DNA from: Hydrolagus colliei
Taxonomy: Eukaryota
Direction: 5' to 3'
Length of the DNA: 64,000 nucleotides
Assembly (NCBI GenBank): GCA_035084275.1
Contig: CM068752.1
Coordinates: forward strand, 8,184,001 to 8,248,000
The translations under genes were made by a program, and so were the position numbers. Under the pieces are notes generated by a model. The model was not told the DNA's origin, made no database searches, and was given only the letters and a program-made list of their open reading frames with translations. Shown one piece after another: positions 1-64,000 of the stretch (its first letter is position 1; each line of letters starts with the position of its first letter).

Positions 1-150
1 GCGCATTGGAACCCCGATCGGACGAACAAAGGCCGAGTCTTTGCATTTCTGGATTTACATTCGATATTTCCATTTTAAGAGTCGCATTTTGGCAGTATAA
101 CGGTCTAGGGTTATATTTCAGAGTATTTATTTTAAACTCGAACGTATGGA

Positions 151-2625
151 ATGGCGGAGCCCAGCAGCACCGGGATGTTAAACCGCTTGGCGATGTATTT
201 TATCGTCCTACTGTATGTCTGGGACATGGTTTCTGGACAGATTCGGTACACGATCCCCGAGGAACTGGAGCACGGCGCCTTTGTGGGGAATATCGCGGAA
301 GATCTGGGATTAAACCTTCGACAATTATCGGCTCGGGAATTCAGGCTGGTCTCCGAAGATGGGAAACGATACCTAGAGGTAAATCCTGAGAATGGAATTA
401 TTTTCGTCAGTGAAAGAATCGACAGGGAGCGGCTTTGTGAACAGAGCTCTACTTGTTCCCTTTCTTTCGAAGTAATAATCACAAATCCTTTGGAAGTGCA
501 CCGTGTCGCTGTCGAGATACTAGACATTAATGATAATTCACCTAGTTTTCCGAAAAGTGAATTTTTCCTGGAACTCGGTGAATTAATCTCGCCAGGAGCT
601 CGATTCCCTCTTGAGAGCGCGTACGACCCTGACGCAGGCAAAAACGGTATCAGAACGTATCAAATCAGTTCAAATGAATATTTCAATCTGAACTTGCAGG
701 TCACAAGTGATGGTAATAAAATATCCGAGTTGTTGTTAGAAAAAGCATTGGATCGCGAACGGCAGTCAGAATATCATCTAACCCTGACAGCAATTGACGG
801 TGGGGTACCAGAGAGATCTGGCACAGCTAAAATTATTATTAAGGTGGTGGACGCCAATGATAACGCACCTCTATTTGATCATGAACTGTACAAAACGAGT
901 TTACCAGAAAATGCACCTAAAGGTACATTAGTCATCAAAATCAACGCTGCTGATGCAGACGAAGGTACAAATGGCGCAGTTAAATATTTTTTCAGTAATC
1001 ATGCTTCTCAAAGAGTGCGCGAGTTGTTTAGCCTGGAGCCAGAAACAGGCGAGATTAAAGTGAAAGGAGTCCTGGATTTTGAAGAATCAAACGGTTATGA
1101 ACTTGCTGTACAAGCTATGGACAGTGGCGTGCCCGCCATGACCGGACATGCCAAGGTGATTGTGGGAATAGTGGATGTGAATGATAATGCCCCTGAGATA
1201 AAAGTCACCTTATTGTCTAACACGATTCCTGAAAATTCTGAAACCGGAACGCTGATAGCTTTGATCAGTGTCACAGACCGGGATTCGGGTAAAAACGGAG
1301 AGGTTCACTGTCAGATTCCCACCAGCATACCTTTTAAATTACACTCGACTTCCAAGAACCACTACACGTTGGTGAGCAGCGGCATACTGGACCGTGAGGC
1401 TATTTCCATGTACAATATATTAGTATCAGCTTGGGACGGTGGATCGCCGCCTCTTTTGACAAACAAAACAATAATGGTGTCACTTTCTGATGTAAACGAC
1501 AACGCCCCCCGATTTACACAAACCGCATATACTGTTTACGTGACAGAAAACAATGCTCCGGGGGCTGCTATTTTCACAGTTACAGCACTGGATCCTGACT
1601 TGGACCAGAATGGATATGTATCATATTCTGTATTACCAACGCGGGTCAAGGAGATCCCTGTGTCTACTTACATCAGCATCAACTCAAACAAGGGGAATAT
1701 CCACGCGCTACAGTCGTTCGATTACGAGCAGCAAAAGACATTGCAGTTCCAGGTTCAAGCTAAGGATTCTGGAGTTCCTCCTCTTTGGAGCAAATGCACA
1801 GTGAAAGTGATTGTCTTGGATCAAAATGATAATGCCCCAGTGATTGTCTCCCCATTAGCGTGGAATCAGTCAATATCGATTGGGATAAAGTCTCAATCTC
1901 TGTATCCAGGCTACATGGTGACCAAGATAATTGCAACAGATGCCGATTCGGGGCAGAACGCACGGCTTTCTTATCGTCTGGTCAAATCCACCGACTCCAG
2001 TTTATTCATCGTTGGACTCTTTTCCGGAGAAGTCAAAACAATCCGCAGATATTTGGATAAAGATGCGGCAACACAGGTTCTGTCCATTCTGGTGAGCGAC
2101 AATGGACAACCTTCCTTCTCGGCCTCAGTAACTGTTTCTTTCTCAGTAGCCACCAATGCGACTGAAAAACATTTGGAACGTGTTGACTTGGTTCACAGTC
2201 CAGCTACGACTTTTTCCGATCTAAACCTTTATTTGATAATTACTTTCGGCTCAACCACATTGATATTTCTGCTCACCATAATTATGCTGGTCGCTATCAA
2301 ATGTCATCAAGATAGAAATGGTATTCACGAATACAACTCCATACATTGTTGTTGGACTCACAGGAATTTGAGAAGTTCCAGGGATGTATCAATTCGGAAT
2401 CGAGCACCGGCAGAATCTCTAAATTACACTGGAGCCCGGGAAAGAGTTTCCATGCCTGGGGCTTACAATTATAACGTCTGTCTGTCTCCGGAATCAGCAA
2501 AAAGCGACTTTCTCTTTTTAAGTACTTGCAATTCAAACGCTCTGGCGAGTACTATCAAAGTCACTGATAACAACGTGACCAAAGAATTTGGGCAGGAAAG
2601 AGATTTCGGGAACAACAGATATTGA
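151..2625 (+). CDS. Clustered protocadherin variable exon V1 (group A; complete one-exon ORF, stop precedes donor)
   Basis: 824 aa ORF: signal peptide then QIRYTIPEE, EC1 C-x5-C, repeated DRE/DxNDN/AxDxG cadherin motifs, EC6 [10 protein letters not shown], tail YNYNVCLSPESAKSDFLFL. TGA at 2623-2625; donor-like AG|GTGAGA at 2635. Confidence 0.95.
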   Translation: MAEPSSTGMLNRLAMYFIVLLYVWDMVSGQIRYTIPEELEHGAFVGNIAEDLGLNLRQLSAREFRLVSEDGKRYLEVNPENGIIFVSERIDRERLCEQSSTCSLSFEVIITNPLEVHRVAVEILDINDNSPSFPKSEFFLELGELISPGARFPLESAYDPDAGKNGIRTYQISSNEYFNLNLQVTSDGNKISELLLEKALDRERQSEYHLTLTAIDGGVPERSGTAKIIIKVVDANDNAPLFDHELYKTSLPENAPKGTLVIKINAADADEGTNGAVKYFFSNHASQRVRELFSLEPETGEIKVKGVLDFEESNGYELAVQAMDSGVPAMTGHAKVIVGIVDVNDNAPEIKVTLLSNTIPENSETGTLIALISVTDRDSGKNGEVHCQIPTSIPFKLHSTSKNHYTLVSSGILDREAISMYNILVSAWDGGSPPLLTNKTIMVSLSDVNDNAPRFTQTAYTVYVTENNAPGAAIFTVTALDPDLDQNGYVSYSVLPTRVKEIPVSTYISINSNKGNIHALQSFDYEQQKTLQFQVQAKDSGVPPLWSKCTVKVIVLDQNDNAPVIVSPLAWNQSISIGIKSQSLYPGYMVTKIIATDADSGQNARLSYRLVKSTDSSLFIVGLFSGEVKTIRRYLDKDAATQVLSILVSDNGQPSFSASVTVSFSVATNATEKHLERVDLVHSPATTFSDLNLYLIITFGSTTLIFLLTIIMLVAIKCHQDRNGIHEYNSIHCCWTHRNLRSSRDVSIRNRAPAESLNYTGARERVSMPGAYNYNVCLSPESAKSDFLFLSTCNSNALASTIKVTDNNVTKEFGQERDFGNNRY

Positions 2626-3692
2626 TTGGCATAGGTGAGACATTCATTATTAGCCCGTGACAACCTGATTATGGTCATTTCAATTGATATTATAAATTTG
2701 CATTCAACCCCTCGCAGACATACACTTAATGAAGGGTACCAGGTAACCAATTTTGTAATGTAACAAATACTTTAAAAAACAGAGCTTACATTTGACAGTA
2801 CTGTAATGGAAAAAGTGTTAGTCATACCACTGGTTAATGTTCGGGGACCACTTATCGCCAACTCACCCTACATTAGCCAAATGGTCTGTCCTATGCCGCA
2901 ACAGTGATTTTGAAACAATTGTATTTTCACAGAACAGATTATATCCGTGTCTTCTACAATCCTTCCATCTAAAGTAAAATGCAACGAACAATTACTATCA
3001 TTGTTTTGTAATCCGAGAAATTCGGCTGGCGTTTTTTGCCACCTAAAAGTGACAACACAGCATTGTAAAGCTGTTTTAGTCCCAGGTATGATTCTCTATG
3101 CCTTTGTGTTCCAAGACACAATGTTTGAGGCGATGTTTGTGGAGAGGCTCCAATGAGATGTCACGAATTCTGCTTTCCAGGGTCATGCTTGCTGTCTGCG
3201 TCATTGTAGTGGAATAAAGCATTGCTGAGTATTAGGTGATTTAGGCGAATTATTTGTTATTATGATCGTATCATACAATCACGTTGATCATTGGGCAACA
3301 ACATGCGAAATATTCTACAGCCAATTGCTGTTGTTATTGAATAAGTATTGAGGATTCCCAATGAATCTTTCAAATGACACCATTCACAATTACAATGGTC
3401 AATTATTTTTATTACATGCACTAGCCAGGACGATATATTATCTTCAAATACAAACGGTTTTCAAATGACTATGTTGAGGAAGCAGGTATTATTATGGGGA
3501 TAGATTCATATCGCATATCAATATATGGAGTACTTTGTAACGTCAATCATATAAGCCAATGCAAGCAACAATAGAGTTGTTAATACATACGAACTTGTAA
3601 AAAACGAAGGAAGGGATTTTGGTTGCAGGGCAGAAATATACATTTTTCATTAGTATTAACCTTAAAGCAGTTCGCCTTTAAGGGGCGCTCAC

Positions 3693-3734
3693 TGCAATTA
3701 TTGGCCAGGACTCTTTGTGTCGCTGTCTACCAAT
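3693..3734 (+). promoter_or_regulatory. Pcdh promoter conserved sequence element (CSE, CTCF-type) of V2
   Basis: TGCAATTATTGG...CTTTGTGTCGCTGTCTACCAAT; CGCT at 3721, 291 nt upstream of ATG; same motif before every complete variable exon. Confidence 0.9.
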
Positions 3735-4011
3735 GAGGAGAGAAAACGTTCCTGGAGATCTATCGCCCCTCCCACATAGAGGGAGCAGATCAGACAATCG
3801 CCGAGGAAGCTGGCGTTCACTTCAGGCAAAGCAGACAAGCTCCGAGAGTGACCAAAGTCCCCCTTTATTTTGACCATTTCCCACATTTCAATTCAGCATT
3901 GTTGGCACACTCGCGGATGTATTGTAACCCGGACCTTCTGTTGGACACACACACAGCAATTGGTGAGCGATTTGTTGCCTTTGTTCATATCGAAAACTGG
4001 CTGCAGCAAAA

Positions 4012-6444
4012 ATGGCGAATTCGTGCGGCAGAAGTCTAACACCCACCGTGCTTTCACTTGGTTTCCTGCTTTGTGCCTGGGAAGTGTGTGTTGGAGAAAT
4101 TCGCTACTCGATTCCCGAGGAACGGGAACGCGGTACGTTTGTTGGCAACATCGTCCTTGATATTGGACTGAATGTTCGCAGGTTAGCAGCTCGCGAATTC
4201 CGGCTGGTTTCTGATGAGCCAAAGCAATATTTCAAAGTGAATTTAGAAAGCGGCGTTTTGTTTGTGAATGAAAGGATCGACAGGGAAGAGCTGTGCGGGC
4301 AAAGCGATGCCTGCTCCCTGTCTTTTAAGGTAATCGTCAAAAACCCGTTGGAAATATTTCGCGTGGAAGTGGAGATAAATGATATAAACGACAATTCGCC
4401 CGGTTTTCCGAAGAGTGAATTCTCCTTGCGGATCGGGGAATCGATTGCTCCCGGAGCTCGCTTCCCTCTTGAAAGCGCACACGATCCAGATGTGGGGGCA
4501 AACGGCATCAAGTCGTATCGGATCAGTTCGAATCAATACTTTGGCCTAAAAATGCAGGAGGGAAGCGATGGCAGCAAAAGTGCGGATTTGTTGCTGGAGA
4601 GGGCTTTGGATCGCGAACTGGAATCAACCTTTAAGCTGGTTCTGACAGCCATGGACGGTGGAGTTCCAGAACGTTCGGGGACAGCTCACATTACAATTAA
4701 TATCGTGGACGCCAATGATAACGCGCCTTTATTTGACATGCAAGTTTACAGGGCAAGTTTGATTGAAAACTCACCCAAGCGAGCTTTTGTGACCAGAATC
4801 CACGCTACCGATTTGGACCAAGGTGCCAATGCTGAGATACGATATTCCTTCAGCAACCGCGCTTCCAAGAGAGTCCGTGACTTGTTCAGTGTGGACTCGG
4901 AAACTGGAGACATTAACGTTAAAGGTTCACTGGATTTCGAAGAATCAAATGCTTATGAACTTAATGTGGAAGCTACCGACAGTGGCCTCCCAGCTATGAC
5001 AGGATACTCCAGGGTCCTGGTGGAGTTGATTGATGTGAACGATAACGCTCCCGAAGTGAAGCCCACCTTAGTCTCCGGCATGCTCTCAGAGAACACTCCA
5101 GTTGGGACCGTTGTAGCTCTGGTTAGTATAACCGACTCGGATTCTGGAAAAAACGGTAACGTGCGATGTCAAATTCCCACTGACATCCCTTTTAAACTTC
5201 AGTCAGTGGTGAAGCACCACTACGAGTTAATTACAACCGGTGGATTGGACCGTGAAACGAAATCAACGTACAACATCTCTATCATAGCCAGGGATGAAGG
5301 ATCACCGCCACTAACAACAAACAAAACAATATTAGTCACCGTTTCAGATATAAACGATAACTCACCGCGCTTTACGCAATCCCTATACACTGTTTATGTG
5401 ACCGAAAATAACACCCCCGGTACTTCTATATTTCACGTCACGGCTGTAGATGTTGATGCTGAACAGAATGCACATGTGACATATTCTGTCTGGGAGAATC
5501 CGATAGAGGATGTGACGGCGTCCGCTTATATCAGTCTCAGCGCCAACAATGGAGACATTTACGCACTGCAGTCGTTTGACTACGAACAGTTGAAGAGTTT
5601 CCAATTCGAAGTTCGAGCTCAGGATTCCGGAGTCCCCCCGCTGAGCAGCAGAGCGCGAGTGAAAGTTATTGTTTTGGATCAAAATGACAATCCCCCGCTC
5701 GTTGTTTCTCCCCCAACGTGGAATGGCTCCGCCTCGGTGGATGTTGTGCCTCAATCAGTGTATCCGGGCTACCTGGTCACCAAAGTGATTGCAACCGACG
5801 CCGATTCGGGGCAGAACGCACGGCTTTCCTATATGACCACAACCGATTCCGGTTTATTCAGTGTGGGACGCCACTCTGGCGAGATAAGAACAACCCGCAG
5901 AATTCTGGATGAAGACTTAACCACTCAACGTTTGAGTATTCTGATAAAGGACAACGGGCAACCCACTCTCTCCACCTTGGTCACTATTTCTTTCTCAATC
6001 GGTGTCAACGTGACTGAAAAGCCTCTGGAGCGCACCGACGTGCATAGAAAGCCAACCCCATTCTCCCAACTAAATTTGTATTTGATAATTACTTTGGGTG
6101 CAACCTCCTTGATATTCCTCGTGACCATAATCATCCTGTTCGTGATAAAATGCCACCAGGATGGGAATGATATTTACGGGTACGGTTCCACAATTTGCTG
6201 TTGGAGGCACAGGAATCTGAGGAGTTCCCGGGACGTGTCCAATAGACATTCTGCGCAGAACGAATTTCACAATTACCCCGGGGAAAGGGTACCCATTCCC
6301 GGGGCTTACAATTATAACGTGTGTTTGTCTCCCGAGTCAGCGAAGTCTGACTTTTTGTTTTTAAGTACCTGCAACCCAACCATGCCAATGAGCAGTGTGA
6401 AGGCCAACCGTAGCAACTTAAGTCAAGAGGTTTCAGGCCAATAG
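4012..6444 (+). CDS. Clustered protocadherin variable exon V2 (group A, one-exon ORF)
   Basis: 810 aa ORF with 6 EC, TM and the SPESAKSDFLFL tail; TAG at 6442-6444; degenerate donor homolog AA|GTTAGA at 6468. Confidence 0.95.
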   Translation: MANSCGRSLTPTVLSLGFLLCAWEVCVGEIRYSIPEERERGTFVGNIVLDIGLNVRRLAAREFRLVSDEPKQYFKVNLESGVLFVNERIDREELCGQSDACSLSFKVIVKNPLEIFRVEVEINDINDNSPGFPKSEFSLRIGESIAPGARFPLESAHDPDVGANGIKSYRISSNQYFGLKMQEGSDGSKSADLLLERALDRELESTFKLVLTAMDGGVPERSGTAHITINIVDANDNAPLFDMQVYRASLIENSPKRAFVTRIHATDLDQGANAEIRYSFSNRASKRVRDLFSVDSETGDINVKGSLDFEESNAYELNVEATDSGLPAMTGYSRVLVELIDVNDNAPEVKPTLVSGMLSENTPVGTVVALVSITDSDSGKNGNVRCQIPTDIPFKLQSVVKHHYELITTGGLDRETKSTYNISIIARDEGSPPLTTNKTILVTVSDINDNSPRFTQSLYTVYVTENNTPGTSIFHVTAVDVDAEQNAHVTYSVWENPIEDVTASAYISLSANNGDIYALQSFDYEQLKSFQFEVRAQDSGVPPLSSRARVKVIVLDQNDNPPLVVSPPTWNGSASVDVVPQSVYPGYLVTKVIATDADSGQNARLSYMTTTDSGLFSVGRHSGEIRTTRRILDEDLTTQRLSILIKDNGQPTLSTLVTISFSIGVNVTEKPLERTDVHRKPTPFSQLNLYLIITLGATSLIFLVTIIILFVIKCHQDGNDIYGYGSTICCWRHRNLRSSRDVSNRHSAQNEFHNYPGERVPIPGAYNYNVCLSPESAKSDFLFLSTCNPTMPMSSVKANRSNLSQEVSGQ

Positions 6445-7308
6445 TGGGAATTGACTCAATTGGTTAAGTTAGACATTAATACATTAGTTATGTTACGTTT
6501 TAGATTAAATATTATTAACATTAAGTGTCTTTCCACTTTTGTAATATACGCATATGTTTGATGGCCAATTTGCAATGAGGAATATTTTGCTGATATTATA
6601 AACCCAAACCCTATTGTTGTTTCAGGTCCAAGCGAAGGATTTAATTCAGAATTTTATTTGATGATTTTCGTTTGATCTTATTTCATTATTGTGTTAAATT
6701 GCTAATTAAAAAAGGGAAATGGACAAGTGCACGATCTAAAATAATTTTCTATTGTTTCTTACCTTCTTAGCTTTCCTTCATTCTGCTTAATTTTGTCACG
6801 TGTACAAGATTCATCTCATTTACTAGAATTATCTTATTTGGCTACTGTGTTGATACATGTGGAACTTTAATAGAAACCCTGACAAATTAGTTTGTTGCAG
6901 GCATGCTATTCATTCTATGCTGAATAACTTTTCAATCACCTTCAATTCAAAGTGCCGTAAACGATGGTTGTGGTGTGGGAACCCTGGTTAGATATTGTAT
7001 AATTACCCCAGCCCTCAAACGAAACTCATTTCATGCCAAATAACTTCCCACTTTCGATCAGCTAAAACACATAGCCTAGAAAGCAACATATGATTCTACT
7101 TGTCTTCATATATTTGGGGTCATCTCTAAGGTCATTAGAGACAATATCTGAATGGATTATGAGTCCTAAATGAGAAAATAAAATAGGACCTCTTACCAAC
7201 TAAATAAGCCATCAGATCTCCACAATTTACCATGCGATATGTTGGCTACACGACAATATATGATGGCTGATTGAGAATATAGACAGTCTAGCTTTAAATA
7301 ACATTGAG

Positions 7309-7350
7309 TGCAGTTTTGGGGCGTAACAGTTTGTGTCGCTGTCTACCAAT
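7309..7350 (+). promoter_or_regulatory. CSE of V3
   Basis: TGCAGTTTTGG...TTTGTGTCGCTGTCTACCAAT; CGCT at 7337. Confidence 0.9.
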
Positions 7351-7586
7351 AAGAAGCAGAAACGTTCTTGGAGATCCATCAGCCCTCCTCCATCGCCATA
7401 ACGCAGAGCAGAATCAAAGAGACAGCCTGCATTTGCGCCTTGGAGTCTTGATCGGACAAACAAAGGCACAGCCTTGGTATTTGACGAGCTGAATTCGGTA
7501 TTTCTGTATGTTAGTAGTCGCAGTTTACGGCAACAAACATCCCATGATGTGATCTGCATCAGTGTTTTAAAATAGAATTGGAAGGA

Positions 7587-10004
7587 ATGGCGAATTCACG
7601 CAGCGGAGAGATGTTAACTGGTATGGCGATTCAGTTCATTTTCCTGCTGTCTACCTCGGATTTAATATCGGGACTAATTCGGTATTCGATTCCGGAGGAG
7701 ATGGAGCACGGGGCTTTAGTGGGAAATGTTGCTGAAGATTTGGGCCTGAAGGTTTGGGAATTGTCTGGTCGGAAATTTGGATTGGTGTCTGATGAGAGGA
7801 AGCAATATTTTCAGGTAAACTCCGCAAATGGGATTTTGTTTGTGAATGAGAGAATCGATAGAGAGCAGTTGTGTGGACAACGCAATGTGTGTACCATTTC
7901 TTGTCAAGCCATGATGGAAAATCCTTTGCAAACATACCGATTTGAAGTGGAGATCTTAGATATAAACGATAATTCGCCCAGTTTCCCGAAGAGCCGATAT
8001 TCCTTGCAAGTGCCTGAATCATTTGCATCAGGGACGCGCTTCCCTCTCGAGAGCGCGCACGATCCCGACGTGGGTACAAATACAATCAGAATTTACGAGA
8101 TCAGTTCAAATGATCATTTCGTTTTGAATGTAGAAACCACAAGGGATGGGAAGAAGGTGGCTGAATTGGTATTAGAAAAGTCTTTGGACCGAGAGCAGCA
8201 ATCTAATCTTCATCTTACTCTGAAAGCTATAGATGGAGGGGTACCGCAGAGGTCTGGTGTAACACAGATTATAATTGATGTGCTGGATGCTAATGATAAC
8301 GCCCCTGTATTTGACAACGATTTATACAAGGTACGTTTGATGGAAAACCAGCCTAGGGGTACATTGGTAATTAGAATTTACGCTGTTGATGTGGACGAAA
8401 GTTCGAATGGCGAAGTGCGATATTTTTTCAGCAAACACGCTTCGGAAAAAGTGCGTGAAATGTTTAATATAGATCAGGAATCTGGTGAGATTAGAGTTCA
8501 AGGAACAATCGACTTTGAGGAATCGGATGGATATGAATTTTCTGTGGAAGCTACGGATAATGTTCCATTGGCTATGGTAGGCCATTCCAAGGTTATGGTG
8601 GAAATAATTGACGTGAACGACAACGCTCCTGAGATACAGGTTACCGTCCTCTCCAGCACGGTTCCCGAGGACACCGCTCCCGAGACACTGGTAGCTTTAA
8701 TTAGCGTCACAGACCGAGATTCTGGGCGAAACGGAGATGTTCAATGCCAGATTTCAACTAAGGTTCCTTTCAAACTTCAAAAGAATTCCGAGAATCACTA
8801 TAAATTGGTTTCGAGTAATACATTGGATCGTGAAACCAACTCTTTGTACATTATATCAATATCGGCTTGGGACAACGGGTCTCCCCCTCTCTCTGCAAAC
8901 AAATCCATAATGATATTAGTTTCTGATGTAAATGATAACGCACCACAGTTTGAGAAACCTTCATACAATATATATGTGGCAGAAAACAATTTATCCGGCG
9001 CCTCTATTTATGCCATTACCGCCACAGACCCTGATCTGAATCAAAACTCCGACCTCTCATATTCTATCCTGCTCCAGGATTCCGCTGTGTCGTCTTATAT
9101 TAGCATCAACCCAAACAATGGGAATATCCATGCTTTGCGCTCGTTTGACTATGAAGAGCAAAAGAAATTTGAGTTTCAAGTTGAAGCCCGTGATGCTGGG
9201 ATGCCCTCGCTGAGTGGCACCACCAAAGTTCATGTCATTATTCTGGATCAAAACGACAACGCCCCAGTCATTGTGTCGCCTTTAGCGTGGAACGGATCGG
9301 CTGTTGTGGGAGACGTGCATCCCTCAGCCTATCCAGGACACTTGGTCACGAAGGTGGTGGCAACGGATGCCGATTCCGGTCAAAACGCACGACTCTCATA
9401 CCAGGTGATCAAAGCTACAGTTCCCGGTTTGTTCAGTGTGGGGCAGTACTCTGGAGAAATTAGAAACGCCCGCAGTTTTTCAGACCACACTCCAATCACA
9501 CAAAGTCTAGTCATCGTGGTGAAGGACAACGGGCAACCAACCCTCTCGGCCTCTGTGACCATTTTATTTTCAATGGCTGTCAACGTGACAGAAAGACTCT
9601 CTGAGCGTGCTAATTCATACCACGAAAATCCCACCTCCTTCTCCGATCTGAATATTTATTTGATTATTACTTTGGCTTCCACTTCGTTTGTATTTCTGAT
9701 CACCATCGTTATCCTCGTCGTCATCAAATGCCATCAGTCGAGAAATACGACTTATGGCTACAAATCGACTATTTGCTGTTGGAGATTTGGGAATTCACAG
9801 GACAGGTATAATCGTCGACCGATTCGAAGCGATTGCCTGAATTACACAGGAGTTGGAGGACCTGTCGCCATTCCCGGGCCTTATAATTACAGGGTTTCAT
9901 TGTCTCCAGAATCAGCAAAAAGTGATTTTCTGTTTCTGGACACCTGCAATTCAACCATACCCATGAGTACCATTAAAGCCACTGACACGAATGTGACAAA
10001 ATAA
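7587..10004 (+). CDS. Clustered protocadherin variable exon V3 (group A, one-exon ORF)
   Basis: ATG GCG AAT at 7587 (ORF track starts at TTG 7578); 6 EC, TM, SPESAKSDFLFL; TAA at 10002-10004; donor homolog TG|GTGAGG at 10052. Confidence 0.95.
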   Translation: MANSRSGEMLTGMAIQFIFLLSTSDLISGLIRYSIPEEMEHGALVGNVAEDLGLKVWELSGRKFGLVSDERKQYFQVNSANGILFVNERIDREQLCGQRNVCTISCQAMMENPLQTYRFEVEILDINDNSPSFPKSRYSLQVPESFASGTRFPLESAHDPDVGTNTIRIYEISSNDHFVLNVETTRDGKKVAELVLEKSLDREQQSNLHLTLKAIDGGVPQRSGVTQIIIDVLDANDNAPVFDNDLYKVRLMENQPRGTLVIRIYAVDVDESSNGEVRYFFSKHASEKVREMFNIDQESGEIRVQGTIDFEESDGYEFSVEATDNVPLAMVGHSKVMVEIIDVNDNAPEIQVTVLSSTVPEDTAPETLVALISVTDRDSGRNGDVQCQISTKVPFKLQKNSENHYKLVSSNTLDRETNSLYIISISAWDNGSPPLSANKSIMILVSDVNDNAPQFEKPSYNIYVAENNLSGASIYAITATDPDLNQNSDLSYSILLQDSAVSSYISINPNNGNIHALRSFDYEEQKKFEFQVEARDAGMPSLSGTTKVHVIILDQNDNAPVIVSPLAWNGSAVVGDVHPSAYPGHLVTKVVATDADSGQNARLSYQVIKATVPGLFSVGQYSGEIRNARSFSDHTPITQSLVIVVKDNGQPTLSASVTILFSMAVNVTERLSERANSYHENPTSFSDLNIYLIITLASTSFVFLITIVILVVIKCHQSRNTTYGYKSTICCWRFGNSQDRYNRRPIRSDCLNYTGVGGPVAIPGPYNYRVSLSPESAKSDFLFLDTCNSTIPMSTIKATDTNVTK

Positions 10005-12647
10005 TTTTAACAGGAAACGAGGACATGAACAGCAGACACGGGTTAACAATGGTGAGGCATTGATTTCAGAAATGGAATGTAATTGTTGCATACGGTAATT
10101 GCTTTTGTCCCAGGATCTATTTTTAATTAATTTTCTCTCTTTCTAAACTAACATGCATATTTGAGGGTACGTAAAAGACCAGATTATGATTTGACAGGCA
10201 TCTTCCTAAGCTAGGCTAATAGAGTGACATTATAATCAAAAGCTCTCATAATTACAAGTGACATGAAGGAATTGCTTGATTATTTTTACAGGTGCCTTAA
10301 TTATGGATTCCATACTTGTGCTCTAGAGCTTATATCCAGAGCTCAACAAGCTTAACTCCATTCAAACTACTGCTGTTTATGTTTACCACTTTTTATCATT
10401 TTAATGTTTCTATCTTTTTAACTAATAATACCGTAGTTGTCCAATATATGTGCTGTAATAAATTGTACGCAACATATTAACCCTGCAATATTTTTTTCTC
10501 TATATATACTTAAAGCAATCAGGCTCTCCAACGCAAAGAGATGAGAACTATTAATGGACAATTGTGGGAAAATAAGATCCGGTCAAGAAGAAATACATAG
10601 TGGTTTTCCAAGAATACAAAAAGGTTTGAACCAACGACTTGCTGAATATTTTATTGTTTAAATGCTGTAACGTAAATGCTGTAATGCTGTAACTGACTAT
10701 TTTCTCAAAACCTTTCAAGATCCTAAAAATATCTAAAAAGTCGAACACCACTGGAGTATTTTGAAGGATTTGTATTCTCTCGAAGAAAGGGGGATCACTG
10801 ATCACATTGTAAAAACAACATTGTTTGAATATTAGTTATTTTTGTTCACTGTAACATTTGTTTGAAGAACTGAAATACTTTAAAATAGTGAATAATAATT
10901 AATTACTTCATTGTTCAGTTTATATCCAAATGAAAAATCTGCTCAATTAAATCGTGGACTATTTATCCTGCAAAACCAAAAATAGCAAGCATCAGAAATT
11001 TTGAAAATATGCTTATGGAATCACTTGTATATTATATTTAGTTTTAAAATGTTGTAAGCTATTTAGTTGCATTAAGATGACATGATATGGTAACACACAT
11101 TTACTAGAATGATGTACTGTTTGTCTACTAACAATAAGTTTACAGTAACAAATTTCATTCTTGTTCAAGACAAACCATTGGACCCAGAATAATGTTTTGC
11201 TATAATGATATGAACAAGTTTGAAGGTGTAGTTGCTTTGTACAATATCTGTGTTCAACTAACCATATATCATTGCATGAAGTACAACCCAATACATATAA
11301 TGTGGACAAAATCATTATTTTAAATTATATTGTTACGTAATGTTTCTGATAGCAAGAATTACCAAACTGGAAGAAATTGTTGAACAAAAACGTAAGGATG
11401 ACAATGTCATTTGCAACATAATCTCCCATCTTGTCTGTAAAAAATATGAAGTTGTGACAATTCTATTTGTATGCGTAAACATCGTTTTAAATAGGATGTT
11501 GATCGAAAAGCAAATTGAACACGTTGCTGTATTTCCACAATAGTATATTGAAAACACATCTTATTTGTGTCTAGTTCTGTGGCGAGCAATGTCAAAATTC
11601 ATTGGATAATGCATCTTAACTGTAGTAACATTTTGGCAAAGCAGCATTATATTATCTTAGAGCATGTAGATGTTAACCCACAAGAGTTAAACATGTTTAT
11701 ATCTTGTTGTTCAATTATTAACACTTCATCATATTAGTTCCAAATAAATATTTGAAAGTAATCAGATGCAATAGTCACTGGTATTCTCAAGCTAGTTTAA
11801 ATATAAATAATGTAGTAAACACCCTCAGTTATGTCTGACTAGCATTTTTATATGTTTTCTTTGTGTAAATATGTTTTAGGATATTAAACAACATTTTACT
11901 GATACCTTTACGTTGCCTCTCATTTGCATTTAATTTAGACAACTCGTATCTTGACAATTGTTCATCACCCGGCTGATTAAAATATTTATGAACTGAATGT
12001 ATTATACATGATCACTTGAAGGACTCTCCCATTCTCTGTAAGGATATTTGCAGAAGGGCAATTTTGTGGTTAATGTGGTTAATTTTGATAAATCAGTGAC
12101 ACATTAATTGGTACAACAATTACATAAAAGTACAAGAAATGTAAACATGCCACTTCTGGAATAGTAAACGTCATACAGATTCAAAATGTCGGAAATAGAT
12201 GTACACATTTTATCATATTATTAGGAAGCAATGTGTTCGAAAAGTTGCATCCATTTTTTTTTCATTGCAGTGTAATTTGATTTTTTTTAACTATGTGAAT
12301 TTTATTTCCTAGGGTCTCGAGCTGACCTTTTACTTTTTAAAAAAAATTACAAATATAAGTAATGGTTGTTCTGTTACTGAAGTCGTCCATCAAAATTACT
12401 TTGAAACCCAGATAGCAATTCCATTATAGTATATCAATTGCTACATTTTCTATGTAAACTATACCTGATTAATAAAAAGATCTTCTGTTTCAATTTGATG
12501 ATGGAGTTTAAATAGTGAATATAGAAGGGTTTGGGGTTTCAATGTTAGACAGGAACTATTACAATTCATTTCACATATTTTGTTTAGAATGACTGTGGTC
12601 ACTATGAATAATACTGTGACTACAGCCTACCTTTAAGAAATGCTTAT

Positions 12648-12689
12648 TGTAGTTATTGGCCAGTACTCTTTGTGTCGCTGTCTTCCAAT
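12648..12689 (+). promoter_or_regulatory. CSE of V4
   Basis: TGTAGTTATTGG...CTTTGTGTCGCTGTCTTCCAAT; CGCT at 12676. Confidence 0.9.
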
Positions 12690-12960
12690 CAGAAGATAAA
12701 ACGTCATTGGGGATCCATCAGCCCTCCCCCACCGCCATACGCAGAACAGAGTCAAAGAGAAAGGCGAATCATTCCTGCTTTTAAACGGTGGTGCAATGGT
12801 CGGAGAGAGATGTCTTTCCTTTTTGTTTCTTAGTTGATAGAGGGGGCTCATTTCATACAGTCCCCTTCCCTTATAATTGCATTTAGCGTTAGAATCGACC
12901 AGCGATTGCAAATAACCAGCGATGTTTTACACGTTTGCACCGGGGCCGAATACGGGAACA

Positions 12961-15363
12961 ATGGCGAAACCAGGCAGCCAGGCTGGGCTTTATGTTTTCC
13001 TGCTGTGTGTGTTGCACCTCGTCACTGGTCAAACCAGCTACACCATTCCCGAGGAAGCGGAGCAGGGTAGCTATGTGGGGAATATCGCTGAGGATCTGCG
13101 ACTGAACGTCCGGGCTCTGCCAGCTCGCGAGTTGCGGCTGGTCTCTTACGACAGCGAAGAGTACCTGGAGGTAAATTTGGACACTGGAATTTTATTTGTT
13201 CGCCAAAGAATTGACAGGGAGCAAATCTGTGGCCAAAGCCTTTCCTGCTCCCTTTCATTTGAAGTGATGGTTGAAAGCCCTTTGGAAATACATCGCGTTG
13301 AGGTCGAGATACTTGATATAAATGACAATTCTCCCAGTTTTCCTAAGAATGAATTGACCTTGCAGATCGGTGAATCCACTGCTCCCGGGGCTCGGTTTCC
13401 TTTGGAGAGCGCACACGACCCTGATGTGGGCACTAATGCAATCAAAACATATCAGATTAGTTCAAATGATTATTTCGGCATCAATGTTCAGAGCAGAAGC
13501 GACGGGAGTAAACGTGCTGAATTGTTACTGGAGAAGCCGCTAGATAGGGAACAAGAGTCAAAGCTCAAGCTGGTTCTTACAGCTATTGATGGAGGTGTCC
13601 CACCCAGATCTGGAACATCTCATGTTATCATTACTGTACTGGATGCTAACGACAACGCGCCTGTGTTTGATCATGAAATATACAGGGTGAGTTTGGCAGA
13701 AAACGCTTCGAAGAATGCATTTGTTGTCCGCGTCAAAGCTGCCGATTCAGATTCCGGTTTAAATGCTGAGGTAAAATATTATTTCATTAACCACCTACCC
13801 CACGGTGTGAATGACCTGTTTAGTTTGGACCCGAAAACGGGAGAGATTCGTGTTCAAGGAATACTGGATTTTGAGCAGTCGCACGTTTATGAACTTGAGG
13901 TACAAGCTGTTGACAGTGGTAGTTCTGCCCTGGCAGGGCATTGCAAAGTTTTGGTCTCAATAGTGGACGTAAACGATAATGCCCCCGAGGTTAAACTGAC
14001 CTCAGTGTCCAGTACTGTCCGTGAAAATGCATCGCCTGGGACTGTTATATGCCTAATCAGTGTGACAGACAGAGATTCTGGGAAAAACGGTCAAGTACAT
14101 TGTCAGATCCCCAATAACATCCCATTTGAACTACAAAAATCTCTGGCTAATCAATATAAATTGATTACCAGCGATAAGCTGGACCGTGAGACGAACCCTA
14201 CCTACAATATATCCCTATCTGCCTGGGATGCAGGGACTCCTCAGCTTTCTGCACACAGAACCATTTGGGTGTCGGTTTCTGATGTCAATGACAACGCGCC
14301 TCAGTTTGCTCAGTCGGTGTATACCGTGTATCTGAAGGAAAACAACACTCCCGGCGCCTCCATCTTTGCGGTGACCGCCGTGGACCCTGATCAGGATCAG
14401 AACTCTTACGTAACCTACTCCATGCTGGAGAACCAAATCCAGGGTACGTTTGCGTCCTTTCACGTCAGTGTGAACTCCAACAGTGGGAATATTTACGCAC
14501 TGCATTCCTTTGATTATGAAGAACTCAAACGCTTTCAGATTCAGATTCAGGCCCGGGATTCCGGAGTGCCTCCGCTCAGCAGCAGCGTCGCAATCAATGT
14601 GATCATACTGGATCAAAATGATAACAGACCCGTCATTATTGCACCTCTAACGTGGAATGGGTCAGCGGCTGTGGAGGTGCTACCTGGCGCTCCATCGCCA
14701 GACTACCTGGTGACCAAGATAATCGCCACTGATGCGGATTCTGGTCAAAACGCCCGGCTATCCTACCATATACTCCAAGCGACTGACGCCAGTTTGTTCA
14801 CAGTGGGGCTGCATTCCGGGGAAATAAAAACAACCCGCAGTTTTCTAGGCCAAGATTCCAGCACACAGAGTTTGGTGATTGAAGTCACCGACAATGGACA
14901 ACCATCCCTCTCCGCAAGCGTCACGGTGCTTGTTTCTACGGCTGCTAATGTGACTGAAAAATACTCTGACCAGCGTCCAGTGATAGACCCAAAGCCTGCT
15001 GCCACTTTCCATCTAAATCTATATTTAATTGTCATATTGGGTTCTACATCATTGATATTTCTTATCATCATTGTTTTGCTGATTGTCATCAAATGCCACC
15101 AAGACAGGCACACTGGCTACGATTGCTGCTGTTGGGAAACGAGGAATTTGAGGAATGTTTCTCACGGAAGAGCTACACCAAAAGAATCGTTACATTATAC
15201 CGAGGTTGGTGAAAGGATTCCCATTCCTGCAACGTATAATTATAGGGTTTCCCTTTCTCCAGAATCGGCGAAGAGTGACTTTCTGTTTCTAAAAACATAC
15301 AATCAGGACATCCACAGTAACAGCGTCACTGACACCAACGTTACCAAACAATATTGTCAATAA
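12961..15363 (+). CDS. Clustered protocadherin variable exon V4 (group A, one-exon ORF)
   Basis: Strong-context acaATGG at 12961 (in-frame upstream ATG at 12922); 6 EC, TM, SPESAKSDFLFL; TAA at 15361-15363; donor homolog TT|GTGAGG at 15398. Confidence 0.95.
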   Translation: MAKPGSQAGLYVFLLCVLHLVTGQTSYTIPEEAEQGSYVGNIAEDLRLNVRALPARELRLVSYDSEEYLEVNLDTGILFVRQRIDREQICGQSLSCSLSFEVMVESPLEIHRVEVEILDINDNSPSFPKNELTLQIGESTAPGARFPLESAHDPDVGTNAIKTYQISSNDYFGINVQSRSDGSKRAELLLEKPLDREQESKLKLVLTAIDGGVPPRSGTSHVIITVLDANDNAPVFDHEIYRVSLAENASKNAFVVRVKAADSDSGLNAEVKYYFINHLPHGVNDLFSLDPKTGEIRVQGILDFEQSHVYELEVQAVDSGSSALAGHCKVLVSIVDVNDNAPEVKLTSVSSTVRENASPGTVICLISVTDRDSGKNGQVHCQIPNNIPFELQKSLANQYKLITSDKLDRETNPTYNISLSAWDAGTPQLSAHRTIWVSVSDVNDNAPQFAQSVYTVYLKENNTPGASIFAVTAVDPDQDQNSYVTYSMLENQIQGTFASFHVSVNSNSGNIYALHSFDYEELKRFQIQIQARDSGVPPLSSSVAINVIILDQNDNRPVIIAPLTWNGSAAVEVLPGAPSPDYLVTKIIATDADSGQNARLSYHILQATDASLFTVGLHSGEIKTTRSFLGQDSSTQSLVIEVTDNGQPSLSASVTVLVSTAANVTEKYSDQRPVIDPKPAATFHLNLYLIVILGSTSLIFLIIIVLLIVIKCHQDRHTGYDCCCWETRNLRNVSHGRATPKESLHYTEVGERIPIPATYNYRVSLSPESAKSDFLFLKTYNQDIHSNSVTDTNVTKQYCQ

Positions 15364-16424
15364 ACCTGCAATATGAACAATTCACAGTGATAAGCTTGTG
15401 AGGTTTTGGGTCCCACAGTATTGTAGTGTCACGTGTATTCAAATAGCAGATCGCTCATTATCTTCTACAATACATACACTCGTGGAGAAATGACCCTGTA
15501 GCAACAAGTACAATTGTATAATCATTCGGCAAGGGGTTATGATGAAGGAAGTGAATTAGACGTTCCTAACCAGTTTTCGAATGATACCACTATGATGGAT
15601 TCCTGCGAGTGACTGGGATTACTTTTCACATTACATAAATACGATGAGAAGGGACGAAATACAATTGTTTTGAAAATAACTGATAATGGGAATGAAATGG
15701 TACCTATTTTGTGTTTTTAGACAAACAGTTGACATTTGCCACTGTTGATGTTATATTAATGAATATCCTATAATTTTCTGCATTATTTCTCCAGGCAGGC
15801 ATAGTTCATTTAAATGTTTGGTAAAATATCAACATGGCAAAGTCATGGTTTCCATCCATTAAACCATAAAAACGCTTGAAACATGATAAATCCACAGATG
15901 CATTCTTTCTGATACTCCATCATCGGCACTGAACTCAATTACACTCATGAACATTATGCTTCCATTTACTGTTGAAATTCTCAAATTGCATGTATTTAAA
16001 CAATATACAGTACAGGCACGACAAGATAAAGCATGCACAATTATGAAATAACTTTTGCGTATTTATATCGTTTAACAATCTCTTTTTAAGATGCACCCGG
16101 AACCATTTACCCTTTGGTTTGTCATTTGGGGGAGCAGTTCTGCAGAAATAAATAAAGGATTAAATGGTAGTCCATTCAAGTGGTAGTGAAAAACTTCTAT
16201 AATTGAAGCATATTCCTGCGATCATAACTACATTTCTTTTGTAAATAGTTTGAAAAGGCCTAAATTATGTGCTCATCTTCAATAAAATTCAATTATGATG
16301 ACCCTCTTTGTATATTTATTTTACTTCTCTCTAGCACGCAACTGATGGCAACAAATGGGTTGGAACAGTCCAGACTTTCCAAAACTACTTTACACAATTT
16401 CACACAGACAAAACAAGTCAATTC

Positions 16425-16520
16425 TATTTACATTACATCCTATGAAACGCTCTGAGACATCTCGAATTAGTGATAAGGCGCTATATCAATGGGAAGGATG
16501 ATTACTGTTGTCATTGTTGT
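16425..16520 (+). mobile_element. SINE/L2 3' tail fragment
   Basis: GAAACGCTCTGAGACATC...AAGGCGCTATATCAATG..GATGATTACTGTTG resembles the tail of other SINE/L2 copies in the window. Confidence 0.6.
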
Positions 16521-16559
16521 CAGAATCAATGAGTTAAAGCAGCACTGACATGCCATTAG

Positions 16560-17540
16560 CAAAAATAGCAACAAAAGTAGACTTATATAGTACCTTTCAC
16601 ATCAGGAGGATGTCCCAAAGCACTGAACAGTCAATGTTTCAGACCCGAGCTGGGGTTGGGGAAGGTGGAGTGGGGGATGGGGGAGTGGATGTGGAGGGAT
16701 TTGGGGTGATAAGTGGGACCATCGAAGAGGAAGGTCTTGAAGCAGGACTTGAAGGAGGCCAGGGAGGGGGCATGGTGGAGGGAATGTGGGATGGAATTCC
16801 AGAGTTTAGGGGTAGAGTGGCTGAAGGCTCGGCCACCAATGGTGCGGCGGGTGGGTTGGGGTATGTGGAGCAGGCCTGAGCCTGCTGAGTGGAGGGGGCA
16901 GAGCCTTGAAAGTGAAGACAAATATCTTGAATTTGATCCTCTGGGGATGGGGAGCCAATGGAGCCAGGTGAAGGTGGGATGGTGGGGCCACAGAGTCTGA
17001 TGTGGTCGAGGACATGAGCTGCAGAGTTTTGGATGGTTTGCAGCTTGTGAAGGGGGAAGGCCAAACAGCAGGGAGTTTACATAGTTAAGCCTTGATGTGA
17101 GAAATTCATGGGTGAGAGTTTCGGCAGGCTGAGTGGTGAGGCAGTGGTGAAGTCTTGCAGTGTTACACAAGCACATAAGAAATAGGTGCAGGAAAAGGCC
17201 ATTCAGCCCATTGAGCCTACCACACCATTTGATAAGATCATGGCAGATGTCTAACCTAATTCCATTTCCAGACGTGGTGGAAGGTCATGGAGCGGATGTG
17301 TGGGTGAATGGACAGCTCAGGGTCAAACAGGACTCTGCCCTAAGTTCCTGACTGGCTTCAAGAGATGGAGTTTGCAGCCATGAATGCTGATGCTGCCAGC
17401 GCCCAAGGTGTGGAGGCCCTGAGTGAGCCAATCAGGTGGGCCTCAGCCTTGCCGACATTCAGCTGGAGAAAGTTGTTCCTTGTTCAGGATTCAATCATAT
17501 TTTTGATGCAAACAAAGTAGAAAACAGTCAGATATTCAGT
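16560..17540 (-). mobile_element. Degraded L2-clade LINE 3' part, interrupted by a CR1 fragment
   Basis: Minus-strand peptides SRLNYVNSLLFGLP, LHWLPI, IGGRAFSHSTPKLWNSIP and NFLQLNV match the L2 copy at 62621-64000; tail near 16560. Confidence 0.85.
17173..17268 (-). mobile_element. CR1 LINE 3'-terminal fragment nested in L2
   Basis: ACATAAGAAATAGG...GGCCATTCAGCCC...GATAAGATCATGGCAGAT resembles the reverse complement of the shark-type CR1 3' end; L2 homology resumes on both sides. Confidence 0.75.
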
Positions 17541-18302
17541 GTTGCTGGAAACAACACAACAATCATAACACAAATATACATGTATAACGCCTTTTACGCC
17601 CAGAGGTAAAAATAAGAAGGAAATAAACTTGTAGACCATGTAATCATAACTTAATCACTGAGCTAAATATATTTGAAAGGGTTGCCTGTGCTATCCTCAT
17701 TGGAGGATCAGGATGCTAACTTTCTTATCAGTGTCCAATCGCCAACCAAGGGAGGGGAGAATATCAATACGCAATAAGAAAACGAAATGAACTCAGCACC
17801 CAAAAGAGACTCACTTTTCTTTCTCCATAGATAATGATAATATTAAGAATACGGTCCATAACATGGTTAGAGTAAACAGATATCACAGCGTGAAAATGCC
17901 AGGAACAACCTGTGGCTCGACATGAATGAAATCGCATCACAGCAAGTCGTTGGGTGTGAAATTAACAACTTAGAGACTAAGTTGAAGATATTGTCGACAT
18001 GCCGCTGGTCAAAGTATCCCGGAACTAAAAGAATCCACCACTCAATCACTAACCTTCCGATCAAAGGTCCTAATAAGCATTACATTGGTCAAACAAAGCA
18101 TCACTTTTTGAAAGAAGTTATATACAGTATTAATAAAAAGTACATACATACCATTTCCGAATGGAACTAGACATAGTTCAAGAATACCCGTTGTTTAGAA
18201 ACGACGATATTAAGCATCGTAAAAATTTACATCAATATCATTATGCGCTATATGTTTGCAGGAAAAGAAAACAGACAGACGTAATCATCCATCTACAGAC
18301 AG

Positions 18303-18372
18303 AACAACAACAACAACAACAACAACTTCGATTTATATAGCGCCGTCCACGCCGGACAGAGTCTCAGAGCGA
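18303..18372 (-). repeat. (AAC)n microsatellite plus LINE/SINE 3' tail remnant
   Basis: (AAC)8 followed by TTTATATAGCGCC...CTCAGAGCG, same structure as other L2 tails here. Confidence 0.7.
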
Positions 18373-19183
18373 AGTATCGAAACAGTGATTTCCATAACAC
18401 ACACACAACCACTTCGATCGAATACAACACCTCAACACCAAAAAAATGACAGAATCAATACTAAAAGAGATCAGATATATTACGCAGCAGGAAATGAACG
18501 TTTTGGTTATATAAAAGCAGATTATGTTCAGCACGTTACGAGCAGAATTCAATGAGCCAGTAAGCTAGTGAGCCGCCATAGTTAAATAAAGTCGAATTGA
18601 TACTTGGGCAAGTCGAAACTAGTGAAGCAAAGCGAGTGGAAAACAGTGGACTAGAGTTGGCCCCGCGTGATGGTAAGAGATGCCAATATTTCAAACATGA
18701 TGTTACCAGCACATATCAAGTTTTGAATCACGAATTCAACTCTGTTTGCAAAGAACAGAACATGGATATGAGCTGGTAGGGATCTTTCTCTTTACAATGC
18801 AAGGAAATGCAAACGAAATGATGATTATGTAGTGTAGGCAGTTTGACAAATATCCCTGTATAGTTGAATATCGGAATCACAACTAAATTATACATTTGTA
18901 CAGATAACTTGTAATTCGTATAAATGCAAGAGGGTGGATAAAACAATTGTGAGCCATATTTCCCTGAACTGCTTATGCAATCATCTTAATCATTGGGTCT
19001 TTTGTCCTATTCTAAATGTTTACTGGCAAATTTACAATCACTCCACTCCATTGTATAATCAAGTGAAAAGCTTTGTGTGATCTCGACGACATGTTAAAGC
19101 AATATATAAAAAAATCAGTGTTGATCAATAGGTAACGAGGTGTTTAATATTTTGGAGACATTCAAGCTTTAAGGGGTGTAAAG

Positions 19184-19226
19184 TGCAATGATTGGCTTGA
19201 GTCTCGTTGTGTCGCTGTCTACCAAT
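19184..19226 (+). promoter_or_regulatory. CSE of V5
   Basis: TGCAATGATTGG...TTGTGTCGCTGTCTACCAAT (43 nt); CGCT at 19213. Confidence 0.9.
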
Positions 19227-19492
19227 AAGGGGCAAAAAGCCGCTGGAGATCCACCAATCCCCCCGCCACACCGCGCACAATGCACTGTCAGCCGGAGAGA
19301 AGGCTTCCTGGATTTCAATCGGAGCCATCTTTTCCGAATCGCCATCCAACTAGTCGATGTTTGTATTATTTCAAGATTTTCCTAAAAATCTAATGCAGAT
19401 GCAATCAATTATCGCGATTTATTTTACCGAAATCCTGATATCATATCGGGGAAGACGAAATAACAAATAGGAACCGATCCTGTACGGTAGGA

Positions 19493-21925
19493 ATGAACCC
19501 TTTGTCTTATGTTGCTGTCTTTTATATCTTGGGTCTGGCGTTTGGAAAAATTCGTTATTCTATTCCCGAAGAATTGGACAACGGTGCTTTTGTTGGAAAT
19601 ATAGCTAAGGACCTGGGTTTGAATGTTGAATCTCTATCGAAAAGAAGGTTTAGGATAGTCTCTGTCGCCAGGAAGCGTTTTCTGGAGGTGGATATACAAA
19701 ATGGAGTTTTGTTTGTGAATACGAGGATAGACAGAGAACAGCTGTGTGGAGCAAATGCTGCTTGTTTTCTGCGTTTAGAAGCCGTGATCGAAAACCCGTT
19801 GGAATCTTTCCAAATAGAAGTGCAAATTCTTGACGTAAATGATAATGCTCCCAGATTCGAAAGGAGCGAACAACACATAGAAATCCCCGAGACAGCAGCA
19901 CCGGGGACTCGCTTTCTGCTGGACAGCGCACAGGACACAGACGTCGGTACAAATTCTCTTGATACTTACCTGCTTAGTCAGAATGATTATTTCTCGCTGG
20001 ATGTACAGACTGGGAGTGATGAGGGTAGATTAGCCGAATTGATACTCCAGAAAAATCTGGACAGGGAAAAACAAGCCGCCTACAACCTGGTCCTGACAGC
20101 GCTAGATGGTGGCTCCCCGGCTTTATCAGGAACCACATTGATCAAAATTACTGTGTTGGATATTAACGACAATATGCCTGTTTTTGATCACACTATCTAC
20201 AGGGTTAATGTACTGGAAAATGTTCCTAAAGGAACATTGATCATCAAACTGAACGCTACAGATGCAGATGAAGGTGCAAATGGCGAGGTCATGTACAACT
20301 TCCGCAGGCGCACTCCAAAGAAAATCCTTGATATCTTTAAGTTAGAGCCCAACACGGGAGAGATTCGAGTTCAAGGAGTGATTGATTTTGAAGAAAATAA
20401 TTCTTATGAGATGATCGTAGAAGCTAAAGACCAAGGTGCGTCTGCAGCTCCTGCACATTGCAAAGTTGTGGTCACAGTCTTAGATATGAATGATAATCCA
20501 CCCCAGGTCATCCTTACTTCACTGTCCAGTCCAGTCCCTGAAGATGCCCCACCGGGAACAGTGGTGGCTCTGATCAGTGTAACAGACCAAGAATCAGGAG
20601 GAAACGGCGAAATACGCTGTCAGATTCAACACGATGTCCCCTTCCAATTGAATTCGTCCTCAAAGAATTCCTACATGTTAGTCACCCGATACTTCCTGGA
20701 CAGGGAAACGTTTTCTCAATACAGCGTTACAATCTCATGTAGGGATTTGGGTCTGCCTCCTCTGGTTGCCAATAAAACCATCCAGGTGGAGATATCAGAT
20801 ATCAATGACAACGCACCAGATTTTGACCAACCTTCGTTCACAGCCTATGTAACAGAGAACAACTCACCTGGTTCATCTATATTCTCAGTGACCGCTTTTG
20901 ACCCCGACGAACAGCAGAACACGCACCTGTCGTACTCTATTCTTCACACTCAGGTGAAGGGTGCTCCTGTTTACGATTACGTATCCATCAATTCAGAAAG
21001 CGGAATTATCTTTTCACAGAATTCGTTTGACTATGAACAACTCAAGAATTTTCAGATTGGTGTTCAAGTGCAGGATGGAGGCTCCCCACCACACGCAGCC
21101 AACGTTACAGTAAACGTAGTTATCTTGGATCAGAATGATAACGCGCCAATCATTGTATCGCCCATACCAGCGGATGGCTTTGACGCAATCATTTCTGCAT
21201 CTGTGGATCCGGGTTATCAGGTGACAAGAATCATCGCCACAGATGCTGATTCGGGACAAAACGCGCGCCTTTCCTACCAATTGCTAGACGCCACACAGCC
21301 AGGTTTGTTCACCGTGATACCGAGCTCTGGGGTAATCAGGACGACTCGGCGTTTGGAAGACATGAAAGGCACTGTCCACCGACTTTTTATTATGGTGAAA
21401 GACAGTGGCCATCCTCCGCTCTCAGCCACAGGTACTGTTAGCCTGTCCATTATTGATGGTGGTGCAGAAATGTTATCTGACTTCAGTGGGAACCTCCCCA
21501 AGTCGACGGATTCGTCGGATTTGGCCTTTTATATCATTATATCGTTAGGATCAATTTCATTTGTTCTTCTGTTGACTATAATTTCCCTTGTTGCCACCAT
21601 ATGTCACAACGACAGTGGTTCCTACAGTACCCGCTGTTGCTTCAGGCAGAGGAATCTGAATGACATGTTCCAGAATTCCCATGTCAATTTGCAGAGAGAG
21701 CACAATGCCGAATTGGTTTCAAACTACATGGAAGTTCGAGGAACCGGTTCGCTCTCCCGCACCTATTGTTATAAAGTTCATTCGGCTTCTGAATCCGGCA
21801 AAGGCGATCTGGTATTCCAGGAATCGGCTCCAGCGACTCTGGCAACCCGTGAGAAACCGGTGGCAATTGCAAAAGCAGAATGGAATGGAAGCGCCGCAGG
21901 CAATTGGGTCAAGATACCTATCAAG
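19493..21925 (+). CDS. Clustered protocadherin variable exon V5 (group B)
   Basis: 6 EC, TM, tail EVRGTGSLSRTYCYKV; phase-0 donor AAG|GTGAGT after 21925 (unspliced ORF ends 21934). Confidence 0.95.
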
Positions 21926-22662
21926 GTGAGTTGAATCAATGTCTAAAATCCCATTCAAGCTTTCGCTGCGTTAATCACCATTGTAAATATAATTTTAAAG
22001 AAACCGTGTTTGCCTATCCATACTTTGATAGGTTCCACAATTACGCATTTTCAGATTTCCGAATTAAAACTGCAATGTAACTACAACAAACCAGATGGAA
22101 TACTGTTTCCTTACAATTATTCATACCCAAAGGGAAATTGTTGGACAGCCTTAAATTGAAAGTTCACTGTTTATCAGCACACCAACAGCGCAGTGAGATG
22201 AGACCAACATGATAAGTTCTCCACTTTCATATATCTTTTCCCACAGTATTCACAGTACGAACAGGTCTTGTTTTGTTTTAATTACAACCAATGAACCTTT
22301 GTGCCAAGCGTCCAGTGAACATACCAAGTTGGAAATGTTATCGGTTAATGTAAATGGTGTGTTGGACATGCGTTTAGTGTGCAACTAATCTGTAAAACAA
22401 CTGCAAGATTGATGGTTGTTTTTTTTAAAAAAAAAATAACAAAAAAACATTTAAAGTGAAGCTACAACGCTGCTTTGCAAGGATGGAAACCAGGCTGATA
22501 TTGTTTAGATTACATCAAATTCATTACAAACCAGCGGACAACTGTTTGCAAAGTCAGTTGTCTATGCTCATACACCCACAATGCGTCAACTAACCAAAAT
22601 GTGATTTTTAAAAAAATGAAAAGTGTGGTGGAGCTTTAAGAGGTTGAGCATGTTCTGCTCAA

Positions 22663-22704
22663 TGCAGTTATTGGATGAGACACTTTGTGTCGCTGTCTAC
22701 CAAT
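22663..22704 (+). promoter_or_regulatory. CSE of V6
   Basis: TGCAGTTATTGG...CACTTTGTGTCGCTGTCTACCAAT; CGCT at 22691. Confidence 0.9.
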
Positions 22705-22934
22705 CAGGTAATGCAACGAAGCTCCAGATCTCCAACCCTTCCCCCTACCACACACCATGATGTCTTAGAGGGAGGGACACGCAACCTCCATTGTTTATAC
22801 TCAGAACGAGGGAGCCATTTTAGTTCAACACTGCCATCAATTCACCAGGATGTTGGAGCACAAGATAGGTTTCTTTTGTACCTAAAATCGAATGCCCACA
22901 GATTTTTGGAAATGACAATTGTTTTCAAGAAGGA

Positions 22935-25412
22935 ATGGCAAACCTAGATGGACACCGTAAGATACGTTTCCGAGCGATATTCCTTGTTTTCTTCCTTTAT
23001 TCCTGGGATTCATCTTGTGCGCAGATTCGATATTCTGTGTCTGAAGAACAGAAGCACGGGACTTTCGTTGGGAATATCGCTAAGGATTTGGGTTTATACG
23101 TGGGAAATTTATCCACCAGGGTGTTACGGATGGTGTCTTCTGCCCGGGAGCAATATTTCAAGGTAGATTTACGAACTGGTATTTTGTTTGTGGATAAACA
23201 AATAGATAGAGAACTGCTGTGTGCACAGAGCGTTGCCTGTTCGCTTACACTAGAGCTGGTGGTTCAAAATCCACTGGAAGTATTCCATGCGAACATAGAA
23301 ATTTTGGATATAAATGATAACGCTCCCAGTTTCGAGAATAGTCAGCAACATTTGGAAATTCTGGAATCAGCAGCCGATGGAACCCGTTTTTTACTAGAGA
23401 GTGCGCATGACCTTGATGTGGGCAGCAACTCGCTCCGGACCTATGCACTCAGTCCTACCGAATACTTCACATTAGATATCCAGTCCAGCGTCGATAACAA
23501 GAAGTTTGCAGAATTAGTCCTTGAGAAACATCTGGACCGAGAAAAGAATGCGGTTTATAATTTAGTATTGACGGCCATAGATGGAGGGACCCCGGAAAGA
23601 TCAGGAACATCCAGAATAGTTATTTCTGTACTGGACGTAAACGATAATGTACCCGTTTTTGATAAACCAATTTACCAAGTAACTTTGGTGGAAAATGCCC
23701 CAGTGGGTACACTTGTAATCAAACTGAACGCTACCGATATCGACCAAGGTAGGAATGGTGACATTGTTTTTAAATTGCACAGTCATACCTCCGAGAAAGT
23801 GCGTGAGTTATTCAGTGTGGAGCCCCAGACTGGAGAGATCAGGGTGAAAGGAGTTATTGATTTCGAAGAGGCAGCTTTTGTGGAAATTAACATAGAAGCT
23901 AAAGATAAGGGCCCTTATGCAGTTCCCGTGCGTTGTAAAGTAATAGTCAACATAGTGAATGTGAATGACAATGCTCCTGAGTTTACAGTGAGTTTATTTT
24001 CCAGCCCAGTTCCCGAGGATGCGCCTCTCGGCACAATGGTTGCTCTCATTAGCCTGACAGACCACGAATCGGAGGACAATGGAGGAATTCAATGTTATAT
24101 TCCTGACAGAACTCCATTCCTACTTAAGCTCTCTTCCAAGAATTCTTATACGCTAGTTACGCATCAGTTGTTGGACAGGGAGACTGCTCCACAGTACACT
24201 TTTGTAGTCACCTGCAGAGACTCGGGGACTCCTCCTCTATCCTCTAACAAGCCGTTTTTGGTGGAGGTTTCGGACATAAACGACAATGCACCACATTTTA
24301 CGCAGTCATCCTACACAGCACACGTAATGGAGAACTGCGCCCCCGGCTCTTCTATTTGTACTTTGACTACCTTTGATGCTGACCTGGGTGTCAATGCTTA
24401 TGTGTCCTATTCTATACTGGAGAATCATATTCAAGGAATGCCCATGTCTAGCTATGTCTCCATCGGTTCAGAGAGCGGCATTGTCTATTCCAATATGCCT
24501 TTCGACTACGAGCAGATAAAGAGCTTTCAGTTCATAGTTCAGGCCACGGACGCCGGAGTCCCACCGCTCAGCGACAACGTTACTGTGAATGTGATTATCC
24601 TCGATCAGAACGATAACACGCCGGAAATCGTCTCGCCGCTCAGGATGAGGGGGTTGGAAGTAACGCTTCCTCGTTCTGCTGATCCCGGATATCTAGTCAC
24701 GAAAGTAATCGCGGTTGATGCCGATTCTGGGCAGAATGCGCGCCTGTCGTACCTGTTGCCGGAAGTGAAAGAGACTCCGCTGTTTCGAGTTGGTTTGAAC
24801 TCAGGGGAAGTCAGGACTGCTCGACGTGTCGGTGACAGAGATGCAATTGTTCACCATTTGGTGGTGGTGGTAAAAGACCAAGGCCACCCACCACTTTCCG
24901 CCAGTGTAATCATCAACCTATCTTTACCGGAGGACGTTGCGCAAAACGTGTCTGATGTGAATCTGTTGACCCGAAAATCCGAGTACACCTCGGATATAGC
25001 GTTTTACTTAATCATATTCTTGGGGACACTGTCCTCGGTACTTTTCGTGACTATTATCTTCTTGATCTTTACCATCTGCCAAGCTGACAGAAATGCTGCC
25101 CAGGGTTCCTTCAATACCTCCTTCATTGCGCGGAGATATACAAACGACTTGTTTCTGGATTCCAATATTAATCTCCATACATTGCCTGATTCCAAACAGC
25201 TGACAAATGTGGTTGAGGTTCGTGGGACCGGATCCCTTTCTCGCACTTACTGCTACCAGGTTCACTCCACCCCAGACTCCATCCAAAGTAAAGCTATAAT
25301 CCCATCTTCAAGAAATTCAACTGTCTCCAGAAAGTATGACAAGGAAAGTGATCAGCACGAGATAGAGTGGAATGAGGGAAGAAAAAACATTAAAATCGAA
25401 TTCCCAGTTAAG
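22935..25412 (+). CDS. Clustered protocadherin variable exon V6 (group B)
   Basis: 6 EC, TM, EVRGTGSLSRTYCY; phase-0 donor AAG|GTGAGT after 25412 (unspliced ORF runs to 25613 through a CR1 fragment). Confidence 0.95.
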
Positions 25413-25473
25413 GTGAGTTTTTTTTCTTCTAGATTTAAGGATCTAGAAAATATTATGGTCATAATATTATGGT

Positions 25474-25632
25474 CACTAGGTAACAGTGACCATAATATTA
25501 TTAGATTTAGATTACTCATGAACAGGGACAAAGTACAGTCAAAAGTGAAAATTCTTGACTGGAAAAGGGCTAATTTTGATGGGTTAAAAAGGGACCTAGA
25601 GTTGATGGACTGACAAGAAAGACTGGCAGGTT
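25474..25632 (+). mobile_element. CR1-like LINE ORF2 fragment (end of endonuclease domain)
   Basis: Translates LGNSDHNIIRF...LDWKRANFDGLKRDLELMD*QERL, matching the CR1 ORF2 LGxSDH...xRAxF...DW pattern. Confidence 0.75.
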
Positions 25633-27053
25633 TACCTTCATTGTCTTGCCATTAAAAGGAATTATAATTGCAAAACTTCCTCACAACATGTACGGATCAT
25701 TAATGCGCCCCAAAACTGCACTGTAGGGTCATTTGCTTGTTTCAATCAGTATTTTACTACAGGTTGGGATAGTAAATGCTTCTGAAGAACAGAAAATCGT
25801 TTGAGATTAATAATTTTCCATTTGGAAATGCGAGGGAATTTGAAGAAAAAGTGAATTTGCGCAATTCACAAGTGGTATCGTCCACCCAGTTGCTAAAATA
25901 ATGCTTATTATAGTTTACAGATGTAATAATTTTTTTGTCATCGTTATCACAGTGAACCTGCACAATTGCAATGGAACATTTACTCCACGTTAACGTGTGA
26001 AAGATAAATTAATTAAATAACAATGCTTTATTCGTGCCTATATTATGGTTAATTGGTTGAGATCAGAACCTGAAGCTGAACCTGAATCTGCTCAGGAATA
26101 ATTTTCTGAAGCAACTTGCCATATGCTGTATAGATTGGACATGTGAACAGGGCTAATCATATGAAACGTTTCCCCAGAAATGTAACCAATGCAGTTTATC
26201 AAGGTCTTCTGAATCTATGTTTCCTGACAATAAAATAACTGGACAACAATTAATTAATTTACATTGGCTTTATATTTTATAAATAAATGTAATAATTTTT
26301 AAAAAAAAATTGGACCCAGATAGATTACATTTCTTCGATTATTTTATCTGTGCATTTTATTGAAACCTTATTTTCCCATTGAGACCAGTCATACAGTCTA
26401 ATAGGCATAGTTTTGTGTGTTTTTCTATAATTGTCCAGTTTTAACAATTTGCATTATCTGGTCCATTCTACACTAATTTTCAGTTACGTTGGACATTTCT
26501 AATGTTGCTATACAGTCATTATGTTTCCATTAGTACAAGGAATACGCATGTGTCCTTGAAATTGACTCAATGTTTGGGCAGTTGGTGGAGTCGTCAATTC
26601 ACCACTGCCCCACTGAAACATGTTTTTGCTTTCGCAGAAGTTTAATCAACTTTTAGATTAAATGTTGGTTAAATGGTATCCAGCAAATTTCTTTCTAGCG
26701 ATTAATGACGCATCTTAGTAATTGTTGGAGAGTTTGTTCTAGTGATTGCGCATACACATTACCTACGCTTGTTTTTTTATTGTAATCGTTTATGAATTTC
26801 TAGGATAATTTATTTTCATGAGCCATTTCATAGCAGACAAGAATGAAAGAATTTTCAGTCGACGATAGTTCTCAATATTTGGGAGGGCTTTGGTCAGTAC
26901 ATTGTATACATTTATCTGTGTATATTGCAACTGATGGAAACAGAGCTATCATTTGTACTGCACAGCAGATATTATTTATGCCTCACAACTAGGACTGACT
27001 CCTATTTTTAAGATGCCCCTAGCATTTTAAAAAATGTATAATATAATAAAGTA

Positions 27054-27222
27054 ATTGGGTCATTCAATCCACGAATGTTTTGTGGGACCGCTCTGTGCGC
27101 AATTGGCTACCGCATTCGGCCCACAATATATACAGTACATTATGTGCAGCGATTTGAGTCATCTCAATGTCGCGAAAAGGCACTATTTCAAATGCAAGGA
27201 TTATTTTTATATTATTATTACT
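27054..27222 (+). mobile_element. 5'-truncated DeuSINE-like SINE
   Basis: GTGGGACCGCTCTGTGCGCAATTGGCTACCGC core plus AAATGCAAGGATTATT tail; homologous to 39907-40243. Confidence 0.75.
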
Positions 27223-27350
27223 ATTTATGCACCATTTTTAACACTTGAACAGTAACCAGAAGCTGTCTGGTAATCTTATATGGACTTTTAAAATACGTTA
27301 AGCTGAACATATTCTCCAGTGTTGAAGATAACACTGTAAGAAAGACCCAT

Positions 27351-27392
27351 TGCAATTTTGGGCTGAAACACTTTGTGTCGCTGTCTACCAAT
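27351..27392 (+). promoter_or_regulatory. CSE of V7
   Basis: TGCAATTTTGG...CACTTTGTGTCGCTGTCTACCAAT; CGCT at 27379. Confidence 0.9.
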
Positions 27393-27602
27393 AAGGATCT
27401 GAAATTCGATTGGAGATCCACTACCCATCCCCCTTTGCGAGGGGGAAGGACCCACAAAGCTTATTTTCTGTGTACAGAGCTCGGAGCCATTCTTGCATAG
27501 CGCTTCACCGTGAAGGAGCAACAGACAGACTGAAAGGTACTTGCAATGATTTGGATTCAAGCATCAGGGTGATTTATCAGGGAGGTGATCCAGAACGTGA
27601 TT

Positions 27603-30035
27603 ATGATGAATACAGGAAGGCTTCAAAGAATGAGAAAACTAGGTTTGTCGTCCATTTTATTGCTTTGTGTCTGGGATATGGCTTTTGGGCAGGTTCGTTA
27701 TTCGATTCCAGAAGAAACGGAGAGCGGTTCCTTCGTGGGGAACATCGCTAATGATTTAGGTTTAGATGTCATAGAACTATCAGCTCGAAGGTTCCGAATT
27801 GTCTCAGGCTCGCGGCCGCAGTATTTTGGACTTAATCTGCGTAATGGAATTATGTTTGTGAACAAAAGAATCGACAGGGAACAGCTGTGTGGACAGAGCC
27901 CCGATTGTGTCCTTCCTCTGGAGGTAGTCACCGAAAACCCTGTGAATCTGTACCGTGTGGAAGTAGAAATCCAGGATATAAATGACAATTCTCCAATTTT
28001 CCCGAAGAGTGAGATCCGTTTGGAGATTTTCGAATCAGCTTCACTAGGGACTCGCTTCCTGTTGGAGGGCGCGCAAGATTCTGACGTAGGTACGAATGCA
28101 ATACGAACGTACGAGCTGAGTAAAAATAAATACTTTAGTTTGAACATACAGACCCGCGGAGAACGCAAATTAGCCGAAATGGTGCTGGAAAAATCCCTGG
28201 ACAGAGAACACGAATCCCTGCATAAGATCTTGTTGACAGCCATTGACGGTGGAACGCCAGAGAGATCAGGCACCGCTTACATTACTGTTGTGGTCCTGGA
28301 TACAAATGATAACTCGCCGGTCTTCCGGCAATCTTTGTACAAGGTCAACGTCCAAGAAAATATTACAGTGGGCAGTTTGATAATGATGCTTAACGCGACT
28401 GATTTGGATGAAGGCCTTAACAGTGATGTGGAGTATTTTTTAAGTAATTACAATTCAGATAGAGTGAGCGAACTTTTCAGTCTCGATTCCAAAACCGGAC
28501 AGCTGATGGTGAAAGGGGCGTTGGATTTTGAAGAAGCTAAAATGCACGAGATTAACGTCGAGGCGAAAGATAGAGGTTCTTCTGCCGTTCCGGGGCATTG
28601 CACGGTAGTGGTGAACATTGAGGATGTCAATGACAACGTCCCTGAGTTGACATTCGTCTCGCTGTCCAGCACAATTCGAGAAGATTCTCCCCCGGGAACT
28701 GTGGTCGCGCTGATTAGCGTTACGGATCGTGATTCGGATCATAACGGCAGGACCATCTGTCAGATTTCCAACGCACTTCCATTTGAACTCGAATCTACGT
28801 TTACGGGATCGTACACTTTAAAAACAAAGGATGCACTGGACAGGGAAACCGCTCCCGAATATAACATCAACATCACTTGCAGAGATGATGGATCTCCTGC
28901 TCTGTCCAGCCATAAAATCATGGTGGTCACAATTACAGACATAAACGACAACGCACCAAAGTTTGGAAGTGGTTCCTACACAGCCTATGTGACGGAAAAC
29001 AACGCACCGGGAACTTCGATTTGTTCTGTAACTGCTTTGGACCCAGACTTGGACCAAAACTCCCACCTATTCTACTCTCTGCTGGAATCGCAAACAAAAG
29101 GTATTCCCATATCATCTTACCTCTCCATTAATTCGGAAAGTGGCACCATATACGCGCAACGTTCGTTTGACTATGAACAGCTCAAAAACCTAATGTTTCA
29201 CGTGCAAGCCCAAGATGGCGGCATCCCCTCATTGGGCACAAATATTTCCGTCAACATGATTATTCTGGATCAGAATGACAACGCGCCAGAAATCCTGTCT
29301 CCGCTGACAAAAAGGGACCTTAAGATAACAGTTCCACAATCTGCAGATCCAGGTTACCTGATTACCAAGGTCAGCGCAACCGACGCTGATTCCGGCCAGA
29401 ATGCAAGGCTCTCATATCACCTGGTTCAAGCTACAGACCCAAGTCTTTTGACGGTGGGACTTAGCTCTGGCGAAATCAGAACGGTTCGCCGTGTTGCAGA
29501 ACAAGATTTAAGAGTACAACGACTCTTCATTAAGGTGCGAGATAATGGGCATCCGCCTCTGTCAGCCTCAACAAATATCGATATTTCGATAGTGGATAAT
29601 AATCCGGAAACACTGTCTGATTTTAAGAATGTTCCCCAAACCCCAGAACCTTCATCTAATTTGGTTACATATATTATAATTTCTCTAGGGTGCCTCACGT
29701 TTATACTTATGCTTACTGTAATTGGTCTAGTGTTTTTCATGTGCCAATCTCACCGAAGCTGTTGCTACATGGGAAGAAAGAATGACAAACATAGGTTCAC
29801 GAATTCTCATCTGAACTTTCAAATTGCGACGGACTCTAAGCTAATTTCTAATTATGTGGAGGTTCGAGGAACGGGAACGTTGAGCCAAACTCACAGTTAC
29901 AAAGTACCTTCAGAAGTTATGGTTTTCAAACCGTGCAGTCCGCCAGGATACAGGCATTCTGTCCAGAAAATTGATCCTTATTCTTCCGAGTGGAATGCGG
30001 ATGCAACAAATAATTTGACCAATGTAATTAATGAG
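27603..30035 (+). CDS. Clustered protocadherin variable exon V7 (group B)
   Basis: First ATG at 27603 (alternatives 27606, 27630); 6 EC, TM, EVRGTGTLSQT; phase-0 donor GAG|GTAAGT after 30035. Confidence 0.95.
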
Positions 30036-30469
30036 GTAAGTTTGGTGAATTGTAAGAATGAATATGCATTCGTGTCTCTGCTATGAATTCTTTATCGAGC
30101 CCTGTGTTACGTAACGTATATCAGATAAGTTGCTACGAGGATGGAAACCCGCAAGTGTTTTTTTTGCAGTTTATCTTGTTTAAAATTCAGAAGAGCAAAT
30201 ACTAATTGGAAATAGTTTGCAAGTTATATGGATGTATGGATTATAAAAACAATCAATTAGCTATCCATTACTGCATGGCATATCAGTACCTTTACTGTGA
30301 GATTTCCGAGCTGCAACCAATTCAGGTTTTGAATAAAAACTAAACATAGGAGAGCCTTGTGAAGCTTTTCTTAATTATCCAGGATTATTGGCTGAGATAA
30401 AAATGCAAAGTCCTTTATGAGTTTTAAGTTTTGTTGATCATTTGTCCTCGACCTCTGTGTCTGGTGTGT

Positions 30470-30499
30470 GGTGGTGGTGGTGGTGGGGTGGGGGGAGGT
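30470..30499 (+). repeat. (GGT)n / G-rich tract
   Basis: GGTGGTGGTGGTGGTGGGGTGGGGGGAGG seen directly. Confidence 0.8.
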
Positions 30500-30594
30500 G
30501 TACCAGTCACGCATGTTGTGTTGGAAGGGAGACAACAAACAGAGTTAACAGGTAACCTAGTTCTCATGGATGTTTCCCCATCGTTTTATTCCCT

Positions 30595-30898
30595 ACTACT
30601 ACTAATAATAATAATCCTTGCATTTGACATAATGCTTTTCACATCTTCTAGATATCTCAAAGTGCTTCACAGAATATACCATAAAGTGACTTGACTGTAT
30701 ATTTGTGGGCGAACTATGGCAGCCAATTGCACACAGCAGTGTCCCACAAACAGTCGTGGATTGAAATTACCAATTTTTTTTGGAGCGATTATTATTAAGT
30801 GTGTGGAGTAAGGAAACTTGCCCAACGTTTTGCCCTGCCTGAATTCGCATGCAGCTCTCATGCTTGTAAGGCGAGTGATCTGACCACTGAGCACTCCA
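30595..30898 (-). mobile_element. tRNA-derived DeuSINE-like SINE, near full length
   Basis: Colinear with 39907-40243: (TAA)n tail, GCAGCCAATTGCACACAGCAGTGTCCCAC core, degenerate A box at the right end. Confidence 0.85.
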
Positions 30899-31513
30899 TC
30901 ATGTCTTTAAAATATTGTAGCATTGATGGAGAAGTCCATAGAAAAATAATTGTTCCCTTAGCCCTATGTAGACTTTAAAAATCAACAAAGATAAACTTTA
31001 AATTGTAAAGGATCGATCCTGGAACCAGCAGTTTGTAGGAGAGGATCTGAAGTTTCCTCACAGAGTCTACTGTGCCACTATGTTTTGACAACACTGCACT
31101 TTCCCCACCCAAATTTTAGCATTGATTTGTTGCAATTGCTTGCACTTTAAAGGTGGTTTACGCAGAATATACTATGGTGGTACTGTCTTCAGAAATATTA
31201 AGTTAAACGGATTACTTTCAACTCAGTTTACTTAGAAAGCTATAAAATGAGCTTGTTTGTATGTATACCTATACAATTTGTGATTGTTTATTGGTTTCCT
31301 CGCTCAACATAATTTTGCAGAAATATAATTTAGTGATACTCGGTGCTGATGGGATTTCTTTATTCAGCCAAATATTACTGATCATGGTTTTTCCAAAATT
31401 TCACCAAAATGCAATAATGGGCCCAATGTTCTTGGTGAACTTCAGTTGAAAGAAAATGCAAAAGCAGGTATATAGTGAAGGTTAATCCATTTTGAAATCA
31501 ATATTTAGCATAT

Positions 31514-31758
31514 AATAATAATACTAATTATTACATTTATATAGCGCTTTCCACATCTTATCGACGCTCAAAGCGCTTCACAGAATACAACAAAGTCCCA
31601 AGGTTGGGACCAGAGCAGGGGGAGGTGGGGGGGAAGGGGTTTAGGTAGGGAGAAGAAAAAGAGGGAAGAAAGGGGGAAAAGAGGTAGGCACCAGAGCAAT
31701 GGGGGAGGGGTCAGGGTAGGGGGAAGGAGAGCAGGAAAACCTTACATGTAAGGGAAAA
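31514..31758 (-). mobile_element. 3' end of a probable LINE sharing its tail with the SINE, cut by the gap
   Basis: TATAGCGCTTTCCACATCTTATCGACGCTCAAAGCGCTTCACAGAATA is near identical to the SINE tail, then diverges into a purine-rich tract. Confidence 0.65.
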
Positions 31759-31910
31759 NNNNNNNNNNNNNNNNNNNNNNNNNNNNNNNNNNNNNNNNNN
31801 NNNNNNNNNNNNNNNNNNNNNNNNNNNNNNNNNNNNNNNNNNNNNNNNNNNNNNNNNNNNNNNNNNNNNNNNNNNNNNNNNNNNNNNNNNNNNNNNNNNN
31901 NNNNNNNNNN
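31759..31910. other. Assembly gap (152 N)
   Basis: Run of N bases. Confidence 1.
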
Positions 31911-32185
31911 CCAGGATTCCTGGAATAATCAACCACCATTTTCCGTTTGAACATTAAATGAGCTAGTGCATGATGGGGTTTGTTTTGTATCTGGGTAAAT
32001 ATGAGTACACCAAGCAAGGATATAATTGAAGATGGTTTGTTTGGGGATCTTGTTAAATTGTTAGAGATTCCACCGTTCGGATGAAACATCGAACCGAAAT
32101 CTCTAAGCAGCAGGATAATAATGATCCCGCAGCACCATTCGAAAAACGAAGTAAATGTATCCCCCCAGGTGTCCTGGCCATCAAA

Positions 32186-32375
32186 TCCCCCAAATAAAAT
32201 TGGTCACCAACTTCATCGTTGTTTTGGGGACATTGTTGTGCGCAAACTTGCTGCCGGATTTCGCCCACAAAATACACACTATAAAAAAAGCTTTCCTATA
32301 TATCTTGCGAAGCGCCTTGTAGCGTCTCGATCGCGTGAAACGGCGCTACATCAACGGCAATGATTATTGATATTT
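32186..32375 (+). mobile_element. 5'-truncated, degraded DeuSINE-like SINE
   Basis: GGGGACATTGTTGTGCGCAAACTTGCTGCCGGATTTCGCCCACAAAAT core and GGCGCTACATCAA tail. Confidence 0.7.
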
Positions 32376-32482
32376 ATTTGTGTTGAATTAAAATGTTTGG
32401 TAGATTAAAACTTATACAACTCATGGTCAAAAGGTTGGGACTATGACGTTTTGGGTGAAACCTAGTTTTAATATGATCTCAG

Positions 32483-32524
32483 TGCAGTTATAGGCCGAGA
32501 CTCTTTGCGTCGCTGTCTACCAAT
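32483..32524 (+). promoter_or_regulatory. CSE of V8
   Basis: TGCAGTTATAGG...CTTTGCGTCGCTGTCTACCAAT; CGCT at 32511. Confidence 0.9.
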
Positions 32525-32758
32525 AAGGTGATTAAATCAAGCGGGAGAGATCCACCCCCCACCCCCACCACCAGAGAGAAGGAAGCAGCCATACTAGCGG
32601 TCATGTTGATATTCATGCACTGAGCCTTTGCGCAACGCCTCTCGTCCTACGAAAGAAGATAATCAAAGGTATGATTTTCTTTGGATCAAGTGGAAGATAG
32701 TAGGACGGGCGAGAACAATTTGCAGTTTACAATTGCACAATTTGTGTTACCCGAAAAT

Positions 32759-35230
32759 ATGAAAGATTCAGCCAGCCCCTGCACGCCGAGGAAGCAAACC
32801 TTATCGTCCATTTTCCTTCTTTGTGTCTGGAATCTGGTTTCTGGACAGATTCGTTACTCGATTCCCGAAGAACTGAAGCCGGGAGCATTCGTAGGTAATA
32901 TCGCTAAAGATTTGGGATTCAATGTGGAAGAACTTTCTGATCGTGGATTGAGGATAATATCTGACACGCAGACGCAATATTTGGATGTTAATCTACAAAG
33001 TGGAATACTGTTTGTCAGAAAACGAATTGACAGGGAACAGCTCTGTGCGGAGAATCCTACCTGCTTCCTCGCTTTGGAAGTAGTGATTGAAAAACCTATG
33101 GAGCAGTATCATGTCGAAGTAGAAATTCTAGATATAAATGATAATTCACCCAGTTTCTCCAGCAGGGAAATCCAGTTGGAAATTGTTGAGTCTGCTGTAG
33201 CTGGAGCCCGCTTTGTGTTAAAAAGCGCAAAAGATCCGGACGTTGGTTTAAACTCCATTCGTACTTATCAACTCACTCCAAATGAGTATTTCATTTTGGA
33301 TGTACAAACTCGCGGAGAATGGAGACTGGCCGAGTTGGTGCTCGAGAAACCTCTGGACCGAGAAAAACAATCCAATCACCAGTTATTGCTCACCGCCATT
33401 GACGGGGGATCCCCGGAAAGGTCAGGTACAGCTCTCATTATTATCACTGTTTTGGATACTAATGACAACGCACCAATTTTCCATCAATCGTTGTATACTG
33501 TCAGTTTGATGGAAAATACCCCCGTGGGTACTTTGGTGATTAAACTTAATGCCACTGATTTAGATGATGGATCTAATGGTGATATAGTATATTCGTTCAG
33601 CAACTATGGCAAGGACAGAGTGCGTGAACTATTCAATATTGACCCGCAAACTGGGGAAATTAGGGTAAAGGGAAAGTTGGACTTTGAAGAAGCGAGTGTT
33701 TATGAGATTAACGTGGAAGCCAGAGACAAGGGTCCGCATCCATTACCTGTACATTGCACAGTGCTGGTGGATATCAGGGACGTGAATGACAATGCTCCTG
33801 ATTTGACGTTGATATCAGCGTCAAACACGGTGCGTGAGGACGCTGTGCCTGGAACAATGGTGGCTCTGATCAGTGTCACTGACCGGGATTCGGAGGAAAA
33901 TGGAAAAACCAATTGTGAGATTGGAAAAAACCTCCCTTTTGACATCAAATCATCCTTTAAGAATTCCTACAGAATTGTTACCACCGACTTGCTGGACCGG
34001 GAATCTATCTCTGAATACAAAATAAATGTTCTGTGCAAGGACTCGGGTTCCCCTGCGCTGTCCGCCAACAAAACCATCGTCGTTCACGTTTCAGATGTCA
34101 ACGACAACGCGCCACACTTTACTCAGAGTTCCTATACAACCTACATCATGGAGAACAACATCCCTGGCGCATCCGTCTACTCGGTGACAGCATTGGATCC
34201 TGACCTGATCGACAGTTCACACATCCATTATTCAATACTCGAGAACTCGATTAAGGGTATGCCAGTGTCGTCTTATGTTTCCATCGACTCTGGTCACGGT
34301 ACCATATTTTCACAAACTTCTTTTGACTACGAACAGCTAAAGAACTTCCAGATTCAGGTCCGGGCTCAAGATGATGGCTCTCCACCACTGAGTAACAACG
34401 TGACAGTGAACGTAGTTATTCTCGATCAGAACGACAACCCTCCTGTAATCACCTCTCCGAGGGCAAAGAACCGTTCTGAGATGTTGATGCCTCTCTCTGC
34501 GCCTCCAGGCTACTTGGTGACCAAGGTAACCGCTACCGATGCCGATTCTGGCCAGAACGCGCGCCTTTCCTACCAGCTGGTCCAGGCTACAGATCCGAGT
34601 ATCTTTACGCTGACATCCAGTTCAGGCGAAATCAGAACCGCTCGCCGATTGGAAGAAAGGGATGCTTTGAAACAAACTCTGATCATCCTGGTGCGGGACA
34701 GTGGACACCCACCTCTCTCGACAACTGTGACCATCGAGTTATCGGTGGTACAGAATATTGCAGAAGTTCTTTCCGATTACAGTGATGCAGCACCAAAAAT
34801 CAAGCCACCTTTTAACTTAGCCTTTTATATCATAGTCTCTTTGGGGGTATTATCATCAATCCTTCTAGTGACTATTATTGCCCTTGTTGTAACCATATGT
34901 CAGAATGCTCGGGGCAACACACTTTCTCTTCACAACTGCTGTTCAAGAGAGAGCAAAGCGAATGCCAGATTCCAACATTCAAATTTCAACCTGCAGATAG
35001 TACCAGAATCCAAGCGAATCGCAAATTATGTTGAAGTTCGTGGGTCTGGGTCCCGTTCCGAAACCCTGTGTTACAAGGTGCAGTCAGCCGTAGAAAACGA
35101 TAATGTGGACTTCATGCTGTTTACCCCGTATAGTCCAGGACCACACCAAAGCAATATCAGCGAATCTGAAAATCAAGCAACAGAATACACCAGGAAATCA
35201 CTGAACAATAGGTCTGGCATGCGCAGTGAG
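32759..35230 (+). CDS. Clustered protocadherin variable exon V8 (group B)
   Basis: ATG at 32759 (MKDSAS); 6 EC, TM, EVRGSGS; phase-0 donor GAG|GTGAGT after 35230. Confidence 0.95.
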
Positions 35231-37129
35231 GTGAGTAATAAGTATGCGAGTAATATGTGAGTAATTCTGAGTTAATCAGAATTCAGTGTGTGTTACATCC
35301 TTAGTTGTATGGCTCTTGAATCATTTACCCAATTCGTCCAGGCGAAATTAGGTAATCTAGTCATAATAAGAATGGCAATGTCAATGTCGTGGTCAATTGT
35401 GATGCAATTGACCACTTGACAAATTTAACTTTGTATTAAATAAATCACATTTGAAGGTTACTAACGTACTAGAGGGTATCTCTTTCAGTCTTCACTGGTT
35501 TGTTTTGGCATAGTCAGTAGCATTGCACTTTTATATCAATTTGAAAGAAGCAAATGCATCCCATTAGCCAAAATACAGGTTATTTACAGAGGGATATCTA
35601 TTGCAAATTATTAATTAAACAATTCAGAGTAAGTCAGAATCCGAGGATTTTTTTAAAATTTCAGCTACGTGTTTGTTCATTTGCCTGTTCAATTGGTTAC
35701 ATGTACCGAAATCCATCTCCACTGTATTTGCTTTTTGCATAAAATTTACTAGAGTTCTGTTCTAACAAGGGTCTCCATTGGTTTCCAATGCCTCATTCTG
35801 GAGCAATTTTTCATGTTCGAATTCAGACTGTATTCCCAGTAAACTAGTGAGACATAGAATCCTCTGGTTTCAGAGCCAAGTCAAGTTTTCCTTGGATCCT
35901 AAATGTCAGGACTTTCGCAAACTTTGGAACCATAATTTTGTTGTTGACTTTGTTCTGATGAAGGAGAGTCACGTCTGTTGCCAGCGTCAGTAATTTTCTC
36001 TCCCTGCAGGGCTACCATATGTATGATGCAATGTAGTGTATTCTATAGAAACTTCAGAATGTATACACTGCTGTGACATCTACATTCTTTATGTTTGGCT
36101 GAGTGACTGTGCAAAGCTATTGCAAATTAGGTCCGAATCATGGGCATCTTTTTCTGATAAGAATTTGTGAAATGTAATAGCGGACTTGAAAGCTCCTGTG
36201 AACCACATCATGAATTTAGTGCTCCAGTATATCACTCAGCTCATCGTAACTTCGGGTTTCTCACGAAAATTACACATTTGGCTATCAAATTCGCCTATAA
36301 GCAAAGAAAATAGCAAACCAGAAATCTGTTGTGTGGCTGGATTAATGGTTTGTTTAGCCTTTTCGCGCATTTTTCTCGGCTTTCGGAAACCGGAAGTGAG
36401 ATGGGTAAAACCGGTTGTGTGATCCAAATGTTGAGTTTCCACTCCAATGTGGGATGTGCTGAATGGTTTTCTCAGTGATCATTATTTGTGAATCATCAAC
36501 TAACTGACTAGGATAGAATCCACAATTCACAACTATATGATATGAAGAAGTCATGTTAATTTTCTAGTGATTGTCACAAACGTTAGGGAGCTAAGTATTA
36601 AATTTAATTACCAAGATAAAAATATCAGCCCTTCATCAGTCAATGAACATGAATGAATACTCATATTCCTTTTGAACGCCTTGAATGTGGAACGCTATCA
36701 TTGATAGTGATACGTTTGAGGATTATGTTCAGAATTGAACTATAATTGTGATAACCATTTCACACTGCTTCAATTAGTATTTTTTGTCTGACCTTTATAA
36801 TTATATTTAAGTAGATTTTTTGGAAAAATATTTAGTACCGTGAATATGCACTTAAGAATATGATAGTATTGTTTTGCGAGGAATTACTCGCTCTACATAT
36901 TTATAGACCAAGTGTCTTCGGTATGCTGAAAAAATCATTTATATTCTACAATTAAAATAGAGTTTAATTATGTATGTAGTATTATATTTATTCCTCCTAC
37001 TCCCCAATAAATATTCTCATAGTTTTTATTGGTTTAAAATGCAAAGTTAATCTTCAAGTTACAATAAATATAGCCAAACTCTATGACTCCATCACTTGGG
37101 GGTTAAATACTAGTTTAATAGGAACCCAG

Positions 37130-37171
37130 TGTAGTTATGGCCTGAGACTCTCTGTGTCGCTGTCTACCAAT
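37130..37171 (+). promoter_or_regulatory. CSE of V9
   Basis: TGTAGTTATGG...CTCTGTGTCGCTGTCTACCAAT; CGCT at 37158. Confidence 0.9.
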
Positions 37172-37397
37172 AAGGAGAAGAAATTGAGCAGGAGATCCAC
37201 CACCCATCCCCCAACACCGAGAACAGGAGGCATGCGCAGTGCTGGCCTTTATATTGACGTTCGGAACCTCCTCTCCACAAGGTATACCGGATTTTCCAAT
37301 TTGGAACTGAAATATACGGGATTATGTTTCGAGTCGACATAGACCACTGACCAAGGGAACCATTTACCCGTCACAAATTTTCGCACAGCAGAGAAAA

Positions 37398-39875
37398 ATG
37401 GCACATTCAGGCAGACTGTGGGTGCTGAGAAGGCAAGTATCGTCCATTTTCCTGCTTTGTGTTTGGCGTGTGGTTTCGGCGCAGATTCGGTACTCTATTC
37501 CCGAGGAACTGAAACACGGTGCTTTTGTGGGGAAAATCGCATCGGATTTAGGATTAAACGTAGAGGAATTGCCAAATCGCAAGTTCAGGATCTTCTCTGA
37601 CGCACAGACTCAATACTTGGATGTGAATCTCAACAGTGGGGTGTTGTTTGTGAATGAAAGGATAGACAGGGAGCAGCTTTGTGGAGAGAGCCTTTCCTGC
37701 CTCCTACCATTGGAAGTGGTGATCGAAAACCCCGTGGAACAGTATCGAGTGGAGGTGGAGGTTTTGGACATAAACGACAATTCTCCCAGTTTCCCAAAGA
37801 ATGAAATTATTTTGGAAATCGCCGAGTCGGCGACAGCTGGAGCGCGCTTTCTGTTAGAGAGCGCGCACGACCCTGACGTCGGAACGAACTCTATCCGCAC
37901 TTACCAGCTCACTCCAAACGATCACTTCGCTCTGGATGTACAGACTCGTGGAGAATGGATTCTGGCCGAATTGATACTAGAGAAGCCATTGGACCGAGAA
38001 AAGCAATCGAACCATCAATTGTTACTCCAAGCCTTTGACGGCGGAACTCCTGAGAGAACAGGTACAGCGCGTATATCTATCATTGTATTGGACGCGAATG
38101 ACAACGCACCGGTTTTCGAACAATCTCTCTACCGTGTCAGTGTAACGGAAGACGTGCCACTTGGTACTCTGGTGATCAAACTTAATGCCACCGATTCGGA
38201 CGAGGGTTTCAATGGTGAGATAGTTTATTCTTTCAGCAGCTACAACAAGGAGAGGATTCCAGAACTGTTCAGTATTGATCGCAAATCTGGGGAGATTAGG
38301 GTGAAAGGGACATTGGATTTTGAGGAAGCAACTGTTTATGAGATTAATGTAGAGGCTAAAAACAAGGGTATGTTTCCTTTAACCGCACACTGTGCCGTTC
38401 GAGTTGATATCAAGGATGTGAATGATAACACTCCGGAACTGGTGTTAAATTTAGTGACGAGCACAATAAGTGAGAAAGCAGAGACTGGAACTTTGGTGGC
38501 TCTGATTAGTGTAACAGACCTGGATTCCGATGAAAATGGGAATACCCATTGTCAGATCCCGCCAAATCTCCCCTTTGATCTCAAATCTTCCTTCAAGAAT
38601 TCATACAGACTGCTCACCAATGGCCCGCTAGATCGGGAAAGCGCTGCGGAATATCAAGTGACTGTTACCTGCACGGACCAAGGGTCTCCTCGATTATCTA
38701 CCAACAAAACCATCGCTGTGCATATCTCAGACATAAATGACAACGCGCCCAGATTTCCCCAGTCTTCTTATACAATTTATGTCACGGAGAATAACGCCCC
38801 TGGCACTTTAATTGGATCAGTTACAGCTTCGGATCCTGACATGGAGCACAACTCCCAAGTTACCTACTCTGTCATCGACACCCAAATCGAGGGGATGCCA
38901 GTAACTGCCTATGTATCCATCAACCCAGAGACTGGTGACATCTATTCGCAGCGCTCCTTTGATTATGAACAACTGAAACATTTTCGGATTCACATTGAAG
39001 CTCAAGACGCGGGACCGCCATCACTTTCGGGTAATGCCACCGTTAACGTGATTATTCTTGACCAGAATGACAATACTCCTGTAATCATATCGTCCAAGAC
39101 CACAAAGGACACCCAAATAAGGGTTCCACGGTCTGTGGGTGCTGGATACTTGGCGACCAAGATCACCGCAACTGATGCCGATTCGGGCCAGAATGCGCGG
39201 CTGTTCTTCCAGCTTCTACAAGCCACCGACCCCGGTCTGTTTACCGTTTCGCACAATTCAGGAGAGGTCAAAACCGCTCGCCGGCTTGAGGAGAAGGATT
39301 CCACTATACAAAGGCTCGTGATCCAAGTCAAAGACAAGGGACACCCGCCACTCTCAGCCACAGCTACTGTGACTCTTACAATCGTTGAACCTGTTGGAGA
39401 GTTGAGTTCAGATTTCCGTGAAACCCACACGATTGCTGAACATTCTTCTAATCTAGCCTTCTATATCATCATTTCCTTAGGAGCAATCTCATTCGTCCTT
39501 CTCGTGGTTATCATTGCCCTTGTCATTACCATCTGTCCCACTAACAGACACCATCCCTATGGTAGGACTTGGCCTCCTGTAAATTGCTGTTGCGTCAGGG
39601 AGCTGATCTCCAACGGTAGACTCCAGAGTGCCAATGCCACCCTTCAGATAGATTCCAAGTTCATGGCAAATATTGTCGAGGTGCGTGGAAATGGATCCCT
39701 TTCTGATACATACCGTTACAAAGTCAGATCAGCACCGGAACCAAACAAAATGGAATTCATGTTTGTCACACCTTACAGTCCAACAACCTCCGGGAGTATG
39801 AAGAGGATCCCCAAAACATATCTGTCAGACCAGAGCGCGCCATCAACCAACAACTCGCCTGATAGATCAACTGAG
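37398..39875 (+). CDS. Clustered protocadherin variable exon V9 (group B)
   Basis: 6 [20 protein letters not shown]; phase-0 donor GAG|GTGGGT after 39875. Confidence 0.95.
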
Positions 39876-39906
39876 GTGGGTAGCAGATACAATACCAAAG
39901 CAAATA

Positions 39907-40243
39907 TATAATAATAATCCTTGCATTTGATATAGCGCTTTCCACATCTTATCAACGTCGCAAAGCGCTTCACAGAATATATTGTAAAGTGAATTGACTG
40001 TATATATTTGTGGGCGAATCGCGGCAGCCAATTGCGCACAGCAGTGTCCCACACACAGTCGTAGATTGAAATGACCAATTTTATTATTGAAATTTTTTTG
40101 GAGGGATTATTATTAGGCGTGTGGAGTAAGGAAACTTGCCCAAGGTTTCGCCCTGACCTGCTTGGATTCGAACACAGGTATCCCCAGCTTGGTTTCCCCA
40201 GCTTGCAAGACAAGTGCTCCAACCACTGAGCCACAGGAGCTCC
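39907..40243 (-). mobile_element. Full-length tRNA-derived DeuSINE-like SINE with L2-type tail
   Basis: Minus strand begins GGAGCTCCTGTGGCTCAGTGG (A box) ... GTTCGAATCC (B box); central GTGGGACACTGCTGTGCGCAATTGGCTGCCGCG resembles the Deu domain; ends AAATGCAAGGA(TTA)n. Confidence 0.9.
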
Positions 40244-40491
40244 ATATGCGAGAAGCAGTAGCAGTTTACTTGTGTGCCTACTTTGTCCATTTTGCATTTA
40301 AGTCTATCAAAATATGCATGATTGTCATAATTCTATTCCGTAGTAAGATATTTTATTGTAGATTTAAAAAAATATTAAACGAACCAGATCTAAAGATGGT
40401 GGTTTCAACATACCAGATTGAATGGACACTGTGCTAATGAAGAGGTATTTGATGACAAATGTATGTTTACCACATCTAACAATTCAGAATT

Positions 40492-40775
40492 GGAGCCCTG
40501 CAGCTCAGTGGTTAGAGCATTTGCCTTACAAGCAAGACACCTGGGTTCAGTTCCAGGCAGCACAAATCATTGGGCAATTTTCCTTATCACCACATGTCTA
40601 ATAATAATCTCTCAAAAAGAAACATTGGTGGTTTCATTCTATGACTGTTTGTGGGACACTGCTATATTTTGCCCATATATTTAATGGATTCAGTTCACAG
40701 TATATTCCACGAAGTGCTTTGAGATGTCTAGAAGAGATGAAACATGCTATAACAAATGCAAGGATTATGTTAATA
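40492..40775 (+). mobile_element. Older copy of the same SINE
   Basis: GGAGCCCTGCAGCTCAGTGGTTAGAGCA...GGTTCAGTTCC head, GTGGGACACTGCT core, AAATGCAAGGATTA tail. Confidence 0.85.
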
Positions 40776-42642
40776 CAAATGTTAAGGAAGAAAACACATT
40801 GAATATGTAAAACAGTATCAACGGTGTATATTGAACAAATTAAACCATGATGAATTTTAGCTATAATAAATTAATGGTTTTAAATATATTTGGCTAATCT
40901 TAATTTCTAATGTAACATAATCCTTGCAATATAATTTGAGGTAAAGGCAAAACTAATGTATTCTGGAGAGAAAATGAAGGATATGCAGACCAACTGCAAA
41001 GGTGGACTTTGTTTTGCTTAAATAAGTAAATTGGAGTGGAATATAACCTTTTGTACGAAGGTCAAATATAAAGTTTGCCTTTTACCGTCACATCAAATTA
41101 ATAATTATTTCAAGTGTATATTGGTATATAAACACATGTTCTGCTTATATGTTCTGAAGTGCTTAATAGATCTGTTGCAGCACAGCAAATCAATACTTTT
41201 GATAGGGATAATTGTGGTTAAGGCTGCCAACTCACTCAGAATTCCACATGCTTGATCCAATGAGCATAACGAGCTTGTGATCAACTGATTGTGTGTGTCA
41301 TAGAGACATTGATAATCAATGCAGCGACCTCCAACAAAGTTACCTTCATAACAGCAGAGAAGATAACGAGAGCTTAACATAATATGATGTAATCATATTC
41401 GTCAGCATTATGCGTTGCCGTGGTACAAATAGAATATAATTTGAATGCATTTTAACTCCACTGCAAGAAACTAAATAGTGTCACAGTGAAGGACATTGGT
41501 CCCGTTCCAGAAATGTATCTAAGTGTGATGTGGAAGTTTGCATGAACACCTGGACCTGGAAAGTTAAACACTTTCACTAATTTTGTATGCTTCATCTCAG
41601 TGGATATTCAATTAGTGGTGGTATATTCCATGTTGAATTATTTTTCTGTAAAGTATGATATTTATCATTATACAATTATCTTCCAAAAATATCAGGTTCG
41701 TTTTCTTTCAAATATATCACATAATTCATAATATTCGTGTATTGGTATCGTATATTCTGAGGTAAAAGACACTTCGAAGGTCAGATTAAAACCGTACAAT
41801 CCGTGGGTGGTCTGCAACTGGATCGTTACATACAGTTCCAATCCCAGCAACATTTTGGAGAACCAGGCACAGAGACAGTACAGCGAGAAGGAACAAGTCT
41901 GACCATCCCTAAGTATTTTACGAGGAGCAAATAAGATATGTTTGAATGTTTTGGAGAAACCATACTAACATATTTATTTGTTATACTAAATGGCATGGAG
42001 AAGTTAAGCAGTGCCTTCAGGTCCGCAGAGACCCCTGGACAAGTCTGCATGGTTTCAGACTTATGGAGAACGATTTATGTCAAGATACCAGTAGGTACGT
42101 CTTTATATAGAAGAAGTACTTTCCTGTGTACTGGTATAAATTTATTGACTTGTCTCTGCAAACCTGGAAGGGAAGCAAAGGCAAGAATATAGGAATCAGT
42201 AACAAAAAAGAGCTTGATACTGTTATGTTCATAAGTTATGATGAGTTTTCCTAAAGCAAGCAAGTGGGCAGATGGATCAAAATCTGAACCATTCCTGTGC
42301 TCTTGTAGCTTGAGTGGTGATGTTCCAAGCTTCAAATGGGTATTGGTAACATTCCGATAGACTATGCAATCTGAGGATGGGAAATTAGAGTTATCTTATT
42401 TAGGTGAGTCATCATTTTTTTTCTGTACATGCGTCCTGTGGCCTTATTTAAATCTTCTCGCTGTGCATCACAAAAACATATTTACATATTTACGTTGGAT
42501 CTAAGCATTGATAGGACATTTATTTTTTATTTGAACAAGTACTCCTGGCATTGCTTGGATGAGATTCTGGGTCAACTGGTGGTTGTGTTCTGACAAATAA
42601 TTTAGGGTTCATGGGAATATATATGGTTGAGAAACTGCTACG

Positions 42643-42684
42643 TGTAGTTATTGGGCGAGACACTTTGTGTCGCTGTCTACCAAT
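42643..42684 (+). promoter_or_regulatory. CSE of V10
   Basis: TGTAGTTATTGG...CACTTTGTGTCGCTGTCTACCAAT; CGCT at 42671. Confidence 0.9.
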
Positions 42685-42943
42685 GAGGAACTGAAATATT
42701 ACCAGAGATCCATCAGTCCTCCCCCAACACCATACAGAGTGGAGAAAGAAGGCAAGCTGGAGCGCCGTTTGCATTTATATATCAGCCATCTTTCGTTCCG
42801 GGCACATTCTGTATTGGTAGACATGCGATTCATCGTTTACTTTCCTTTGGATTTCATACAAAGATAAGTGGCTGTGAGCAATATGTCTTTTTCATTGTTA
42901 TTTACGCAGCATTGCGAATGAAAAGGCGCATTCGGGTTGGAGG

Positions 42944-45388
42944 ATGCAAATGTTGCCCCTGCTGATCCTGCTTTGTTTCTGGGATTTCTGTTCTTGTCAG
43001 ATTCGATATTCTATACCAGAAGGATTAGAATCCGGCTCTTTTGTTGGGAATATTGCTAGAGATTTTGGATTAGATGTAAGAAAGCTCTCCGATCGCAGAT
43101 TCCGGATCATCTCCGCCACAGAGGAGAGGTATTTCGAGGTAAATTTAGAAAATGGCGTTTTGTCCGTTAGAGAGAAAATCGACAGGGAGCAGCTCTGTGA
43201 TCAAAGATCCCCCTGTTTACTGAACCTGGAGGTTGTTATGGAAAATCCTTTGGAACTGTACCGAGCTGAAGTCGAGATACAAGACATCAACGATAATTAT
43301 CCCAGTTTTTCGAAAGCTGAGCTACATTTGGAGATCCTTGAATCCATTCCCCCGGGAACTCGCTTTCCACTAGAAAGCGCTCACGATCCAGATGTGGGTA
43401 TGAATTCCATCCGCACTTATCGCCTCAGTTCGAACGAGCATTTCACCCTGGAAATCCAGAAAAGGAGCGATGGCACTCCAATCGCACAAATGGTCCTAGA
43501 GAAATATTTAGACAGAGAAAAGGAAGGGGTTCATCGTCTACTATTGACTGCCATCGATGGCGGAAATCCCGAGAGATCAGGTAGTGCCCAGGTAATCATC
43601 ACTGTGCTTGATGTCAATGACAATTTGCCTGTTTTTGATAATTCTGTCTATAGAGTCAGTGTGGTGGAAAACGTAGCTGAGAATAGTTTAGTTATTGATC
43701 TGAACGCTACTGATTTGGACGAAGGTTCCAATGCCAATATAATATATTCCTTCAGCAGCCACACTCCGGATAAAGTCCGTGATCTGTTTAGTTTAGACCC
43801 TGAAACGGGAGAGATCAGAGTAAAGGGGGTGTTGGACTATGAAAAAGCCGCTAGTTACGAAATCAATGTTGAAGCAAGAGACCAAGGTGCAAGCTCTGTT
43901 CCAGTATATTGCAAAGTTCTGGTCGACATCGTGGACCTGAATGATTTTAAACCCGAGTTGACAGTGATGTCCTTATCCAGTCCAGTGCCCGAAGATGCTG
44001 CAATTGGGACTATGATAGCTCTACTCATTGTAAAAGACCCAGACAGCGGAGAGAACGGCAGGACGAGTTGTCACTTAGCCCCCAACGTTCCTTTTGAACT
44101 GAAGTCATCTTTCGCGAACTCCTATATGCTGGCCACCAAACATACCTTGGACAGAGAAACGGTTTCTCGGTACTCAATTAACGTCACCTGTGTGGATGGA
44201 GGTTCCCCCGCCCTTTCCACCGAGAAAGCTTTACTGGTGGAGGTTTCAGACATCAATGATAACGCCCCACGTTTTGAGAAGTCGTCTTACACAGCGTACT
44301 TACCGGAAAACAGCCCACCCGGCTCGTTGATTTGTACCGTGAGAGCTCGAGATCCCGATTTGGGTCAAAATTCCCATGTTTCCTATTCCATCCAGGAGAA
44401 ACCCATTCAGGCTGCTCCTATCAGCTCGTTTGTGTCCATTAACTCGAACAATGGCAACTTATTTTCACAGCGTTCCTTTGATTACGAGCAGCTTAAACTT
44501 TTCCAGGTCTATGTTGGAGCCCGAGATGCAGGGACTCCTCCTCTGAGCAGCAGCGTTATTGTGAACGTGATCATTCTCGACCAGAATGATAATCCTCCCA
44601 CCCTTAGCTATGCCCTGGCGAAGGATGCATCGCGGGTAACTGTGCTTCGGTCGGCCCAACCCAATTCCTTGGTGACCAAGTTAGCTGCAACTGACGCTGA
44701 TTCGGGCCAGAATGCAAAGTTGTTTTACAAACTGCTCCAAGCCACTGACCAAAGTCTGTTCACAATACTACACGGTTCAGGAGAGGTTCGAACTGTGCGC
44801 CCATTTGACGACAGGGACTCCAATGAGCAAGTGTTGGTTATTATGGTGAAAGATAATGGACATCCTTCTCTGTCGTCCACTTTCACCATCACATTGTTAC
44901 TGATGGATGGTGTGGCAGAAATTCTCTCTGACTTCAGCGATCTTCCCCCAGATAGCGAGCCTCCCTCCAGTTTAGCCCTGTACACAATCATATGTCTGGG
45001 TTCTTTCTCATTCATCCTTCTTGTGATAATAATTGGCCTAGTGACCACCATATGCCACAATGATAACGGCAACAAAATGTGCTCTCTGGTCATTTGTTGC
45101 TTCAGGAGGAGAATTTCGAACAATGTTTCACGGCAGTCTAATATACACCTCCAGATACACCCTGAATCGAAACTGATTTCAAACTTTGTAGAAGTTCGTG
45201 GGACCGGCTCCCTCTCACAAACCTATTGCTACAAAGTTGCTTCGACCTTAGAACCCGCCAGCAATGACTTGATGATACTCACTCCTTTCGGTACTGCAAC
45301 GCGTGGAAGCAGAAGTAAAAACACTGAGATGTTTTTCTCGGAGTGGAGTGAGCAAACTGCAAAGAAAAGCATTCATGTTGCCAGAGAG
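42944..45388 (+). CDS. Clustered protocadherin variable exon V10 (group B)
   Basis: 6 EC, TM, EVRGTGSLSQTYCYKV; phase-0 donor GAG|GTGAGT after 45388. Confidence 0.95.
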
Positions 45389-46093
45389 GTGAGTCATCAA
45401 AAAAAGCCCCATGCCCTCTCTTTACATACAAAGAGGCAATGTATCGTATTCATGTATCTGTAATCATTTGAGCATTTATAAATGACCAATACTTGGCAAA
45501 AATGTTACTTGGATCTTGGCTTCAAAGAGTAAACGAGTTCCCTTAATATCTTGCAGGTAAAGGTGTCACTTTACCTGGTGCAATGCCACGTTACTGGAAG
45601 GTCATAGGTTCAATGTCTGTACTTGATCACATTCCAACCAGCTTGTTCCAACAGGAATCGGAAGGAATGACCAGTATTGGGAGCTTCCCACACTGTTAAC
45701 CGGGTAGTGTGATGCAACTTGGATAAAGCAGTGCCAAGCTTGACAAAGAGTATCACAGATCACAACAAGCTATTGAGTTTAGGTTAGTCCGGCAGATATC
45801 TAAACTATCCCTGAGTACATTATCTCTTGCAAACCTGTGTCTAATACTTTCAGGAATTATGTGGGGAGAAGGAGAGAATACATTGTATTTCAATGAAATG
45901 AAAATTGTTCATGGGATGCTGGGAAGCATATTTAGAACTTTCAATCTGCTTTAATTCTCTTATGCATGACGTTAGATTTCCTCAAGAGTCAACCACCCGG
46001 TTGGTTAAAATTAAAAAACACAGGGAGGAAGTGAAACTGGATGATACATGTTGACAAAGAAAATAGATTGAGGAATACCACACATAGAATACA

Positions 46094-46248
46094 TCAGCGC
46101 TTTGGGACGCCCCTCTGTCTCAAACAGATGACAAGCTACTAATATTTTTAAACGGTATATGTTCATGTTTTCTTGTGTTACTGGATTGGGCCTGATCCTT
46201 TCGACTTAAAAGGCGACACATAAATGCAAGTTGTTGTTGTTGCTGTTC
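46094..46248 (+). mobile_element. Split L2 3' tail remnant
   Basis: CAGCGCTTTGGGACG ... AAAGGCGACACATAAATGCAAG(TTG)n resembles the tail of the 62621 L2. Confidence 0.5.
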
Positions 46249-46453
46249 TTGGTCCAGATGTAAGTGATGGTTTATTGAAGTGCAATACGCACAGGTACAG
46301 CTAGGTGGCTAATGTTTATGGTTTGGTGCTATTTGTGAAAACATTAAATGCAATTAGTATGCTAATTGCCTTTGTTACGCATAAGCATAATAAAACAAGA
46401 TTTCTCGTGGCTTTGTTTTATATGCAAGTCCAACAATATCGTCAATTTGTCAA

Positions 46454-46496
46454 TGCAGTTATTATTACAATACTCTCTGTGTCGCTGTCTACCAAT
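46454..46496 (+). promoter_or_regulatory. CSE of V11
   Basis: TGCAGTTATTA...CTCTGTGTCGCTGTCTACCAAT (43 nt); CGCT at 46483. Confidence 0.9.
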
Positions 46497-46772
46497 GGGG
46501 AGCCACAACGCTACTGGTAATCCACCCCCCCTTCCCCCCTTCCCGAACACAACGCATAGTACAGAGCAGCAGAGGAAAAGCAGTCTCCTGTTTACCATTG
46601 ACATTGTGCCTGAGACGCTGATTATCACCGTGAAGGACGTAACAGTGGTCAGCATCTCCTTAGTATTTACTGTACAGTATATCAAACACAGGTGAGGGGC
46701 GTATTTTTCGCGAAACCGTATATTATTTTTTACACCATTACGAAACGAAAGGGCAGAGAATTCAGCCAGAGA

Positions 46773-49223
46773 ATGCAAGCCTTCCCTACGTTTTTCCTGC
46801 TTTGTGTCTGGAATATCGTGAACGGACAGATTCGCTACTCCATCCCTGAAGAATTGAAACACGGCGCTTTCGTTGGGAATGTCGGTAAAGACGTGGGACT
46901 GGAGGGAGGAGAGCTGGCTGGTCGGAGGCTCGGGATCATGTCTGCCACAAGGAAACGCTATTTAGAGATAAATGAGGATTCTGGTATTTTGTTCGTGAAT
47001 GAATTGATAGACCGGGAGCACCTCTGCGGGCGGAGCCCTGCTTGTTTTGTGAATGTTGAAGTGGTTGCGGAGAACCCCTTGGAATTGTACCGCGTGGAAG
47101 TTGAGATATCAGACATAAATGACAATCCTCCCGGATTCCCAAGCGATGAATTCCGTTTGGAAATCATGGAGTCGGCGCCGCCGGGAACTCGCTTCCTCCT
47201 GCAGAGCGCGCATGATCCAGACGTGGGCGTCAATTCCATCCACCATTATCGCTTGAGTCCAAATGAGCATTTTGCTTTGGAAGTGCAGAGCAGCGGTGAT
47301 GGCAGCAGACATGTCTACTTGGTGCTGGAAGACCACTTAGATCGGGAACAGAAGGCTAGTCATCACCTGGTACTGACTGCCGTGGACGGCGGGACGCCAG
47401 AGCGATCTGGGACCACCCAGGTAATCATCAGTGTCCTTGATGTCAACGACAATGCTCCTGTGTTTGATCGGACCTTCTACACAATAAACCTAAAAGAAAG
47501 CGTACCAGTAGGCACAATAGTTACTAAACTAAACACCACCGACCTGGATGAAAATATGAATGCAGAAATAACGTACTCTTTCAGTAGCCTCACCCCAAAG
47601 AGGGTTGGAGAACTTTTCAGTGTTGAACCCAAAACAGGCGAGATTAGAGTAAAAGGAGCGATAGATTTTGAAGAAACCAATGTTTATGAAATCATCGTGG
47701 AAGCCAAGGACAATGGTGCAATCCCCGTGCATTGCACTGTCCGAATAAACATCGTAGATGTAAATGACAACGCTCCGGATGTGACTATGATATCAGTGTC
47801 TAACACAATCCCAGAGGATGCAGGGATCGGAACTGTGATAGGGTTGATCAGTGTGAGCGATCAGGATTCCGGTGATAACGGTCGGACGAGTTGCAGAATC
47901 CCTTCCAACCTGCCATTCAAACTGAAGTCCACTTTTATCAACTCGTATACGCTGGTCACAAGTCGTGCTATGGACAGAGAAACTGTAGCAGAATACCAGA
48001 TTGACATCTCATGCCGGGACATGGGATCTCCCGCTCTGTCCAGCAACCCGAGCATTCAAATACAAGTGTCAGACATCAATGACAACCCCCCTCGCTTCTC
48101 AGAGAATCCTTACACTCTGCAGATAATGGAGAACAATCCTCCTGGGGCTTCCATCGGCTCAGTCTCTGCTTTAGATCCTGATGTGGGACAGAATGCTCAC
48201 CTTTCCTACTCAGTCCTGGAGAACCAAGTTGTGGGAATGCCCGTTTCCTCCTTCGTCTCCATCAATTCACAGAATGGCATTGTCTTTTCCCAACGGTCCT
48301 TCGACTACGAAGAACTCAAGAATTTCCAGATCCATGTTGGTGTGCAGGATGCTGGCTTCCCCCCGCTCAGACGGAACGCTACAGTGAAGGTTATCATTCT
48401 GGATCAGAATGACAACGCTCCTGTAATCATATCGCCCCGGGTAAAGAATGGTTCCAGATTAACTATACCGCGATCTGCAGACTCCGGCTATTTGGTGACC
48501 AAATTCATGGCAACGGATGCTGATTCCGGGCAGAACGCACGCCTGGTCTATCAACTGGTTGGAGCCTCCGATCGGACTCTTTTCACCATTGGCAGTAACT
48601 CTGGAGAAATTCGAACAATTCGCCCACTCAGAGACAAGGACGCCAGCACCCAGATGTTAGTCATCCTGGTGAAGGACAACGGACACCCATCGTTATCTAC
48701 AACCACCACCGTCTGGCTCAACCTGGTAGAGGTTGAGACAGAAGTAGTTTCTGGCGTGCCACCCAAACTCCAACCCCACCAGGAGTCATCGGAGACAGCC
48801 TTTTACATCATTATACCTTTAGCTACCATCACAATGGCGCTGTTGGTAGCTCTCATTGCCCTTGCTATCGCCATTTGTCACACCGACAGGAGTGCTGCTG
48901 GCGGCTCAGGCTGCTGTGTGACCTGGTGCTGTTGTTTGGGGCGGAGGCATTCGGACGAGAGGTTTCAAAACCCCACCCTGAACTTTCACGCGGTGCCGAA
49001 CTCCAGGTTGGTCAAAAATGTGGTTGAGATCCGTGGAACCGGTGGCCTGGCCCAAACGTACAGCTACACCATACGGTCGGTTCCTGGAACGATTAGAAAT
49101 GATTCGAAGTTGCCTCCACCTTTCTGTGCGGTGCCTGTCAGGAATCAATCCCACGATGCTGACAGATATCTTTCAGAGTGGAATGTGAAGGGAATGAACA
49201 ACGCATCACATTTCCCTGATCAG
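46773..49223 (+). CDS. Clustered protocadherin variable exon V11 (group B)
   Basis: First in-frame ATG at 46773 (MQAFP); 6 EC, TM, EIRGTGGLAQTYSY; phase-0 donor CAG|GTGAGT after 49223. Confidence 0.95.
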
Positions 49224-50010
49224 GTGAGTCACCTAACCCAAAGACCAATTAAAATAACTGCCTCAGCAATGATTCCCGAATACACGCTTCTTTGCGTTTC
49301 GCTGGCGTCTTTGTCTGGGACAGTCAAACACTAAACAGTGGACTAAACATTGTAAATATATTCTACAATTTTTTTCTCCTCCAATGTTACATTCCAATGC
49401 CCTCTATACCCGTCTTCTCCTCTAGGTGGAGACTCATACAGGAATATGATTCCAGTGAAGTACTGCTAAGCTTTACTTCCCCAACTGGACAATCTTCATG
49501 TGTGAACCTGGACTGTGAGTGCAATCGTGTATTGAACTATGAGTCAGTTCTCACCTAAGATCTAGCCAACCAGTAGGCTTTACTGGATAATTAATGAGGA
49601 TTCAGAATCCTGAATCTGGGTGCTAAATCCAATTATCTTGCTTCTACTACGAGAAAATGGGATTAATGGTATCTATTTTTGGAGAGGTTCACATGAACAA
49701 AGAGTTGGTCAGATGGGTCACCAGCAATGCATCCAAATGCTTAAGAGTATTCACACCAACCTGAGAGTTCCATGCATTCCACCAGTATATGAGAATTTAA
49801 GAGATATTTATTGGAATGGAATGGGTACTCTCTCCCTGGAGAGATGCAGTCTGGTTACCTAATTCTGGAAGGTATTAAGCACAGGTTGCCACAGTGGGTG
49901 GGCTCACGTCTGACATTTCATTGCTAAACATGGCACCTTGATTTGCGGGGGGAGGGGGAGAAAATATTGTCTTCAAACAAGAGCAGGTCAAAGAGCCATG
50001 AGAATGAATT

Positions 50011-50630
50011 ATAACAACATCTTGCACGTAATTATATAGCACCCTCTATACTGGGTAGCTTCTCAGAATGGTAACAATGGTGGAGCCTGACTCCAAGCTA
50101 TGAAGGGGTGGGGTAGGGGGAGAGAGGGGAGGTTGCTGTAGGCATGGTCAAAGAATTTCAGGTTGGACTTGAAAAGGGGACCAGGTAGAGCGATTGTGGG
50201 AGTGTTCCAGTGTTTGGGGAGTTTCCAGAGTGTCTGAAAGCTCGGCCTCCAATGGTGGAGTGAAGGGTGTGAGGAATGAGTTGGAGGCTAGTCCAGTTGA
50301 TTAGTGGTTTCGGATGGTGGTTTGTAGAATGAGGAGGTCAGAAAGGTAGAGAGGAGCCAGGGAGTGAGGGATTTGAACATGAGTGTCAGGATCTTGAAGT
50401 TGATCTGTTTGGTGATGAGGAGTCAGTGGAGCCAGAACTGGTGAGATGTGGGCACAGAGTTTGGGCGTGGTTTGTACCCTGCAGAGTTCTGAATTAGCGG
50501 ATCTGTTGGTTGGTGGAGCAGGTAAGACCGGTGAGGAGTGCATTTGAGTAATGCAAGCAGGAGTTGATAAACACAAGCATGAGGGTTTCAGCTGCATTTG
50601 GGGTAATGTACGGTCGGAGATGGGCAATGT
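50011..50630 (-). mobile_element. Degraded L2 LINE 3' fragment
   Basis: Homologous to the L2 C-terminal region (CAGGATCTTGAA, GCTCGGCCTCCAATGGTGG, GCAGAGTTCTG) with an AAC-rich tail at 50011. Confidence 0.7.
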
Positions 50631-50807
50631 GGATTATTCTGAAGTTTTAACTTGATTACTTTGGGGAATAACAAGTATGCATGCAGCATATTGCCACAGA
50701 AGATAAGAACCCAGAGAAACAATGTCTATGGCAGGCAGGTTGTGTTGGGAATGTTAGTGCTGGAAAACATAGAGTTAACAATCCCGGCAACAACCACATT
50801 ATAATAA

Positions 50808-51345
50808 AAACAACAGCAAATTAGATTGTATTGCACGTTTCAGATTGTGAGGATGTTTTCCCAACCCTAGCTGGGGTCAGGGATGGTGGAGGGTAGTTGG
50901 GAAAGGAGGTTGATTGAAGACAATCGAAGAGGAGAGCTATCAGATGGGGCTTGAAGAATGCAGTGGGTGAGACAGAGGGATTGCGGGATGGAGTTCCAGA
51001 GGGTGGGGCAGAGTGGTTGAAGTTTTGCCTGCCGATGGTGGGGTGGGTGAGGTGTGAGATGTGAAGCAGGCCGGATCCTGCTGAGCAAAGGGAGCAGACA
51101 GGTTGGTGGGGGATTGGGAAGATGCAGAGATAAAGGGAGCAAGGGCACGGAGAGTTTTGAGGGTAAAGAAAAAGATCTTGAACTGTATCCTCTGTGTGAT
51201 CGGAAGCCAGTGGAGTGGCGCAAGAGTAACGGAGATAGTGTCATGGGGCCTGGTGCGGGAAAGGACATAGGCTGCAGAGTTCTGGAATATCTGCAGTCTA
51301 TTGAGGGAGCAGTTGGGGAGGCTGATAATCAGAGAGCTTAGCATA
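50808..51345 (-). mobile_element. Degraded L2 LINE 3' fragment
   Basis: Minus ORF LQIFQNSAAYVLSRTRPHD...LHWLPITQRIQFKI and LWNSIP. Confidence 0.85.
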
Positions 51346-52488
51346 CATTAGATGTATTAAGGGGTGGATGAATCCAGATTTGAGCCCTCTCGCATTTACA
51401 GTGCAGCTCAATCTCACACTAAGGTATTGTTGCCCTAATCGAAAGCTAGGGCTGAACAGTGGAGATTGATACGTTTGAAGTTTTTGAAGCTTGCTTGTTT
51501 ATGCTTGGGGGATTGAATGCACAGAATATTCATGGTCCAGTGGAAAAAAAATCGATAGACGTTATTTCATTCTCCAAGATTTCTTCAGCTTTTTTTTTAA
51601 AAAAAGAGTTTATTCAACCCCTGCACTACTAATCTGCTTTGATAACATATTTTTTATAACTCAACAAATGGTATTGATCATGACTCTCTCAATGATTCCA
51701 GACAACTCACTCCATCCGGGTTGGCACTTGATTTGAAAGAGATATGTGTAAATCCTGTACTCCTCGACATTGTATAACATTCATAAATGTTGTAACTACA
51801 GAATCGTTCCTGGGTTTTTAACCTTTTCAAAATGACTAGAAAATCTTCAACCCTGTTATTAGCTGGAGAACTGGATCACAATTAAGGTGTAGAATTGCCA
51901 TTTAATAGATCATGTTATCGCCAACCTGCTTTTAATCAAATCCTAATCTTATTGTTATTAAATGTTTGTTCGGTTTCCCACAAGTCTTATTGAAGGCAGC
52001 AGGGCAGGATTATAGAACACGTTTCTTCTCCATTGGTCATCAATTATTGTCGCCTTCCCAATATACTTTTCCCTTGTGAATTGAATACTGGAGACATGCC
52101 TGTCGTATTGCAATATCCCCGAGTGACAGGTGCTTTGTCTGTCTGGACTGGAACACATCCTGCAGGAATTGTGTCTGACTAAGCTGTCGACATTATAATG
52201 AGGCATTTTGCTGTACAGCCAAGGTGTGGAGAAGCAATTAAGTACTGTATTTATTCTGATTAACCACAGGAGTGTCAGAGGCGAGATCCGAGTAGGCAGC
52301 ACACAAACGTTAAAGTTCAGATGAAATTAAATCTGCTGCAGCCCAAAGCTTGTGAAAAGAGAAATTAATTTTCCAATGAACACTTTCGCTGCTGTTCTTG
52401 TCTGAACCATTGCTCGTGTGTGGAATACTTAATAAACCGTGTGTGATAGCATCACACAGTTCTGCTCGTTTTGGCAGGATTTTCGCTG

Positions 52489-52508
52489 CCCCCCCCCCCC
52501 CCCCCCCC
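52489..52508. repeat. Poly-C run (C20)
   Basis: Seen directly. Confidence 0.9.
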
Positions 52509-53227
52509 ATCCCCCTCCAAATGCCATTCGCGGATTGCCTGCAATGTGCTAAGGAACAGCAATTTGCTAAGTGGAATCAAGCGGGTTGTTATTTAAGTTA
52601 AAATTTTAACAAAGATTAAGGGGCTATTTTAATCTATTTTCTCCAGGCATTCTAATGTTCGTGAAACGAATTAGCAATATCTAAGATCATGCAAGACAGT
52701 TATAATGGAAGACAATTGATTGCTCTGCATAACACGTGTGTCATTAGCAACTATCTGTGAAAATTGAACCGGGAGGCGCACATGTAATACAAAGCCAAGA
52801 CATGTTCCCAGGCGCGATTTGTTCATGTCAGCTACTTTTAAAGTAAAAAACAAGACGGATTTTTAAACAGTTAAAGGTTAAAAACATTTCAATATGGATT
52901 GCACATGGTGTGGGGTGGGAGGTGGGGGCGTGGGGGGGCGGTGGGGTGGTGAAGGAAGGGTTTCGACCTCCCCCTCAAAAAAAAATGATGTGGACGTTTC
53001 CTCCATTGTAATCACAGAAATCTGACGGATTTAAAGCAGCAGTTACATTTCATTGGGCTTTTTTTGAATTAAAACGTTAGTCCTCCCCACCTTTTCGAGG
53101 AAATCGTCAGCATCTGGCAAAGATTATTCTCGTCTGGTTCGAGAGAAATGGTTTGCATTTGCTGGAATAATATGCAAAAGGATAACTTCCGCACTGTTGG
53201 CGCAGTCCAGCTTTAACAAGTATACGA

Positions 53228-53269
53228 TGCAATTATTGGCTGGGACTCTTTGTGTCGCTGTGTACCAAT
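53228..53269 (+). promoter_or_regulatory. CSE of V12
   Basis: TGCAATTATTGG...CTTTGTGTCGCTGTGTACCAAT; CGCT at 53256. Confidence 0.9.
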
Positions 53270-53547
53270 GAGGTACTCAAACACTGCTCCCAGTCCCACC
53301 TCTTTCCCCCCAGCCAACACGTACAGCAAAGATTCGGAAAGAAGGAAAGGCAGGGGTTTGGTGTGTTTACATCCATCGCTGAAAAAAACAGCCATGTTTT
53401 TCAACACAGTGTTGCTCAACTGCTTAGGACGTGCTTTAAGCCTTAACTAGTTCAATCGGATATTAAACTGGATACAGGTGGTCGCCGTGTTTTCTCAGTT
53501 TGCATTGGCAACAACACTCCGAATGCAAGGATTAGCTCGGACAGAGA

Positions 53548-55992
53548 ATGCAAGCGTGGTCGTTGGTTTTCCTGCTTTGTATCTGGGAGAATGTCTCTGG
53601 ACAGATCCACTTTTCGATTGCTGAAGAACTGGAATACGGCTCCTTGGTTGGGAATGTCGCTGAAGGTTTGGGGTTAGACATAAGGAACCTGGCGAGTCGC
53701 ACGCTCCGCGTTATGTCTGAGGCGAGCGAACGGTATTTTGATGTCAACTTGGAAACTGGCGATTTGTTTGTGAGTACTAAAATAGACAGGGAGAAGCTGT
53801 GTGGGCAAAGCGCCAAATGTTTCCTCAATAATGAAATCGTGGTCGAAAACCCCTTGACCCTATACAGCGCGGAGGTAGAGATATTGGATATCAACGACAA
53901 TGCCCCCAGTTTCCCTAACGGTGAGCTCCATTTGGAGATGGTGGAATCGGTTCCCCCGGGAACTCGCTTCTTGTTGCCCAGCGCTTACGACCCAGACGTG
54001 GGAGCTAATTCCATCAGGACTTATCACCTAAGTCCGAATGAGCACTTCTCGCTGGAAGTTCAGAATAGTACTGACGGCGGGATAGTGGCGGAGCTGCTGC
54101 TCAAGAAGTCTTTGGACCGAGAAGAGGTTGGGACGCATCGATTGCGCCTGACAGCCGTCGATGGCGGGATTCCGGAGCGGTCCGGCACGGCTCAGTTTGT
54201 TATTACCGTACTCGACGTTGACGACAACTGGCCGGTGTTCGGTCAGACCGTCTATCGTGTCAGTCTGATGGAAAACGCGCCAGTGGGGGCTTTGGTCATC
54301 AAACTCAACGCCACTGATTTGGACGTAGGTCCCAATGCGGATATCACATATTCCTTCAGTGACCGCACCCCCCACAGACTGCGTGACCTATTCAGCCTGG
54401 GACCCAAAACAGGGGAGATGAGGGTCAGAGGCGTGTTGGATTTCGAAGAGAACAATCTTTACGAGATCAACGTCGCGGCTAAAGACAGCCTCCACTTTGC
54501 GGTGTGTAAAGTGATGGTGGAGATACGTGATGTGAATGACAACCCACCCGAGATGACGCTGATGTCGGTGTCCAGCCCTATCCCGGAGGATGCACAGATC
54601 GGCACCATGATCGCTCTGATCCGCGTAACCGATCGGGATTCCGGTCCAAACGGCCACGCCGAGTGTCGCGCCCCACACCATGTGCCATTCGAGCTCAAGG
54701 CCTCCCTGAAGAACACTTACACCCTGGCTACCAACCGTGCCCTGGACCGGGAAACGGAGCCCCAGTACAATATTCAGATTGACTGTCGAGATGAAGGGAC
54801 CCCGCCTCTCGTCACCAACAAAACCATTCTGGTCGAGGTATCCGACGTCAATGACAACGCGCCACGTTTTCCCCAGGCTTCCTATACAGTCTATGTGCAG
54901 GAGAACAGTCCACCAGGAACTTCCATGGGTTCTGTTTCTGCCCTGGACCCAGATCAGGACCAGAACTCCCACTTGTCATATTCAGTCCTGACCACCCAGA
55001 TTAATGACATGCCTGCATCAGCCTATGTCTCCATCAGCTCAGCCAATGGTGTCCTCTATTCCCAACGCTCCTTTGACTATGAGCAACTCAAGAACTTTCA
55101 GATCCTGGTCCAAGTTCAAGATGCTGGAATGCCTCCACATGACAGCAACACAACCCTGAATGTAATAGTTCTGGATCAGAACGATAACGCACCTGTCATC
55201 ATTTCTCCATTGACAACCAATGGCTCCAAAATAGTCCTCCCTCAGTCTGCAGACCCAGGTCACTTGGTGACCAAAGTGGTGGCCACTGATGCCGATTCTG
55301 GCCAGAATGCACGGTTATTGTTTCAGCTCCTCCAAGCGACTGATCCGAGCCTATTCACCATAACCCACAATTCTGGGGAAATCCGGAGCACTCGTCGATT
55401 TTCAGAGAACGACGACTCAATTCAAAAGCTTCTTGTCCAAGTGAAAGACAATGGGCATCCACCTCTCTCTGCAACTGTCACCATTATTGTGTCAGTGACA
55501 GATGCTGCCGGAAAAACTCTTTCGGGTGAAACTGAACAAACCAGCGACTTGGGGAAGGCGTCCAACTTGGCATTTTATTTAATAGTCACGTTAGCCTCAA
55601 CCTCTTCCATTCTACTGGTGATTCTCATTGTCCTTATAGTCACCATGTGCCACTGTGACAGCAATTGGTCTGAGTGTTGCAGTTCTTCCTCCTCGTGTTG
55701 TGGTCTCAGTCGCTGGAATTCCACTGATCCATTCCCAAATTCTCACTTGTACTTTCAGACAATGCCAGACTATAAAGGAACCCCACAGTTTGTTGAGCTG
55801 GTTGGGAATGGCTCCCTCTCCAGAACATATACTTATAAAGTTCGGTCCGATCCCTTATCACGTAAGGGAGATTTTGTCTTTGTAGCACCATACAGTACAG
55901 CAACCCTACAAAATGACTCTGCAAATACAGAAACACTTCTTGCAGAATGGAGAGGGGAGATGGCAAATAAATGGACTAATGTACCAAATGAG
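53548..55992 (+). CDS. Clustered protocadherin variable exon V12 (last of group B)
   Basis: 6 EC, TM, ELVGNGSLSRTYTYKV; phase-0 donor GAG|GTGAGT after 55992. Confidence 0.95.
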
Positions 55993-56401
55993 GTGAGTGG
56001 TACAAACTAAGAGCTGAAGAGCTAAATTTCTCTCAAGGAATCTGAGAAAGGTGGTAAGTGGTGAGAGCTTGATAAACCAGCTTATTTAATAGCTTCATCA
56101 ATGTATCTGCAACATCTATTATACTAAGTTTCTAATTAATATAAGTCTATGACTATCAATCAGCAATGGACACTTTCAAGATTAGGGTCAATAGGAAGGT
56201 TCATATGTAATGTTAATATCTGTTGATTTGGCAGGACAGGCAAAACTCACTGAGTGAGAAAATGTGTGTTTGTTAGTCAATAATAACATTTTGTTGAGTG
56301 GAATATATAATGCTTCTTTGCAGTGTGAGTTCCTTTAATGTTCTTTATTGTCCGATGGTTTATTGATTTTATTTACAGTTTATACATATGTATATTTACA
56401 G

Positions 56402-56460
56402 GTAGGACAACTGAACACAGACTGGCGTTCTTCAGAACCTTACATAGCGTCAAAGATCAG
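56402..56460 (+). CDS. Pcdh constant exon 1 (59 nt)
   Basis: tttacag|GTAGGA...GATCAG|gtattg; 59 nt, phase 0 to 2; VGQLNTDWRSSEPYIASKI. Length and NTDWR motif match constant exon 1 of Pcdh-gamma (QAPPNTDWRFSQ). Confidence 0.9.
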
Positions 56461-56910
56461 GTATTGTTTTTCATCTTTGTTTAGTTCAATTTGGGCAGCT
56501 GCTGTTGACCTTGGCTCTCCTGGATGTAAAGGTTTAAAGTATTTGATTGGAATCTAGTGGCCTCTGTTGGAAAGGACTATGTTGGGCATTGAATAACTGG
56601 GTTGTGTTGGTCTTGTAAGAATCAAATTATCTGATAACACTTCATTTCAGTTTTATAGTAATCCAGTAACAGGTGTAGGTCATTTAGCTTGATTAGCCTT
56701 TTCTGCCATGTAAAGCTTGGCTATTTGATTGGGATATTGTTGTGCTGTTTATTAAACTATCTCAGCTGGAGTCTTGATTTAAGGAGGGGAGAGGAGGAAA
56801 GGAAGATAATTGCAAAATTAAACCTCAAAACTAACATCATGTCAATGTTCTCATATGGTTATTTCTGATTATAAATAATTTCAAATGTTGTTTTGCTTTG
56901 TTTTTCCCAG

Positions 56911-56996
56911 CTCCCAGTACTTGGAAGAAAACCTAGCCCAAGATGAAATTAAACGAGAATTCAACAGGCGACACACAGCTATCACTTCAGCAGCAG
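56911..56996 (+). CDS. Pcdh constant exon 2 (86 nt)
   Basis: tttttcccag|CTCCCAG...GCAGCAG|gtgagt; phase 2 to 1; (S)SQYLEENLAQDEIKREFNRRHTAITSAA. Start and phases parallel the 89-nt gamma exon (SQ...ASA). Confidence 0.88.
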
Positions 56997-59900
56997 GTGA
57001 GTGTTCGACACAAGCAGGAAACTATTCATACATTGTACATGATACAAGTGTTCATCATTTCACCACGTAAATTCAAGTTGTCTACATTCAGGTATAGATT
57101 TATGTGTGTGTATTTAGAATTATTCAACCCTAAAATTGATCAGTTTCTTTCCAGCATTGCTTACTAACAGTGATACCATTAAAATCTTTATATGAAGTTA
57201 GCTGATACATCAAAGTGTTCTGAGAAATAATAATTAAACAAAATGGCAATAAATGTCTTTAGATAGATACAGATGCAAATAATTATGAGACATAACAAAA
57301 AGTATTAACTTTTTTATAATATTCAAAAATATAGACATGTGCATGTAAAATTAATGCAGAAGTTATTACAGACAGAATAACTGCATTTTTGCTGCAGTAA
57401 AGCTTCTGCTCTCATCAACACAATAAAATTTAGTTCAAAGGAATGTTATCTGTTACCATGGTTTGATCTCTTGGATGTTTACTGCTCATATGCCACTCAA
57501 CCTAAAATGTACATGAAGAAAATATAAACCTCACACAAGATTATGTGTGCTCTCAAATGATAATTCCAGATGCCTTGCAAAAGTCCTGATATGAAAGCAG
57601 GGATTTTGTTTCTATTGTGTTAAACTTGAAATTTCACTATCTACAGTGAAAATATGTTTTACAGTATGTATTAATACATTTAAAATGAATGTATCTTATT
57701 TGTTTCTTCTGATTTGAGAAAAATACAAATAGCAAGTTTATTTGCAACAAAATGTACTTCAAGGCACAGTGCCTGGAGCTATTTATATATTTAACTGCTT
57801 ATTGTTAAGAAGATTAGGTGGTATTTGCAATTATTTATAGGAAATATAAACTCCCACCTTAAGCTGTCATACTATTTACTTTATGTGTGGTTAACCTGTT
57901 GGAGGATGGATATACTTTCTCCTATTCGTTCCGTTTGAACTTTCGTGTCATATTAATATCATGGTTACATAACAAAAACTATAAATCCACAGTGAAATCC
58001 TTTGAAGCTGAATTTTGAATATTTCTGAAAGCAGCAATCTATGAAATGTCAACTGGATATTTAATTTATATTGATTGCTCCCTAATTTTCAGTAATGCAG
58101 AATATTATCATCATCAGTCTTACTTTGGTGCTGAGTAGTATCTAGATGGATGGACAGGGACTTATAAAAATGAAGTGAAGCCAGAAGAATGGCCCATTAA
58201 AGCAGAAAAAACTATAATTTAATGCAGTATTGCATTGAAATATGTACTTATCACCCTTACTGGAAGATAAAATGTAAGTTTCACCCTTCGTATTTTCAAG
58301 GGAATTGAATGGAAATATTCAATCATTATTATAGAGTATAATTAATATGAATAGACAGCAAATATCCTTGGGCATTTAACCTTGAGCAGAGTATTGGACA
58401 AAAGTTCCGAACCTTTCCATTAAAATAGCCATAGCTGGCTCCTTTGGAAAAATATGGAAGTTAGAGCTTAACTATTATCAGACCTTATGGCTATGTTGTA
58501 CTAGAAGCATATATTTAATGTTAATAAGTGTGTTAGCGATGTGAAAACTGACTGTATAGAGCTCCATGGTTTTGGATTAATGCAAAATATAGTTCTATTA
58601 ATTGATTCATGAATTCTATTAAAATGTTGAACATTAGCAAAAAGATGATTGCTCCATTGACATTGGTAATATACAAATGACTTGTGAAGTTGCTAAAATT
58701 CAGTTTGCATTTAGATTTTGGATTTTTAAGCACAATTATAACACAGTTTCTGTACTGATGTGATATGAATTTAACTACAGATGAACATAGAAATTGCAAT
58801 GCAATTACTTATTGACAATATTCCCAAGGTCGCACAATAGAAACTTGGAATATTGTAAATTTACTTTGTTGGGTGAAAATGAAATATTTTATTGCATGCT
58901 TAGATAAGTTATTACCTTTTGATTTAAGGATTTTTTTTAAGACAGAAAGTGCCTCTGTTGTGCCTAATAATTGTTTTTTTTACAAATGTGACTCCCAAGT
59001 ACACAGCATTGACATATAATTTGGTTAAAATCCCCTAAAAAATACTTGATTGATGAGCATTCTGAGACTGGATGGATTGTCTCACAGGAATTGAATGTTG
59101 TTCTTTCGGTCCAAACTCAGTCCAGACTGGTGGAATGAAAGATGTCTTTCTTTTGGCCAAATAGTTCTTAAGTGACATGAATTTTATCAGTCTCAGTCAG
59201 TTCTTTAACCATTGTGCTGTCAGGGTATTAAATCTGCCTGGAATTGTGCATTAGTGGACACCAAATTCAGTTTCTCGCTGAGGATTGTTGACTTAGACAC
59301 ATGATATGCAACACAAAATTGAACTCCATGCCAAGGGAATTGTGAATTGGTGGATGGAAGAAACTTCACACTTCATGTAGTGAATATTGTCTCTGAGTTG
59401 AGGTGCTTGGCATTGGGAGGAACTGTGTTAAATTTTCTAGCCTCAGTGGTCTATAAATGGGGAAATCCCATATTAGAAATGCACAAATAACAAACAGAAT
59501 GTCAGCGCAGTGTTGAAATGGCTGGAAAGGTTTGATTCTTCATTTAATTAATGTTCACCCAAACAAATACATGAAACTTTCACTTCTAAATGTTATTTCT
59601 GTAAGCAGCCATTGCAAAGATTAAATTCACCCTAAATAAAACTCAAACAGTTAGTGCCTGGCAAGTGATAGGGATAATGATTTGTTAACAAGGGCATATA
59701 GTAAACATCAGCATGAGTTCTGCCCTCAAGTCAATGAAGTAACCATTAATGTCAGTATTGATGGGTTATGACATGTGCATCCTTTTAGCCATTCTGTATT
59801 TGTGAGTCCTGGTATTGAGCTGACTGCACAAGATAATGAAGTGCAATAATATGTTTGATAACATGACCCCCCAAGAGCATTTGTTTTTACTTTCATAAGC

Positions 59901-60312
59901 ATATGAGCCAAATTTGCTACTCACATGTGTCTGTGAGTAGCAACAGAGTCATTTTACTCCTAATAGTAACGCAGACTGAATGAATAACAGGTAAACTCCA
60001 ACATGGGTCTTAAACCTTTGTAGTCTGTACTATCCTGTGTCACACTATACACTCAATCAACCATTTCATTGAATTATTTCCAAATCATAGGCCATTAATA
60101 TCAAGTGGTTCAAATTCCTGTGAGGATTCTCAATAACCTCCGAATACCATTGTATGTTGGATGGAGAGACAATTGGCATTATTACGAATTCTCTGTACAA
60201 TTTCAGATAAACATAAATCAGCAAGAACGTATCTTCTTCTTTTCTTTATGATTTAATGTTGAATGTTATTTTTGTTTGGTGGGGTATGAGATCTGCAATA
60301 CATTTCCTTTGG

Positions 60313-60416
60313 AATAATAATAATATTTGCATTTTTATAGCGCCTTATCAAGTCTCTAAAACAACTCAAAGAGCTTCAGAATACAGTGTAAAGTGAATTG
60401 ACTGTATATTTTGTAG
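60313..60416 (-). mobile_element. SINE 3' tail fragment
   Basis: (AAT)n TTGCATTTTTATAGCGCC...CAGAATACAGTGTAAAGTGAATTGACTGTATATT matches the 39907 copy. Confidence 0.75.
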
Positions 60417-60524
60417 AAGTATTGAAAATGCTACGAACAAAGATAAAATATGAGGCTGTTACAGAAGATAGAGTTACATTTGTATCGCTTCATGAGAAAT
60501 GAATTGCTGTTGTTCGCCATTCAG

Positions 60525-60739
60525 AAGCTCTGTCTAATGTGACACATCAAATTAGTTGTGCTGCAGATGCCTTTTCTGTAGTAAGACTGGATGAGGCACT
60601 GGTAGCTAGTGATAATGACTGTGGAAACATACCATTGCATGATTCAGCCCCTTCAAAAAAGAAAGTGGGGGGGAAAGAAAGAATGTTGGATAGAAATGCT
60701 AATGAGGAAATTGCAGCACAAAGCAGAAAGAAACACTGA
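60525..60739 (+). CDS. Candidate constant exon 3 (terminal coding exon)
   Basis: ccattcag|AAGCT (second in-frame acceptor gctgcag|ATGCC at 60567) is phase-1 compatible and opens a frame ending in Lys-rich SKKKVGGKE...SRKKH*. It lacks the gamma VYIPG motif, so the true exon could lie beyond the window. Confidence 0.5.
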
Positions 60740-60984
60740 CCAGAATATAGTTGAAACAAAGCCAGTAGTTTTCACATCACAAAGAATGTAACAAAATGAT
60801 TTGTAAATGGTTTAGGACGGCAGGAACCAGTTTGGAACACATGACAGAAGGATGGAGGATGGTGTGGTACAGTATGTGATAGTATGTGAATCACATTCAA
60901 TGTTGGATTTCCCCCATACCCGTACTTCCTTTCTTCAGAGAGTTTTGATATATGTGAGGAATTTGGTTTATAAAAGTATAAGAA

Positions 60985-61205
60985 TTTGCTATGCAAAAGA
61001 AGACCAAGGTCGATCCAGTTCGCCATCCAGTTTGCCTTCCACCATCCTGGCAGTGTTTGACATGGAGTGTTCCCAAACTACAGCTGTATACAGAGATTTT
61101 TTTTTTTTCTAGCAGAAATCTATCTAATTTGTTCTTGAAACAAACAGCACTTTTTGCTTCCACCATCTCCCTAGGGAGCCTATTGTATAAGTTTTCTACC
61201 CGCTC
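60985..61205 (-). mobile_element. CR1-like LINE 3' fragment
   Basis: Minus ORF VEAKSAVCFKNKLDRFL resembles the CR1 ORF2 C-terminus, followed by 3'UTR-like sequence. Confidence 0.65.
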
Positions 61206-62394
61206 ACATAATTCGATAATATTCCATAAGGTAATATCTCAAATAACACAGGTAGATACCATAGCAACAGCATGCTCACTCTACAAAATTCAAACTACTG
61301 AGATGAAGGCTTTACTCTCTCTGCATTGCGCTATTTATATAAATGCACCATACCCTGCTGGTTTAATGGCAGGACTGTATGAGCAGTGAAAGTAACATTT
61401 CAAGGCAGTTAATGCATTTTGATCTTATTATCAACAGTTCTTCTGCAAAGGCATCAGCAATTATAAGGAATGATGATAATTGGCAGGCACTGCTTTATTA
61501 AACCTTGGTTACTGTTAATCATTCCATGAAATAGGAATTTTGCATTAGAATATTTATTCAGGGTAACTAATCATCTTGAGTGTTTATAAGTCTCACAAGT
61601 CTAGTATTGTATTGCCAACATCATTGCTTGTATTAAATTACCAGGCATTTAGAGTCAGTGAGCATAGGGAATTGTTGTGATTTTATTAAATTGTAGGGTA
61701 TCTCAATGGTTCTTTGATGAGAACATTTTGCTTTTGTCTAGAACGTCTGATTGTGTAATTTTTTTAAATTACATTTTTTAATGCATCATGGTATTTTTCT
61801 CTTCAATTTTCTTTCCTCCTTAGCTGAAGGATCTCAGCTGAGATGTTAGTCAGTTGTCTAAATGTCCTTGAGCTGGGGGGAGAGGGTAAAATCGGACAGA
61901 GTTTCTACTAACCCATCTTTGTGGTACTCGTGTGGACCTGAAACACAGATGCCATCCTTTAGTTTTGTGATGGATGAAGGTCAAAATATTTAGTAGTTTA
62001 CACTGTCTAGATTCACACCTCGGAATGACAATGGACAGCCGTTAGCAATTGTGTATCTATTTTCTAATATTTGTCATTGTAGTATGGAAAGGAAGCTGAA
62101 AGAAGCATTGAGTGAAAGAAAAAGAATAGTGTGTCATTGGGGTCATCAGCACAGTTTCCCATGTCAGTGAAAACGCTATTGGCATATGGCTAATAGTTCC
62201 ATTTAAATAATCTGGCAATAAATTTAGTATTCACCAGTTTCTACAGTGATAAATGATTACCTCCATTTATTAAAAATAAATGAGTGTCACAATATGGTCA
62301 AACAAATTGAAAAATGATCTGAACATATTCTGTAATTAACAGCAAAGAAGACATCTTCACTGCCGATTTAAATTCCAGGCCATCTCTATATTTA

Positions 62395-62620
62395 CAACAA
62401 CAACAAAATTACACTTGAGGACCAGGATCTTGAGTTGGATCCTCTGGATGATGGGGAGCCAGGATTCGGCAAGGATGGGGAAAATGGGGTCATGGAGTTT
62501 GAAACAGTAGAGGACACGGGCCGCAAAGTTCTCGATCATCTGAAACCTGTGGAGAAAGGAATTGGGAAGGCCGACAAGCAGGGCATTTGCATAGTCGAGC
62601 CGGGTTGTAATGAAGGCATG
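62395..62620 (-). mobile_element. Older, internally deleted L2 fragment
   Basis: HAFITTRLDYANALLVGLP...WLPIIQRIQLKILVLK joined directly to a (TTG)n tail. Confidence 0.8.
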
Positions 62621-64000
62621 AACAACAACAACAACAAATTACATTTATAGAGCGCCTTTCACGTCGGGAGGACGTCCCAAGGCGCTGCACAGGAGGCGTG
62701 TGACCCGAGCTGGGAGGGGAGTGTTTGGGAAGGGGTGAGACACGAAGGGGAGGTCGAAAAATTCGGGGTGGAACAAAAGGCACGGTCGAAGAGGAAAGTC
62801 TTCAAACCGGCCTTGAAAGAGGAAAGGGAAGAAGCGAGATGGAGGGATTGGGGGATGGCATTCCATAGGGTGGGAGCGGAGAAACTGAAGGCCCGGCCTC
62901 CGATGGTGGGGCGGTTTGGGCGGGGGGCTTTGAGCAGGCCAAGTCCTGTTGAACGGAGGGTCCGGGTGGGCTTGTAGGGGGAAAGTAGATTGGTTAAATA
63001 GGGCGGGGCAAGGCCGTGTAAGGCCTTGAAGGTGAGGACTAGGATCTTGAACTCGATCCTCTGGAGAATGGGGAGCCAATGGAGACGGGCGAGGGTGGGG
63101 GTTATGTGGTTGCGGGGGCGGGTGCGGGATAATACATGGGCTGCAGAGTTTTGGATGACCTGCAGCCTGTGAATGGAGGAAATGGGGAGGCCGACAAGGA
63201 GAGAGTTTCCATAGTCCAGCCTCGAGGTTATGTATGCATGCACGAGTGTTTTGGCAGCGCTGGGGGCTAAGATAGTTGCAGGAGCCTGGCAATGTTGCGC
63301 AGGTGGAAATAAGCGGTGCCGGTCAAGGCACGGATGTGGGGGAGGAAGGAGAGTTTTTGATCGAACGTGATGCCGAGGTTCCTGATTGGCTTTGTGAGGT
63401 GGAGAGTGCAGCCTTGGATTTTGAGGCTGGCAGCGCCCGATGTGCGGAGGCGCTGGCTTGAGCCAATCAGGAGGGCCTCGGTCTTACTCACGTTCAATTG
63501 CAGGAAGTTGTCCCTCGTCCAGGACTCGATGTCGGACAGACATGCTGTCAGAACATCGATGGTCTGGGGGTTGAGGGATGAGACAGAAAGGTACAGCTGG
63601 GTGTCGTCCGCATACATGTGGAAATTTACCCCTTGTTTGCGGATGACATCGCCCAGAGGGAGCGTGTAAAGGGTTAAAAGGAGGGGGCCGAGGACAGAGC
63701 CCTGGGGGACGCCGTGAGAAACTGTGCGGGGGTTTGAGGAAAAACCGTTGGAAGAAACAAAGTGTAAACGGTGGGTCAGGTAGGAATGGAACCAGTCAAG
63801 GACTGTGCCTTGAAGGTTGAGGTGGGAGGAAAGGCGTTGGAGGAGGATGGTGTGATCGACTGTGTCGAATGCAGCAGATAGGTCAAGGAGGACGAGGAGG
63901 CAGAGGGATCCCTGGTCACAGGGGGTTAGGATGTCATTTGTAACCTTAACCAGGGCAGTTTCTGTGCTGTGAATTGGGCGGAAACCTGAATGGAGGGGTT
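62621..64000 (-). mobile_element. Relatively young L2-clade LINE (RT domain, C-terminal domain, tail); continues past window end
   Basis: Minus-strand SGFRPIHSTETALVKV, LDLSAAFDTVDH, GVPQGSVLGP, YADDTQLY, SRLDYGNSLL, LHWLPI; frameshift near 63270; (AAC)n tail at 62621. Confidence 0.95.

What the first reader, a model, noticed from the sequence alone, without database searches (positions are those of the whole stretch)
151..15403. Four-gene Pcdh subgroup cut off from its constant region by stop codons placed just before fossil splice donors
Seen: V1-V4 stop at 2625, 6444, 10004 and 15363, and the DNA after each stop aligns between paralogs up to a donor-like site (AG|GTGAGA 2635, AA|GTTAGA 6468, TG|GTGAGG 10052, TT|GTGAGG 15398). 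V1's donor is still phase 0, like all eight group B donors, but has TGA and TAG upstream. The first stops fall at different homologous codons (V3 TAA aligns with V1 GAA). Known: mammalian Pcdh-beta genes are one-exon genes with no constant region. Inference: this is a beta-like state reached by truncating formerly spliced variable exons. A published elephant shark cluster has delta/epsilon/mu/nu subclusters, so novelty needs checking against it.
Basis: partly seen in the sequence, partly recalled or inferred. Interest (0 to 1): 0.8.

Follow-up and report, generated by a model that had tools for sequence, protein, structure and literature searches.

The report
Constant-less protocadherin-epsilon genes with relic donors
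These four genes are the last members of the already described protocadherin-epsilon group of cartilaginous fishes, which make a protein from one exon, and they still carry worn remains of the splice site that their ancestors probably used.

Summary
All four stops and all four donor-like sites are at the stated coordinates. A contig from one public run confirms the V1 and V2 stops.

The four genes are not a separate subgroup.
- V1 is the ortholog of elephant-shark 'Protocadherin epsilon18': 87% identity, same stop codon.
- V9 is the ortholog of 'mu5'.
- So V1-V4 are the 3' end of the Pcdh-epsilon subcluster, probably eps18-21, and V5-V12 are mu1-8.
- The mu constant exons 1 and 2 lie inside the window at 56402-56458 and 56909-56995.

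The named epsilon proteins, and dozens of shark and ray relatives, are about 800 aa long and have no constant region. The beta-like state is therefore old, shared by the whole subcluster, and already in public records.

The relic-donor reading is partly supported.
- Similarity among V1, V3 and V4 runs through the stops to the GTGAG and then ends.
- The site lies where spliced relatives have their real donor.
- V2's copy has decayed to GTTAGA and V4's is weak.

No RNA data were available, so whether the sites are still used is untested. Interest is modest.

The parts
151..2625 (+). V1: Pcdh-epsilon variable exon and complete coding sequence; ortholog of C. milii epsilon18
   Evidence: 824-aa ORF. 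Pfam Cadherin x5, Cadherin_2, Cadherin_C_2. 87% identity and 100% coverage to 'Protocadherin epsilon18', with the same C-terminal ...NNRY stop. Sister to it at 100* in the tree.
2635..2640 (+). V1 donor-like site TAG|GTGAGA, phase 0, 9 nt after the TGA and directly after a TAG
   Evidence: PWM score 5.27; only 19 of 3629 GT sites in the window reach 5. It lies 38 codons after the DFLFL motif.
4012..6444 (+). V2: Pcdh-epsilon variable exon and coding sequence (probably eps19)
   Evidence: 810-aa ORF. A 14-nt gap relative to its paralogs just before the stop. The C. milii counterpart is seen inside the fused model P0004, where the tail reads on.
6468..6473 (+). V2 decayed copy of the donor-like site, TAA|GTTAGA
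   Evidence: PWM score -1.98. 11 of 13 bases identical to V1's GTGAGACATTCAT.
7578..10004 (+). V3: Pcdh-epsilon variable exon and coding sequence (probably eps20); first ATG at 7587
   Evidence: 808-aa ORF. 86% identity to the epsilon part of the C. milii fused model P0005. The 21-aa tail after DFLFL equals the modal elasmobranch tail length.
10052..10057 (+). V3 donor-like site ATG|GTGAGG, 48 nt after the TAA
   Evidence: PWM score 5.28. The 50 nt from the stop codon up to it align with the corresponding V1 stretch (z 4.6).
12922..15363 (+). V4: Pcdh-epsilon variable exon and coding sequence (probably eps21), the last epsilon gene before mu1
   Evidence: 813-aa ORF. Falls in the holocephalan epsilon group in the tree.
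15398..15403 (+). V4 weakened donor-like site CTT|GTGAGG
   Evidence: PWM score 1.91.
3716..3734 (+). Conserved CGCT-box promoter element of V2; the same element lies at 7332 (V3), 12671 (V4) and before each of V5-V12
   Evidence: 11 hits with at most 1 mismatch, all on the + strand, 175-297 nt before the ORF starts; none on the - strand.
19493..55992 (+). V5-V12: eight Pcdh-mu variable exons (mu1-mu8) with phase-0 donors at 21926, 25413, 30036, 35231, 39876, 45389, 49224 and 55993
   Evidence: V9 is 87% identical to 'Protocadherin mu5', V7 pairs with mu3. Donors.
56402..56458 (+). Pcdh-mu constant exon 1 (VGQLNTDWRSSEPYIASKI)
   Evidence: tblastn with the constant part of C. milii mu5: 19 of 19 aa identical.
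56909..56995 (+). Pcdh-mu constant exon 2
   Evidence: tblastn: 29 of 29 aa identical. Constant exon 3 is not in the window.

Best explanation
V1-V4 are the last four genes of the protocadherin-epsilon subcluster of a chimaera-type fish. They are orthologs of elephant-shark eps18 and, by inference, eps19-21. They sit directly upstream of the mu subcluster (V5-V12 plus mu constant exons 1 and 2).

Each epsilon gene has its own CGCT-box promoter. Each encodes a complete signal peptide, six cadherin repeats, a membrane span and a short cytoplasmic tail, and each ends at a stop codon inside the variable exon. The protein therefore lacks the shared constant cytoplasmic domain, as mammalian Pcdh-beta proteins do.

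This state is ancestral to the whole epsilon clade, at least to crown cartilaginous fishes. The GTGAG-type site 9-50 nt after the stops is the remnant of the 5' splice site of a formerly spliced variable exon. It lies where mu and bony-fish relatives have their working donor, and it marks the end of paralog homology. It is in different stages of decay: core intact in V1 and V3, weakened in V4, lost in V2. Once the tail was cut off from the constant region, stop positions drifted by stop gain and stop loss, and frame-breaking indels accumulated after the stops.

Shown: identity, stops, donor-like sites, homology boundary, positions. Inferred: that the sites are relics, that they are no longer needed, and that the transcripts end near each exon.
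For: Identity:
- V1 is 87% identical over 100% of its length to 'Protocadherin epsilon18', with an identical stop position.
- V9 is 87% identical to 'mu5'.
- The epsilon and mu clades separate at 100*, and V1 pairs with eps18 at 100*.
- The mu constant exons are in the window.

Constant-less state:
- The named epsilon proteins are 801-827 aa and carry no PF15974 domain. mu3 and mu5 are 951 and 966 aa, carry it, and share an identical 140-aa constant part.
- 60 motif-bearing epsilon-like proteins (7 from C. milii, 53 from sharks and rays) end 12-34 aa after the DFLFL motif.

The genes look functional:
- Intact ORFs and Pfam domains.
- Intact promoter element before V2-V4, identical to that of the mu exons.

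Relic donor:
- Homology among V1, V3 and V4 continues past the stops to the GTGAG (z 2.9-4.6).
- It is gone in the next 60 nt (z at most 1.2) and in the next 800 nt (6 of 6 pairs, z -0.8 to 1.3).
- This is the same pattern as at the real mu donors (pre-donor median z 3.0; after the donor 0 of 28 pairs above 3).
- The site lies 38 codons after DFLFL in V1. The real donor lies 35-36 codons after the corresponding motif in mu and 39-40 in bony-fish relatives whose variable-exon tail is significantly similar to epsilon tails (z up to 6.7).

Decay:
- PWM scores are 7.5-8.5 for seven of the eight mu donors (V9 4.9), 5.3 for V1 and V3, 1.9 for V4 and -2.0 for V2.
- The stretch from the stop-equivalent codon to the site is 51, 41, 50 and 49 nt long in V1-V4, so the frame is broken in V2-V4.
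Against: - No RNA data: the only run holding the stretch is not on record as RNA. Neither disuse of the sites nor the 3' ends of the transcripts are shown.
- There is no sequence similarity between epsilon and mu tails, so homology with the mu donors is positional only.
- The paralogs are old: about 60% aa identity, as far from each other as from shark epsilon genes. Retention of an alignable 50-nt post-stop stretch and of an intact GTGAG core in V1 and V3 could instead mean that the stretch is still constrained.
- The PWM frequencies were recalled, not taken from a tool.
- DNA of other species could not be fetched, so conservation of the site across species is untested.
- The names eps19-21 rest on UniProt accession arithmetic, not on named hits.
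- The text of Yu et al. 2008 was not available.
Confidence: 0.7

Rival explanations
1. The donor-like sites of at least V1 and V3 are still used. Epsilon transcripts run on and are spliced from the post-stop site to the mu constant exons, or to another downstream exon. The constant exons then serve as untranslated 3' sequence, and the transcripts may be subject to nonsense-mediated decay.
For: V1 and V3 keep G|GTGAG, with scores in the top 19 of 3629 GT sites. The post-stop stretch is more conserved among old paralogs than the DNA beyond it. The epsilon genes share the promoter element and the orientation of the mu exons, and they lie upstream of the mu constant exons.
Against: V2's site is GTTAGA and V4's has T at -1 and -2, so selection for a donor is not general. 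A stop far upstream of two further exon junctions would normally destabilise the mRNA (established knowledge of nonsense-mediated decay, not tested here). Deposited epsilon proteins carry no constant part. No RNA evidence either way.
Confidence: 0.17
2. The real donors lie upstream of the stops, as in ordinary variable exons, and the stops are intronic. The candidates are the in-frame AAC|GTGACC in V1, AAT|GTGACA in V3, AAC|GTTACC in V4 and GAG|GTTTCA in V2. The proteins would then carry the mu constant region.
For: All four candidate GTs are in phase 0, which is the phase of the mu constant exon 1 acceptor.
Against: Their PWM scores are -0.9 to -5.5. V2 has no GT at the position homologous to the other three; its own candidate lies elsewhere. 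C. milii eps18 has Phe where V1 has the Val codon, so the GT is not conserved in the ortholog. The tail downstream of it is conserved as protein between V1 and eps18 (12 of 15 residues). The deposited epsilon proteins end at the stops.
Confidence: 0.03
3. The GTGAG motifs are a chance feature of a conserved 3' untranslated element and never were splice sites.
For: There are 67 GTGAG on the + strand of the window. There is no sequence similarity to mu exon ends. V1-V3 also share CATTNAT just after the hexamer, so the conserved block is not cut exactly at the GT.
Against: The motif is at the aligned position in three paralogs, with a one-base variant in the fourth. It lies within 2-3 codons of where the real donors of two kinds of spliced relatives lie. 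Homology ends there as it does at real donors.
Confidence: 0.08
4. The stops are assembly errors, or the four genes are pseudogenes.
For: None found. The V3 and V4 stops were not checked against reads.
Against: The V1 and V2 stops stand in a contig of run X1. V1's stop is shared with the C. milii ortholog. The ORFs of 808-824 aa are otherwise uninterrupted, with full domain sets and promoter elements.
Confidence: 0.02

Closest known systems
Protocadherin-epsilon subcluster of the elephant shark, Callorhinchus milii (Yu et al. 2008, PNAS 105:3819; UniProt B0YN57-B0YN73 seen here)
   Same: V1 is the ortholog of eps18 (87% identity, same stop). The position directly upstream of the mu subcluster is the same. 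Proteins of about 800-827 aa end in the variable exon without a constant region.
   Different: The species is different: about 13% protein divergence. V2 has a lineage-specific 14-nt deletion and an earlier stop than the C. milii counterpart seen in the fused model P0004. I could not check whether the 2008 paper mentions relic donors, because its text is not held. The statement that the epsilon subcluster has no constant exons is recalled. It is supported indirectly by a later paper that lists constant exons for alpha, gamma, delta, mu and nu only (PMC2764143, passages).
Pcdh-beta one-exon genes of mammals, coelacanth and lizard
   Same: Clustered protocadherins with their own promoter, a full ectodomain, a membrane span and a short tail, and no constant exons (description in PMC2764143, passages).
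   Different: They are not orthologous. The literature places beta only in lobe-finned fishes and tetrapods, and epsilon only in cartilaginous fishes (PMC2764143). No beta sequence was put in my tree, so the relation was not tested here. Whether beta genes keep relic donors was not examined.
Pcdh-mu variable exons (V5-V12 of this window) and spliced bony-fish relatives (Amia, Anguilla, Acipenser, Aldrovandia proteins with a Cadherin_tail domain)
   Same: Same exon architecture and promoter element. The bony-fish proteins share the SPESAKSDFxFLKPC tail motif with epsilon. Their real donor lies 35-40 codons after the motif, where epsilon has its donor-like site.
   Different: They read through to a consensus phase-0 donor and continue into constant exons. 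The epsilon genes stop 3 to 17 codons earlier.

Membership tests
Clustered protocadherin variable exon | One large exon encoding a signal peptide, six cadherin repeats, a membrane span and a short cytoplasmic segment | tested here: met
   ORFs of 808-824 aa. Pfam Cadherin (5 stretches), Cadherin_2 and Cadherin_C_2 for V1. V2-V4 are about 60% identical to V1 over their full length.
Clustered protocadherin variable exon | Own promoter with the conserved CGCT-box element upstream of each exon | tested here: met
   The 19-nt element lies 246-296 nt before V2, V3 and V4 and before all eight mu exons. For V1 the expected place is beyond the window's start. That this element is the known CGCT box is recalled; PMC2926608 mentions a CGCT element in the elephant-shark cluster (passages).
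Pcdh-epsilon subcluster (cartilaginous fishes) | Orthology or clade membership with the named epsilon proteins | tested here: met
   Best named hit is eps18 at 87%. The epsilon clade has 100* support, and V1-V4 group with eps17 and eps18 (92).
Pcdh-epsilon subcluster (cartilaginous fishes) | Position between the delta and mu subclusters, directly upstream of mu1 | tested here: met
   V5-V12 are mu exons followed by mu constant exons. The upstream side (delta) is outside the window.
Pcdh-epsilon subcluster (cartilaginous fishes) | Coding sequence ends inside the variable exon; no constant region | tested here: met
   Stops. Same stop as eps18. No similarity to the mu constant region between V4 and V5 at E up to 10. 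Only the mu constant region was used as the query.
One-exon (beta-like) protocadherin gene | Transcript is unspliced and polyadenylated near its own exon | not testable with these tools
   No RNA run holds the stretch. AATAAA and ATTAAA hexamers are as frequent after the mu exons as after the epsilon exons.
Pcdh-beta subcluster | Orthology to tetrapod or coelacanth beta genes | not tested
   No beta sequences were included in the tree. The literature says beta is absent from the elephant shark (PMC2764143).

The most novel reading that the evidence does not exclude
Epsilon variable exons are still spliced, from donors that lie after their stop codons, onto the mu constant exons. One constant region would then be coding for mu isoforms and an untranslated, decay-coupled tail for epsilon isoforms. 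That would be a way of tuning the level of constant-less protocadherins through splicing.
Probability: 0.15. Interest if true: 0.6.

Novelty: new member of a known kind. Interest (0 to 1): 0.3.

Why it matters
The window shows, in a second chimaera-type species, how a constant-less protocadherin family looks at the DNA level. The exon still ends in recognisable remains of a 5' splice site, at the place where spliced relatives have theirs. This supports the idea that beta-like clustered protocadherins arise from spliced variable exons by a stop codon, not by retroposition or by deletion of the exon end. It also suggests that the same route was taken independently of the tetrapod beta genes.

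It further gives a concrete and cheap test: junction reads at three named positions. That test would settle whether any epsilon transcript still reaches the mu constant exons.

It does not change the known picture of the cluster. The constant-less epsilon group is already deposited and published.

Tried and rejected
RNA evidence. The look-up of sequencing runs (kind rna) listed one run, not on record as RNA. Read laying on it gave only a genomic contig. Expression and splicing therefore stayed untested.

Conservation of the donor-like site in elephant shark and sharks could therefore not be checked, and the stops of the C. milii counterparts of V3 and V4 are unknown. The third protein search found the V3 counterpart only inside a fused model that lacks the tail.

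Relic constant region between V4 and V5. tblastn with the mu constant part found nothing there at E up to 10. The GC-skewed stretch around 16.6-17.2 kb is a reverse-transcriptase-like repeat fragment on the - strand, like the one at 62.6-63.6 kb.

Poly(A) hexamers do not discriminate between epsilon and mu exons.

Epsilon against mu tails. No DNA similarity and no protein similarity. In one search only 5 of 8 mu exons were compared; V6, V7 and V11 did not match my motif.

Direction of change of the stop position. The tree does not decide it. The tree was a quick search with SH-aLRT support only. It held 55 rows: the 12 window exons, 6 C. milii epsilon proteins, 3 mu-type proteins, and 34 of the 55 elasmobranch proteins I had fetched, picked by hand for spread. 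It held no alpha, beta, gamma, delta or nu sequences.

Literature. Yu et al. 2008 is not held. Four full-text searches found no paper that states whether epsilon genes keep donor remains. This is no proof that it is not in print. Supplementary files were not consulted.


Full report
What is in the window. The + strand carries twelve large ORFs of 808-892 aa. V1 and V5 were scanned against Pfam, and both have the domain set of clustered protocadherin variable exons: Cadherin in five stretches, Cadherin_2 and Cadherin_C_2. A 19-nt CGCT-box element occurs exactly eleven times with at most one mismatch. All hits are on the + strand, 175-297 nt before the ORF starts of V2 to V12. For V1 the expected place lies before the window's first base.

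The observation.
- V1: TGA 2623-2625 and TAG 2632-2634, then GTGAGA at 2635.
- V2: TAG 6442-6444, then GTTAGA at 6468.
- V3: TAA 10002-10004, then GTGAGG at 10052.
- V4: TAA 15361-15363, then GTGAGG at 15398.

V1's site is in phase 0; the others are in phases 2, 2 and 1. All eight later exons have a phase-0 donor inside their ORF. Seven of them are consensus (AAG/GAG/CAG|GTGAGT or GTAAGT), and V9 has GAG|GTGGGT. V3's TAA aligns with GAA in V1, CAA in V4 and GAG in V2.

One 17.7-kb contig of the only public run that holds the stretch covers 1501-6700 with 11 differences and no gaps. None of the differences is at the V1 or V2 stops or donor-like sites. That run may be the assembly's own sample. 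V3 and V4 were not checked in this way.

Identity. V1's best named hit is Callorhinchus milii 'Protocadherin epsilon18' (826 aa, 87% identity, full coverage). It ends ...TKEFEQERGVGNNRY, the same stop position as V1's ...TKEFGQERDFGNNRY. V9's variable exon is 87% identical to 'Protocadherin mu5' (966 aa).

In a quick maximum-likelihood tree of 55 rows:
- the epsilon rows (44) and the mu rows (11) separate with 100* support;
- V1 pairs with eps18, V7 with mu3 and V9 with mu5, each at 100*;
- V1-V4 form a holocephalan-only group with eps17 and eps18 (support 92, unresolved inside).

The UniProt numbers of the named proteins run in order: eps8, 9, 14, 17 and 18 are B0YN63, 64, 69, 72 and 73, and mu3 and mu5 are B0YN79 and 81. 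This leaves exactly three entries between eps18 and mu1. I therefore read V1-V4 as eps18-21 and V5-V12 as mu1-8. That step is an inference; no hit named eps19-21 was returned.

The constant part of mu5 finds constant exon 1 at 56402-56458 and exon 2 at 56909-56995, both 100% identical in protein. It finds nothing between V4 and V5. The genome is thus that of a chimaera-type fish other than C. milii. Earlier notes of this scan say the same.

The beta-like state is old and already on record.
- The named epsilon proteins seen here are 801-827 aa and have no Cadherin_tail domain. mu3 and mu5 have it and share one identical 140-aa constant part.
- Of 69 stored proteins of 780-830 aa, 60 carry the SPESxKSDFLFL-type motif, and all 60 end 12-34 aa after it. 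The counts are 27 at exactly 21 aa, 16 at 12 aa, 4 at 20, 3 at 19, 3 at 25, 2 at 34, and one each at 18, 22, 27, 30 and 33. Of the 9 without a match, 4 are epsilon-like with a variant motif and 5 are mu-like. These proteins come from C. milii and from sharks and rays of several orders.
- In the tree, C. milii B0YN57, eps8 and eps9 are sister to the elasmobranch clade with 18-22-aa tails (99*). At least two epsilon lineages therefore predate the split between chimaeras and elasmobranchs, and both are constant-less.
- A later paper from the same group lists constant exons for the alpha, gamma, delta, mu and nu subclusters but not for epsilon (PMC2764143, passages). That Yu et al. 2008 describe epsilon as lacking constant exons is my recollection; the paper is not held.

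Stop positions. V3's tail after DFLFL has 21 residues (DTCNSTIPMSTIKATDTNVTK), the modal length in elasmobranchs (for example KPCHPTLPFNDLGVRDTNARK). V1 and eps18 have 34, V2 has 26 and V4 has 23. The other C. milii tails have 25, 25, 25, 27, 30 and 33. There are two possible readings. In one, the 21-aa stop is ancestral and was lost by single-base changes in V1 (GAA), V2 (GAG) and V4 (CAA). In the other, a stop close to the donor is ancestral (V1, eps18, eps14 and B0YN57 all end in Y) and earlier stops arose several times. The tree does not decide between them. Either way the scatter does not call for four separate cut-offs from a constant region.

Is the donor-like site a relic? Four points speak for it.
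1. The stretch from the stop-equivalent codon to the site is 51, 41, 50 and 49 nt long in V1-V4. It aligns better than shuffles for V1-V3, V1-V4 and V3-V4 (z 4.6, 2.9 and 3.3; 0, 1 and 0 of 500 shuffles). The 60 nt after the hexamer do not (z at most 1.2). Nor do the next 800 nt in any of six pairs (z -0.8 to 1.3).
2. The real mu donors show the same pattern. The 51 nt before them have a median z of 3.0, with 14 of 28 pairs above 3. After them, 0 of 28 pairs are above 3.
3. The position fits. V1's site lies 38 codons after DFLFL. The real donor lies 35-36 codons after the corresponding motif in the mu exons. In four spliced bony-fish proteins (Amia, Anguilla, Acipenser, Aldrovandia) it lies 39-40 codons after. 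Those proteins share the SPESAKSDFxFLKPC motif, and their tails resemble epsilon tails (z 3.7-6.7 for the first 21 residues, up to 5.4 for the longer C. milii tails).
4. There is a decay series. With a recalled position-weight matrix, seven mu donors score 7.5-8.5 (V9 4.9), V1 and V3 score 5.3, V4 scores 1.9 and V2 scores -2.0. Only 19 of 3629 GT sites in the window reach 5. V2's GTTAGACATTAAT is a one-step variant of V1's GTGAGACATTCAT.

Three points speak against it or leave it open.
- Epsilon and mu exon ends share no DNA or protein similarity.
- V2's post-stop stretch does not align significantly.
- The paralogs are old, so an alignable post-stop stretch and two intact GTGAG cores might reflect present use rather than slow decay.

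Rivals.
- An upstream in-frame donor is unlikely. The candidate GTs score -0.9 to -5.5. V2 has no GT at the position where the other three have theirs. In C. milii eps18 the Val codon is a Phe codon, and the tail beyond it is conserved as protein.
- Live post-stop donors cannot be excluded without RNA.
- Chance is unlikely, given the aligned position in four paralogs and the match with the donor positions of relatives.
- Assembly error is excluded for V1 and V2 and made unlikely by the shared stop in eps18.

Verdict. But the object is the known Pcdh-epsilon subcluster in another chimaera-type species, not a new four-gene subgroup. The added value is the anatomical evidence that these constant-less genes descend from spliced variable exons, together with a clear RNA test of whether any of the old donors still works.

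Noticed in passing
window 56402-56458 and 56909-56995: Constant exons 1 and 2 of the mu subcluster lie only about 400 and 900 nt after the last mu variable exon. They are 100% identical in protein to C. milii, against about 87% for the variable exons. Exon 3 is beyond the window.
   Followed up: yes
window 16550-17500 and 62600-63650, - strand: Two fragments of the same retroelement family with reverse-transcriptase-like ORFs (YADDTQLY..., ...LHWLPI...). The first lies inside the stretch that another note of this scan (s1-902000) proposed as a 'ghost constant region'. The mu constant region finds nothing there.
   Followed up: partly
window 39876: The mu5 ortholog (V9) has a weak donor, GAG|GTGGGT (score 4.9 against 7.5-8.5 for the other seven), although C. 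milii mu5 is deposited as a spliced protein.
   Followed up: no
window 3716, 7332, 12671, 19208, 22686, 27374, 32506, 37153, 42666, 46478, 53251: A 19-nt promoter element (TGTGTCGCTGTCTACCAAT, at most 1 mismatch) occurs once before each variable exon and nowhere else on either strand. It is identical between epsilon and mu genes.
   Followed up: yes
proteins P0176, P0178, P0190, P0199 (Amia, Anguilla, Acipenser, Aldrovandia): These spliced bony-fish clustered protocadherins are 57-58% identical to the mu5 ortholog. Their variable-exon tail carries the epsilon-type SPESAKSDFxFLKPC motif, and their constant region is different (..KQPNTDWPLSK..). They may be the delta type. Their relation to epsilon could show which spliced group epsilon came from.
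   Followed up: partly
proteins P0002, P0004, P0005, P0006, P0007, P0008, P0022 (C. milii database models): Several automatic gene models of the elephant shark fuse neighbouring epsilon exons, or epsilon and mu exons, into proteins of 880-1338 aa. This hides the true gene ends in sequence searches.
   Followed up: no
window 31759-31910: A run of 152 N between V7 and V8. It was left untouched.
   Followed up: no
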